A stretch of 60,549 bases of DNA from Perkinsus olseni (lineage: Eukaryota). The stretch is from the NCBI GenBank assembly GCA_013115125.1, contig JABANN010000023.1:62001-122549 (forward strand), given 5' to 3'. The number at the start of each line of letters is the position of its first letter. Position 1 is the stretch's first letter. A program made the position numbers and the translations under genes. Below, piece by piece: positions 1 through 60,549 of the stretch. The notes beneath the pieces are model-generated. The model did no database searches and was not told where the DNA came from. It worked only from the letters and a program-made list of their open reading frames with translations.

Positions 1-1210
1 GTAGAATACGCCGATCACCCCAACGAGTGCCAAGAGAATAACAACGTATCTGATGGTGAGCAGCCACCATGACCAAACTCGATAACATAGCGGGTGTGTC
101 CGGAGCATCCGCCCTCGAGTCGAACGGCAATCTATCTCCGGAGGACATTTCAGTCTGCTGCTGATGATGCAAGCCTTGAAGTGGCATGCCAGCGTTGAAG
201 TTGCTGAAGGGATGCCAGAATGAGAACCCCTCTCCGTGTCGCTACTTTCTCGCCAAAACCACAGCACAGTGGCCGATGCGGAAGGTGAGGACATCGTTCT
301 TGAAGTTGGTGGGTAGGGATATCTTCGACCGGGAGCCGACCTTATTGAGGCAGCTGGGGCAGCGGTGGACGGTATCCTTCAGTAAAGGCCATATCACTGA
401 GAGGGAGAACATACTCGACCGGGGCCTTCACCATTCGGTTCGGGAAATCACAAAGACTATATCACAATAGGAATTTTGATGAAGGACTCCTTATAGCTTA
501 TGAGAGCCGAGACATTCACTGGTAATCTAACAAGGGCTCCTTACAGCGGATATCCGACAAGTCGGGAGGGAAGGTAATGTAGTGAAGACAATAATATTAA
601 TTATTAACGGTACCAACATTCCACCACATCGTCGTGACTAGCATGCACTAACTGTTATACAACCACCCTGCTGCGATACTAACCAATAGTCGAGAGCCGT
701 GATCAGGCCCGTATGAACAGAAGGCCCCTACCTGGCAAAACACACACAGATAACCACTGGAGGACTAGTATTAGAAGGAGCGCCAGGAGGTAGGATACAA
801 CGGACGGCTCGTGTGTCACGAAGGTAGTGATGTCCGCCCGGCAAAACGGGCATCGGCAGTTCACAGGCCTGAGGCAAAAGTAGAGTGCCGCACCGGTAGC
901 TCTGAGACAAGGGTACGTACGACATGTCAAAGACAGGCCGCTTCTCTCCATCCGTACTCGACGCTGAAGACAGCGTCTCCGTGCCGGATTCACCGTCCAT
1001 CTCGACGTCGCCCTCCTCAGCGACCGCTGGCAGTGTGGGCACTTGGCGATACGTGTGGGCCTCCTTCCGACGCTGGCTGAACGCCCCCGTCATTCGTACA
1101 GACTTTAAAATGTGAACCTTTCGGAGTCCTTGGCCGTCTGCGGATGCACAGCCACGCTCGAGCCCGCCCATCCCGACCAACCCACACTCTACAGGAACTT
1201 GAGTCGACAT
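1..1210 (-). CDS. LITAF-like zinc-ribbon membrane protein (multi-exon, runs off left edge)
   Basis: Spliced reading DMS|PVNCRCPFCRADITTFV...hydrophobic stretch...VLP|VIWPLLKDTVHRCPSCLNK gives CxxC - hydrophobic segment - HxCxxC, the LITAF layout. Intron 869-920 is GT-AG and in frame. Last visible exon KYVVILLALVGVIGVFY at 1-49. Start ATG at 1210 is tentative. Confidence 0.8.
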
Positions 1211-1301
1211 GACCGAGTTCGCCTGTCTCGTGCCCAAAGTGAAAATAATAATCGTCAAAAAGGATCAGCAACTACAGAATTCCCGCAATCTCGTCAGCAA
1301 A

Positions 1302-1797
1302 TCATCGTGGACACCCCGCAGCGATACCGTTGTACCGCGTCCGCTCCGCTGGCGTCAATAGCGACCACACGGCCGCCACATTCCGGGAGAAGTGATCCTC
1401 ACTCTCCGGGCCACCGTGAAGGAGACATCGAGCGCAATTACACACAAGGCGAGGATGGAACTCCTCACCCAGAAGCCTCTCGCCAGGCACCGTTACAGAT
1501 ATACCTGAGCAGCATTGACGACGACGCGGAGGGTGCAGCCGGCCCTTATCTACCTAGAGGACCGCCACGATCGCGCGTCTCTGTGCTGGGCGAGGTTCGC
1601 ATGAAGTTGGCCCGGGGGCACTGGACTCGTCGGACATGATGGCAAGCGACTCTGAGCCTCACCATGGCCAGTGTTGCCTCGATCGAATCACGACCGGAGT
1701 ACTGCACGCTGATGTCCTGAGGCGACGGTGTGGCAGCAAAGGGCGAGGAGTCTTCCACAAAAAACAAATTCCAAGATCTTTGTTTTCGCTGGTCCAT
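1302..1797 (-). CDS. Small two-exon hypothetical protein, weak HMG-box-like motifs
   Basis: ORFs 1546-1797 and 1302-1490 join in frame through a GT-AG intron at 1505-1553. SWNLFF and VAAVWSLLTPAERTRY resemble HMG-box helix 1 and helix 3 (inference). Confidence 0.45.
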
Positions 1798-2269
1798 CGG
1801 TAATGCTCCAACCTCGGCGGTACACGGGACGTCACACGAATTGTTCGGCTCTTCCCCAGATGATAATCATAACCGGGTGGAGGAGGGAGTTCCGCCCGTA
1901 GTGCCAGAGGTGCGTTGCTGCGGGAAATTCACTATTTTTCGGGAATTTTATTAAAAAAACCATGAGGAAAAATATGTCCTTTTAGTTGGTAAGTCTATCT
2001 ATTATTAAGCTCGGACTATACCGGCGAAAACGCGAAAAAAGTATATTTTTTACGCGATTGAGCCTCAATCATCGAGGGTCCACGAAGGAATACGCGAAGG
2101 CTTCCTATGGTGCCCAGCCCAATCGGCCACTCTCGTGTTGGCGAACTGATTCCCTCTCAACCACCTACCTCCACAGAAGCCCCCGAGGACGTAACCCCGC
2201 GAGTGACCGCTGTAAGGGTGTCCTCATCAACGGCATTCAAGCGAAGCCTTCTCAGCTTCGACAGTCCAG

Positions 2270-3990
2270 CTAGGACCTGAAGGTAGGAGTAGTTCGGCCG
2301 GCAGCAATGGTGGCACAACCTACCCGCTCTACATGGACGGGGGTCGCCATCGAAGGGCTTCCCATTCCGGAGAGCTCCTCGAGCTCGGTGTAATGGCCAA
2401 CTCGCTGCATCAAACGACTTGAAGTAAAAGTACGAGCACCAACGGAAGTCCGTGATCCTACTCCGTCCACGGTCCAACCTCAAGATACTTCAACTGCGGC
2501 AACACCATCGGGAGCGTCTCGGCCAGTGCATCCACAGCGGCTTGGGTGGTGAGGTGAAAGACTCTCAGCTCCACTAGGTTGCACTCTGAAAAGCATTACC
2601 GCAGCGTGGTTAAAAACCCCCACAAGAGCCGGGAAAGCGAGTACTCCCAACTCCTAACGGTCGTCGAAGAAGCGACGAGGGTGATATTCTCTTCGACGAA
2701 ACGCCCAAGGGTGCCTAGTTTCACGATCACCAACAGCAAGACGACCACCTAACGGAGTCCCCGACCTGTCCTCACCTCCATCCCGACGAAGCAGGGCTCC
2801 GGCAACTTCCAGGGCGGCACTCTCCGGTCGCACTCCCATCACCAGGCGACTCAGTCGAGGCAACACAACAGAGCCATCATCAGGCAGAAGGGTACAGCCC
2901 CTAACCACAGTGATCTGCAAGGGAACATCACTCAACACCACCGCTTCGACACTAACCTGAGTGAGCTCAAGGCGCCTGAGATTCTCCATCCGTGCTGGCA
3001 ATCTGACTGAGCGTTGAGGAGAAGGCTCCAAGATGAGACCATCCAGAACCAAAGACTTCACCGCAGCCATCGCCTAGACAACGCCGAGTAGTCTATGAGT
3101 GACCAGTCGTCCATCCAGGTACCCTGCTGTTCCCTAGAGTCCTTATTATTGGCACTGGATCTTCGCCCACGTCAGCACACTTGGCGAATCGCACAACACG
3201 GATGCTGTCATCCAGGGACTCCGCGATGCTTCCGAGTCTAGCTAGCACTCTCTTTGCTCTGAGGTGGTATGAAGTTGTGGGAATTGTGGTATGAGACTCA
3301 AAGGCATCGCTACTAGACTATCTTCTCTCATGTCCACTTCTCCGACGATCCCAAATTCTCCGACTAGAAGACGCGGCCGAATCGAAAAAAGCGAAAACCC
3401 TTCCTCCAGCCTGTCTGTCCCAGCCCAGCCCCAGGCCTACCGTGAATCACAGTGACCACTACGTATCACAGCCGTGAAGTCCACATCAAGGGTCTCCAAG
3501 TGGCCTTGGGCCCATCCATCCAAAAGACTATCAGGACCGAACCTCAGGGGGCTGTGACGAAGAAGATGCTGCACCGCCCTCAACGCTGGTCTGGGCAGGT
3601 CCGATCTGGCCACCAACTGACAGCCATGACCCAACCTCCCGAAGTGAGGATGTGCTCCACGCTCACCCCTCCAGTGGTGAGAGGATGACGAACAGCCTCG
3701 GCATGGAGACGGCTGGTCCTTGCAAAGTTGGCAGCATCAATAGGGTCCAGGAAACGCACAACGCGTATAAGAGGCCCCGTAGGGAGAACAGCGTCCCTAT
3801 CGTCAAGGAGACCTGAGGCATGCCAATACGATGAGGGCTGAGAAGCACAACCCCACCAATGCCCCGACCCGCGGGGATGTGTTCGCACGGCAGCCCAACA
3901 TCTCTCGCTGCCTTCATAACGAATAGGGGATCGAGTAGCCCTTCGTCCAGTGCCATGTTGAGCGCCGTCAATATGGACAATCGGACCTGT
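2270..3990 (-). CDS. F-box-like / leucine-rich-repeat-like protein (multi-exon)
   Basis: LPTGPLIRVVRFLDPIDAANFARTSR is F-box-like. Downstream VKSLVLDGL, LRRLELTQVSV and LPRLSRLVM are LRR-like. Boundaries approximate. Confidence 0.5.
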
Positions 3991-4876
3991 TCAGAGAAGT
4001 GTAGGTCCTGCGTGATGGAGGCACAGGTTCGATCCCTGGCGAGGGCATATTCAGTCGTGCGTCCCGCTCCCGTACCGTTCCATGCCGAACTAGATGTGCA
4101 ATAAGCCTATCCAAATACCGGCTCAGGAGATCCTTAACGCACCTTCGTATACCTGTGACCATTAACAATATCAACATACGTCAGCCGCGAGCACGCATCG
4201 CTCCGTCGGATATTCTCAGTAGATTTCCTAATTTGCTCAACATAAAACGACTACAGCCCTTGGTCACGCTCTTGTGCGCTATCAAGCTTTCCGCTTCCGG
4301 AAATACGACTTTGTATAAAAGCAAGCAGACGATACCCTCATGATGCACTCAGCACGGCCGCGGCTAGTGCTGATGCATAGAGAAAGAGAGTCACTAGAGG
4401 CCACTTCCGCCAACACTTCGGCAGGTGCGCAATTGATAGGGTCAATACAGCCCTGTCCGCGCCAGTCCTGTCAGTACGATCTCCTCTATACAGTACCGGA
4501 AACGTTCCCGAATGCTCTCAGGATTTTCCGACGGGACAGTATCTTGGACGCTTTGCTAGATTGTGATCGCCCCTCCTACCTTCTTTACTACTGCCGTCCC
4601 CACCCTCCGAGGAGCCTTCTCCCGCGGGGGCGCTGCTGCTACTCGTAGCCATACCGCCGCCACCATTACTACTGCCACTATTACAGCATGGGTCCATTGA
4701 ATAAGGGGTGATATCACATAGACTCTGTCACACCTCCTCCGCGCGCCACGAAATACTCCGTCCTAATTGATGAGCACTCACAACAGCATCACACTGAGGT
4801 CACTAAGAAACACATACAGGACTTGCTGCTGGTCAAGAATAGCAGAGGTTGATAGTACAAAAAGATACGTCTCGCG

Positions 4877-5066
4877 TTACCGAGGACGATGGACCGCAGC
4901 CGCTGGTGAATTGGCCGCCGCCGGTCGAGTGGGCGAGGCATGGGTGTTAGCATCTCTCAGTCGATTGAGGAAGGACTTCTTATCGCCCTTGGCCTCTACT
5001 ATCGGCGTCGACTCCGCAGTAGCAGCTGAGTTCTCCCGCTGATATCGGATCTGTTCGCTGTAACCC
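4877..5066 (-). CDS. Probable coding exon, gene assignment uncertain
   Basis: Polypyrimidine+cag acceptor followed by the open frame GYSEQIRYQRENSAATAESTPIVEAKGDKKSFLNRLRDA. Confidence 0.35.
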
Positions 5067-5219
5067 TGACAAGGGAGACAAAAACTGAGGTTTATGAACT
5101 GAAGGTTTTAGCTGACTACACTACTGGTAAGAGGCACTCCCACTACAACTTCGGTCAGTAAGAGCTTATATTAACGCAGGGGGCACGCGCCCCTCGAACC
5201 AGTCAATTGGACCATTGGG

Positions 5220-7157
5220 TTCAATTCATAGCATCCCTCCGAGCGCGCCTCCATACACCACCACGATCGCCAGAACTTCTCTTCACCAACTTCAACCACC
5301 ATCCGAAGGTCGCCTTACACTCTGCCTCTGTCCGCTCCTTCTGTACTACTGCTACTTCCATCATGCCATTGAACGACACATTCCGATCGTCTTACGTGCT
5401 ACTATCACACACCCATGGCTGCTAGGCGTTCCCAATCACAACCACCGCGTCGTTCTACGGCCGTTACGAGCCCACCCTGAGAGATGTTATTCTACCTTCT
5501 TATAGCTCTCCTCGTAAGTCGGTGGCACCACAGGCATCATGCGATGCTTCTTCCCATCCCCTGCCCCTCTGGAACGAATCCTTTGCTCCGGGGAACGCCG
5601 TCTTACATGAGGCGCCATTGTTGGTGGTGATACTGACGACGAGCCACGATCTGATAGAAACGAGACCGATCAACCTCGCCAGGGTTCAGCACGCCCAATT
5701 ACCACTGGTCATTCTAGCGTTCTGTCCCGACACTAAAATTGGCAGCTTCGGAGCCGCAGCAGACGGAGCGACGGTTTCCAGCCTCTCCTCCGCCCAATCT
5801 TCCGTAAGATAGCGCCACAAGGACAGCCCTCTAGCCTCGCCTGCCATGTCCATAACTATCTCCCATCCAAGGATTCGGTCATCATCTCCATGCGTGATGA
5901 CCTCCCCAGACTTCGGTAGCATGGAGGGTGGTGCCTCGACATCCGGTGTACCATGACTCGAGTGATAGTTAGCTGAGCAGCCGTCGATGAGTCGGAGCAG
6001 CTGCCAGAAGGTGAGCCCGGTGGTCTCGTTCAGCTTCATGGCGTGCTTGAGGGACAGCTGGATGTCCTTCAGAAATGAGTTACTCTTGACGGCAAGGTTG
6101 TTGATGCAGAGACGAGACCTCTCTGCTTCGTCACTCACTTTGCCGTGCGCCCGTGCCACTGAGCAGGCCGCTGTTACGCATACCACACCATCCACAAATA
6201 CTTCCAAGGTAACCACTAGACCACTGATGATACCCGATTGGGCCGCTATATAATGGCTCGAGAGCATCCCACTCGCTGTTGTTAGAAAGATGATAGACAG
6301 GCAGGCCAGCAGAGGGGTCCAGGCCTCTGCTACGACAGAATGGAAGACTCTTCCCAGGGACACCTCGTGGATTCCCTGGAGGTCATAGACGAAGCGGGCG
6401 AAGGTGATCAATGAGAGAAGGCTCAGCACCACACCAGCGAAGGGAAGCCCTATGAGCTGCAGTACAGCGTAGGCGATAACGATGACCATACAAGAAAGTT
6501 GGAATATAATCTCAAGCGACTTCCACGACCATTCCCGTATAACAATACCGGTGGCGCGGTGCATACTGTAGGCCTTGAGCTTACGCAGCTGTACCCCGCG
6601 ATACCGTAAGTTCCACAAAAGATGGTATCTAAAAAGGGAGACTCCGCACGGTGAGGGAGGGGAGGTATTACAAAGGGGCAGTAGCGAGTAACACTACTGG
6701 ACCGACCCATCCTTTGGTGGTGTTGCCTGGATAACAGACCAGCAGCTGTAGAAGGAGGTACACTAGGGTGAGCGTTGATTGTAGGACCCCTAGTATGATG
6801 CCATACTCCATCGCTAGGCCTTCCCGGACCAGTCCGATCTGTGAGGGGACACTGACGGGAAGACGGCGCCAGATTGCCGTACCGCTATCCTTTCTTTGCC
6901 GATTGAGGCAGAACTCCGACCAGAGACAGATCCCTCTAAGGGCTCAGTGGTCTGGCGGTAGTTGATGGTAGTGGAGCGGAAGTCCCCACCAGCAAGAGTG
7001 ACGTATCCAGACATGTAGCACTAGTAGTAGTGGCACTGACGACGATGATGCAGCGATTCATCTCCACGCCAACGGCGAGGCCTATGTATCTTGTGGAAGC
7101 GAGCGTGCTAGTATGGTGTTGAGAATGCATGCATGCCAGTGTCAGGACCATGTTCAC
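5220..7157 (-). CDS. Multi-pass membrane protein of unknown function (multi-exon)
   Basis: The 310-aa ORF 5686-6618 has several hydrophobic helices. An upstream exon (~6670-6820) reads EYGIILGVLQSTLTLVYLLLQLLV. Both ends uncertain. Confidence 0.55.
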
Positions 7158-7421
7158 CTCTGTCGAGCGATGTGTGTATAATTTCGTGGCGCGCGACGGT
7201 GGTGGCCCGCAACTTGCGTTGTTTCATTCACCCATCACCACAATCAGTGAGAGCCGTCTGCTTGAAAGCCTCGTGGTTCGACATAAGAAGCTCCTCGCCC
7301 TTATTACACTGTCTAGTTTGACCCATACCGAGGGAGCTCCTCCACAGAAGGGTTCATAGTCGATAAGGTGGGGTGAGGGTTGTACCAGAAGTCCCCCTGC
7401 CTTTCTTACAGTATCTTTGAT

Positions 7422-9224
7422 ATGACCATCATCTCGTCGTGGATATCCGAGATTGGGCATAGCCTCTCTCGGACCACCGGGCTGAGTGATGACCTTTCCT
7501 ACTGGCTTGCTATAGTAGCCAGTGCTCTCGTACTGGCTGCGTTGTTATTTGGTAGTACTGGGGTAACCTAAAGGGGGCTTAAGCAACGATAAAGTCGTAA
7601 CGTCTCTCAGCGCTCTTTTCTCCTTCGATCTTAAAATGGCTTTTCGTTCTTCGTAAAATATGGAAAAATATCTTTCTGTCGGAGAAGCTCGTTCTTTGGA
7701 GGAAGAAAGAAATCGATAACTCGATCGCGCGCTGCCTTGAATACGACCACGTTAGAGTAGTGAGCTCTGCAGGCCGGAGGGATTGCTTTCAACCGGATGG
7801 GGATGATCATAGTAGTTCCAGTGCCACTCCTGGACTTGGCCATACTCCTCAGCTAGCCTCTATGTATTGGGCTTCTGGTCGTCCAGTGGTAATGGCAGTA
7901 AAGGGAAGAGAGGGAAGCTGGTCATGCTGATGGGCCCCTGTGGAGGTGGCAAGACGGCTATGTTTTCTTGGTGGAAGGTGATACCGGGCGATGCGCAGAC
8001 TGGGTATCCTCGTCCGTGTTCTCGGTTGCTGGCAAAGGTCACAAGGGTTGATAGGGGCTAGTCAGAATTGATGAATCCCTTCTTCTATCGCAGGACCTCC
8101 CGGTGAGGGGCAGAAATTCTCCCCTCGCTCGTTCGGTCGTGACACACTGAGTTCACTGGTGATCATCATTATCCCTGTAGTCCCGTAACCACCCCGAGAC
8201 GGTGTCCTCGATCCGACCGAATAGGGAAGTCGTCACTCTGCCAACAGGGAAGCAGGCGGAGGTAGTAGGGCATGGAAGGCGGCTAGTGGAGACGGCCTGG
8301 ACAGGTCGTGGACTTCCCCGGACACAGACGGTTAAAGTTCGAAAGCTACGAGCTTCTGCGTAACTGCGCATGCATATGTTACATACTGGACTCTACTGAT
8401 AGAGCCATGGTCAAGGAAGCTGCCGAGTAATATCCTTTCGGGTGGTAGAGGATTCTACTGCTGCCCATCTTTATTCAGGAGCCTGTACGATCTCTTCACG
8501 AACCAACTCTTCCTGAAGCAACTGCCACCAGTGCTACTGGTAGGAGTTGGTGAAAGGATGGTAGGTGATATCTGCCCGCAGGTTATGAATAAGCAAGACA
8601 AGCCCACCCACCGGACGACAAGGCGTATCCTCGGAGATCTTAATAAGGAGATGTAGTACTTGTCTTCTGCTGTGTAGCTCCCTTGATGGTCGGTTGTAGA
8701 GAGAGGCTGAGGACCTCACGCGGCCAAGTACTGGAAGGCGACGATGAGGTTGATAACTTTTTAGGAGTGGAAGGCGAGGCCTTCGAGTAGTATAGGGGAG
8801 GAGGGGCCACCAAACAGTACGGGAATGCGGCTCAGCGATACAGCCGAACGACCGTTCTGGTCGATCATTGTTGACCGATTCACGGGATGGAGCGTCCAAA
8901 ACTGACGGGAAAGATCGTTGAACTGCATAACTGTTGTTTCTCACTATTTTGGGAGATTGCTGTGTCAAATCTGAGGAAAATCGATTGCGCGTTCCTCGGA
9001 CTCGGGGATTGAAGACTAGTGCACTCGTCGGTTATTCTGATAACTGTCTTACGCGGGAATCGTGGAGTATCTCTCTCCCGTGTTTCAGTATTGAGCAGCA
9101 CGCCCCTGTTCCGGTAGAGGTTGCAGAGTACAGCGCAGCAACAGTGGGCAAAGGCACTACTGAGGATGCTGATGTTGTTGATGTTGTCGCTGATTGGGTC
9201 ACCGCCATCACTGTTGCCCCGTGA
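7422..9224 (+). CDS. SRPRB: Signal recognition particle receptor beta subunit
   Basis: N-terminal TM (WLAIVASALVLAALLF), P-loop LMGPCGGGKT, TVSSI, DFPGHRRL, ILDST, LYDLF, NKQD and ERLRTSR motifs across short introns. Confidence 0.88.
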
Positions 9225-9303
9225 TACCTTCTAGTGTTTCCATTACCCGTCCTGCGTTGACTTCCTCTCTCGATGGTTCATCTCCGCTGATAGTTTTCCT
9301 CGC

Positions 9304-11790
9304 ATGATACCGGGCATCCCTCCACCTTTGCCACCGAAGGCCCCGGCAGGTAGGGACGGCTGCTGTGTATCACTAGTAACTATCCAACAGGTGCCTCCAC
9401 AGGGCCGGTGCTGCCCCCTCCCGCCCCTCCTGTCCCGATGCCCCCTCCCCTAACAGGTAGTATCCCTCGGCCGCCGTTATGTTGTAGCCAGCTTCGCTCC
9501 GCCTTTTTTTAGCCGCTCCGGGTACGTTACTGATGCCACCGGTCCCCATGGGAGTGCCACCGCCACCGATGCCGCCCTCGGGAGATGCTACCCGTGTGCT
9601 TGCAGCCCCGACCACCAGTCAACAGCAGCTGGTGACTCCTGCGCAGATGGGCTGGTGTGAGGTAGTAACGGCGAAGTGGTTTGGGATCTGGCCACTTGGA
9701 CGTGCAGGTGCAAACCTCAGACGGTAGAGTATATTATTTTCACCCAACTACAAAGGAGTCCACCTGGGACAAGCCAAAGGACCTTCAGTCGGAGGCGGAG
9801 AAGGCGAACGACACCGAATGGAAGGCAAGTTGTTGTTTTGGGGGAGGGGACACTGACAGCCTCTTCTCAGGAGTACCACATCTGGGATGGGCGGTCCTTC
9901 TTCTACAACCCTCGGACGTACGTATCGTGTTGGGAAGTGCCGCCGGAAGTGCGGAAATCTCGAGCAGCGCTGCTAGGTACGAAGGGTGATTGTCGCACGA
10001 CCATGATAATCGTCCGTGACGTTAGGGAAGGGTTCACCCGAGTGTCTTCCTGGGGGAGGTTTGTGCTGTTCACGATGGTCTTTAATAATTTATGTTTTTC
10101 GTATTGTCCTTTTGACGCCGCGTCTCAGGCGGGGACCATGCTTCGGATACGGGTATGACGGAGGAGGGGAGTGTGGTGGAGGAAGTTGGTGGCGAGACGG
10201 TTGGCCAGCAGAAGGCGAATAAGACAGAGAGCGAGAAGAGAGCCGACTTCCGGCAAATGCTCATAGACAACGGAGTGGACGCCACGTGGAAGTGGGGTCA
10301 AGTGGCAGATCTAGCCAAGAAGGACATGAGGTTGGGGTTGTTCCCCTCTGTCGTTCTAGTGGCACCTTTACTCGGTGGTCAGGTACCACGCCCTGCCGAC
10401 TATGGGGGAGAAGAAGCAAGTCTTTGCGGAGTACCTTCTGCACGCTCGACGACTTGCTCAACAGAAAGAGGTGAGAATATCGTCAGCGTCAACGAGGTCG
10501 ATTCCTGTAGTTGTTTTTGCCGTCTATCGTACGACCACTGCGACGACCTCTGAATGTCGGTATGGATTATTCAACATCGTCTGAATGTCTGAATAATCTA
10601 TGCCGGACATTACCCGTAATGTCGCCCTCGAGGTTAGAAGGGGGATATCTTACCTCCTGGATGCTTTCCTGGTCTGCTCACTAAGCCTTCGTAACGAAAA
10701 AAGCGGCCCAGCTCGGCACGAAGACTTGGGCTCGAACCCCAGCTCGGGCTTTTTCCGTATTCTTAGGGTTCATCTACAACGGTCCACGACGGTTTTGCTT
10801 GGTAGAGCCGGGATGAGAGCGATTTCGTATTTTTTATAGGATACACAACCCGCGAGCTTTCGAATGGTATGTGTCTCGCGAGTTCAATCGACATAGTCGT
10901 GGAGAAGTAATTTGAACGAACGAACGAACGCACAACAAAGCGCAGAAGTGACCGTATATGCTCCGCTCACTTCGCTCGCTCCGCAACTTGGTGTGATGTA
11001 GTACAGTAGACGGCAGCCTCGTCGGCGGTGTCTTCATCCCGATTATTGTTGATCCTTTCAGCGCGACGATAAACGTGAAATGATGTATGAGATGGTGAAG
11101 GCGTTGCAGCAATGGAGTGGTATGGCTGAGGACACAAGGTAGACCAGCGGAAGCGAATAGGGGAAACTTCAGTCTGGGCAGGTATGATCAGCTGGCTGCC
11201 GACTCCGAGATGGCTGGCCAAGAGTGGTGGGGCAAGTTGACCGAGAAGGAGAGGATGACCCTCTTCGAGGCCTTCGCTGATGACTACTGTAGCGGATAGG
11301 GTGATGGAAGGCTGGGTTGACGGATTTATGGTAGGCGAAATCCAGAAGAAGAACAGGCAGGCTCGTGATGAGCGGAACATGCAGCAGTTGAAGAAGGCGT
11401 TGAAGGGAAGCCAGAGCGTTACCTACGATATGAGGTGGGGGCTCTTCTACTGGGAAGTCGATCATTCAGTCGTACCTTAGTATCGCCGACCTGGAAGGGC
11501 TGAAGGAGATCTCGTCTCTTGACTGCTGGCAACAACTACAATCGAACCAGCGGGTCACGGTGTGGCGGACGTGTGCGGCGGCCGAGACGCGGCGGTTGAA
11601 GAATATGGTCGAAACTGGTAAGGGGGTGTGAGGAGGGTTGCGGAATCACCATGTCGATGCAGGTGCGAGTACATACTCCCATAAAGAGCGCAAACTGCGG
11701 AAGGACAGGGAGATCGCGGGCTACTTGACCGGACCAAGTCCACAGGTCGATGGTGGCACAAGAAAAGTTGGAGAGAAGTCGAAGCGATAA
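9304..11790 (+). CDS. PRP40: Prp40-like splicing factor (Pro-rich N-terminus, two WW domains, FF domains)
   Basis: WW1 WCEVQTSDGRVYYFHPTTKESTWDKP; WW2 WKEYHIWDGRSFFYNPRTYVSCWEVP; FF domain FRQMLIDNGVDATWKW...RYHALPTMGEKKQVFAEY. 3' end approximate. Confidence 0.85.
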
Positions 11791-11907
11791 CTGTCTTGTA
11801 TGATTGCCGATATCGGTTTCAACGACTGATGGCCTGATTGTTGTGTTCGATAGTTCCTAGGGGGCCGCAACCGAATAGTCGGAGCTAGCAGTAGTCGGGC
11901 TCGGAGA

Positions 11908-14900
11908 ATGGCTGGCCTTCCCACTGGCGGCACTTCTGCCATTTACCGAGAGCCTGAGTGGTCCGGGCCGGCCAAACTGCCCATCTATCTCGAGTTCATC
12001 TCGAACGGGCAGGTGACGTGGCAACGAGTGCAGTATCCCGGTCAGCGGGGCTTTGCACAGGTCCTTAGGGAGGTCGATATACGAGATGACAGGAAGTGCT
12101 ACTTCATGTTTGGACGAGACCCGGCCGTGTGCGACATTCCCTTGACTAAATGGGAGCCTCGAAGTTCTCGACATCACGCCGTCCTTCAATTCAAGGAGGT
12201 CCTCAGCCCTTCACGTTCCCTCGATCGATCGTATCCTCGGTAGGGATCGAAGTCTTTCTATTTATACGACTTGAACTCTACCCATGGTACGGTGGTAGAC
12301 GGGAAGAAGATACCACCAGGAGAGGTAAGGTCCTTCCGTTGCCGCTTTGGACCTGCCCTCCTCAGTACTTCGAAGTGCATGTCGGTGACCAAGTACAGTT
12401 CAGCAGCACGGCTCCTAAGCTGACGCTGGTGATTCAGGGCCCGGAGGAGCTCCAGCCTCAAGAGACGGAGGTGAGAAGATCCGTTCGTTTCCAGTCACTT
12501 CTCAGTTGCCATTAGGTTGATCTCGCGGCTTTCCGAGAAGAGGCTCAGTCGGAGCGAGAGGTCGAGCGTCAGCGTCATGAACGCGATCGTGAACGGAGAC
12601 GAGTAGCCTCTGGAATCATACCACATTTCGCCAAACTCCGTGCTTTCAGGCTATGCGGCAACAAGAGCGAGCCGACCGTCGGGCAGACAAGGTGAACCCT
12701 AGAGCATCATCACGTAGTGGGAAGCTCCCCCTGCCTGGCCAGATCGCTGCGGTGGTCGGTGCGGCCGCCCATTCGTCGTCAACGGCACCACCCAGTGCTG
12801 CTTCTACTGGCGGTGTATTCCGCGGAGTAAGAGAGGATGATGGATTGGAGGAAGCCATGGTAAGGCCCACTACCACACCAACCGCTACTCAGCGTATTGG
12901 CCTACCTGTCTTAGATGGAGGCTGATGCTCAAGACGAGCTCACGAAAGGTGGGTATAGCCTCCTCCGACTAAAGATTCCTTCCGACTACTCTCCGACGGC
13001 TGAAGATTCCTTCCGACTACTAAAGATTCCTTCCGATTATTCGACAAAGTTTCTTGGTGTTATCTGCAGAACTTGATGTCTTCGACGAGACCGGCTTACA
13101 GATTGACACTCGTAAGTTGGAGCAACTCCAACTTAACGACAAACAACGTCAGCTCCTCCTCAAGATCGCGGATGTGAGTCTACCATCCCCTCTCCACCGG
13201 GTTCATGTATCATCATTACCTTCAGAAACGACGGAAGCTCGAGAGCAATCGGCAGATGCTGGAGACAGCCCAGATGGAAGCCGGTGGCGGGCCCAGTGAG
13301 TTCTCCCGGCCTTTGTGTAGAAATTGCCTGTATGCCACTAAATAAACTGTATAATACCTGTAACTATGCTAAGGCAGGCTACAAGGCCCACACGAAACCG
13401 CCGCTGGTGCCCGGCAGGTGTTCCTTCATGGCGCAATACGGGAGCCTTTGAAGATGAGGTGGAGAGAATAAAGAGCACACATCAGAAGAAGTCCCAAGGG
13501 GTAAGGATACCCTATCGGGGAGCGCCCGGAGTCGTCACGTCGTCATCTTCAGGATGCCAATAAGTTGTACAACCGAGTGGGCCGAATGGAGTCCGACCTC
13601 CAGACTATGACCGATAATTTGCTCTTGTCTCTCGGCATCAAGAACCCTATGCGGGACCGAATGAAACGGGTAAGGTTCCCCTCAGACGACGTATCACTAG
13701 TCGATAGCTTTGCCGCGAGACACCGATCTCCCGTTTCAGAAAGAGCTCTCGGAGATGTATGACACGGATGTCCTCGGCCTCGACGAAGAGGATGACTACT
13801 ACGACCAGGCCTCGGCGGAAATGCGAGAAAGTTCTCAAGCCGGAGTGAAGCAACCTCATAGTAATCAGCTCAAGACCGGCATGATAGGTAAACTGTGCTC
13901 ACTTGTAGGTGGGGAGACAGGAGAGTACGACGACCTCCCGAGCGTTAATGATGGTGCGGAGACTGCGAAGACCTTAACAGAGAAGAAAAAGGTGTGGTGC
14001 TTGTCGAGAGAGAGGAGGGAGTCATAGCGTCAGGCACTCGTATCATTACTGCGAGAGACGGTAACAGTGGTGCAGCAGAAGGAAGCCCAGATGGCTATGA
14101 AGAAGGCCACGGCTTCCAGGGTGAGAAGGGCTGTTGGTGTGCGTCTCAGGGTCGACGCTTGAAGCTTCAGGCTGACTCCCTCGATTCTTACATGGTTGAG
14201 AACGAGGTGAAGCTGATAGAGGGGGAGAAGGAGGCTGCCGAGAAGCGCGGGCTCGCCATAAAGGAGCGTCTAGAGGGTGAGGAGCCCCGTTACGGAATAG
14301 GGCCACCAGCTGGAGTACAGGTATCACCAAGCTGCTTTCCTTGGCGATGGCTGGCAGCACTTCGGTGGATGAAGTTGAGCAAGCGAAACAGGAGCAGCGG
14401 GAGCTCGAAGCGAAGAGAGCGGCCCGAGCGGAGGCCCTCGCTGCTGCCAAGGCTGCCAGGAAGGAAGAGGCTCAGCTTCGGAAGAAGGCGAGAATACAAG
14501 TGAGCTCTCACCGCAATGCAGTGTCGTGAACATAGCGATTGAGTGAAGGCCCCTTCCGATTCTATATTCGGGTCGGAGCTGGAAGCTGATGACTTGACGA
14601 AAGCTGCGATAAAGAGAAGAGCGGAACTCATGCATCAGCAGCAGCAACAGGTGAATACCAACGCCCGGACACCTTTCGAGTTGCCGCCTAGTAGGCACAT
14701 TAGTTCGAAGAGAGAGGTCTCTTTTTATTCCATTCAGGAGTCGTCAAGCTGGGTACCCGCAGAGGCCGTCAAGATAGATCCTAACGTTGGCGGTTTACAA
14801 GGACAGTCTGGAGGAAGCCTTTTAGACGCAGCCGAAGAGCCCGAGGGAGAAGAGGTATAGAGCAATTCTGATGTGTGCGATGATCCGCAGTCGTGCAGGA

Positions 14901-15030
14901 GGCTGAGGGTGTCCAGTGGCCTGAGATCCCCACACCACAGTATGATGATGCTGCGGAGGAGAGCACCTGGGTGCCGCCCGCTGATAATGACGAGAAGCAG
15001 GAAGCGCTTCGAAAGAAGCTAGGATATTAA
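11908..15030 (+). CDS. SLC4A1AP: Kanadaptin-like FHA-domain protein
   Basis: YREPEWSG start, FHA motifs FGRD / SRHHAVLQ / YLYDLNSTHGT, then QGPEE, DSLDSYM and the C-terminal WVPP...KKLGY* characteristic of kanadaptin. Confidence 0.82.
12962..13039. repeat. Short imperfect tandem repeat in a kanadaptin intron
   Basis: aagattccttccgacta-like unit present three times with variable spacers. Confidence 0.8.
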
Positions 15031-15139
15031 CTCTCCCGCCTGGCTTGAGTTGATCATTTGAGAAGGGGCAAGAACTCGCCCGAGCTTTTGTGAAGAAGCA
15101 CTTTGAAGGCAGTCAGGCTTAAGGGATCTCTAGCTTGAA

Positions 15140-15630
15140 GTACTTTATTCGAATCAGAACCCGGCAACCGGGGGAGTGCTTTCGAAGCGAGTAAGGGGGC
15201 AGCGACGGCAGCGAGTGATGGGTCACGGGAGGCGGACGAGAGTCGTGTAAGGGCTACAAGGCCTCTTTCACTAGCTCGGCATTTACGTTAAAACAGTAAA
15301 AAAAAACCTTAGAACACTGGTAAGATCGTTCCGCTAAAGGGATGAGAAGCGGTGAGTTCACTTGAGTCCTTTAGACCGCCCCGCGAGATCAATCCAGTCT
15401 AATGGGAATCCCATTATGGGATGATAAAATCCCTGCACTGACCTATAAGAACGTGGTTACGAGCAGGATTAGCTGATGATAGTGGTGCCAACATGATCTG
15501 GTTAACAAGGTCATGAAAGCCTACAATGGCACCGCTCATGCAACTACCGGTAGGATTCCTGTGACGATGCAGCCCACAATGGAGTCCGCTGAGTGGTTCA
15601 GGTTAGTGGCCACCGAGAGCTTCATACCAT
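15140..15630 (+). mobile_element. Decayed LTR-retrotransposon integrase remnant
   Basis: After removing a 14-nt scar, RPARSIQSNGMIKSLH*PIRTWLR resembles the rve PQSNG..ER.HR motif. KVMKAYNGTAHATTGRIP resembles the post-core AYN..H.TTG..P motif. Stops and frameshifts are present. Confidence 0.55.
15401..15422. repeat. 22-nt inverted-triplication scar (inferred target aatgggat)
   Basis: aatggga|atcccatt|atgggat = ABCDEFG|revcomp(ABCDEFGH)|BCDEFGH, exact. Confidence 0.9.
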
Positions 15631-15644
15631 GATGAGGTTACATG

Positions 15645-15689
15645 CTTCAGATAATTGTAGATGCGAATCGCATCTACGATTATCTGAAG
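15645..15689. repeat. Long palindrome, 22-bp arms, 1-nt spacer
   Basis: cttcagataattgtagatgcga-a-tcgcatctacgattatctgaag, with one mismatch at a CpG position. Confidence 0.9.
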
Positions 15690-16745
15690 GCGTGGTACAA
15701 TTATCTTCACGAAAACTCCTTCCGTCACAATTTCTTCGAGTGTGGTTGCCCCAACCGTAGACCGAAACGAGTGGCGAGGATCTAAAGAAAGCTAGCGCGC
15801 GCGGAAAGAGAAAACCAGGACGAAGTGGAGTACTCATCGTAACCCCCCGTCAGCCAGGAACCCGGCCCAGGTCGCCCTCCGGGCGACCATCACCCCAGGG
15901 GAGAAGGCCTAGCGTTATAGGAAATAGATTATCCGAGGGTTGGAAGTGTAGTCCCGGCCCGGGACTTGCCAGTGGAAGTGGCTCTGGATATAGTGTGGTA
16001 CGCGAGTCTCTCGTACACAATTTCCTCTGTCGTCGAGAGGAGAAATTGTGTTGAAAAGGAGAAAACTGTGGCAGAAGGAAGAGAATTGTGAGAGAAAAGA
16101 GAATTTAGGGGCAAGAGTGGCGTAGTGTAGGCACAGTCTTATATGTGCCACTCAGTTGCTGTTATGTGTTGTTGGCCGGTGGCACGCGTAGGCAACATTT
16201 GTAGGCAGCAGCGTTATCCCTATCGATCGATCGAGTTATACTCATTTTTGTGGGCTCTTGTCTTGTCCACACTGCGGGAACGGCCATCGAACTACAGAAC
16301 ACCGCCTTCGTCAGATCCTGTCGACCTTTGCGACCCCAGTTGGGTGCCGTGCCTTGCCCCATCTCGGAGGTTTTATCGATCAAAAAAGCTCGACAGGATC
16401 TTCGTGCCGCGCAAGGGTTCAGATTTACGCACAACAGCTATCCCAAGCCGTCTACTACATCTCAAGATCACGAGTAGTCCGAACTCAACATCTTACTCCT
16501 CGTCGTTCTTGAGGTTACTCTCCTTATACTTGAAGCTGAGTGACCCTTGAAACGTGCTTACGGGTTCATCAAGCTCGTGAGGTGAGGTTCCTAATCTTAG
16601 AAACCATCGTCGTGAGGGGTTAGTGAGCGAGGCCATATTGTGCGGAAAGGGCAATATCTGATCGCACGCAGGCATCCTCCTCCGGGAAGACTCCTCCCCT
16701 CCGACGTCGCCTAAACTTGTCCTCGTTGACGACTACGAGCGGAAT

Positions 16746-17224
16746 ATGATTATCGTGGCTTTATTGATGTTCACGGAACTGCTGGAATCCAGCAGCTGGA
16801 TTGTCGTCTCCTCCTGGTCCTTGGATTGGATGTCCTTCCCCTTGGTCTGTACCAAGGTTGGGATGACGGCTACGGCTTCTACTGCAAGATGAATATTAGG
16901 AAATCGACAGATTTGGAAATAGTGGCCGATGTCGAGATCAGTCGCGGCTTTAATAAGGCAAAATGCGTTGATTGCTACTTCGTGTATGGGGTCTGGACAG
17001 AGACCGGTGAGAGGAGTCATGCTGAGGTACATGTTGCTGGTCTGCTGGACTCCGAAGACGTCTCAAAGCCACCCGACGATCCCACCAGTGTCTGCCTGGC
17101 TCAGCTCAGTGAAGTACTCGGAATTGGTTCTAAGTGCCTCTGGTCAGGGTACCCAAAGAATGGTCGTATGATCTTCAAACTCTGCGACACTAGGTTCGAG
17201 CTATTACACTTTAGTCGTCAATAG
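16746..17224 (+). pseudogene. Frameshifted secreted Cys-containing protein, copy 1
   Basis: Signal-peptide-like MIIVALLMFTELL is out of frame with LDVLPLGLYQGWDD...KNGRMIFKLCD. Removing a 14-nt insertion restores one ORF. Paralog of 22702-23150. Confidence 0.7.
16780..16801. repeat. 22-nt inverted-triplication scar (inferred target tgctggat)
   Basis: tgctgga|atccagca|gctggat, exact. The paralog at ~22736 has the single unexpanded tgctggat. Confidence 0.92.
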
Positions 17225-17969
17225 TCTTGCCAATAATTCTGAGCTGTTCTTCATCTGACCGTTGCAGAGCTCTCCGTGTCAACTCCAAACTTCAGGAATT
17301 TTTCATTAGATTTTTATTAATGTTCTCATTTTCATAAAAATTGATCTCTCGGACACATTCTGTCCCGTGTGGTGAAGATTCTGTGTTCCATGCCAGTGGC
17401 TCGTCCGCTGTGGATGACACACATCATTGCCCTTGGGTCTTGCCAGTGGAAAAATACCTATCCAGTCCAATCATTTCAGAGGTTTCGGTGAAGTTCTGCG
17501 TCTTTGGTTAATCGTCATTTCGTCCAAAATAGATGATTCACACCACCACCACACCTTGCGAAAATCGGAGATGCTGCCTGGTCAGCAGCGTTGACTGATG
17601 AGCATGTTGTTTTGGCTCGGGATGGACCATAGAGACAACCACCAGCTAGGGCTTCAGATAGGCTAACCGTCTACCGCGGTAATCACCAGCGTTGCTCAGC
17701 AATGCACCAGGCTGGACCAGCCTGTCAGGTAGTCGGCGCCTTCACTCAATCGCACGCATCCTTATGCATTCGCACCCAGAAGGTGATGAGCGCTGGATAT
17801 CAAGGGTGAAAGAAGCAATCTAGCGGAAGCTCGAGATAGTGTTATCCATAAAACGTTGTAGCGCTGCTAGCTCGCGACACAACTTCATGTCGCTCGAGGC
17901 AGTCATGGGATACCAGCTTTCTTGAATCCCCCCACAGGCTCGCCTTTGTTCTCTCAGTGACTTGTACAC

Positions 17970-17991
17970 CTGTCTAGTAGACAGTGTCTAC
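17970..17991. repeat. 22-nt inverted-triplication scar (inferred target ctgtctac)
   Basis: ctgtcta|gtagacag|tgtctac, exact. Confidence 0.9.
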
Positions 17992-18102
17992 TGTACAACG
18001 CTTGCCTCATTTAAACTCGGACGCGGGAATTCCACGGCAGAACGAAGGGTTGGAAAATTCCGCTTGATATGAGCAATGTGAACTCCTGCACCGTAAGGTA
18101 TA

Positions 18103-18124
18103 CCGGTGACTCACCGGCGGTGAG
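18103..18124. repeat. 22-nt inverted-triplication scar (inferred target ccggtgag)
   Basis: ccggtga|ctcaccgg|cggtgag, exact. Confidence 0.9.
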
Positions 18125-18796
18125 GGAAATGCCGCGAAGCAGAAGGCAGCCCCGGGCAGATATCCAATCTCACTCGCTGTTGATGCTCCGCCGATGAGAA
18201 TTACTGTCGTCGAGTGGATGACGATGCCTTGGAGGAATTAACACTTTGTTGCCCTTACACGCGTTTGGTCATCGAAGTCGAACTTGAGACTCAGTGCTTA
18301 CCATCGCACGTCAGTCTGGGTCCGTTATTAGTGCTCAATCTACCACATGCTCCTCATGAACACAATTCGTCTTCCGGTCTAGACAATCTAGGTATCGGTG
18401 AAAAACGCCTCCTCCGTGTTCATACCGTATCGTTGCGATAGTATCGTAAAATTGAGAGGATGCAGAAGTTGATGAACTTTCCAGCAGAGCGTTTGCAATC
18501 ATGCGACGTCGTGATCTAAGATGATAATAATAATCTGATATCTTAAGAGGGGGCAAGCCCGAGATGCTCCGAAGAGAACCGAACAGCGGCTTCTGCGTGA
18601 GCATAACGGGAATGCAAACATACGAAATGTTTATACATGTTACAGATGCTTGGCTCGAGACTCGAGTAGAACAACTAAATTATTATGGACCTGGCAGTTG
18701 CCAGTAGACGAGGAATCGTTCATGAAACGATGAAAGCACTTGACGGAGACAAAACAAATGACGGTCTCAGACCACCGGTCTCCTCACCGCAGAGCA

Positions 18797-20512
18797 TCAA
18801 GCACTGATACCATCTAGATCTTGAACAGCTGATTCAACAGTCGTTTCATTCTTAGGCTTCCCGTCTCTTGTAAGAAGCCTTTTCCTCTGCAGCCGTCTTT
18901 CCCACGGAGATCCGGCCGTAGCCGAAGTATCGTCGCCTTCTGCCATGATACGCTCATTCATCCTAGCATCAGGTATGAGCCACAAAAAGAGGAGCGACGT
19001 CGTGCTGAGAACAATGAAAATCAGCGATACAATCCATAGGTTGTCGAAGGTGTGAGACTCATCGGCACCGGGTAGACCTCGAGGGGTGACTCCGAAGGGC
19101 TGGCTTATATAACCGGAGATGGGAGGAGTAACGTCATGACTACAATTCGATAAAGACGCCAACAGAGCAAACATAGTAGCCTCCATGTTCTTGGGGCACA
19201 AGTGAGAGAGAATGAGGAATCCTGGCATGAACTGTATCATGGATACCGCAGTAACCAGCGCGGTGCTGCCGACAGCAAAGACATGATCCGGGATGCCGAT
19301 CCGGACGTTGAGCCGTGAAAAGATGATCCGATCACCTAGCTGCATAACAACCAGCATCAGGGTCATCGTCCAATACACCGTACGATACTTCCAGGATTTC
19401 ATGAACTTGCCGAAAGCGAAGACCGCAAGGACAGAACACAGCTGCCCGGCTGTCCCCATGACCGAGCCGTAAAAGATATCGGAGAAATGAGGCCCCGTCG
19501 GGTACTGCTGCTCGTCGTTGGTGAAGAAATAGAGAGATGGGCCACCAACGGATATCATGGTTACTTCTAAAATGGTTCCGAAGAGCATCAGCTTGCCAAT
19601 GACCGGTCGCATTACGGCGAACGCGAACCCAGTAAGGAGTATAACGGTTGAGATTGCGGTCACAAAGGCGACCGTATTCGACTGCGCGGCCAAGGTGAGG
19701 ACAGAATAACCGACGGCAGTTACACCGATCACAACGGAGAGAATGATAATCGGCTTCTCCTTGCTCCAGAGCTGCTGGCGACGAGCTTTGGCTTCTTCTC
19801 TGGCAACAGGACATTCCTCAAAAAAGTTTAACCATGTGGGTATTACGACCGTCGACGAAGTGAAGACCGTAGTAAGTATCGCCCACTGTGAGCCTCCCAG
19901 CCCCCAAATGCCATCAGCGTATTCGACAATGAAGCCGACTAGGGGCGTGGCAAGTAGTCCAAGTAGTTGGTTGCCGGCCCAGACGTAACTGACCAGAGCT
20001 GGTCCTGACTCGGGGACGCCCGCTAGGCGTCGAGAGTACACAGCCTCGGCAAGCAGGTCATACCCCATGAGCTGAATGTCAGCCAAAAATAACCCAACCG
20101 CCCCAGTGGAGGCATTACTATCAACCAGGTTGAGGGATATCACCAGGATCGTACCGCCGAGACCGAGGATGCTCATAATCATCATATAAGGGAGCTTGTG
20201 GTAGCCGAGTATTGGGAATGAGTCGGAGACCACCCCTAACCAGGGTTTCATCGCCCAAGGCATGTCAATGACAGAGACGAAACGGTCTATGTCGGGCCCG
20301 GGTACATTCATAGCTCTAAAGTAGAACCGAGCACTTGAAGCAAGCATCGAAGAACTGTAGCCCTTGGCCCAGTGGATGGTGAAATGCAACATGAGGACAA
20401 GCCTACATCCATAGACCCTGCACAGCATCGTAATGGCCCCGATAATGGGGAGCTTCTTCAGGGAGGACCCTTGAGTTGCCGAGGCCCGAGAAAGAACGGG
20501 GGACTGGGGCAT
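18797..20512 (-). CDS. BT1-family folate/biopterin transporter (MFS), single exon
   Basis: Uninterrupted 571-aa ORF with many TM helices and BT1 motifs MPWAMKPWLGVVSDSFPILGYHKLPY, LCPKNMEATMFALLASLSN and FDNLW. Confidence 0.92.
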   Translation of the reverse strand: MPQSPVLSRASATQGSSLKKLPIIGAITMLCRVYGCRLVLMLHFTIHWAKGYSSSMLASSARFYFRAMNVPGPDIDRFVSVIDMPWAMKPWLGVVSDSFPILGYHKLPYMMIMSILGLGGTILVISLNLVDSNASTGAVGLFLADIQLMGYDLLAEAVYSRRLAGVPESGPALVSYVWAGNQLLGLLATPLVGFIVEYADGIWGLGGSQWAILTTVFTSSTVVIPTWLNFFEECPVAREEAKARRQQLWSKEKPIIILSVVIGVTAVGYSVLTLAAQSNTVAFVTAISTVILLTGFAFAVMRPVIGKLMLFGTILEVTMISVGGPSLYFFTNDEQQYPTGPHFSDIFYGSVMGTAGQLCSVLAVFAFGKFMKSWKYRTVYWTMTLMLVVMQLGDRIIFSRLNVRIGIPDHVFAVGSTALVTAVSMIQFMPGFLILSHLCPKNMEATMFALLASLSNCSHDVTPPISGYISQPFGVTPRGLPGADESHTFDNLWIVSLIFIVLSTTSLLFLWLIPDARMNERIMAEGDDTSATAGSPWERRLQRKRLLTRDGKPKNETTVESAVQDLDGISA

Positions 20513-21129
20513 AGTCGAGAAAAATAGTCAATAACAACACCTGGGCCGAACGCCTACGGCGCCGGGCGGCAGCGAATAATCGACAGACTCAAATCATTGA
20601 CCCTCTTTTGGAAACATATGCAGACTCAGTGGGCGATTCACTTGATGAAAGACGCATTTCCTCTACGTATTCGGCCAAGTCAGGACTTAGCTATAGGACA
20701 CAGCAGAACCATGTGGAGCTAAGGAGGAAAGAGAGCTAAAGCGCGACCTTGGGCGTGAAAGTATGCACTCAGGTACTTGTCTTCACATGATGCGACCGCA
20801 GCTGCTCCGACAGCCAGGCTGATGGTGTCCATTGCTCATTCTCAGTGTACATGGCGCAGCTTCGAATTCAAGTTCTAAGACCAGCTACGAGTGGCTTCGT
20901 GAGGCCCGGAAGTTGGGTGCAAGACAGAGAGGTGTAGTGAGTCCTGTGTTTGCGTGCAGGTGCGTAGCTCGTATAGCCACAGATTCTGTTCTACAGATGC
21001 GACAGCGCAACTTGATGATACCATTCTCTTAGTCCTTGGCCTGGTCCCGAAGCAGCTGGAGGATTGAGAACTCTATGTGACAGCGTCTGAGGTGGACTTA
21101 CTTTGCTTAACCCATGAGAGCAAGCGCCG

Positions 21130-21151
21130 TTTGCGACTCGCAAATTGCAAG
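21130..21151. repeat. 22-nt inverted-triplication scar (inferred target tttgcgag), one mismatch
   Basis: tttgcga|ctcgcaaa|ttgcaag; expected ttgcgag, differing by CpG->CpA. Confidence 0.8.
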
Positions 21152-21489
21152 TACTCATTCGCTAATCACTCGAACGAGCACTGACCGCTGAGGATACTCG
21201 GATAACCCTCGCTCGCGAGGGAAGTGTGTAGACCATTCGGCGCTTTAGAGAACGCCTCTGGGAGCGGTCGAAGGCAAGTTGAGGTCCTGGATCTTTGCGG
21301 TCTACGTTCAGGTCTACTGTCAGACATTGACCGATGCCCTGCTCATTGCCCCGGTAACCGCTGCGCTAAACGATCGGATTCGTTCGTACCCTCGCGGCGT
21401 CACTCCAGGAGACATGATAGAGTTGAAGCCTTCAACTCGAAGGCTAAAGGGAGCACGAATGGCCTTGTGACTCCTCCCCCTCCGAGTTT

Positions 21490-22335
21490 AGCGTGAGCGA
21501 GCGTGAGAGACCATCACTTCCGTGTAGAGTAAGTATCGACGAACTGAACAAAACACTGAACTCTGGAGAAAACACAATCGTGCGTTTCTTTCTGAGATCA
21601 CATCGACTACGTGTGAGGTATTTTGCAATTGTGAACTCTCTACAGCAATGTTAGAACGTGTGCAAGCAATGTCAAGGGCAAAAAACAGGCCAGACGGACT
21701 TGAGAAAGTCTGCCGGGTCAGGAGACGCTCGGAGTCGACGAAACCACCCTTGAATGAGCGATCTGAAGCAGTTATAGACGAGAAGGGTCCGAAGAGCAGG
21801 ATCAGGGTACTGTGCCTTACTCTGCTGGCGTGTAGTACGGCAGCTTCATCAACACCACTGCAGCGATCTGCAGGAGCTCTTCCGGTGGATGATGTCCCTC
21901 CTCGAGGAGCTGCTTCAAACCGTTATACTCAACGAACGTTCGAGCCAGAGCTGCTGATCGCTGAACGATGAGACTCAGGGTTGACAGCGCTAGAGGGGAC
22001 CTCGAAGCAAGTAGAGCCTAAAACATCCAGCTCCGCAACATAACTCGAGAGGCACCCAGAAAACCATGAAAAGTAGCGAGTGATGGGAAGACTGCACAAA
22101 ACTCACTGATTGGATGGGTTGCCAGTCAGCCTCGATGGACTCCTCGATCTTCCTGTCATTTGGCGGTGCCAGCCGGAGGATTAGGGATAACAGTGCGAGG
22201 CTTGGGTAGCTCAAACCTGACGGTACCCCTGCATGAGCCGCAGTCGGAGAGGGGTCGACCCACCTTTAGCGGCGGAACTCTTGCCAAGGACCTCCCGAAA
22301 TACGTAGAGCAAAGGCCCTTCGAGCACTGTGTGAA
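21490..22335 (-). pseudogene. Diverged partial duplicate of the 3' end and downstream flank of the large gene (source ~24210-25106)
   Basis: Collinear similarity, e.g. ctctggagaaaacacaatcgt, gtctgccgggtcaggagacgctcggagtcgacgaaacca and gccagccggaggattagggataacagtgcgaggctt occur in both places. Introns are retained. Confidence 0.9.
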
Positions 22336-22348
22336 CTGTGTGGGCCTC

Positions 22349-22490
22349 CAGGCGGAGACCATGCTTCGGATACGGGTATGACGGAGAAGGGGAGTGTTGT
22401 GGAGGAAGTTGGTGGCGAGACGATTGGCCAGCAGAAGGCGAATAAGACAGAGCGAGAAGAGGGCCGACTTCCGGCAAATGCTCATAGACA
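22349..22490 (+). pseudogene. Displaced copy of a Prp40 exon fragment (source 10126-10269)
   Basis: Near-identical cag-gcgg.gaccatgcttcggatacgggtatgacgga...cggcaaatgctcatagaca with a few substitutions and a 2-nt deletion. Confidence 0.92.
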
Positions 22491-22701
22491 TCGAATTCGA
22501 ACCTTCACACCGGGAGAGTACTTTTCGAACGATTAAAGGGGGCAGCGGCAGCAGCTCGCTGCGGTGATGGATAGAAGCAGGTGAGCGAGAGTCGTGAAAG
22601 GGCGTCTTGTGCGGAAAGGGACAGCAGCTCATGGCACACAACCCTTCTTCTTTCTTCCACGGTTGCCTAGACTCAACCTTGTAGACAACTACGAGTAGAT
22701 T

Positions 22702-23150
22702 ATGACTATCAAAGCTCCGCTGGTGTTGATAACACTGCTGGATTGTGGTCTCCTCCTCTGCTCGGAGCGGATGTGCTTCCCGTTGGTCTGTACGCAAGTT
22801 GGGATGACGATAACCGCTTCTTCTGCAAGACGGACATTAGAAAATCGACAGAAATGGAAATAGTGGCCGATGTTGATATCAGTCACGGCTGGAATGGAGC
22901 GAAATGCGTTAATTGCCGCTTCGAGTACGGCGTCTGGACAGAGACCGGTGATAGGAGTGGTCGTGACGAGGCACATGTGGCTGCTCTGCTAGGCTCCGAT
23001 GGGGTCTCGGGGCCCCCCAACGATTCCACGAGTGCCTGCCTGGCTGAGCTCGGTGAAAGAGTCGGGATTGGCTACGATTGCCACTGGCAAGCGTATCCGA
23101 AAAATGGTCGTATGATCTTCAAACTCTGTGACGCTATGCCTTCCGAATGA
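22702..23150 (+). pseudogene. Frameshifted secreted Cys-containing protein, copy 2
   Basis: MTIKAPLVLITLLDCGLLL is out of frame with GADVLPVGLYASWDD...KNGRMIFKLCD because of a 1-nt deletion relative to copy 1. Confidence 0.65.
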
Positions 23151-24433
23151 CCATTATGACTCAAAAACGTCTTGAAGTCAATAAGACAATTCACAGCTAA
23201 AACTCGCCGGAAGAGTAAGCTTGGGAAAAGACTCCATCTCTTCGTTCTGACCTCGGATTACTTATGATTAACAACAGAGCAACAATAGGTGTCCAGAGCT
23301 GAGGTGGATGCGTGTTTGCATGCGCAACAGCCAAGCGTGCTAGCGACCCGTCCGTCATCAGCGAACGGCCGATGTTATACGTCGGAGTCGTCATCTCATT
23401 CGCTCCCGCCTTTGATAAGAGTAGTTTAGGTGGGTCACTTCTGGTGACTCCAGTGATTCGCACTGCGAGTGCAACAGAAGGTTCATCTGGCAGGAGTCCT
23501 GTCCGTGAAGATCTCCCAGCTTTCTCCTGCTGTGATGTTACCTACCACCCAGCTAGCGGGCCCTCAGAGAAGGCGCGATGTAAAGCTGGACTCCCATGCG
23601 GAAGACCACACAGCCGGCACCTGGTCACCGATCAAGGACCACCGAATCGTCAGTATTGATCGCATTGCGAGAGTACATAGCTCGCTCAGCATACTGCAGG
23701 GCCTGCTACCTCCGCGAAGCTGCTACCCACCGTACCAAGATGAGGCTCCCAAGAATTTCGTGGAGAGAGCTCGCCGTTGGTGAACCATTACCGACCTCTG
23801 CTCTGCCTGGAGCCCCTTCACCTTGAGAAGTCGGCTAAGGGCTAGCTCATCTCTAAGGAGAACAAGTCGTCGAGCGGCAATGCGAGCTAGTTCCACGTGG
23901 GCAGGGGTTAATCCTGCGGCGATGACTAGTGCAGAGTTGGAGGCATCGCGAGGCTCGAAGAGCTATCCGCGCCACCATAGCAGGCACTCACATCACCAGA
24001 TCCCTGGCTCTGGCAGACTCAAGGCCGTTCTACCACACGCACACAGCGTGCACTAGGCCAGACAGGATACCCACCCGATATTATCGTGCCGGTAAGCGCG
24101 AATGACTTTGACACCAGCGATGGCAGCACGCTCCCATCCCAAGTGTCGCAGTCGATTCAACTACTTACGTGGACACGACAGTTGAAGGCCACGGAGAGCC
24201 CTTCCGAGCGAAGCGTGAGCGAGCCAGCCACCATTAATTGCTCTCCCGAAAAGTATAAAGTTAGTATTGACTAACTAAATAGAACACTGGGCTCTGGAGA
24301 AAACACAATCGTACGTGATTATTTCTGCTTCCGTCGGTATGACCAACAAGACTACATCGACTACGTTTGAGTGGGGGGGGGCAATTATGAACTCTCTACA
24401 GCAATGTTAGATCGGTAACGTGTGCAGGCATTT

Positions 24434-27400
24434 TCAAGGGCATAAATCAGGCCATACAGATTTGAGGAAGTCTGCCGGGTCAGGAGACGCTCGGAGTCGA
24501 CGAAACCAACCTTGAATGAGAGACCTGAAGTAGTGATGGACGTGTTCGGCCCTAGAGAATGGGTTATGAAGGCAGCGTGCTAGGACTCACTCTGCTGGGG
24601 TGTAGTACGGCAGCTTCATCATAACGACTGCAGCGATCTGTAGGAGCTCTTCTGGTGGGTGATGTCCCCCCTCGAGGAGCTGCTTCAACCCGTTGTACTC
24701 AACAAACGTTCGAGCTAATGCTGCTGATCGCTGGACGAGGAGGCTCAGAGTTGACAGCGCCAGAGGAGACTTCGAAGCCAGCAGGGCCTGAAGCATCCTA
24801 CTCTCCTCCATAACTCGAGCGCCCGCCACGGAAACACGTAGATTCGCGAGTGATGAAAAGACTGCACGAGACTCACTGATTGAATCGGCTGCCAGTCGGC
24901 CTCGATCGACTCCTCGATGTTCCTGTCATTTGGTGGTGCCAGCCGGAGGATTAGGGATAACAGTGCGAGGCTTAGGTAGCTCAAACCTGACAATACCCCT
25001 GCATGAGCCGCAGTCGGGGCCAAACAAGACCTACCTTTAGCGGTGGGACTTTTGCCGAGGACCTCCCGAAATACGTAAAGCAGGGGGCCATCGAGTACAG
25101 TGTGAAGCAGATCTTCACATGACGTAGAGCTCAATCGTAGGAGCAGAATCAAACACACTGTGAGTCTGAAGAGAGGCGATTCCCCAACCATGGAGAGAGA
25201 AGTCCTTACGCGTGCTCTATGACGGAGTCCGATAGCTCCCGCAGCTTCAAAGGCGTGCATGCCTTGAGGAAACCTCTGAGCCACTCTGCCGCAACGACTC
25301 CTGAAAATGGGCAGACTAAGTGGGACCGCATCGATCCGATCGATGCACGGCGATCGAACTTTGAGCGGAGGCTCACCTGAGGAGGAGGCAGACTGCCGAG
25401 CGACTTGCCCATCTGCTCCGAGGGCCGAAGCAATACTGACAGTTGTGGATCGTGCATACAGGAGAGACATGAGCCGTGAGACGACCTGAGATCATGATAC
25501 GAAGATACCATCGCACAGTGTCTTGTCGTCCCCCTCCTCACCGGGAAGATGTAGGGTGACCTGTTGGGTCCCCCTTCGGCAACCAGAGACAGAGCCGCCT
25601 CTGCCAGGACATGCAGGGTTGGCTCTGCCGATGACGCTGGTAGGTACGTAACGGCAGTGTTGAGGAACTGAGGAAAACGGATGCTACCCGAGGGCAATTT
25701 CAACAGGTGAGTCTCACTCGAACAATGGCAGTTTGCAATTGATCAGCTCCTAGCAAGACCGACTGCCGCGTATTCTGCCCTGAGAGGAGCGCCAAGGCAG
25801 GCCGGTACATCTCCCGTGACGACAGTGCCTGAGAGGAGAGAGCAGTCCAGAATCGATGGCAAAGGACGGAGAGGACGGTACCTTGACACCCCTGAGGAGC
25901 GGGGGCTCCACCTCCTCCCCAGCACGCGGAACCTCAATCTTGAATTCTCGAATGACGTTGACGAGGTATCGCTCCGGGTCGCACATGCCACCCGGAAGAC
26001 GGTCCGTTTCAATAGCCGAGCGTAGACACTCGACCAGCGGGGCCTGGAACTGTTCTGGAATCTCGGGGGCCTGCGAGCGAGGAGAACAGTGAGCCAGCTC
26101 CGAAGCAGACACGGAGGCTCACCTCGAAGACCTTGGCCTCGTAAAGTAGCCGTCCCATCAGCGAAAGGAGCAATGGCTGCTTATCCCTCCGGCTGAGCCC
26201 CGAGAGGAACGTGGCTGCGACGTCCCGGAAGACCTCAACGTTCGAGTTGCCTCCACAATGGGAAAGCTCGGCAGCCAGCACTTCAAGCAGCCTTGCCGCG
26301 AAGACCGGGTCATCGCCCTCCAGGGCCAGACGCAGAGTGTCGTAGCGAGTGGACCATGCAAAGGAGATGTACCGTAGAATGGCCCCTTTGAGGGCGTCCT
26401 TGCCAGACGACAGGAACCCTCCTACACACTCGACCAAGTAGCTGTAGAGAGCACTGGCTTCGGTGGAGGATGAGGCAGGGGGAGGGTTGTCGAGCAGGAA
26501 GAAGAGCGCATCCAGACCGGACAGCTCCCCGGACGACGTGTCCGCTATGTGCTCCTCACCGCCAGTCAGGAAGAGCAGGGCCAGGTCAGGACCACATCTA
26601 TTCAACGTGCTCAGTGCCAACCAACGGGAAGCATCGTTGCTCAGCTTGCCGAATCGCTGCAGCCGGCTAGGACTCCACCTCACGCAGCGATCGACGTAGC
26701 GTACCGAGCCCTCACCACTGGGAACGACCGGACGCTGATCGACTTGACGGGCCACCTCCCGAAGAAGTAGTAGCCGAGAGAGGTCGTGCCGCGCATCGTA
26801 ACGACAGAGACTAGTGATGCAGCACACAGGCAGTAGAGAGTCATACCGCAGAACCTCGCCAGCAGCATCGTAGACAGATCCCGTTCCCGAAGAGAGAAGG
26901 ATCCTGCCCAGAGCCAGAGAGGCCTGCCGCGGCATTGACGGGTGGAGGGCAAAGATGGCCCTTATCGCTTGGGGTGCTCGGGCACACATGGTGGACAGGA
27001 TTGCCAGGCCCGCCCTACTGCTAGCCTGACGACTCTGCAGCAGGTGCGCGATCAATGGCACACCATCGGGCGTCTTGGCGAGCTCTACTTGCTTGTGGGC
27101 CGGTACACAGTTCGGGACATTCCGAGGGTCGCGCTCCAGGCAGGCGGCGATGAGCTCAACTGCCGTCTCTGACAAGGCCGTATCTTTGGAAGTGATAGCT
27201 GCAGCGACTTGACCGAAGACCGGTGATTCTAGAGTGAGCAGGCATTGTGTGGAGTAGACGAATGCTTCCGAGTCTTGGGTGGGGGCGAGGATCATCCGCA
27301 GGAGCCATCTCATAGACAGGAGACTGACATCATCGGACAACTTGCCGCCGAAGAGAAGTCGATTCACCTGGACACAGCGAGCTCAGTCTCAGGATCCCAA

Positions 27401-30400
27401 CAGAACTCCCTACCACATGATCCGTAACTCTCATCCAAGCCTCGGCCTGGCCGACGGCCCACCTCTGCGATTCCGGTAACCGCTGGAAGAGGGAGGTGAC
27501 CAATCTCAACAGCGCTGCCGAAACGCCTGATGGTGAGTCCTGAGAGGGAAAATGGCACACGGCGGAGCGGAGCGAAGGAAAGGCACGCTGCGACCTACCC
27601 CATTCTCGGGTGCCGGTAAGGAGCTGAGCAAAGTCGTTTTCTGCACGATGGCCTGCAACACGGCCCTGGCGTGAGCCGCGGTATCAACTCCTCGTGGTCG
27701 AGCGTGCGCGAGCCCAGTGAGGCAGGCGATGGTCACCCTACAATGGAAGAAGCGTTTTCCTAGAAGAAGATAAGCGAAGCGTCGTACTCGTTGCGGGCTA
27801 GGACAGAGTAGGGTGGTGCACCTGTTAGAACTTCAACCAGGGTCGCTCCTCCTTGCCACGAAGCCACTGAGCTCTGAAACAACATGAGAGACACGGGAAA
27901 GGAGGGTCGCGGAGGGAGCCTACTTCGCCAACATCGGCGCATGCGGAGAGTATCCTGATCAGGGCAGGGGCCACCAGTAGAACGCCCTCTGAGGCCTCGT
28001 CGTCCCCGGCCTGCAGAGTTCCCGTTATAGCACTTTGACGCACCTGTGCGACAAATGGCGACAGTGGACTCAGCGGAAGGGCGAGACTCACCGCTTTAAG
28101 AATTTTCCGAAGGTGATCATGCATATTTGCACCGTTGAACCAAGGGTTATGGTGGTGCTCCAACTTCTGCACCAGCTGAGGCAAACGACAAAGCCAGATA
28201 ACAGAAGGGCCACTGGCCGCCGTCGGTGTGCTCACCTGCTTGACTGCGGCCTCTCCTTGAGGCAGACGAGTGACCATACACGTGCACATGTCGAGAACAG
28301 CAGCATACTCCAGTGAGAGGAAGAGGGTCACGACATGCGGTGCTGCATTAGGGCCGTACCCAGGAGGATAGTCGTAGGGTCCAGCGGTGCCTGACAGTGT
28401 CGCGGAGGAGGTGCCAGGACGATGGCACGAGGAAGTGAGCACCTCGACCGAGCCCACCAGCAGGAGCAGCAGCAGCAGCCTCAGTGATTGTCGCAGTTGG
28501 ATGGAAGTTCTCTGTCTTGTTCAGCACAACATCCTTATACTTCATACACATGCTCTGGCTCAGAGGCTTGTCCGATACCTGAGGGGACAAGTCTACGATT
28601 CCGGAAAGGAGTGGTAGTGTAAGGCCAGCACTCACCAGGCACAGTCTTGTGATTATTATGATGACCATGATCTGGAGGTAGTTCCGGTTCGGGCGGTTTG
28701 GCGCGTTGACTGCCTGGGGCGGCGGCAGTAGATTGTACTTCGTTCTGATAGAAAACATGCCGACCGCTACCCTGAGTTGAAGTATCTGCCTACGCATGCG
28801 TCTCCAGTCTCTTCAGGCTGGTCCAGCGATGCAAGGGCAACACCAAAGCTGACATCACCGTGTCTAATATACGAGAGAGGACCAGACCGGGACTGTCTGA
28901 GGAGTTGGCAGCGGCCGCCAGGACACACGAAGTGACGTCATCTTGTACCTGGGGGGAAGCAAATACGCGCTGGAGAGAAGCGCATCAGAGAGGAAGGCTT
29001 ACATAGCCGAGGATATCCCAATAGACGAGGGCTGTCCTCTCGACCTTGCTGCTCTCCTCTTCCTTACCACCGCATCCGTACATGCCCTACAACGGAACAG
29101 AGTGGCTAATGGCTCTACAGATGGGGCGCTGTCTTACAGTGCAGGCGAAGGCGAGGAGCCGGCCAGTATCGTAGTCAGAGGACCAGTACTCCGACCCGAA
29201 CTTGTTAGTAACACTGCTGGCCGGCTGACGAGGCTCCGCAGTCGGGGCTGTTGACGAGAGATCTGATGATGATCGGATGAACGACATATGCTTTACGACG
29301 GGAAAGGGGCGCGGCTCACCCGAGTGGGACATAGTGTCGGCACTGAGCTGGGTCTGTAGCTTCTGCATCCGGCTCCTGCTGGGAGCCAACGCCCCCATCA
29401 CGGCCATTGCCATGTACAGGGTAAGCCTCTGAGACAGCCTCACAGGCGGCGCGATCCTGAGTGATGAGCTGATGTGCTTTGACATAAGAGCGGTACGGTG
29501 GGAGTGGTACCTCATCTCCCCCGTAGTGGCTTCGGTCTGATCCGATACCGTCATGCCGGGCGTCAACAGTTCGAGATCGCCCAGCACGAAGGGCACAGGG
29601 GCCGAAAGTGATACGGTCGAGGCAACGGTCTGACAGACGAGAGAGTCGGAGGATGGCGCAGGTCCTCTAGAGTACTGATGTTACCTGCGGTATCAGGGCC
29701 AGGGCGGCCTCGATCTCATCGGTGCCGGTGACCTCAACAAGGGCAAACGCCAAAACACAGCAGTCCACTAGTGTAGTTGTGATGGGACGGACCAGGTAAC
29801 TACGCCAAAGCCGAAGACGTAACGTGGAAGGTCGGCGGAGCGAAGCCCTTACTCTGACACTTTCTGTGGTATACCCATCTGCCCTTGGAGCTGCTGGGTG
29901 CTCTCTAAGGAAGCCAGTATAGAGCCGACGCCTGTGCACAGGGACTTGGCCAGCCCGAGACGACCTGCGGGAGAGTGCTGCAGTGGATTCCGTCCTGACG
30001 TTACCCATACCTAGCTCCCTGACGATCATCCTAGCCTCATGCTGACCTCTATCGGCTGTGAGGAGGATGTCCTTCAGACTAAGGCAAAGATGATACCACT
30101 CCCTCAGGAACAATCGGACCTGATAGACGCGTCCGTGACCTAGACGGGAGGGTAGACAGCGTACCGCCAAGTCCGTGACTTCCTTAGTGCTCTCTCTACT
30201 ATCATCGTCATCAGCCGCCTTAGCTATCCGCATGACACTATCCCCCACCACCAAGCTCATAGCCTTCGCCACCAAGCCACATATCTGAACCACCAGGCCA
30301 GTGCTACTGCAGCGAGACCCCCTACCATCAACACATACCGTGTGCTGGTGCAGCTTAGTGAGCCTCGATACCGTGTCCACTACTTGTATGCTGCTCTCTG

Positions 30401-31049
30401 ACATCAGCAGGGACCACTCGTACCTAATAACAACAGCCTACACCAAAGCAACGACCGAACCGCCAGCTGTGGTTGCACTTACTTCTCCTTTTCCAACAAC
30501 ACCACCAAAGACCGGGCAGCAGCCTCCTTGCAGCCGCCCTTCTGCGCCTTCTGAATGTCCTCTAGATCCACCGCTACCGCTCTAGACCTCTGCTGTATCC
30601 AGGACGCCAACTGAGGACACCAGAGTTGCCAGCAAGCGATGATGATGAACACAGCTGAGATACAGTACCTGTTGCGGCTGCATCGTCTCCTCTCTAGGCA
30701 TCAGCAGGGGCAGGATGGGGTTCGCCAGCTGGGGCGTCCGAGCCAGTACCGCTGCAACTACTTCCTTCGGACAACCTGAAAACGCGAGCTACGACCGCAT
30801 AGAAAACGGAAAAGAGGAAAAATAGAGAAGTGAAGTATCCCCAATCTGTTGTGCCATGCACTTTGAGGTCGAAATAGTTCTTCCCGTCGCCTTACCTCCA
30901 GACTTGGCCCGTACCAGTCTCCCTACGGTGTCCCGGTGCAGAGTTTCGAATGGCTCGTCTCTTAGGTGTAACTCTGATGATGTTTGTGGAACGGCCCCTG
31001 CAGGGGAGGCCCCTGTGGGTGCACCCGCCACCGCACCGAAAAGGGCCAT
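24434..31049 (-). CDS. Very large multi-exon alpha-helical (ARM/HEAT-like) protein of unknown function
   Basis: A chain of long Leu/Ala-rich minus-strand ORFs separated by short GT-AG introns. Start MALFGAVAGAPTG (tentative); last exon SLIQGWFRRL...WPDLCP*. Could be more than one gene. Confidence 0.65.
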
Positions 31050-31287
31050 ACAAGAGGCGAGCGGCACGAACTGATGGAAAAATGGGAAAAATGATCTCTG
31101 AACAGTTAGGAGCCTCAGTAACACAAGAGAACTAAGCAACGGATGATATTCGAAGTGAATTGGATGAATCATGACAATATTATGGAGCCGGCTGCTGTTG
31201 GCCACGGCAGCAGTACTACAGCATTCATGCTACCGGGCCGAGCTCAACCTATCCGGTGGCCCTGATCATGAGAGGCTGATGGTATGG

Positions 31288-33279
31288 TATTACACTGAGC
31301 CCGTGTCGTCTAGCGAAGTCGTATTGGGATAGATGCTGGTGAGGGGATCGAACATCGCCCAGGCCCCACCGGCGGCTGAAGAGGAGGACCTCGAGCGAGG
31401 TGCCGAGTCCAGTGAGGCGCACGACTCCTGCTGCTGTCTGCTAGACAGCTAGAACTCAGTCAGAAGTGAGGGACGACCGAAACGCCCTTGGGACATTCAC
31501 AAAGGCATCATCGAAATGTAGGTACTACGATGGTGCTCGGCCAAAAGACTCTGGTGGATCGACTCCGGAGAGAGACCTCTGCTGTGGGGGCGTCTTTGAG
31601 TAACGTCTGCTGCACCAGCACTGTGGTCCTCCGACTGCCATCCTGCAAGCCAGAGACTACAGTGTATTGAATAGAGAGAGAAAAGAAAGCAACGCCTCCG
31701 TGATGATGAGACGACGTCATGAGTACAACGAGGGCCGAGGCCGACTCCACAGCAGGGAGACTGTACCTCCTCTGGCTGGGCCTTCTACTGACCTCCTCTG
31801 ACCCGCGCTGGCAGGCAACGACTCGCCGAGAGAATGGGAGTAAAGAGAACCAGTAGACAACCTATAAAGGGCTGTGCCGGACCGATCCGAAGCAATACAA
31901 CCCACCTGAGTGAGTTGCTCATACCACCACCAGGCCCCCTACCACCAGTAGGTGGTGGAGTAGTGACACCGCTCTGACCATCTCCGTAGGGTTCCGGGGC
32001 AACCGTAGGGGGACAGCTGTTGAGAGCTTCGGTGGGTGCAGCTCCAGCAGGCCCTACCTCATGCGTATTTTGGAACCCCCTCTCAGACCCCCAGACGACA
32101 GCCTCGACCTCTTCTCAATGAGCCGCTCAGAGGCCTGCCGCTGCAGCTTAACATATCTACAGCATGGCAAGCCCCCCGACATCAGTCGTCCCTCAGCGGC
32201 GCACTGTTGGGCCAGTTTCCGATTCTCCACTTCCTTCTGCCGATCCCTGCCCCGATACTGATGGGCGGCCCTTTCCCAGTCACTGACATGCCTAGTCACG
32301 GCTTAGTGGTCGTAATACTCATCCTACTCTCGCTCCTGCATCGCTCCGCTAAGCTTTTGACGAAAATCTCTCTCAGCTCTACGCAGTCGAGCCTCGGCCT
32401 CCTTGACGCGATCTTGTGCAGTCGCCACTCTGTCTTCTAGCCGTTTCACTTTGCCTGTCAGGATTTTGTTGTCAGACTGAATTCGGGCTAACTTCTCCTG
32501 AAGCAAAACTGGGATGACCCCAAGAGAGGTCACCGAAACCTCTGCAGAGACGATACTTGATCCACAAGAGATTGTTCCATGCTAACGGTCCTGATAGTCC
32601 GCTCTACGAGCGAAAACACTGGATACCTCAAGTCATCGCTATGCGCTGTAGTCAAGCCACGACTTCAATGATAGAAATCCAACCTGCGCCTTGCTACAAA
32701 TATGTCCCTGCGCAGGACTTCTCAAGACTCTCGGTAGTACCTCGGTGTCCCTTCGTCTCCTACACTCCTGCTCGCGCATTCCCAATAGGGAGCTCACTGC
32801 CTTGACGATACTTCCGCTATCCTGCAACCTCATCTGTGGTAAGCCAAGCTGACAACAAGATACGCCACTCCCAATACGCATGGATAATAGCCGAGTACCG
32901 CTAGCAGCATATGGTTGAGCCCAGCGAGCCTCTCAGTGTCGGACAGACCCTCCCGAGCCGACGAAGCTTCATTGCCCTCCTCATCACCGACAAGCTCATC
33001 CAGAGAGCCGAAGCTGAGGTCGATGGAGGGAGGTGATGCTGACCCGTCCGACATAGTAACAGAACTCTCCCATGCGTTAATGCCACTGAACTCCACTACT
33101 AAGGCCACTGCTGCTGGGCGGAAACAGGAACTCATACCACATGCAGGTCGAAGAGAGGACAGACGCTGTCTACCGGAGACGATTGTTCCTCGTGTAGTGG
33201 TAGCACTGAAATATCTTCTGATTCCGCCAGCTCGGGTGCTTCTTAAACTGCTTGCCTGAGCCACAACGACTCGTCTCAT
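31288..33279 (-). CDS. Coiled-coil protein, possibly ADIP/SSX2IP (Msd1)-like
   Basis: LNHMLLAVLGY followed by a heptad region (EKLARIQSDNKILTGKVKRLEDR) and RAAHQYRGRDRQKEVENRKL, reminiscent of the ADIP QY..D.K.KE.E..KL motif. Ser-rich tail. Start at 33279 or 33054. Confidence 0.45.
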
Positions 33280-33884
33280 AGACCGGGACAGGCCTGCTGC
33301 CTCTCACCAGAGATGTACGGCAAAAGGTACTCGGGAAACTGCAGCGATCGCGGTGGGGGCTTTGTCAATTTCTAAGGACGGTAGAATGAATCGTAGCACC
33401 GAGAGACAAGCCAACCTGTTTATGCGTCGGGTTGGCTGTACAGTCCACTGCCAGTATTGGGATGGCATGCCGATAGACTCGGTACCTAGGGGCCAGTGTG
33501 AGCGCAGCTACAGAGGCGACTGCTACCGGCATTGGTCACATCTGAGCTGCAGGGCCCCTCGATCACGCTTGTAACGCACCTATCACCAGCGCTGCCTGCT
33601 ACGAAAGGAGGCCGTGATCACTACCCCTAGGAGAGGGGACATCAGACCAGCACTGCCGGACATGGCCCTCCCGACATCTTTGGACCGATATAGTAGTACC
33701 AACGACATGAGAAAAAGTTCACTGAGAGGGAATCGGGACAACAGGCAAGCTCAGAAACCCCAACGGGGTCACCTCGAGAGGGATAACTCAGATTCCGTGG
33801 TGAGTCTCAGAAACATTCAAAGACAAAAGCATGGAAAAATCATAAGAGAAATCAAGCCCTGAGCGCCTCATCACGGGTGAACCC

Positions 33885-36616
33885 TCAGTACTTCGCAGGC
33901 AGGATCATTCCACTACCTGCCATCACAAGCGATGCCACACAGACTCGTTCATAGAACTAGAGGCCGAACAATACAGCTCACACCGACATCGCGGCGGCAT
34001 TGGTAGTGCCGGAACAATGAACCCATCACACCCATGAGCAGGACGCGTTGAGGCGCTTATCCTATCCAAAGGCGGGTCCCTCAGAGGCTTACATTCGCCA
34101 AAACCAAGCGAAATACCATCCTTCTCACAGTGCCCTCTAATAGTCACTTCGTCATTGTCCTCGAGGAACACACCTGCGAGTGGTATTGAGCGTGAAGGGG
34201 TTTTGAAGGGACCAGCGGCTTACGCTCCTCGGTGCCAATCTTAATCTTCTTTTGGCCAGCCCAGGAGAGCTCCAGCAGTGAACCGAAGGAATCGGGTGTT
34301 GGGCCTGTCATAACCACCCTCAGGGAACTACAAGTTTGCCAAGTCTCCCTGGCCTGCGTTTTCCTCTCCCGTGAGAGCAGTCGTAATACCGAGACGCATG
34401 AGAGCTGCTTACCCATCAAAAACCGGGACTACCGCAAAGAGATCAGATTTGGATGAAGAGAACGCTTGCCCCGCTAAGTCACGCTGATTGCTCATGCAGA
34501 AGAGCATTCGGATCGACTTTCGACCGAGGGAGAGTCAACGAAGCTATGAAGAGGGCGGATGCTAGGAAACATCCAAGGCGACTTCCACCACGACTAGCCA
34601 GCCCCTTCAGCCTTTGAACACATCCTGTAGAATGGAAACCCCACACAGGGACTCACCACTGATAGTCCCCGAGCCCATAAGGTCACCAGGCCTCACATTG
34701 CAGCCATTAACAGTGTGATGGGACAGCTGCTGTTCCATGGACCAGTACCTGATCATCATCACCCTTCTGGGGTATGCTCAAGTGCAGATGGACAGCATCA
34801 GACTACATGTGTTTCAGATTCGACTTGCAAATACGCTCACCATTGAGATCCACGGTGAGGCTTATGTCGAGCTGGGGTCTGGAATCCTCGCTGTGCGCAA
34901 GATACCTATCACAACGGACCCCTCACTCTCGCGCAGTGGACCGGCAGCCCACGGCAAGGGACGTGGAATCTGCTCCTTAGTGAGTGGTATCCTGAATGGC
35001 TGCAGGGCCTCCCATGTGACGATCCACGGGCTTATGGTTGTACCTAGCAGCAGGAAGAGGTCCAGTACGCGCAATCTAAGGGGTGCTTTTTCGCGAGGCC
35101 GGCGGAATCCGAGTTTCGTGTATCCTGTGGCTCTCCTTGTATTACTGCATTGTCCATGTGTCACTGAAGTGAAGTATAACATGCTACCTTGCAGCCTGAT
35201 ATCACGCCTCCACGTCAACCGCGCAGAGCAACTTCAAAATATACGCTACAGTAAATATTTACTACCAACCAGGCTATTAAGTATGAGCAGTGGAGACGGC
35301 ACACTTCACAATGTATCACGGATGAATTTCCCAACGAAAAACTTCTCCCCACATTTTTCGCCTCGGTGCGGCGGATAACACCCGTGAGCCCTTACCGAAG
35401 TTTTTCCCAAGGAAGGGCCCCAAAGGGACGTACTCCCACTGCTGGATATCTCTTGACGACCAATCATTCATTAGCACTACTCCAAAGATGCGCCTGAGGG
35501 AGATGCCCGGCCACTCCCACTGGCCCCAGGCCAGGTTTCTTACTCTCCGGCCTCGGACAGTTTAATAGGCTCACCCAACTCGGTACCTACACGCCCATAA
35601 AACGACGGTCAGAAGCCGAGCTAATACTACCCTTCCCTCCAACAAAGAAGGCCATCTCGAGCTCTATGTCCATCCGCCTACTCGGGCCGAAGGTGGGAGC
35701 AGGATCATTGGGGCCCTTCCTTTGGCCACAGGGACGAGTAATCGGCGTGCCTGCTCGGAATTACGGCTCGCTCGATGATCGGAGTGGCGCCTGCCCCAGG
35801 CCGTCAATCTTGACAGGATGCCCACACACGAAGGTTTAGCAGTAAACGAAGGCGTCCTTAGAGGCCCCGTCCTACCACTAACAACGACGCTGCTAGCTCG
35901 ACCATGATAACCAACTGGTAGGTGCTTCCAGTTAGGTAGCAGAGGGTCCTGGTTTGGACGGAACATTTTACCCACATTGGTAGCGTGCTCCTCTGAGGAG
36001 TAGAAGTCCGTATAATCTCCAATGTCACCTACAAAGACCAAAGGCAAGCCTCTCAGGACCGAGACCAACATAATCAGGAGTCCCCTTTACTACATGGCAG
36101 CAGCATCTGCACCTTGGACATGTCCACAAGTGCCTCCTGAAGCAGAGCGCTGTCATGCTTTAGTGACTCAGGATGATCATCAGAGAGAAAGGACTGTATC
36201 TTAGCTCGAACCTTGAACAACGCGAATCATCTTCGTCATCACTGCATCACACCTCTCCTCACCTTGCTCCATTCAGACTTGTCCATGCCCATGAACTCAT
36301 TCAGGGTAGGGTGGGTGAAGTACTGCGGCAGTCTCCGACGCTCAGCAAGGACCTGCATGGGCCACCCTGGCGAGAGGTATGGCGATAGAAGGTTTATCTC
36401 ACAGAGAGGTCGAGTATCTTATCACCTATGGCAGTACCTGTACAACTAAGACATCCACAAAATACAGCGGAGCGATGCATCACCAATCCTGGCCTTCCCT
36501 CCGTGAGCACGGAAGACCCCATAAGGCAGATTATGGATGGTAAAGTCTGTCGTGAACACCTCAGGGAAGAGGAACTGGGGCAACGGTCGGACGGCCGATC
36601 TACCAGCTGACGACAT
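33885..36616 (-). CDS. FAH: Fumarylacetoacetase
   Basis: [101 protein letters not shown]. Confidence 0.96.
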
Positions 36617-36725
36617 GCTACCAAAACTGACGGACGACTTTATATCAATGTCAGCATCACTGAACACAAGCCCGACCGTACGACTAAGGACAAGTCTGAC
36701 GTCATGCTTATGCAGGACGAGGGTA

Positions 36726-37652
36726 CTACTCGAAGTAGCATCCAAATACCATGGCCGTGCCCAACAGGAAGCGCTGAGAAGAAGGAAGGAGGACGAATGA
36801 ACTCAACCGAACGTTGGAATCTCAATACAATCAATGACAAGTTGTCATCGGACGATCGTAGTTGTCAATGACAACTACGATCGACTTCTCAACCTTTGTG
36901 GTAGGAGATATTCTAGTTAACACCCCTGTGCCCCTATGGATATCGACAGAAGAGATTATCTATGGCTTTCAGTCACAGTAGGAAGCACTTCGACCAACAA
37001 TACAACCACTACTAGTTGTATCGAGTAAGTTTAGTAGTAGAACGATGGACGCAACGTCACGCGAGTGTATGTGGCCAACGGAGCGATCAACACGCCCCTC
37101 CCCAAGGTGGTGGTATTACACTTTGGTACGTGTATGATGCCCAGTTGTCCGTAGACTCGTCCCACAGTCCTTTACTACACACTCTTATACCCTGACCCTC
37201 ATTCTTGGATATTAAAACTTGAACCTAATGAGCAGACAAACTCCCCACCATTTATGCAATAAATTCAGTAGATGCCGTGACCAGGAATCGAACCTGAGAC
37301 CTACCATGATCTTATGTCTAGGTATGTTACACTCTTCCCTAACGCCATCCTTAATCTCCGCACACAGCTCCAACACCCACTGCTTGGTCTCCTCTTCACT
37401 CACATACTCCTCTACAGCCACGCAGCAATGGCCGTACGCCAGTCACCCGAAGGACTCACGATCCTCGAGCTTCGCCTTCATCGCACGCTCACATATCGCT
37501 TTAACCTTATTCGGTATGAACCTACAAGACGAAACCCGCACAGGTTCGATTCCCCCCTCCTCCTGCTAGTACCGTTCATTCTCCTTAGGCTCCATGATGT
37601 AGGTGTTCTCCCACTCATATGTTTGCTTCATACCAGGAGGAAGGGCGTCCAT
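36726..37652 (-). CDS. Tctex-1 family dynein light chain (TCTEX1D2/DYNLT2B-like)
   Basis: WENTYIMEP, IPRHKIMVQV, GQGIRVCSKGLWDESTDNWASY, and final exon RFLLGTAMVFGCYFE*. Confidence 0.88.
36834..36883. repeat. Paired 1-nt-spacer palindromes in the last Tctex intron
   Basis: atgacaa-g-ttgtcat followed by cgatcgtagttgtca-a-tgacaactacgatcg (15-bp arms), both centred on tgacaa. Confidence 0.85.
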
Positions 37653-37769
37653 CACACAAAGCCAGTGGATGGAAAGAACTGCAGCCCTCCACTACACTAC
37701 CACCTCAACACAACTCCACATATAGAAACTGTTCAGGTGATACAAGGCAGTGTACAAGTAAAGAGGTTA

Positions 37770-40700
37770 CTACGTTTTACTAGCTTCTGATGCAGGAAGG
37801 GCCGTACAGTATCTGTAAGAAGCACGCGTGGCGTTGACCGCCTGGTTGGGTTGGACAACAGCCTCACACCACTCGATAAATCACAACAGGATGAGAAAAC
37901 GAAAGACGCATTCGAGGAGCCCCCTCGTAGTACGCATTCCGAAGGGTCTGCTTGCAACACTTATATCCCCATTTCCCTTTGGCAATGTCAAACCAACTGC
38001 CCCATACGCTGCTGTGATTTAGCTCATGTTCATCCTCCAAATACTTGGACTTCCGCAAAGCCCTTTCCGTGCCTGATATGGAGAAGATGTGGTATGAGTC
38101 AGCGCACCCGCCTACATACCTTTAACGACAGTACCATCAACCGGGTCATACTCAACATAGGTCTCCCGTTCAGCATTAAGCACCTGATGGCAGTGAAACA
38201 CTCCACCAAAAGGAAATCCCCAAATCCAGTAAGAGGTCACTTCCACTAAACCCTCCGAAGACTGATGCTATCAGACCGTCAATAGAGTACTCATAGACAG
38301 ACTGACTGCGTGCAACCTACGTTGTCTGGTATGTGTAGATGCTCTTCACCTCCGTACTTCTCCAACACCTTCTTCTTCTCTTCACTCTGTACATCCTTAG
38401 ATCGGCTCTTGTACCTTCACCACCAAGCAATAAAATCCCCCCACACAACTCATCTGCATTCAACCAGAGCCCAATCCCTCTGCCCCTCTATTACTCTTTA
38501 AACATATGGGCCGCCAAAGTAGGGTTGGCGATATCATGGACGTTGATTCCCTCCTTGTAAGCTTCCCTAAAGCACACGACAATCGCCAACCCGGCCCTCC
38601 TGACCCTCATCGCCCTACCAAGCAAACGCCCTCTGCTGTATCATCTCCCCAGCCTGACCTGTCTCCCTTACGAAGTTATCACCAGCGTACAGAGAATCTC
38701 CAGCCGCCCCTGTAGACAAGGTTGCAGACCAACACCCCCTACCATAAATCCCACCTTTCGCAAAGGGGTCCTCCCTCATACTCCGTGATTTCGGATCGTA
38801 GTATGCCGAGTTAGGGTCTAGGTTCAACAGATACCTGTAGCGGTGGTGGGAAGGGGCAGGCTGGGCAGGCAGGACACTCACTTGGCGGTATCTTCTCTAA
38901 TACGTAGGTTCCGGCTGGTCGTCCGGGTTCGAGTGTCCTTGGCATCAGTGACAGCTCCGTGAACGTCAAAGTCCTTCACCTTAACACCCTCTTCATCGAG
39001 CGCTTCATCTGATAGAAAATCGTAAAACTGCGCCGATCAATCCGGCATCAACGGTCACCCAAGCCTCGGTCTACTGAACCATTCAATATGGCAGAGCCAA
39101 ACACCCAACAGCACAGTGGCCTTCTCCCTACTACCCTCCCCCTCAGATTCCGAATCGGTGTCCCCAGCTGAATCGATATCACTCTCGGCAGCATTATCAT
39201 CCTGAACATCACCTCATACCACTCCATCCCCAACTCCCCACAGACGACTACCCCTCCTTCGGCCAGCTTAGCCTTCTTAGCCGCCCTCTTCCGTTCTATT
39301 GCTTCCCTTCGCCTCTGCCTCGCTGCTTTCTTCTCAGCAAGCCGCTTAGACACTTCCGCTTCAGCCTGATCCCGCCAACACTCAGCAACCACACCCCCAT
39401 CCAAGAAACAACAATACCTTCTTCTTCCTAGCCTCTTCTACTTCATCAGCGTTCTTGATCACCTCCATGTACTCGCTAGGATCATAACTGAACCACTACA
39501 CTTCACCAACACCCCCATCCACCACGGCCGAATGCATCTGCGTTGCTCACGCGGACCCGTGTCCCCTCCCCGGACCTACCCTCGCCACCGATCGTGCTTA
39601 GCATCATAATCCATGTCGAGGTTCTCTACCTGAATGTTAACAACGTCATTACTACAAAGGTGGAAAGAGATTCCACGTTCCAAGAATTGTATCAAACATG
39701 CAGCCCCAGGTAGACCGTGAAGAGAGCAGCAGTGTAATTATAAGGGCGGCATTCAAAAAGACGAATCACTCTCGCCTTTGATTTCTCTCATATTCTTCGA
39801 TCACCATATGCCGCCCAGTTGTGACCTCGACGGAGATATTCCCTCACGCGAGTCAAGCGAGGTGGGGCAGGCAAGGGGAGCGCCGAAAGCTGGGCTAACA
39901 TCGGTAGCATACTGACACCCCTCCAATGCGTACATAGTCGTCGGATGCCAGATTCCGGCCAGTCCATTTAGCTCCTTTCTTCCTCGGACGCTCGAAGCAA
40001 TCCTTCCTTGTGTGAGTCGTTGATCCACAGTTCTCACCTACCAACCCAGCGCTCCTTCATTCGACGACCTACCAGCACCCATCAACACTTACATGCTCCC
40101 TTCACAAACTTAGTCTTCAAGTCCCCCTTCGTTCCACGAGTGTATCTAACCGAGCCTCTATTGACAGAGTGATGAACAACCGCGCGAGAGAACGAAGACT
40201 TCCATAGAAATTCACCAGAGGGACGATAAGAAAACCAACACAGTGGTGAAAGCCCTTCATCAACCACCCTTCCACTACTACGTGTCCTTAGAATCATGCT
40301 GCTTAAGGTTCCAAGCATGTTGATGCGCCAGAGACGGCCCTTGGTTCTGCTCCAGATACCTACAGCGAGGCATCACTCGATTGGACGGCGCTCCCCTGTA
40401 TGCTACCATGGCGCTTTCGTGATGAACTGCGGGTTGTGAGGGTTGATCATCTTTCCTGTGTTCACATCAACCTCAGCGTCAGCCGTACCTTGACGGAAGA
40501 GAAGAAGCTAACGAACGGTCGAGACTCTGCACGCTCTCCAATGCACCCGTAGGACCCATGCTCCTTCCACCGAGCAGGGACCAAGCCCGTAAGCTGGAGT
40601 CGTCTCGAGTACTCCCTGCCCTCCCCTACTCCCTAGAACTCTCAGTGCTACAGCTTACGCGACTGCCTTTGAATAACCACCGAACCGCCATATTCCATAA

Positions 40701-41026
40701 GTTGGTATCAATGGTGGTCTGCCGTGCACGATCATCCTCGGGACACCAAGAGAATTACCCGACCCTTCCTCGCCCGTTCACTACGAAGATCGTGAGAGAA
40801 CAGCGACGAGAAATAAAAAGACAAAACAGTATCTATAGGTCGACATTCACACCACGCCCTGTGTACTCCATAGGAGTATCTTCACCCGCTCCCAACTACC
40901 CGCCATTCTAGCCTCTTGCAACTGCTTTTCCCTTCTAAAATCATCCCGGCCTTTGAAGCCTTCTGCCGCAGCAGCCGGTGTAGCGTTAGTACCAGTCGCA
41001 GGAGCTGCCTTGGGTGAAGATGCCAT
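37770..41026 (-). CDS. SLU7: Pre-mRNA splicing factor Slu7
   Basis: [14 protein letters not shown], zinc knuckle [76 protein letters not shown]. Confidence 0.96.
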
Positions 41027-41159
41027 CACTACAACACGCACATCAACCAATTTTACTTCCGGCCGGGCGTGCGCGGATATCGTTGAGAAAATACAAGATA
41101 CGACTAAGTGCGCAAGATGCCAGCCCATTCCAACAGGCTCAGCCGGCTCCTTCTTTGGT

Positions 41160-43523
41160 ATGTCCAGCCGACAAGAACAGGTGAGGCCCCAAAACTCCTC
41201 TCGGTCGCCTTGGAGAGTCCTGCTCTGCCTGGGCTCCGCCTGCCTCTCAAGTATCCGTATTTTTCTGGTACAAATTTTCTATCAACGACACTGTGTGGTC
41301 CCCGTCTCTTTATCACACACTTAGTCGACTAGCCTACCCTCCCACCGCGGCGGTCTGTCGATGGCTCATCGCACCTCCCATCCTTACCTCAGAGCCGCAT
41401 CTCGAGGCCCAAGTCCCTGGAGGCCGCCCTCAACAAATTCGATGAGATCCAAGAGAAGCTACAGCCAGGTAACCCCAGGGGGCGGTTTCGGGCTCTTACC
41501 GTCTGTCCCGTCACGCCTCAGGTGCGAATGCTGGTAGCGTGTATGAAAGACAAGAGGGCCGAAGCATGACCATCGACCAGGGACTACCACCGCGAGTGGC
41601 TGAGAAACGTAAAGGGCGTTCTTTAGTGTATAGTGAATGGTCCCTGTTCCAGGTCAAGATCGCCGGTGTCAGACTATGCCGGATGCTATGGGGCATCGCA
41701 GGGGTGACACGGAGGTCTCTGAGGAACTGATGTCGATCATACATGACAGGCAAGAAGAGGTAAGCGTGCTGTCCTGCTTGAAGATCGAGCACAGCTGCCT
41801 TCATCTCAGCTCAAGAAACGCATCAGACGAGGATCGTTGTTCTTCGGGACCATCACTGACGAGCACTACGAGGCCTTCTGGGACCATCGCTGTGTGGTAA
41901 GCACCACTCAGCGACCAGCCAGCTCCGCTCACCAAACCACTCCATTCAGGTTCACGTTCATGGCTCGCTTGATAACTCCGACGTGCCCTTCAAGGAAAGG
42001 GAAGTGTTCCACGTCGGTTCGATACCCCTGAGTGAGGTCCACGACACCATGGGTAAGGGCGAGGGCGATGGGTTAGGCGCTGTTCATAATGGTTCTTCAG
42101 GCGTGTCGTTCTCCTGCATTAAAGGCTTCAAGGGCGAGGGCGACAATTCACTCAATCAAGACAACTTCTCTATAACTCGACTGGATAACGGTTGGGATAT
42201 CATTTGTGTAAATCGGGAGGTCGTGGGTTCGATACCTGGACCTGTCAGTTCTCCGCCCTGTCAGGTTATGGACGGCCATGGACCCAACGGGCACATGGCC
42301 AGCTACCGTGCCGTCAGGTCCCTGCCCTACTACCTAGCCCACAGCGACATACTCGAGCCCTCCCTGATGGAAAAGTAACGTCCCTTTAGCCTCAGCTACT
42401 TGTGCTTCTCACGTGGCAAGGCGGCCTGGCGGCCTGTCGAGCTCGACTGGGATTGTACGGTTGCCTGTAGGTGTATGGAACAATGCTTTCAACTCACCAA
42501 TCAGGACATGCTAGGACACGCCTTAGCCAATGATTATGAAGTGAGCTTGGGGCGCTTCACCGCGGTGCTACGTCGTGCTTCCCAAACACTTGTTATCGTC
42601 TAGGAGTATCTGCGTTAATGGACCGTAGGTTGACGAATTGTTTTGCGTCTTTCGATGTCTGCTGGGGGCCCCATGACTGTCCGGGTTGAACCTTGCATCC
42701 GCCCAGGCGTCCCTTGATCGTAGCAGAGAGCGGGAGGCTCGTGATCACCTATGGGCAGGTGCAAGCCTCTGGCACGACAGCTGTGGTTTTCATTCGCAAC
42801 CATAAGAAGGATCCCGATGTATTCTGGAGTGCCCACTGCGGCGATTCCCGTCTGGTGAGTGAAGAGATTATTCGCAGCGTCGTTGACATAACGAATAGGT
42901 TGTTGGGACCGAGGCGAAGAGGACGATGGAGTTTGTGACCGCTGACCACAAGCCCGACAGCCCTTCTGAGCAGCCCCGCATAGAGGCCTCCGGTGGTGAG
43001 GTTAGGTCCTTCACGTATGATGACAACTGGACAGTGTAAGAGATATACACTTGAGATCGGCTGTGATGTGCGGTGGATTAGGCACAGGATCTTCGTGAGA
43101 GATGCCGATTACCCTGGGCTGTGCATGGCGAGGTCCCTCGGCGACCTTTGTGTTAAAACGCACGGTGTCACGTGTGATCCAGAAGTGCACAGACACACCC
43201 TGCCTGACAGAAAGAGCAAGCCTCTCATTGTGAGCTTAGAAGGTCATTCGCCGTGCCACTAGGATCTACGTGCTTGGCAGATTATGGCCTCCGATGGCGT
43301 CTGGGAGTTCCTCTCGTCGGAGTGGGTCATGAAGGCCTTATCGCGCAAGGTCGGCACTGAGGGAGCTTCTAGGTGTATCCAGAAGCTGTCCAAGGAAGCC
43401 AGAAAAAGGTGACTTGGACTCCCCTCGGGTATTTCTCGAGTTGGACTTCTCTTCTCCAGATGGAAGGAAGAGGAGGGTGACTATTGCGATGATATAACAT
43501 CGGTTATCATACAGTTCAAGTGA
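41160..43523 (+). CDS. Protein phosphatase 2C (PPM family)
   Basis: NQDNF, VMDGHG.NGH, SGTTA, AHCGDSR, DHKP, GLCMARSLGD, MASDGVWEF, DDIT. Confidence 0.93.
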
Positions 43524-43900
43524 AGTGGTTCTCTCCGGTCAAGTCTGTCTGTCGTCTCCACCCTACACTCATCAAGCCGTCGTTGGCTAGTCCTCAAATG
43601 CCTTCACACGTCACATGATTCATTGCAAGTCGGCCTTATCTGTTGTGAGACCGATGTGAGTTTTGCGTCTGTGACGGTGGGAAGCTCCGAGGTACGCGGT
43701 AGTTCTAGCAGAAGTATCTCGAGCTTTGGGGCACCTCCGGTTAACACGATCAACTGTTGTCTCGAATTCTTTCTACTACCAGCCCTCTCTGAGAGGGTCT
43801 TCACAACCTGCTCAGGCTTGCGAGTCTTCCGCTGTTCGCTCTTTGTGCAGGGCAATAATATCGACTCGTGCTGTCACTGCAGTATTATGTCATCCCCCTA

Positions 43901-44760
43901 ATGTGTGGGACTTCCTTGAAGTCACCCGAGCTCTGGGCCAAGCTAGTAGCCACTAACGGCGCCGGCCTCACAGAGGCTGAACAGAAGCAAATCCTAGAGG
44001 AGCTCAACAAAGAGCGGGCCCATAGGTTAAAGACTCAACAGGAACTGCATCGGAAACGAAACGAGGTGATAAATCTGCCGTGGACGTCTTGGCGGAGTGA
44101 CTCGTCCCTTGGCAGGTGAATCGAGAAAAAGAGATGATTCGAAAACGAGAACAAAAGGTGAAAGAAGAGCAGATCACAGCGGAACTAGAAGAGCGACAGC
44201 AGCGCCGCAAAGAAGTAACTGAGCTCGTTGTATTCTCTTGTGACTTTCACTTTACCGCACAGTCTCTTCTATCAGACCGAAACTTCCCATCCTCTTTGTT
44301 AGGAGCTGAAGATTTGGTTGGATAAGAAGGAGACTGAGAATCGCGAGAGACTCGCACGCGAACGTGCACAGATACGGTATACCCTATCCCCCTCTGTTTT
44401 ATATAGTTGAACTCAGCAGAGTACATGAGGCTGAGAGTATACGCGTGAGAACTCTATGAATGTGAATCAGTGAGAGTATTGAATGCTCTAGAGGTGATGC
44501 TAGTATCGTTGAGAAAGTTGCCCTGGCATGGTTAGCGTGGTTGTCCATGTGAGTATCTTGGTAGGGCCCTGCAAGATGCCGAACGGGTCAAGAAAGAGCG
44601 AGAGCAAGAACGACAAGAGCTTTTCGACAAGGAGCGTGAGGCTCGCTTGCGTCGAGCTGCGCGCCAACAGGCTAATCAGCGACTACGATTGGAGCAATCC
44701 CAGACCGAAGGCGGCTCCGGTCAGTTAACCATCGTCACCAATCACTCGACAGCTTCCTGA
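43901..44760 (+). CDS. E/K/R-rich coiled-coil protein (multi-exon)
   Basis: Charged exons (EQKQILEELNKER, REKEMIRKREQK, ERVKKEREQERQE) linked by GT-AG introns. Ends uncertain; may extend to ~45060. Confidence 0.6.
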
Positions 44761-45773
44761 CCAGGTCGAGCCACTTCGCTGAGCCTGTCCGGAGGAAGTA
44801 CTCCTGTTCTCCCCACGACACCCGACTTGGAGGTTCGTCAAGTGCATCATCATGTACATTACCATCATGGCTTGGACGCAGAGACACTCGAGTTATCCGC
44901 GGAAGAGAGACTACGGATTGAGTAGGGGGGCTGACGTACGACGGGAGGCGATTCATGGCCCTGCAGGATTGAATCTGAGGCTGCGATCATTGGCGACGAA
45001 TGCAGGACACGACCCGTCGCGAAGGAGGACTACTTGGTACCGCTCCCGCGGCAGGACATGGTGAAGGCCGAGGCCCCATAGTTTGTGATAGGGGAATTTT
45101 CAGGCCCGCGCGAAAAAGTTGAAGAAATTTTTCAAGAGTACACAGGATGCTTTCGCAACGTAAGGTATCATATCTCCTTCGCGTTGACTGGCCAGCTCGA
45201 TTGGCTATTCTCTAGCGCGACAGGTACTCCTTTGGAGCCTTGCCGCACAGGCGCAGGCCGCCCTTGTGAGGTTGAGCCGTCATGTTCCGAGTCTTTGTCG
45301 GCGCGGTTGTACCTTGCGTTAAGTAATGTTGCACTCGAGACCAATAAAGTATTCATCGACAGGCCGGCGGCGAGTATCCATTGTGAGACCGCTCGCCTGT
45401 GGTAAGCAGTACTGCGAGTGCGATGTTATATGAGATAATGAGTACTTAGTGATGGTGATGAGTAATGTGGGGCTCATCAAACTGTCTCGTTTTACTGGCT
45501 AGTCGTCAGCAGCCTCATCGTCATGCAGATGACACGGTCAGTGGATCTATGAGAGATCGTCTCTCCTCTAGGCTCAATTGTCTTATGTGCGCTTCCAGAG
45601 TAGATCTTGAGTGTCACAGAGTTTATCGAGCATCCGCATCACGCTGGGCAGGCTGCTCCTTTCGAGTTGGAAGTCCCAAGGGCATGTTCTATTCAATCGG
45701 GGGCTCAGTTCAGCGGATAAACGAGCAACTTATCTATATTAAAATCCGCGCGGAGAATGTTATGTGTTCGCGC

Positions 45774-46039
45774 GCGTACGCACGAATCTCGCTCGCCCAT
45801 TATTCGCTGCATGAAACGGTTGCAGCCCATCGGCTGCAATGGATAGAAGAAGAAGGTTTAATTCCCATTATACTCAATCCTATGTCCATCCCAGGTGTTG
45901 TTGATTCGCATGCGTACGCACGAATCTCGCTCGCCCATTATTCGCTGCATGAAACGGTTGCAGCCCATCGGCTGAAATGGATAGAAGAAGAAGGTTTAAT
46001 TCCCATTATACTCAATCCTATGTCCATCCCAGGTGTTGT
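45774..46039. repeat. Direct tandem duplication, 138-bp period
   Basis: gcgtacgcacgaatctcgctcgccc...cccaggtgttgt begins at 45774 and again at 45912, nearly identical. Confidence 0.93.
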
Positions 46040-46143
46040 CGAGTCAACCAGTGCGGGTGTTACTACTAACATTATGCCATGTTGTACGTACAACGGGACA
46101 GCTCGTGTCCCGCTTGTGCCTCCCACGGATTAAAATCATTTTC

Positions 46144-46374
46144 CTAAGGAGAATGTCATTTTCCTAAGGAAGAAATCTCGCTCGCCCTCGACACTTTTCT
46201 AAGGAGACTTTGCACTTTTCTAAGGAGACTTTGCACCTTCCTAAGGAGGTTTTGCACCTTCCTAAGGAGATTTTGCTTTTAGTCGCTGTCTTGTGCGCGC
46301 GCGTGCGGCACGACGCGGCGGCGTATTTTCGGGCGAGCGAGATTTCTTCCTTAGGAAAATAACATTCTCCTTAG
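46144..46374. mobile_element. MITE-like element with 44-bp inverted repeats and internal ~21-bp tandem repeats
   Basis: 46144-46187 and 46331-46374 are reverse complements with one mismatch. Internal cac(t/c)tt(t/c)ctaaggag.(c/t)tttg units occur about four times. No clear TSD. Confidence 0.7.
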
Positions 46375-47342
46375 ATTTCTGCAATTCACCGCCTCCCACG
46401 CCGGCAGGCTAGTGCTCTGAGTCCGACCTCGAGTCCTCGATAAAGGTTGGAGTAGACGGGCGTCCTCCTCCCGACGTCCTCCTTTCATCTGAGGTCTTCG
46501 AGAGGTAGCTTGTGCCTGCGGACTTCGTAGTGCGGAGCCGCGATCTGTGCCCTTTGTGGTATCGTCTCCGGCCACGGTATAGTTTGCCTTCGCGTTACTC
46601 TCGCTGCCATCGTGAGGTCTTGTCGATGTTACCGACGCCAGTGGGGTGTCGCGCCTCCGGAATCAATGCAATTCAAGCTTGTCGCCAGGCGTTACAACCT
46701 CCACAAAAATGATGCGCTGTTCTTGCAAATTGCACGAATCGATCTTCGCGAACACCCGACGCAAGTGCGTACGTGCGGTCCTCCGAAGGGAACTAACGGG
46801 CCTTGGTCAACTCGTTGAAGAGCTGGTTTGCGAACATAGAATCGAATTGTGGCTGGGACTGTACGCCGTGAGTTTGTGCCGGCTCATGGCGGCCTTAGAC
46901 AGACCCTTGGGATGCCTTTGCAGCAACTGTGGAGATCGGGCTCGTGAGATGAGGACACTTGGGATGCTCGAGGGTTCACTCGGCCAGTCGTCAGTATGAA
47001 TGGTAAGCCGTTTGCTTGTAGCTCTTCACCTCCTGCTTGGGCCCGTCTCTACGAAGCACGTTATGGGATGTACCAGCAGCCGTCGTCGCGCTGGTGACTC
47101 AGTCGTAGACCCGGATTTAAGACCTTTGTCTGCAAGGGCTACGAAGCAGGGTCTTGCTTGTTCTTCTCCGTGCGAGCAAGGCTCAGCTTCTACGGGTAGT
47201 CAGGCACTCCATCACGGTAAGCCCGAGGCGTTCACGTTTCTCAGGTTTACCCTTGACGCCTCGGCCAGAGTCTCGCCATCAGTTGGCTCACGGAAGGCTA
47301 CTTACTTGGAGGTAAGATTGGATTTCTTGCTCTTCAAGCAGC

Positions 47343-47422
47343 CTCACTAATAGTGAAAAAGGCAGAAAGGGCGATCGAGCATCTCATAGTGAGTCACTAT
47401 GAGATGCTCGATCGACCTTTCT
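47343..47422. repeat. Double-hairpin scar with perfect 21-bp-arm palindrome (inferred target ctcactat)
   Basis: ctcacta-a-tagtga at 47343-47356, then cgatcgagcatctcatagtga-g-tcactatgagatgctcgatcg at 47372-47414, extended by agaaagg/cctttct. Confidence 0.92.
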
Positions 47423-48891
47423 TTTGTGAGACTCGGAAGTCGTTGATGATGTTGCTGAGCATTGTCCGTGAAGGTCACCGATCGAGCCCCATTCTGCACG
47501 CCGAAACCGACGGAGCGACGGGCCGACCAGACCCCGGCGTGTGAAACATCGTGGACATCACCCAACCTTTCCGAAACGGCAAAGTAATGTCGGGGTTAAT
47601 CCTTGGGTGGGGCCCATCTCGAAGATGCTGTGATCATCAGGCCCGGGTGATCATAGCAAAAGACCTTCGCCGACGTACAAGTCGAGTGACCAAGTGGAGT
47701 ACAACAGAGTCGAGCGCAGGTTGCGCAGTAGCAGGAGGATGCCAAGGTGGTTCAGCTGTGTATGCGCTGTTTCACGATACCCAATGCAGGACGGCCCGCC
47801 ATCCGGGCGAGCCGGTTCACAGCAAGAGCTCTCATGACTTTGCCGCCCACGCTCCTGCCGGCTACTGCGACTCGCCAACGGCATGTCGACGCCAATAGAA
47901 CTTTTCACCCTCCACAGCTGTCGTCCGGATTTCTCTGCTCGGCAACAACCCGTCTACTTTCATCACCCTGGGTGAGGGAAGCTCTACGCCTGCTGTGAAA
48001 TCATGGCTTCCTCGGCGTCCACATCAGGTCCATTTTAATGGGAAGATGGGTCATAGGCACGTCCTGTTGATGCACACGTAAGCTACTGCTGCTGCTGCTG
48101 CTGCGGTTGCATTCCTGTGTGAACCACGGGCTGAAAAAGCTGGTGGCTTCGTCCACTGTATACTATTATATTCCGTTCGGGTGGCACCCGGCTGGGGCGA
48201 CTTCTGTGGCACCCTTAGAGTGCCGACCTAGCGTTTACTTTTTCCGCCGTGCATCGTCGTTGTTCGGAACTACTAGCATCCGACTACATTGTGCTCCTGA
48301 GCGCACTCGTATGTGAGGGAAGATCGGCCACGAAGTCCCCTGTGGTGTGTCTGTGACGCAGTTGCAACTTCGTTCTGGCTTTGGCCTGATATTGTGGTAT
48401 GATCGAGCATTACCATTGTCTTTCTTCTGGGCTGTGACCCAGACAGCTCAACCTTGCCGTTCAGCAGGAAGGCAGCCGGTGGTCTCGTTTCATTATTCTC
48501 CTTGCGTGATTGAGTTCGTCCATCCAGAGTATTCACGCGACTTACAAAGTGTCATTGGTAACGCCTCCTTGCGCTGAGTAGAATCGCCGGTGTCGTAGCA
48601 TCTATAGCATTGCCGCACTCGATGGGTTTGCAAGGTGGGGCTGATAAGCTGCTGATTTGTTCGACCTGCTGCATCCGCGGACTCGTAGCTTGAAGCGTAT
48701 TGTGCAGTCGCCCTGGAGAAGGCTCGGCTCTCGTTGCCCCGGGTCAAACCATGCGTCCGCTGTACCAGTGAGGGTCCCTGCGATAGCCTCTCGAACGCGC
48801 AGTAGAGCGGAACACTTGACGAAGGTTCATAGGCAGCGACCGAGTCACATTCAGTCCGCTAACCGCACAAAGTTGAGTATTATTCCCGCCA

Positions 48892-50315
48892 ATGGAAAAA
48901 GCGGTGATGTCGTCGACGAATGAGGGAGACAATCCCAGAATAATCGCGAACCTGCTGTCAAGGGTGGCTCTACTAGAAGCGAGGATTTCTGCGGCAGGAT
49001 GTAAAACACCAACAGGCATCATCTGTTATTGCAGCGGCCGCAACACGCTAGAGATCCTCCAGCCCGCTCAAAGGTTCTTGCCAGCGGGGCCCTTCCGATG
49101 CCCCATCCGCTGCTCGCTTGTACAGCGTGAACCACAACTCGGTCACTTGGCGCATTGCAAGCTTCAGGCAGAGGATGTGCGACTTGCCACTTTCGGCTGT
49201 GTTATCCGAGCTCGGAGCACTCAGGGTCTCCACCGACCGAACGACGCTACAGAGTGAACCGTTCTCCCTCTTGAGCTTCCCTTTTGGCGGGATATCCATC
49301 GTTCTCGCCGAAGAGGCATGGGATGCTTCCAGAAACCACCAGGTGCACCAGCACTTCCTTGGGTTCCACTCACCTGGATGGTCTCAGGGCCTCCCTTCCC
49401 CTAGCCTACCACCTTTTCCCGGAGTGTGCAGTATCATCGTCACAGGCCCGGTCGAGTTGAGCCTCGCTCGCGTCACTCTGTCGATCGGCACAAAAGTGAG
49501 GAATGCCATTCTTCAGAACCCGCAGAAACCCGTCTTCAGATCTCGAAAGAGTACACAAACGTCTCGTTTTCTTCGACCGATTGCACAACCGCGGGAATGG
49601 GCGAAGCGGTATTCTCCTCGCTCTGTCGACTCGACGAAGGTTGGGACCGCGAAGCTGATGTGGGTGTTCATCGTGTTGGATTCTGGTGACCTTCCTTATT
49701 ATCAGACCTTCACCATCCAACTTGTTATCGAAGAGATCAGGCACACCATCGCATACAGTACGCGGCGAAGTCCTGTGCGCACCGCTTCGCTTAAACTTCC
49801 AGGTCCGGAGCTTACCACTACGGCTCGTTTCTCGACCCCTTCCGACGAACAGAGGGCACCGCCCCGTTGTGTGGAGTGGCATCTGGAACGCGCTGACTTG
49901 AGTCTCCGGGAAGGACCTCCGTCGATCAGCTCGCCAGAGTTCCGCCTTCCAGGAGCTAGAAGTCTGACTCCACTGTCCAAATCATACCATCTTTCTCTCT
50001 ACCCCTATCAGACGAGCTCTTCTGCCTTCGACTCCTACGACCAGGATTGGGGACGAATAGCGATCAGGCTGGGTTCGGACTCCACCTGGTGAGCCCGGTA
50101 TCCGTCGCGTGCAGCAAGAGAACTTGAGAGCGGCATCGCTGCTATGCATTCCATGTCGTCAGATTCGTTGCCACTCCCCGAGCGTGAAGTCCCAGATGGG
50201 GATCGAAATCAGTGCGGATCTGCGGCTGGCGGGCACAACCTCATCCCAGGGGGTATGGGGCTCCCCCTTGCTCGACTTGTTTCGGTTTGATTCACTAGAT
50301 TCGCAAGGAAATTGA
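48892..50315 (+). CDS. Protein with two MATH/TRAF-like domains and a short N-terminal coiled coil
   Basis: VTWRIASFRQ...QSEPFSL and VEWHLE...SSPEFRL...LSLYP resemble MATH strands; 324-aa ORF 49118-50092; LLSRVALLEARI at the N-terminus. Confidence 0.5.
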
Positions 50316-51122
50316 AGGGAAGCTCGAGCGAAGCATCGGCCTGGATGAGTTCTGTTCCATAGCCTCGGCAACAGCCCGACTGACCGGCGACAGGGAACTT
50401 GTGAGCGGGATACTGCGAGGAGGCCGGGGTTGAAGGTTCCACCCTTTCCCAGGTATTTTTGCTAACTCTGAAGCATCTGTACGTGACGGACCGCCAGGAG
50501 AGTTTCTTCGATCGGGACGAGTCCATGGGCCGCATCTTCGTGTCAAAATGCGGTCTACCAGTTACTCATGTCCAAGCCCGGCCCGATAAGGTTCCTCGTC
50601 AACTTCAGACGTGTAAAGAGCAGCGCATGAAGCTAACAACCAGACCACGCTTCGTTGCAAAGCCGACCGGCCGCAACCGTATGAACGAGACCTCGGCCTC
50701 TCGATCATCATGATGTCTTATTCAAACTGAAACTTGTGTTCTCTGGATGGTTGCTATGACAAGGCTGCCATTCACTTCTCGCTCGTGAGCTTCGGTAGCC
50801 TCCCCGAGCTTTATGTGACCGTCAGCCGTTCTTTTCGAAACATCTACTCAGCAGCACAACGCCCAAAGATGAAAAGCTCATAGTTTCATGTTTGCACGAA
50901 TAGAGGGAGCTTCCCACTCCAACCATCAGACCATGCTATTATATATCGAAACAATTCGACAAGGTTAAGGGCAGACCAGAACCTTAGTGACATCAACTAC
51001 CTTACTCCGAGTGACCTCTTCGAAAATACTATTCTCACCAGCAGCTACGTGTGGCCAGTAGAACAAATCGAAATATAACAATAGGGTTGTATGGGGGCTG
51101 TCATGCGTCATCAGCATCGAAT

Positions 51123-51536
51123 TCATGCAGCCTCGATTGGCTGGAGATCGTGGCATCTTCCTTGAGCACTACAGAATGCTCGTATGATGCCCCGACCAGA
51201 AACCTCCCACAATCCGTCACAGCAGCCTAGGCCGTGCGCTACGCGTCGAATGGTCTGCTTGTGGACACCTCGGTTAGGAGCACAGTAAAGCTCGCCGTTG
51301 AGAGTGCCCATGAATAAACTGTCCGATGCAGCATGCAGTAAAGTGCTAACCACCAGAACTCTGTGCTCCTTCTCGACTTGCCGGACAATCGACCGATGTA
51401 CTGGATGAAGGCCTCCACGCCTCAAGTACCTATGCGGCTCCTTCAGGACCTTCACCATGAATTGCCGCACGGGGCTAGCGATAACGCTGAGAATACCGTA
51501 GTGCTCGAGAAGGCCGTCGTCGCGCATTTCGGTCAT
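51123..51536 (-). CDS. Hypothetical protein, tandem paralog A
   Basis: Aligns with 52033-52587 (VVSTL.H..S..L.MGT..GEL.CAP; GLGCCDGL..VS..G.IRAF....G.C.DL.P). Confidence 0.6.
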   Translation of the reverse strand: MTEMRDDGLLEHYGILSVIASPVRQFMVKVLKEPHRYLRRGGLHPVHRSIVRQVEKEHRVLVVSTLLHAASDSLFMGTLNGELYCAPNRGVHKQTIRRVAHGLGCCDGLWEVSGRGIIRAFCSAQGRCHDLQPIEAA

Positions 51537-51571
51537 CGAGTTCACTCGGGTGGTAGCCAGGAAAGCCCAGA

Positions 51572-51832
51572 CCTCAGACGCAATGCTGCTGTCTCCTACA
51601 CAGCAGTTACGGAGCCGCCAGCCTCAGACGCAATGCTGCTGTCTCCTACACAGCAGTTACGGAGCCGCCAGCCTCAGACGCAATGCTGCTGTCTCNNNNN
51701 NNNNNNNNNNNNNNNNNNNNNNNNNNNNNNNNNNNNNNNNNNNNNNNNNNNNNNNNNNNNNNNNNNNNNNNNNNNNNNNNNNNNNNNNNNNNNNCCTACA
51801 CAGCAGTTACGGAGCCGCCAGCCTCAGACGCA
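51572..51832. repeat. 50-bp tandem repeat array spanning an assembly gap
   Basis: Unit cctcagacgcaatgctgctgtctcctacacagcagttacggagccgccag starts at 51572, 51622 and 51672 and resumes after the N run (51696-51794). Confidence 0.95.
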
Positions 51833-52032
51833 GTGACGAACGAGCGGGCACCAGTTCGGAGTGAGATTGAAAAAAGAACTCCAAGAATGAGAACAACACC
51901 GAGTGGACGGCGTGCCTCTTAACGGCCTTTTCCGACCAACGCGAATCGGCGTGTTGACAAAGAAACGTTTATTGCTAGTGAAGCAGACGTCATTCAGCAG
52001 GTTATGATAATCAAATGCAATTCTACTGCTCT

Positions 52033-52587
52033 CTACTGCACCGGCATCAGATCCCGGCACCACCCCTTAGAGCGGCTGAAGGCTCTAATAGTCCCATCAT
52101 GCGACACGTCATAGAGACCGTCGCAGCAGCCGAGACCCCACGCGAGGAGTATGGGGGTCTCTTCGACAGGCGTGTTACCGGAAAGAGGGGGAGGGGGCGC
52201 ACAGAAGAGCTCGCCCGTGACCGTGCCCATGAGCAGGGCCTCCGACTCGAAGTGGACTAAGGTGCTGACCACGTACACTTGATGCGTCTGCTCAACCCGC
52301 TGAACCATGGCCCTCTGCCAGGGCGAAGAGGCCCGGCGCCTGAGGGAGGGATGGCCCTCCCTCATCATACGGAGCATGAACTCGAACTCCTGACCACTGG
52401 TGACGCTGTTGCGGTGCTCCAAGCGATCGCGAGGTCCGTTGAGAACCTTCACGCGGTCGAAGTGGGCTCGCGAGAGAAACTCCCACACAACAGAGCGAAT
52501 GGCGGCGTCTCCGGTGTCCGAGTCCTTCATTCGGGCGTCCAGCAGAGCTAACTTCTGCGGGAGGGAAGATCGTTGGCCCGCTGACAT
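52033..52587 (-). CDS. Hypothetical protein, tandem paralog B
   Basis: Single-exon ORF with clear amino-acid similarity to paralog A. Confidence 0.65.
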   Translation of the reverse strand: MSAGQRSSLPQKLALLDARMKDSDTGDAAIRSVVWEFLSRAHFDRVKVLNGPRDRLEHRNSVTSGQEFEFMLRMMREGHPSLRRRASSPWQRAMVQRVEQTHQVYVVSTLVHFESEALLMGTVTGELFCAPPPPLSGNTPVEETPILLAWGLGCCDGLYDVSHDGTIRAFSRSKGWCRDLMPVQ

Positions 52588-52671
52588 AAAAGGGAGAAAA
52601 AAGACTGCGCAGTGGTAGCCATCAGCCTCAACCAACACAACCTCAAGATGATATTGAAAGAAAGTTAAGTG

Positions 52672-55164
52672 TCAGGTGAAGACTTTGAGTCGCTCCTTAA
52701 TGTGATCTCTACAGAGGGGACACTCCGAGCCGAGCCTCTCGCTACATCGGGTGCAGACACACATGTGGCGACACGGCATGAGCACAACGGTACCTAATTG
52801 AGGGGAAAATGGCGGCTGAGGTATTCTGCACGACACCTACGGAGTTCGGTCTGGCATACCACACACAGTGACTCGTCCTTGAGGCTCTTGGAGGTGTCCG
52901 GGCCTGTTGGGGAGGACACAAACTCAGTATCCACAAATGAGTGAAAAATTCCGGAGACGAAATTCCGTGGCTCGATGGTAGATTGTGAACATGCCGCAAC
53001 TATCGGTATACCCCTGATGTATAATAAAGCCATGAACGTCCGAAGGAGTACTGAAATTGATGTCACCATAGGATTGGTATCCTGACTGACACGATACAGC
53101 AGCTACACCTTATGGTGACAATACTCAGACTAAGTGCATGTTCATGACAGCAACGAATCCATAGCGGTACCCGTCCCATGTTCTTTCTCCCGTCTGCGGG
53201 CCTCCGCTTCAGCCTCTACGGCCTGGCCTTTCAATCGCCGTACTTTGCCAGTGAGGAACTCCATTCGCTCTTCCAGACCATGCCACTCAGCTGAGCTCGT
53301 GGGGAACTCTGAACGCCAGCAACGAGCTGACGGCAGTCCGAGAGTAGCTGACAGCGTCCATCGCACCTTCAACTTCAGCGTTGTACGACAGCAAGGCGTC
53401 GTCTAGTTGATCCAGTCTCGAGACAATATCGTGGAAGGTCCGGGACTCTCCTAAACCCAGTGCTTGATAATAGGACGTTCCAGCGGCGATTGCCTACGAT
53501 GCTGGGAGGGCGGCTGCTGCTGCGCGGTCTCGTCGAGCGGCTCAGTGAGTTCTCCGCTGCCCTCAACTTGCGGTGACGGCATCTCGTCAACACGACGCTC
53601 GGCAGTCGATGAGGATGACGAAGATGAGGAGCCTCCTTTCACTTCAGCCTCTTCCTCCCGAACCGGCGAGGAGCTGCTTGACGCTGCACCATGCTCTCCC
53701 TTCGATGGAGATTTCCCTTCGCCCGGATGCGCGCGAGAGGAGTTCTGCGCTCTCGCCGACCGCCTGACAACAGGCGGTAGAATGGCAGCCGTCAGCAGAG
53801 GCGAACCTACGATGTGGCGCCCATCGCTAGAGGGGTTATGCCATCATAGGCCTTCTTGTGAGGGTCCGCTTTGTACTCTAGAAGGACCCTCGCCACCGAG
53901 CGCATCTCTCCCTCCACAGCCAAGTGCAGAGGGGTGTAACTATGACGATGTATGCGCTGAACTGCAGTGCCGCTGCCGGAGTACCCGAAGGCGTCCTGCA
54001 CGTTCGGGTCAGCGCCAGCATGCAGGAGGGCCCGAGCAGTGTCAGCTGACTTGGCAGAGAAGAGCAGAGAGCTTGGCCTGGCATCACCACTCATCCTTAG
54101 AAACGGGGCCAACCGCGGACGAGGCCTTTGCAAGCACCTACACTTTAGCGCCCGCCCGGATGAGCTCCTCGGCCATGTCCGCATGGTCCGCTCTAACTTG
54201 TGCTGCTAGGGGGGTTAGTCTATGACGATTGAGACCTTCCAAATCGACGCCTAGGGCAGAAGAGACGATGACACCCTCAAGTGGTGACGCCGCGACGTCG
54301 CAAGCCGGCTCCTGTCACCAACTCCCGGACGAGTTCAAGGAGATTCGGAAGTTCCGAATCGGAGCCCCGCGGTTGCCGCCATTCGAGCAGATCCCCGTTG
54401 ACGACACCACACCGTTGCGGCACCCACCTGGGTAGTCCAAGAGGAGGGCTAATGCGTAGGAGTTGTTGCAAACGTGAAGGACCTGTGGACCACCGGAGTA
54501 AAGAAAGAAGTTGGCCGCTACCCGCTTCCTACACTATTCCTGAGCTGGCACTTGGCAGCCAGCAGCATCCTCACGATGGTCGCAGCAACCTTCCCGCTCT
54601 CGGGATTCATGACCTGACGGGGCATCCAAGACTGCTTGCCTCTGCTGTTCGGATGGGCTTACGGCGTAGTGTAAGGCATTAAAGCCCGTAGTCGAGTCAG
54701 CGTATTTAACAGCAGAGGGACGCGTCTCGATGATCGCCTTCACCACTCCAGAATGGCCGTTCCTAGAACGGCATGGGCCATACTCCTGGCTGGAAGCAAC
54801 CCACCACCCACCTCGCTGCTTCACAAAGCGCCAGGCCTAGGTCACTATCACTGTAGCGGCCGGAAGCCAAGAGAAACGGATTTGCTGGTATGGACTCGGA
54901 AGAGACAGTGGTCGTGTTGTCCGAGTCCCGGAGCAGTAGCCGCACAATCTGACGATGATTCAATCGCCCGGACTACCGCTACCACCGCGTCTTTACGTCG
55001 GTCTTGCCGCCTTTGGCAGCGCTCAGTAGGGCCTGTCCGGCCACTGCACCTCTAGAGGACGATGACGATGAATGTGACCTCTGCTTCGGTTCCAGGCCCG
55101 AACCGTGCCTGGGGTTTTGTGACGGAGTATCGCCCGTGTCATTGTCCACTGACTGTTGCCGCAT
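52672..55164 (-). CDS. Ankyrin-repeat protein with coiled coil and C-terminal RING-HC (putative E3 ligase)
   Basis: Ankyrin motifs (NGHSGVVKAII, GFNALHYA, LLHAGADPNVQD, YTPLHLAV, GITPL). Spliced C-terminus CVVCQTELR|TVVLMPCRHMCVCTRCSERLGSECPLCRDHIKERLKVFT*. Confidence 0.85.
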
Positions 55165-55379
55165 AATTCGGAGCACAAAACACAGCTTGAAGGAGTATCC
55201 CCACCCCCTCACTACCGACCTCCTCTGGGTGATTGATAGACAGGTAACGCAGGCCGACAGTACGAGGTTCACGCAGAGTAACGGTTAAGTTCAGCGGCAA
55301 TGAACGCGGTGGTGGGAAACGAAGTGAAACGACAGGAAGGGCAATGTTCTCAAGGGGGGCTCGATAGCAGAAGGGCACT

Positions 55380-58151
55380 TTAAAAGTGAAAACCTCCAGC
55401 AGCCTGCTGGTTAGCACCGAACGACCCTGCCGTGGCGGAACCTGAGAAGGAACGGCGATATCCACAGATATTCCACCACTGGGACACAAACGATAGCAAG
55501 CGTTCCCAAAGGAACAGCGGGAATTGCTGCAAAGATCCGAAACATGGATGGAAGATGCTCACTATGATGATACCGGATCGAATGGTTCAAGCGATCCCAG
55601 GAGGCGCAGATGAAGGGCCAGTGTATGGGATGGCTGGGGTTGGGAAGCTCACCCGCAGTAGCAAAACCGGAATTAGTGCTGTCCATATCCTCAAGGCCAT
55701 CATCGTCCTCCTCTACAGGAAAGAAGCTTTCGAGAATATGTACCGCCTGACAACAGCAGGCAGGTGGGTCGAGAATGCGCCCAGCCCACGGCTGAACTCC
55801 TCCGAACCCGTTTCAAGCGATACAGCCACTACCGTTGAGTGTCAGAATACAACAAGGTGATACTATGTGACGTAGCAATGCGGCCAGAGTCCAGATGGCA
55901 TCCGAACTCGAAGCTAGATCTCCGTGACGACTGGTATTTGCTTGGCCAGCGACGAGCCGCAAGAGTTTTTGTGGCCGCGACAACAATCAACCAACGAGAG
56001 CGTCTACCTTAGCTACTACTAAGACTACCACCTCAGTACCTTCTCATAGATGGCATCATTCCTATCACCCTGTAGATCCTCTATCTTTGTCATACCGTCA
56101 GCTTCCTCTATCAGATGCAGGTACCTGTGGGGAACCATCTCCTACCCAGGCTCTTGACGGACCCTCTCTTACGGATTCTCTGTGAAGTCAGGGTTCCTCT
56201 CCTGCGCCAATACTCCAACCTAAGGACAGGGACCCAAGCTACAGCGAGTCAGCCGCGCAGTCGCCTCGTACCCTGAGTATGTTGTCGATGCCTTCTAAAC
56301 AGCAGCCCACTATCTTGGTGTCCGTGACGTCAAGGAGATCACACAATGGCTTGATACAGCCATTCTGGACGAGGTAATCCACTTGCTCAGGTGTACCGCC
56401 AGCAGTAGCGTTGGAGACGGCCCTGAGCTCAACAACAGCTCATCGCTCCCTGCTCGGATAAGGAGATACTTACCAGGCGGCTTCCTTCTTAACGTCGAAC
56501 TCGGCGTTGGTCAGCAACTCGATCAGCTTACCGAACAACTGAATGGGCATCCATAAACAGCCAACAGACCACAGTCCTCTTAGTACCCCCTTGTTGATGC
56601 ACTCCTGGATCTGCTCCCTGTTCCCAGCTGTGATGTTGGAGATAGACCAGCAGGCTTCCTTCCGGAGATTCTGGCGACCGAGCGTATGGCGAAGCGCTAC
56701 CCCCTGTGGTACAGTCCGTACCTTCTTAGGGCTGTACAAGAGAGCGTGCAGGGGTTCAAGTCCACCGCAGTTGATGACCTGTTGGGTCTGCTTGTCATCC
56801 CCAGTCACGATATTACCCACCGCTCCTGATTGGGAAACACTAGATCACTCTCCTAGGGAGAGATGGCTTCTTACTGAGGGCCGGGGTCTGCACCAAGGGG
56901 CTATCGTGTTTTAATAACTCCACCAGTCGTGGGCATGCACCAGTATCAAGCACAGCTTGGATACGCTCACTCGGACCATCGGTGACGTAAGAGAGAGCCC
57001 AGCAGGCGTCGGTGATCACCTCGACCTGACCAACATTCCAGTGACGCCAGATCGGACTGTGATGGGTATATATTACGTCATTGCTATTTATGAGTTGGGA
57101 AAGGAGTGGTAGGGCGGGCGCTACAGCCTCGAGTGGGGGCTGGGGCTTCCCACGGCATAAGTTGGAAAGAGCCCAAGTCGCATTGCGGAAGAGAGAGAAC
57201 TTGTCGGAATCATTAAACAAGTTCATCATCCCCGGCAGCACGTTGGCCTCGAGGACCTACGAACAAGGATTCCAGTGCGTCAGGATCATCACTCTATCAT
57301 TACCATATCCCGCAGTCTGGGAGAGTCACCAGCGATGTTGCCAAGAGCCCAGACGGCTTGCTCACGGACTTCCGCGTCTGGGGAGCCCAACAGAGCAATG
57401 AACAATGGGATAGTGCCTGTTGTGAGATGACGTGAGGGGTGAGGAGGGGCAGGGGTGGCCTACCAGCAGCCACAACGGTCTCAGTCTGAGCTCGAGTGCC
57501 GCTAGCGATATTAGTGAGAGCCTATAGGGGTGGTAATGACTGGAAATTTTTATGATAGCGGGAGTACTACCCAGGCCGCTTCAAACTGAAGCTTCGGCCG
57601 CTGAGTGTCCTGCAGGAAAACCACCATACGGGGTACGAGCCCCGCGTCGATCACCTGGACGACCGAGCAATGGCAAGTATCCAAGGTTGAAGCGAGTACA
57701 ATGCAGAATCACTACGTATTGTATCGGAGGGTTCTTCTCTATAGAAAGTAGCCTTCTGACGTACTGAGTCGCCTTGAACTGAGTGTCAGGGTCAGCAGCA
57801 TTACACCCGACCACTGCCTCCTGCAGCTCGGCAAGGTTAGGCGCACCCGAGGAGGTGGCCGACTGGCCGGAGGCTGACGGAACCACGATGTCTACCCTCC
57901 TAGTACCACTGCCACTACTACCACCAGTCAGGTCTGAGCCTTCCACGTCCATTCGACGCCTATGGGCCAGCTGTTTCTCTTTCTCAGCCTTCCGGATCTG
58001 GACTGCCTCGTCCTCTCTTCGACGTCGGGAGTCCTCGAAGTCCCCGGTCTGTCAAGAAGTGACTACTCGTCGGCCGCTACGACGATGAGCCCATCCGTAC
58101 TTTCTTGTAGTTCCTCCGTCGGGCAGCTATCCGATCTTCAATATTTGACAT
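55380..58151 (-). CDS. KPNA: Importin subunit alpha
   Basis: IBB domain ([19 protein letters not shown]), [67 protein letters not shown], terminal GGFHF*. Confidence 0.96.
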
Positions 58152-58373
58152 TACTAATCGTTAAGGAACGGTAGTATTTGCTGTAGAGCTGCTATGAGAA
58201 GAGAGCTCGAAATTATTGGCGCGCGCGTTGCAAAAATCTCGTAAATCTTGCAATCTTGCATTTCCCTAGCGGGGTCAGCTCGGCGCGGAATTTGGCCCAC
58301 CATCAACCTCCTCATAACACGACACGTCAGTCGTGTCCCGTTGGTACATCCCTTGTTAACAGCGGGCATCGAA

Positions 58374-59521
58374 ATGACTCTGGCGGATCCGGCCATACTG
58401 TCCTACTCCAGAGAGGTTCAGGTGAGTACTCCGGGCTCTCTCTGGGGGGCCCGTCTCGCTCGGGCCGTTGGTCGCACAGCCGCTGGTCTTAGAAGAGGCC
58501 TCTCTGCGCCTGTCTGAGCTGTTCGGTCCTAGGGACCCCTGCAGCTGTTGTGCTCTTATTTCAGCTCCCTCCTCCTCCGCCTCCCCCGCCGGGCCCTCCA
58601 CCCGTGGTAGCGCCTACTGGTGTCGCCTCTCGTCCCCTACCGTCTGTTGATTGTGGGGGCTGGAAGTGTGTCCGATGCGGGAATATCAACTACCCTCACA
58701 AGCTCTTCTGCAACATGAGGAAGTGCAATGCTCCCAAGCCTCTGGGCAACTGGACTTGTCACGCCTGCGGTGAGGGAGGCCCAGCCCCTCTGCCGTTGGT
58801 CGCGCAGTCATCTTCTTCAGGTGTCGGCTCCGTGAAGCCATTGGCTCGAGAGTGTGACCATTGCTTGGCTGATCGTAAGACTACAAGGGACGAGGATGTC
58901 CTCCTAGAAGCTCATCGTACTGGCGCCCTGCCCTCGGCCGCTGCTAAGAAAAACTCCTTCGCGCAGGAGTTCCTCGCCGCCCCTTTCGGGTCGTGGATAT
59001 GTGTCAAGTGCAACAACGTCAACTGGCCGGCTAGGACTACCTGTAACGGGCGAAACTGTCAAAAGACCAGGGACACAGCTGACATCGATTACACCAGGAA
59101 CTTCAAAGCTGAGCTCGAGAAACGCGGGTTCGCGGTTGATTTGATCAAGATGAACGCGGCTGCAGCCAACTCTCCCTCCGTCAAGGTGCCATCGAGCTCG
59201 CCTCTGCCCGGGTCCACTGTGGCTAGCGGAAACATAACGCCAGCTGACACCACCCGTGGTGTGATTGGAGATCTATCGCAGGGCCGTGGTGCGTACGGAG
59301 GGGCTGCCAGAGGGCAGTATCCTCCGGGAGTAGGGCACTTTATGAAGGACTTGCTGGACAGTAATGTTCCCCCTCCTCCACCTGGGCCGCCGCCGAGGAT
59401 CGATCCCCCTGGCAGCTGGATCTGTCCAAGTTGTGGGAATGTTAATTGGCCCAAGAGGACCCATTGCAATAAGCATGGGTGCGGGGTAGCCAAGCCCGAC
59501 CACGTTGTGGAAAGTTCGTAG
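58374..59521 (+). CDS. RanBP2-type zinc-finger protein (probably RNA-binding)
   Basis: Repeated W.C..C.N.N.P....CN...C...P fingers (WKCVRCGNINYP, WICVKCNNVNWP, WICPSCGNVNWP) with Pro-rich linkers. Confidence 0.85.
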
Positions 59522-60549
59522 ATGACACGTCGTGGCATCATCATGATTCTCATTTTTTTATGCTTATTAGCAATGCGATCGCTCCTGAAGTCGCTTAGAA
59601 ATTTTCCGTTGTATGAAACCTTCAGTTGTGCAGCCATCGCCTTACATGACATGGTGAGTGATTGAACCGTTGTTGGCATGGCACACCCGTAACGGGGTCA
59701 GTGAAGATGACGTTGTGAGTTGTGTTGCGAGTTAAAGGAGCCTTAGTGGCCCTAAAAGTGAGTCTTCCTTCCTTGTCTCACCGTCCACTCTTCTGCGTTT
59801 GCCCATTCTACCGGAATGGGTTTCGCTCATTTCGTCGAGCACTACCGAGGATCTGGCCGTTGCTGGTGTTCAGGAGTAGCTTAGTTCCCGCGCGGAGTAT
59901 CTCCTTGAAATAACGGCCATTGAGAGCCTTGATCCTTCAATTTGTTCGTCGGCGCTTCTAGTCGCAAGGTTATGACTACCCGGCAGTGACCATCCCTGCT
60001 CTCCAGTGCATCTACATCCGCTGACATCGCCATTTCCACCAGACTTTATTCCGTGTCGAGTTCCCAGTTGCTAAAACGTCCTCGGTCGGGAAATACTATT
60101 GAGCATTTCTCACCATCATGAATCGCAACAGCTGAGCCCCGTTATGTGGTTGTGTTGGCCAGTACATAGCCAAACCCCGAACGCCTAGGAAAGGAGACCC
60201 CTCCGTTGAATGCTCGCAGGAGAATGAAATGAAACGGCGACTGCGTAAGAGCCTCCAATTTAAACGGTGGGACATGTTCCACAAAAGTTATGTGAGCAGG
60301 ACATACCACCCCGTTCCCAACTGCCTGCGAATTGAACTAAATGGAACTGTCAAAACCCTTTATTATCAGGCTGGGTGTGTAGCGAGCACCTGTAACCCAT
60401 GCGGGGGCGAGATCTGAGTGAATGGCGTGTCGTGCCGAGAGTCGGTCGGAGATCAGCAGCCCATCCCAAAGGGCCACTAAGTTCTGGTGGGTAGGCGGAA
60501 GTCATCACATCCGAACATCCGAAGTCGCGGGCACTGGCTAAGGCTGGGA

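Follow-up and report, generated by a model that had tools for sequence, protein, structure and literature searches.

Stereotyped 22-nucleotide inverted-triplication scars in Perkinsus olseni: probable footprints of a cut-and-paste transposon excised through flank hairpins

Introduction

What process writes one and the same 22-nucleotide pattern, in which an 8-mer (X) lacking its last base is followed by the reverse complement of the whole 8-mer and then by the 8-mer lacking its first base (X[1-7]+revcomp(X)+X[2-8]), into loci that are otherwise unrelated? The question is raised by a 60,549-nt stretch of nuclear DNA of the alveolate Perkinsus olseni (contig JABANN010000023.1, positions 62,001 to 122,549), referred to here as the window, for which a first-pass annotation had described six such sites and proposed a hairpin-type excision and repair process. 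Excision footprints are normally unrecognizable without the pre-insertion sequence, whereas the scar found here identifies itself, which could make past excisions countable and datable across whole Perkinsus genomes.

Results

A fixed grammar confined to the 8-mer

An exhaustive scan of the window finds the exact grammar at 15401, 16780, 17970 and 18103, all of which fit on re-reading as first described. Only 2.3e-4 exact matches are expected at k=8 under uniform composition, a recomputed value close to the earlier estimate of about 2e-4 per 60 kb, and the same scan of the whole window yields no exact match at k=5-7 or k=9-15. Sites at k=8 with 0, 1, 2 and 3 broken constraints number 4, 4, 3 and 8, respectively, against 0, 0.05, 0.3 and 2.45 expected from 40 composition-matched order-3 Markov simulations, by which the counts at k=7 and k=9 are at chance level. 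When the arm offsets are varied from 0 to 3 per side for k=6-11, k=8 with offsets 1/1 is the sole geometry that gives exact matches, other exact parses being re-parsings of the same four sites. Tested in this way within the window, the enrichment is confined to the 8-mer with one-base offsets.

In each of the four exact scars, position 8 pairs with position 22, and position 15 with position 1. Classed by the number of fold-back letters standing alone between two kept copies of the 8-mer, sites with eight letters form a class of four members, those with 4-7 and 9-16 letters form classes without members, and the three-letter class holds one candidate. Candidate footprints with two fold-back letters give nine distinct matches against about 3.1 expected; one of the nine (17034) lies inside conserved coding sequence and is taken as chance. 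The scar sequences are mutually unrelated and each derives from its own flanks: all 14 added letters come from the local 8-mer, and there are no common foreign letters. In P-element footprints, remnants of the inverted ends of the element stay at the donor site; no such remnants are found at the scars.

The imperfect sites described first are confirmed, the third arm at 21130 differing by a single base and the middle arm at 18427-18448 by two, and further sites are added at 2056, 21422, 54344, 17709 and 16677, as well as compound ones at 36834 and 47343 (Table 1). Changes at the four one-mismatch sites are transitions only, as expected from decay.

Table 1. Scars and associated features of the window (positions of the window; X1, X7 and X8 are sequencing runs).
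Feature	Position	Strand	Evidence and remarks
Exact 22-nt scar, target word AATGGGAT	15401..15422	.	Scan and excision model; X1 DNA contig 10939-16088 identical
Exact 22-nt scar, target word TGCTGGAT, after codon 13 of small secreted-protein gene	16780..16801	.	Paralog lacks exactly 14 nt; bridged by X1, X7 and X8 contigs
Exact 22-nt scar, target word CTGTCTAC	17970..17991	.	Scan and excision model
Exact 22-nt scar, target word CCGGTGAG	18103..18124	.	Scan and excision model
Scar, one third-arm transition, target word GATTGAGG	2056..2077	.	Scan
Scar, one third-arm transition, target word TTTGCGAG	21130..21151	.	Scan
Scar, one third-arm transition, target word GTTGAAGG	21422..21443	.	Scan; bridged by X7 contig 21113-21725
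Scar, one third-arm transition, target word TTCGGAAC	54344..54365	.	Scan
Older scar, two third-arm bases changed, target word AGGCTGGT	17709..17730	.	Scan
Older scar, two middle-arm bases changed	18427..18448	.	Scan; bridged by X8 contig 18392-19983
Older scar, two middle-arm bases changed, 3 broken constraints	16677..16698	.	Paralog gap of exactly 14 nt
Compound scar, target word ATGACAAC	36834..36883	.	Left fold-back 8 nt, 4 nt filler, right fold-back 15 nt
Compound scar, target word CTCACTAT	47343..47422	.	Short left fold-back, ~7 nt filler, right fold-back exact over 21 nt, or 29 nt if one mismatch is allowed
Unscarred 8-mer TGCTGGAT in paralogous copy B, empty site for 16780	22736..22743	.	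Paralog alignment
45-nt palindrome around one central base, arms of 22 nt with one mismatch	15645..15689	.	Palindrome scan
Gene, ~150-aa secreted-type protein	16746..17221	+	P. olseni protein orthologs

Empty sites and a disrupted gene

The empty 8-mer was sought at homologous loci and found in a paralogous copy as well as in orthologs from P. olseni, this evidence covering 2 of the ~13 scars (16780 and 16677). The paralogous copy B carries the plain 8-mer where copy A holds the 22-mer at 16780, and the alignment of the two copies has two gaps, each exactly 14 nt long, at 16780 and at 16677. The P. olseni proteins P0037 and P0047 are continuous across the 16780 scar site (...MFTQLLDC...), and matching them requires the joining of two window frames across the 14 nt. 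Another paralog pair (21250-21700 and 23960-24460) has an alignment that stops short of the 21422 scar.

As judged from the translations, the 16780 scar frameshifts a small secreted-protein gene. Owing to the scar, the frame opened by the ATG at 16746 runs for 48 codons and then meets a stop, and the downstream frame (16790-17221) has 92% identity to a 150-aa P. olseni protein. Rescue of the frame by a nearby +1 indel (+15 nt) was considered and rejected, the P. olseni orthologs showing a one-base loss in copy B and a plain frameshift in copy A. The proposal that the scars are a source of frameshifts holds for one case, that of 16780 only. Copy A also contains a 1.38-kb segment (15255-16637) that is absent from copy B. 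Its inverted ends are imperfect and it shows no 8-bp repeat, and it resembles a plain indel or an element flanked by TA more than an 8-bp-repeat element.

Presence in independent sequence data

Over 10939-21735 the window agrees without a single difference with Logan contigs of the DNA run X1, from which the assembly may have been made. The scars at 16677 (X7 only), 16780 (X7 and X8), 18427 (X8) and 21422 (X7) are spanned by contigs of other studies, which makes an assembly artefact unlikely. In all, the scars occur in contigs of four runs from four studies with 0-1 differences, three of these runs having spliced, RNA-like contigs; the insertions are present in both DNA and RNA contigs of other runs. 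No allele lacking a scar or holding an element in place is seen in the contigs of the four runs, which apparently represent one strain and drop rare variants. The 18427 scar lies within contigs covering a BT1 transporter gene, past its stop codon.

Odd palindromes and compound scars

Palindromes with a 1-nt centre and a stem of at least 8 number 12 in the window against 1.5 expected, while those with 0-nt (0 against 1.0 expected) and 2-nt centres (1 against 1.1) are at chance level for the same stem length. A search for compound scars returns 6 structures against 0 in 30 simulations. The compound scars at 36834 and 47343 each consist of two separate odd palindromes, from which the deduced 8-mers agree exactly, and in the original sequence the two fold-back centres are exactly 7 nt apart. 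At 36834 the right centre is the flank base itself and not its complement, as would follow from a nick on the opposite side of the hairpin tip. No 8-mer could be tied to the odd palindromes at 15645, 15950 and 25328; the first of these, for which a matching 8-mer was searched for and not found, may represent a one-sided product of this process.

Target preference

Deduced target words have T at position 2 in 8 of 13 scars and A at position 7 in 8 of 13, i.e., at 16 of 26 positions against ~23% expected (p=2.9e-5), the count leaving out two ambiguous two-mismatch sites and six three-mismatch matches. These words fit nTnnnnAn, the target preference quoted for Hermes, a hAT element, in the available part of its description (PMC10368747).

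The excision model

The 22-mers are very probably the donor-site scars of a cut-and-paste transposon that makes an 8-bp target duplication and forms hairpins on its flanks when it excises. The element would insert into an 8-mer X, giving X-element-X. On excision the transposase would nick one base into the flank at each end, and the 3'-OH of the flank would attack the other strand at the element end, generating a hairpin with one unpaired tip base. Host nucleases would then open each hairpin at least 8 nt 3' of the tip. The left flank would thereby gain a 3' tail reading revcomp(X)... and the right flank one reading X..., and these would be complementary over exactly the 8-bp duplication. Annealing of the tails, trimming of the flaps, gap filling and ligation would produce X[1-7]+revcomp(X)+X[2-8], which adds 14 nt to the original 8-mer. 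Coded stepwise, this model reproduces the window sequence at all four exact loci, with 8 nt annealed. The flank hairpin of Hermes is reportedly offset by one base.

An 8-bp duplication, hairpins offset by one base on both flanks and annealing over the whole inverted 8-mer had been proposed in the first-pass annotation, and the empty sites, compound scars, odd palindromes, target words and model all agree with this proposal. Its further suggestion, that +14 nt is the dominant single outcome, is conjectural, since other outcomes do exist and small footprints or deletions go unseen when there is no reference to compare. The existence and superfamily of the transposon, the nucleases involved and the annealing of the tails are inferred from these patterns. 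The chemistry and the nTnnnnAn words would point to hAT elements of the Ac/Hermes type, an identity drawn from geometry only, as neither a transposase nor a filled allele is seen. Repeated hops over short distances could account for the tight clustering of scars at 15.4-21.4 kb. A stronger reading, in which a hAT-like element hops over short range now or did so very recently and the host repairs the donor sites almost deterministically by far-from-tip opening and 8-bp annealing, is conceivable and at present doubtful.

Search for the element

In agreement with the early statement that the responsible transposase is not in the window, Pfam scans of 89 of the 107 window ORFs of at least 110 aa find no transposase domain, including the hAT dimerisation domain and the BED finger. 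No intact element with 8-bp direct repeats and 14-nt inverted ends with at most 2 mismatches is found in the window. A looser search (11-nt ends with at most 1 mismatch and a repeat with at most 1 mismatch) gives one candidate, 29906-30186, which was rejected as chance: simulations give 0.3 per window, and a long ORF encloses it. The repeat-rich inverted-repeat element at 46137-46375 does not share the end motif of this candidate. Scans of the window for tRNAs and Rfam families found nothing.

Discussion

Alternative origins

The same scar mechanism could be driven by an element of a different superfamily whose target duplications are about 8 bp long (Mutator-like, Merlin or other) rather than by a hAT element, which is improbable on the evidence at hand. 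Such an origin would agree with the 8-9 bp duplications and flank hairpins of Muta1 (PMC5499845, available sections), with the finding of no hAT gene among the 89 of 107 window ORFs scanned, and with the two intact Merlin-like ORFs reported in P. marinus, the duplications of this family being 8-9 bp (PMC8101967, available sections). However, the Muta1 hairpin is reported there as 43+43 = 86 nt, which leaves no unpaired tip base, and >90% of Muta1 excisions in yeast are precise (PMC5499845), whereas the palindrome centres in the window are single flank-derived bases and the scars are imprecise. Moreover, the nTnnnnAn bias is the one that the accessible text of PMC10368747 quotes for Hermes, and the accessible text of PMC8101967 yielded no description of Merlin excision chemistry. 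Because of the Merlin-like genes in P. marinus (PMC8101967), the assignment to hAT is provisional.

Replication template switching, or fold-back synthesis with no transposon involved, is disfavoured and very unlikely. Short template-switch mutations have switch points and lengths that vary. Forward-back-forward copying does yield an inverted triplication and odd palindromes of other lengths are present in the window, but the exact cases are all 8-mers with offsets 1/1 and none at k=5-7 or 9-15, the fold-back centres of the compound scars keep their exact spacing of 7 nt, and copying of this kind gives no reason for an nTnnnnAn bias. Finally, an assembly or sequencing artefact or a selected functional motif (protein-binding or RNA hairpin) is scarcely credible: some library types do give palindromic artefacts and the 22-mers can fold, but contigs of four runs from four studies carry the scars with 0-1 differences, the sequences are mutually unrelated and derived from their own flanks, one scar breaks a coding frame and none matches an Rfam family.

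Meaning of the scars

Under the transposon-excision reading, the scars imply recent cut-and-paste activity, because four of them are undecayed and because the closest annotated P. olseni gene relatives (92% protein identity) lack the 16780 scar, although these were compared as proteins and may not be the same locus. The mutational cost seen here is one disrupted gene, and the scars are also a read-out of hairpin opening and end joining in this lineage. If the stronger, doubtful reading of near-deterministic repair were true, each excision would write a +14-nt scar and the excision record would need no outgroup; steady frameshift knock-outs would then be expected, e.g., in parasite secreted-protein gene families, as would an unusual repertoire of hairpin opening and end joining in this alveolate branch. 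In our literature searches no such element turned up for these shellfish parasites, nor did any paper on Perkinsus Ku70 and end joining. If endogenous and active, the element might also be developed into a tool for Perkinsus genetics.

Comparison with known systems

The mechanism class is known, and what is new is the organism and the unusually stereotyped form. In V(D)J recombination, RAG hairpins are not known to carry an unpaired tip base, and opening by Artemis takes place within a few bases of the tip. Unlike the scars, V(D)J coding joints have no target duplication and therefore neither an annealing register nor a triplication. The likeness lies in P nucleotides, where off-centre opening of a flank hairpin gives templated palindromic letters (PMC1978519 and PMC5499845, in their available sections). 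Muta1 and other Mutator-like elements share the duplication length and the flank hairpins, but the Muta1 hairpin is without offset and excision is mostly precise (PMC5499845, same sections). In mPing, as here, the duplicated target word provides the microhomology for rejoining; there a 3-bp duplication leads to precise restoration, whereas here inverted, hairpin-made copies would anneal and add 14 nt (PMC4561436, available part).

Among hAT elements, Hermes shares the 8-bp duplication and the nTnnnnAn preference (PMC10368747, available part), but the searches of the window described above gave neither a Hermes-like gene or BED finger nor inverted ends. The Ac/Ds footprints of plants, Saccharomyces cerevisiae and Candida albicans resemble the scars in fold-back centring, 8-bp duplication and microhomology joints (PMC5873905 and PMC1978519, as far as their accessible text goes). 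They are insertions of palindromes whose centre is complementary to the element-adjacent base, and in yeast the palindrome arms reach up to 20 nt, with microhomology at 85-100% of joints (PMC5873905, accessible text). No description of the exact 22-nt product was found in the accessible Ac/Ds literature compared, and other footprint studies or supplements may show it. Ac/Ds footprints are heterogeneous, with 28 kinds among 128 Candida revertants, mostly carrying 0-3 fold-back letters and small deletions according to the same accessible text. The recognizable scars of the window, in contrast, are one fixed product, in which both copies of the 8-mer, minus one base each, enclose a full 8-nt inverted copy.

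Form and enrichment of the scars

The scars share one grammar, in which the first seven letters of an 8-mer X are followed by the reverse complement of all eight and then by its last seven letters. All six places reported in the first-pass annotation were re-read and found as described, exact at four, with one change at 21130 and two at 18427, and further sites with one or two changes extend that list (2056, 21422, 54344, 17709 and the worn candidate 16677; see the table). The loci are unrelated, as had been claimed, since their flanks show no mutual likeness. Scanned exhaustively, the window holds four exact matches at k=8, where 2.3e-4 would be expected, while k=5-7 and k=9-15 yield no exact match. 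Compared with 40 order-3 Markov simulations, the k=8 counts for 0, 1, 2 and 3 broken constraints are 4, 4, 3 and 8 observed versus 0, 0.05, 0.3 and 2.45 expected; k=7 is at chance (0/1/1/34 versus 0/0.15/2.45/24 expected), as is k=9, with no matches. When 0-3 letters were dropped per outer arm for k=6-11, exact matches occurred only with one letter dropped per side at k=8, the few at other offsets being the same four sites re-parsed. Within the window, this 8-mer geometry alone is enriched, unlike its 7-, 9- and 10-mer variants; the pattern is genuine and lies far outside what chance would produce.

That the scars are an assembly artefact is unlikely. The DNA run X1 may be the source of the assembly; its contigs agree with 10939-16088 and 16061-21735 without a single difference. 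Contigs of three runs from other studies (X7, X8 and X9) contain GT..AG joints of 41-122 nt and are therefore RNA-like; they bridge the scars at 16677 (X7 only), 16780 (X7, X8), 18427 (X8) and 21422 (X7) with 0-1 differences, so transcripts carry scars as well. The four runs seem to come from a single strain, and their contigs show no other allele at the scar sites.

Scars and other features of the window (window positions)
Feature	Position	Details
Exact scars	15401, 16780, 17970, 18103	direct reading of sites
Scar	21130	third arm with one changed base
Scar	18427	middle arm with two changed bases
Scars	2056, 21422, 54344	one transition each
Scar	17709	two changes
Worn candidate scar	16677	middle arm with two changes
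Compound scar	36834-36883	word ATGACAAC; left flank fold-back 8 nt, filler 4 letters, right flank fold-back 15 nt
Compound scar	47343-47422	word CTCACTAT; short left fold-back, ~7 filler letters, right fold-back 21 exact nt (29 with one mismatch)
Odd palindromes, no assigned 8-mer	15645, 15950, 25328	
BT1-family transporter	18797-20512	minus strand; 90% identity to a Perkinsus olseni protein, other top matches also Perkinsus
Highly expressed gene	11890-15000	plus strand; numerous GT..AG introns, very short at 41-122 nt, visible as joints in the RNA-like contigs (three runs)
Segment in copy A, absent from copy B	15255-16637	~1.38 kb; imperfect inverted ends (GGCCTC..TCACTA), TA adjoining both sides; X1 DNA depth 106-142 vs ~86; other contigs diverge at 15894 and 16369; holds the 15401 scar and 15645 palindrome
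Inverted-repeat element	46137-46375	44-nt arms, 98% complementary, 143 nt apart; ~21-nt unit with CTAAGGAG, six direct and two inverted copies; no clean target duplication seen
High-copy repeat	10700-10990	X1 word depth ~1500-3500 vs ~86, many short divergent contigs; nothing by ARAGORN or Rfam
Candidate element, probably chance	29906-30186	281 nt; exact 8-bp flanking repeat (GTGCTCTC), 11-nt inverted ends with one mismatch
Tandem repeat	51567-51835	50-nt unit, 99-N gap (51696-51794); three-letter candidate 51439 just upstream

Proposed excision by offset hairpins

In the proposed mechanism, hAT-type cleavage would place the first nick one base into the flank, the flank 3'-OH would attack the opposite strand where the element ends, each hairpin would be nicked at least 8 nt on the 3' side of its tip, and the two 3' tails would anneal. 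When these steps were written out as a model, the tails could pair over exactly 8 nt, and the model returned the window sequence at all four exact loci, while X+revcomp(X)+X, the product expected of a hairpin without offset, was absent from the offset scan of the window. Two fold-backs whose centres were originally 7 nt apart are also expected if the 8-bp duplication is staggered and its hairpins are offset by one base. Palindromes with 0 or 2 bases at the centre occur in the window at chance level; odd ones, centred on a single base, are in strong excess (12 versus 1.5 expected for stems of at least 8, and 3 versus 0.0 for stems of at least 10). A search for any two such palindromes with agreeing deduced flanking 8-mers recovered the four exact and two compound scars, six structures versus 0 in 30 simulations. 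A single template switch, the rival origin of the scars, does not predict two separate fold-backs so spaced. The claim of an 8-bp duplication whose offset flank hairpins annealed over the inverted 8-mer is thus borne up by several independent tests: the step model, the palindrome pairs sharing an 8-mer and the empty sites described below.

The outcome had also been called dominant and single. Scars that retain both copies, each short of one base, and have nothing but fold-back letters in between can be sorted by the number of those letters. In the window, four have eight letters, none has 4-7 or 9-16, and one candidate has three, a pattern more in keeping with annealing along the whole duplication than with opening at random points; the two-letter class is in mild excess (9 versus ~3.1 expected), including one clear false positive. 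Dominance is not established, because small footprints and deletions escape recognition without a reference sequence, and the compound scars and the three odd palindromes show that outcomes besides the 22-mer occur.

A frameshifted gene and its empty paralog

Self-comparison of copy A (16639-17192) with copy B (22607-23136; ~80% identity) places plain TGCTGGAT at 22736-22743 opposite the 22-mer of copy A, with a gap of exactly 14 nt at the 16780 scar and a second 14-nt gap at 16677. A conserved peptide is encoded on the plus strand of both copies, and a full-library protein search with a follow-up search found the P. olseni relatives P0037 (partial, 118 aa) and P0047 (150 aa), whose N-termini read ...MFTQLLDC(R/G)LLLVLGL... 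In the window, the frame from the ATG at 16746 gives MIIVALLMFTELL, then runs out of frame and stops after 48 codons; the frame entered past the scar is 92% identical to P0047 residues 8-150. The 14 letters are therefore missing from the relatives, which together with copy B supply the empty 8-mer at the homologous place. Read from these comparisons, the 16780 scar disrupts the gene of a small, signal-peptide-bearing protein by a frameshift after codon 13, the one demonstrated gene disruption among scars that had been proposed as a source of frameshifts.

A compensating +1 indel near this scar was ruled out, copy B having lost one base. The copy B gene (22607-23147) has one base fewer than copy A and the P. 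olseni orthologs just past its ...LLDCGLLL codons, so its signal-peptide and conserved-domain frames are disconnected. Copy B is a possible pseudogene; alternatively, it could draw on exons further upstream, as could be the case for the 276-aa relative P0038. Adjoining copy B, at 22349-22493, lies a copy (94% identity) of 10126-10272, a 147-nt piece of an FF-domain gene (9661-10550). Transcription of this chimeric arrangement is evident from an X9 contig that runs from the piece into copy B.

Distribution and age

The set of deduced target words (n=13) comprises the four exact, four one-mismatch and two compound scars with 17709, 18427 and 16677; 25323 and 45544 (ambiguous parse) and six other 3-mismatch matches were left out. 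Nine of the 13 lie within 15401-21443, 10% of the window (p=4.8e-7), the four exact ones all within 2.7 kb. The clustering would be explained if a single element had hopped repeatedly over short distances. The cluster flanks the BT1 gene on both sides; no other long ORF lies near the scars, and the matches of its protein to Perkinsus mark the window as nuclear DNA of Perkinsus close to P. olseni. The four one-mismatch scars carry transitions only; together, the scars with one and with 2-3 changes suggest activity at different times, reaching into the recent past.

The responsible element

That the transposase is not in the window agrees with the lack of a transposase domain in 89 of its 107 ORFs of at least 110 aa, the scope of this statement. 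Element searches found no convincing intact element in the window, nor was there any Rfam or tRNA match. The 29906-30186 candidate is probably chance, given that a long ORF on the minus strand encloses it and that 0.3 such matches arise per simulated window. The segment at 15255-16637 may be a different, TA-targeting transposon, and the repeat layout at 46137-46375 is like that of sub-terminal binding-site repeats in non-autonomous transposons.

Inferred from geometry alone, a hAT element is the best fit. A Merlin-like element is a less likely candidate, Merlin-like ORFs being noted in P. marinus and duplications of 8-9 bp being quoted for that family (PMC8101967). The Mutator-like Muta1 fits less well, its reported hairpin being of 43+43 nt and its excision mostly precise (PMC5499845). 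For hAT, 8 of the 13 target words carry T at position 2 and 8 carry A at position 7 (16/26, p=2.9e-5), which matches the nTnnnnAn preference quoted for Hermes (PMC10368747). For Ac/Ds, cleavage at the flanking 5' nucleotide, palindrome arms up to 20 nt in yeast and microhomology at 85-100% of joints are cited (PMC5873905, PMC1978519). The literature searched yielded no report of such scars or of hAT elements in Perkinsus. Footprints of hAT-type excision are a known phenomenon; the lineage is new for them, and the form here is remarkably uniform and self-identifying.

Follow-up and report, generated by a model that had tools for sequence, protein, structure and literature searches.

The second intron of an expressed Perkinsus olseni gene was found to carry an 80-base double palindrome (positions 47343-47422), and inspection of the sequence showed that both of its parts are built on the same 8-mer, ctcactat. 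Most probably, with a likelihood that we put at about 0.8, this structure is the donor-site footprint of a departed cut-and-paste transposon that used hAT-type chemistry; as such, it is another example of a footprint kind that is already known. The transposon and its superfamily, the sequence of steps and the enzyme responsible for opening the hairpins are all things that we infer from what was left behind. We favor this reading because the anatomy of the locus matches the model base by base, because palindrome pairs recur in the window with an 8-bp unit, only odd palindromes (those with a 1-nt center) are enriched and the targets are hAT-like, and because a sibling scar at 16780-16801 has an unscarred paralogous site. 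The window is the whole stretch of 60,549 nucleotides that was analyzed (contig JABANN010000023.1, positions 62,001 to 122,549 of the forward strand). It is eukaryotic and carries Pfam-matched frames together with short GT..AG introns; its Pfam matches comprise a BT1 transporter, importin-alpha parts, WW/FF, LITAF, ankyrin and a RanBP zinc finger.

The coordinates of the locus and of its relatives in the window are collected in Table 1. The repeat finder delineated a long right palindrome with 29-nt arms (47364-47392 and 47394-47422) that are 97% complementary around a 1-nt center; the inner 21 nt of the arms pair perfectly, and the sole mismatch opposes G at 47371 to A at 47415. This agrees with the sequence-only reading, which had described a right palindrome of 21 perfect base pairs extendable to about 29. 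The left palindrome had been drawn as ctcacta-a-tagtga; its layout and center hold, but the paired bases number six and not seven (tcacta-a-tagtga), since the first c, at 47343, is unpaired. The sequence tcacta is common to the left and right palindromes. The junction is bordered by two remnants of an 8-bp target duplication, ctcacta (47343-47349) and tcactat (47394-47400), while the full ctcactat is intact on the minus strand at 47386-47393. It had also been proposed that the two single-base centers are the complements of the lost terminal bases, and this is what the sequence contains: a stands for the lost t (compare 47400), and g stands for the lost c (compare 47343). The palindromic addition is asymmetric, 6 nt at the left end as opposed to 29 nt at the right, and the filler aaaaggc between the two ends is similar to the start of the right tract (aaaggg-c).

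Table 1. Features of the double palindrome, its host intron and the sibling scars in the window.
Feature	Position	Strand	Remarks or evidence
Host intron holding the scar, 162 nt, GT..AG	47312..47473	+	splice joints in X7, X8, X10
Left target copy, first seven bases ctcacta	47343..47349	+	eighth base lost
Left hairpin tip a	47350..47350	+	complement of lost t, cf. 47400
Left palindromic (P) addition tagtga, 6 nt	47351..47356	+	
Filler aaaaggc, 7 bases between both ends	47357..47363	+	part of neither palindrome
Right palindromic (P) addition, 29 nt	47364..47392	+	reverse complement of 47394-47422, one mismatch
Right hairpin tip g	47393..47393	+	complement of lost c, cf. 47343
Right target copy, last seven bases tcactat	47394..47400	+	
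Original right flank, mirrored into the long tract	47401..47422	+	
Sibling compact scar	15401..15422	+	pair census
Sibling compact scar	16780..16801	+	pair census, paralogue alignment
Sibling compact scar	17970..17991	+	pair census
Sibling compact scar	18103..18124	+	pair census
Sibling scar, right tract 15+15 nt (center A 36868), short left palindrome (center G 36841)	36834..36883	+	

The paired-palindrome structure is not due to chance. As single-stranded DNA, the segment 47343-47422 folds at -36.3 kcal/mol (z = -9.8), and none of 200 shuffled versions folded equally well. Moreover, the longest exact short-loop hairpin arm measures 21 nt here vs. a maximum of 11 nt in 20 Markov-1 simulations of the window. 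An assembly artefact is unlikely because contigs from two separate studies match the window exactly: in run X1, which is possibly the window's own source sample, a 5241-nt contig spans 46700-48100 with zero differences, and in run X7, from the other study, an unspliced 211-nt contig spans 47291-47501, again with zero differences.

A census of exact palindromes with arms of at least 7 nt showed that the excess in the window depends on the size of the center. With a 1-nt loop, 21 palindromes were observed vs. 4.2 in simulations; the corresponding figures were 2 vs. 2.75 for loop 0, 3 vs. 4.15 for loop 2 and 7 vs. 4.75 for loop 4, and the 16 palindromes with loop 3 (3.15 simulated) are mostly loop-1 palindromes recounted with one pair fewer. 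The real enrichment, about five-fold, is confined to palindromes with a 1-nt center. Furthermore, we searched for pairs of such palindromes (arms of at least 4 nt, no more than 90 nt apart) that share a direct repeat, and compared their number with 50 simulations. The window holds 18 pairs, six of which imply an 8-bp target, where the simulated mean was 0.04; other implied targets were 7 bp in one pair (simulated 0.22), 6 bp in two (1.52) and 11 bp in one (none simulated). The six 8-bp pairs are the locus under study, the scar at 36834-36883 and four compact scars, each of which has the 8-mer in reverse complement between two runs of seven target bases. This compact form would be expected if two long 3' overhangs, derived from two hairpins on one duplicated target, had annealed to each other. 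The scar at 36834-36883, with the inferred target atgacaac, departs from the locus under study in one respect: its right center, at 36868, is the original base and not its complement.

Several further palindromes were observed in the course of the census. A third long odd palindrome lies at 15645-15689 (22+22 nt with one mismatch, center A at 15667) and has no partner; it may be a one-sided scar from which the other target copy has been deleted. The four compact 22-nt scars, together with several single odd palindromes, lie inside 2.7 kb (15400-18125), and this cluster, which may represent a local hot spot of insertion and excision, adjoins the BT1 transporter frame (18800-20527, minus strand). 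The hexamer CGATCG ends the exact arm in two of the three long palindromes (47372-47377 and 47409-47414; 36853-36858 and 36878-36883); it occurs 26 times in the window vs. 9-21 times in 10 simulations, and its position at the arm ends is possibly a coincidence.

The inferred targets resemble those of a hAT element. Hermes prefers the target nTnnnnAn (PMC10368747). The 8-mer ctcactat has T at position 2 and A at position 7, such that both half-sites fit; over the six inferred targets, 9 of 12 half-sites fit (binomial tail 2e-4), with T at position 2 absent in three of the six. Among the 21 odd palindromes, the center reads a-N-t in 11 (tail 0.005).

The window also offers a natural comparison for one of the sibling scars. 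Around 16780-16801 the sequence is paralogous to a segment at about 22640-23140, where a single tgctggat (22736-22743), the very 8-mer inferred for this scar, is kept and the sequence is exactly 14 nt shorter. The homology spans both sides of the scar: upstream, 53 of 81 bases are shared, and downstream, 85 of 104. Judging from this alignment, 22736-22743 is the unscarred site for the sibling scar at 16780-16801, not for the locus at 47343-47422. The remaining indels between the paralogous segments of the window, 6-23 nt in size, are not scar-like. The segments concerned form two pairs, 16600-17200 / 22540-23140 (about 71% identity) and 21470-22430 / 24200-25200 (about 78%), as counted over the aligned stretches.

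According to the hAT-type model, an element would have inserted at ctcactat, thereby duplicating 8 bp. Upon excision, the transposase would have placed its nicks in the flanks, one base away from the element, and closed both flanks as hairpins, such that each target copy would lose its terminal base on one strand and the partner of that base at the tip would appear in the repaired strand as a complement. The opening of the left hairpin would then have been on the 3' side, 7 nt beyond the tip. On the right, the hairpin would have been cut at a distance of about 29 nt from its tip, in the strand with its 5' end toward the break; alternatively, a polymerase primed from the left end might have used this right hairpin as its template and passed round the tip. 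The break would have been closed by end joining, with 7 nt of filler and a net gain of 50 bases (47350-47399), and the single mismatch would stem from a later substitution or from a repair error. A complement in the center would indicate that the hairpin was cut 3' of the tip or that a polymerase copied round the tip, and an original base in the center that the hairpin was cut 5' of the tip; the right center at 36868 would fit the model only if that hairpin had been cut on the other side of the tip. The filler aaaaggc may, very tentatively, represent an abortive templated copy, the mismatch lying 8 nt from the start of the tract; for both the filler and the mismatch, the hAT model offers no more than ad hoc explanations.

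As for the enzyme that opened the hairpins, Mre11 with Sae2/CtIP makes incisions some 15-30 nt away from a blocked end, in the 5'-terminated strand, and an incision of this type would fit the tracts of 15, 22 and 29 nt found in the window. The asymmetric opening of the hairpins, which the sequence-only reading had put forward as the origin of the structure, gains support from the 8-bp target, the complement centers, the nTnnnnAn fit, the five sibling scars and the unequal additions of 6 vs. 29 nt. No intact element with an 8-bp duplication and inverted ends was detected in the window: a scan for exact 5-10 bp duplications with 12 of 14 matching inverted-end bases gave no match for 6-10 bp and two for 5 bp, with 0-1 matches at 8 bp in simulations. 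In addition, none of the 105 stop-to-stop frames of at least 110 aa in the window matched a transposase family in Pfam. Reports of hAT elements or of excision scars in Perkinsus were absent from the literature found, as judged by titles and the beginnings of abstracts.

Hermes makes the same nick one nucleotide outside the element and leaves a hairpin on the flank. Off-centre opening of a sealed hairpin also gives rise to palindromic additions in V(D)J recombination, where coding joints bear long P-nucleotide insertions when the opening of the hairpin is faulty; unlike the present scar, however, RAG hairpins lack the 1-nt offset, such that the palindromes are even, and the process is somatic rather than germline. 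A close parallel is provided by Ac/Ds, a hAT system followed in plants, Saccharomyces and Candida. The first nick by hAT transposases is placed one nucleotide beyond the element, and the flank is closed into a hairpin (PMC1978519, PMC4763223), and Ac/Ds footprints contain palindromic insertions centered on the complement of the base that adjoined the transposon end (PMC5873905). It is also described that both target copies are kept minus one base, that P-nucleotide tracts have a complement center and that the ends are joined by filler or microhomology (PMC5873905, PMC1978519), just as at 47343-47422. The present case differs in being a natural scar in a protist genome and not an experimental one, as well as in size: the arm of 29 nt, 21 nt of it perfect, exceeds the maximum of 20 nt given for Ac/Ds in yeast (PMC5873905), and the longest insertions reported for Candida are 3 nt (PMC5873905, PMC1978519). 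Hermes and Kat1 share with our scars the 8-bp target duplications and the nTnnnnAn preference, as well as the flank hairpin and the cut about 1 nt outside the element that result in odd palindromes (PMC10368747, PMC4763223). In contrast to these systems, the chemistry in Perkinsus is read from the scars only, with no transposase found in the window.

Other origins of the structure have to be weighed against the hAT-type footprint. We consider it improbable that the scar was left by another superfamily with 8-bp duplications or flank hairpins, that is, a Mutator-like, Merlin or P element, and neither Merlin nor P is known to us to use flank-hairpin chemistry. Such an origin gains some ground from the fact that no transposase was identified in the window, as well as from reports according to which MULEs form flank hairpins and duplicate 8-10 bp (PMC5499845), and Merlin elements duplicate 8-9 bp and have related ORFs in Perkinsus marinus (PMC8101967). 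For Muta1, which resembles our case in placing hairpins on flanking DNA and in its 8-9 bp duplications, a 43-bp flank yields a hairpin of 86 nt, so that a 1-nt offset is lacking, and precise excision accounts for more than 90% of events in yeast (PMC5499845). MULE chemistry without an offset would lead to even palindromes; in our window, the loop-0 class is at the simulated level, and it is the odd palindromes that are in excess. Besides, the duplication is exactly 8 bp in all six clear scars, and the target fits nTnnnnAn, both of which speak against the other superfamilies. The probability is somewhat lower still for a mutation without a transposon, in which template switching or fold-back (snap-back) priming would have repaired a stalled fork or a double-strand break. 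These processes do generate inverted duplications, the 7-nt filler looks like a stuttered templated copy, and there is no transposon present in the window. However, fold-back repair predicts neither a constant 8-bp unit (six pairs vs. 0.04 simulated) nor complement centers, an enrichment of loop 1 only or a T/A preference in the target, and one-base snap-back loops are probably disfavored sterically.

A hairpin maintained by selection in the intron, as a small-RNA precursor or splicing regulator, with the likeness to a scar being incidental or the scar having been co-opted, appears quite unlikely. It is true that the RNA of the intron folds at -71.4 kcal/mol (z = -7.4) with a stem of 28 pairs, that it lies inside a spliced transcript of high contig depth, that the hairpin is present in one unspliced contig of an RNA-type run (X7) and that Rfam returned weak, generic matches to miRNA precursors. 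Yet the five Rfam matches scored 20.6-25.9 bits vs. gathering scores of 64-150, the best reaching 25.9 vs. 150; the unspliced X7 contig may come from contaminating DNA; and the stem is fully explained by the scar model. We give the lowest probability to an assembly artefact or a miniature element of the foldback or MITE-like kind. The structure is indeed short and palindromic, but the 59-nt palindrome itself has no flanking duplication, and the same sequence in contigs of two runs from different studies argues against an artefact. Nor is it a repeat family within the window, because no second copy of the arm was found there at up to 8 mismatches.

The transcript that carries the scar was reconstructed from contigs of sequencing runs. 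A spliced plus-strand transcript covers 47020-48100, with contig depth up to 2025 (X8), and an unspliced X7 contig of lower depth extends from beyond 46700 on the upstream side into the first exon. The five plus-strand introns, with their cuts set at GT..AG, are 47196-47244, 47312-47473, 47584-47640, 47747-47789 and 47972-48027. The scar lies entirely within the second, which measures 162 nt vs. 43-57 nt for the other four and would be 112 nt long if 47350-47399 were subtracted. The sequence-only reading had named cruciforms or hairpin RNAs as possible products of the inverted duplication; what bears on this is that splicing removes the intron with the palindrome, and that an unspliced contig of the RNA-type run X7 includes it. 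Across X7, X8 and X10, the contigs of the spliced form had depths from 107 to 2025, and the unspliced X7 contig had a depth of 20.7. The longest spliced ORF of the transcript has 174 codons, from the ATG at 47063 to the stop at 47898, and is rich in Arg, Ser and Pro; the unspliced frames overlapping it gave no match in Pfam. At present, the intron seems to carry the scar as a tolerated passenger.

We also looked for other alleles of the locus, using contigs of four runs (X1, X7, X8 and X10) among the 20 listed, where X8 and X10 were picked as possible divergent strains on the basis of their low share of query words. Neither an unscarred nor an occupied allele of 47343-47422 was present in these four runs, every piece being identical to the window. 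Three of the four runs are RNA, spliced at the scar site, and X8 and X10 are uninformative on alleles because both contain spliced RNA that does not differ from the window. A 24-nt word of exon 3, used to scan metagenomes, gave 0 matches.

A single excision footprint is ordinary biology. What deserves attention here is the 29-nt tract, the intronic position in an expressed gene and how densely sibling scars lie around it: over 60 kb, the window has no fewer than six scars in paired form along with three long odd palindromes, and no element was seen in it. The scars are clean enough to display the excision chemistry, including the 8-bp target, the 1-nt offset and the side on which the hairpin was opened, without the transposon itself. 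Such scars could record past hAT activity and the host's repair of hairpins genome-wide in a parasite lineage. For the host gene, a scar of this kind represents one route by which an intron may grow by 50 bases in a single step, and one route to a 29-bp RNA hairpin in a spliced transcript.

A more far-reaching idea, to which we give only a small chance, is that the Perkinsus genome holds an unusually dense and legible record of hAT excision, that its long tracts reflect Mre11/CtIP-like cuts far from the tip and not Artemis-like ones, and that the new intronic hairpin RNAs might be subject to Dicer-like processing and so become small-RNA loci. If this were true, transposon excision would be a source of new small-RNA loci, with introns being lengthened and hairpin RNAs arising from scratch.

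Some other features of the window were recorded along with the scars. About 1 kb upstream of the double palindrome, the segment 46118-46400 has inverted repeats of 44 nt (46144-46187 / 46331-46374, 98% identical) around tandem ttcctaaggag-like units and is bordered by a 10-nt direct repeat, gcctcccacg (46118-46127 / 46391-46400); this could represent either a repeat-rich promoter or a MITE-like element. A segment of 144 nt is repeated with 95% identity at two distant sites (22349-22490 / 10126-10269). A tandem repeat of about 50 nt at 51567-51832 contains a 99-N assembly gap (51696-51794), and a tandem duplication of about 138 nt with 96% identity, at 45758-46039, lies within the frame 45462-46130.
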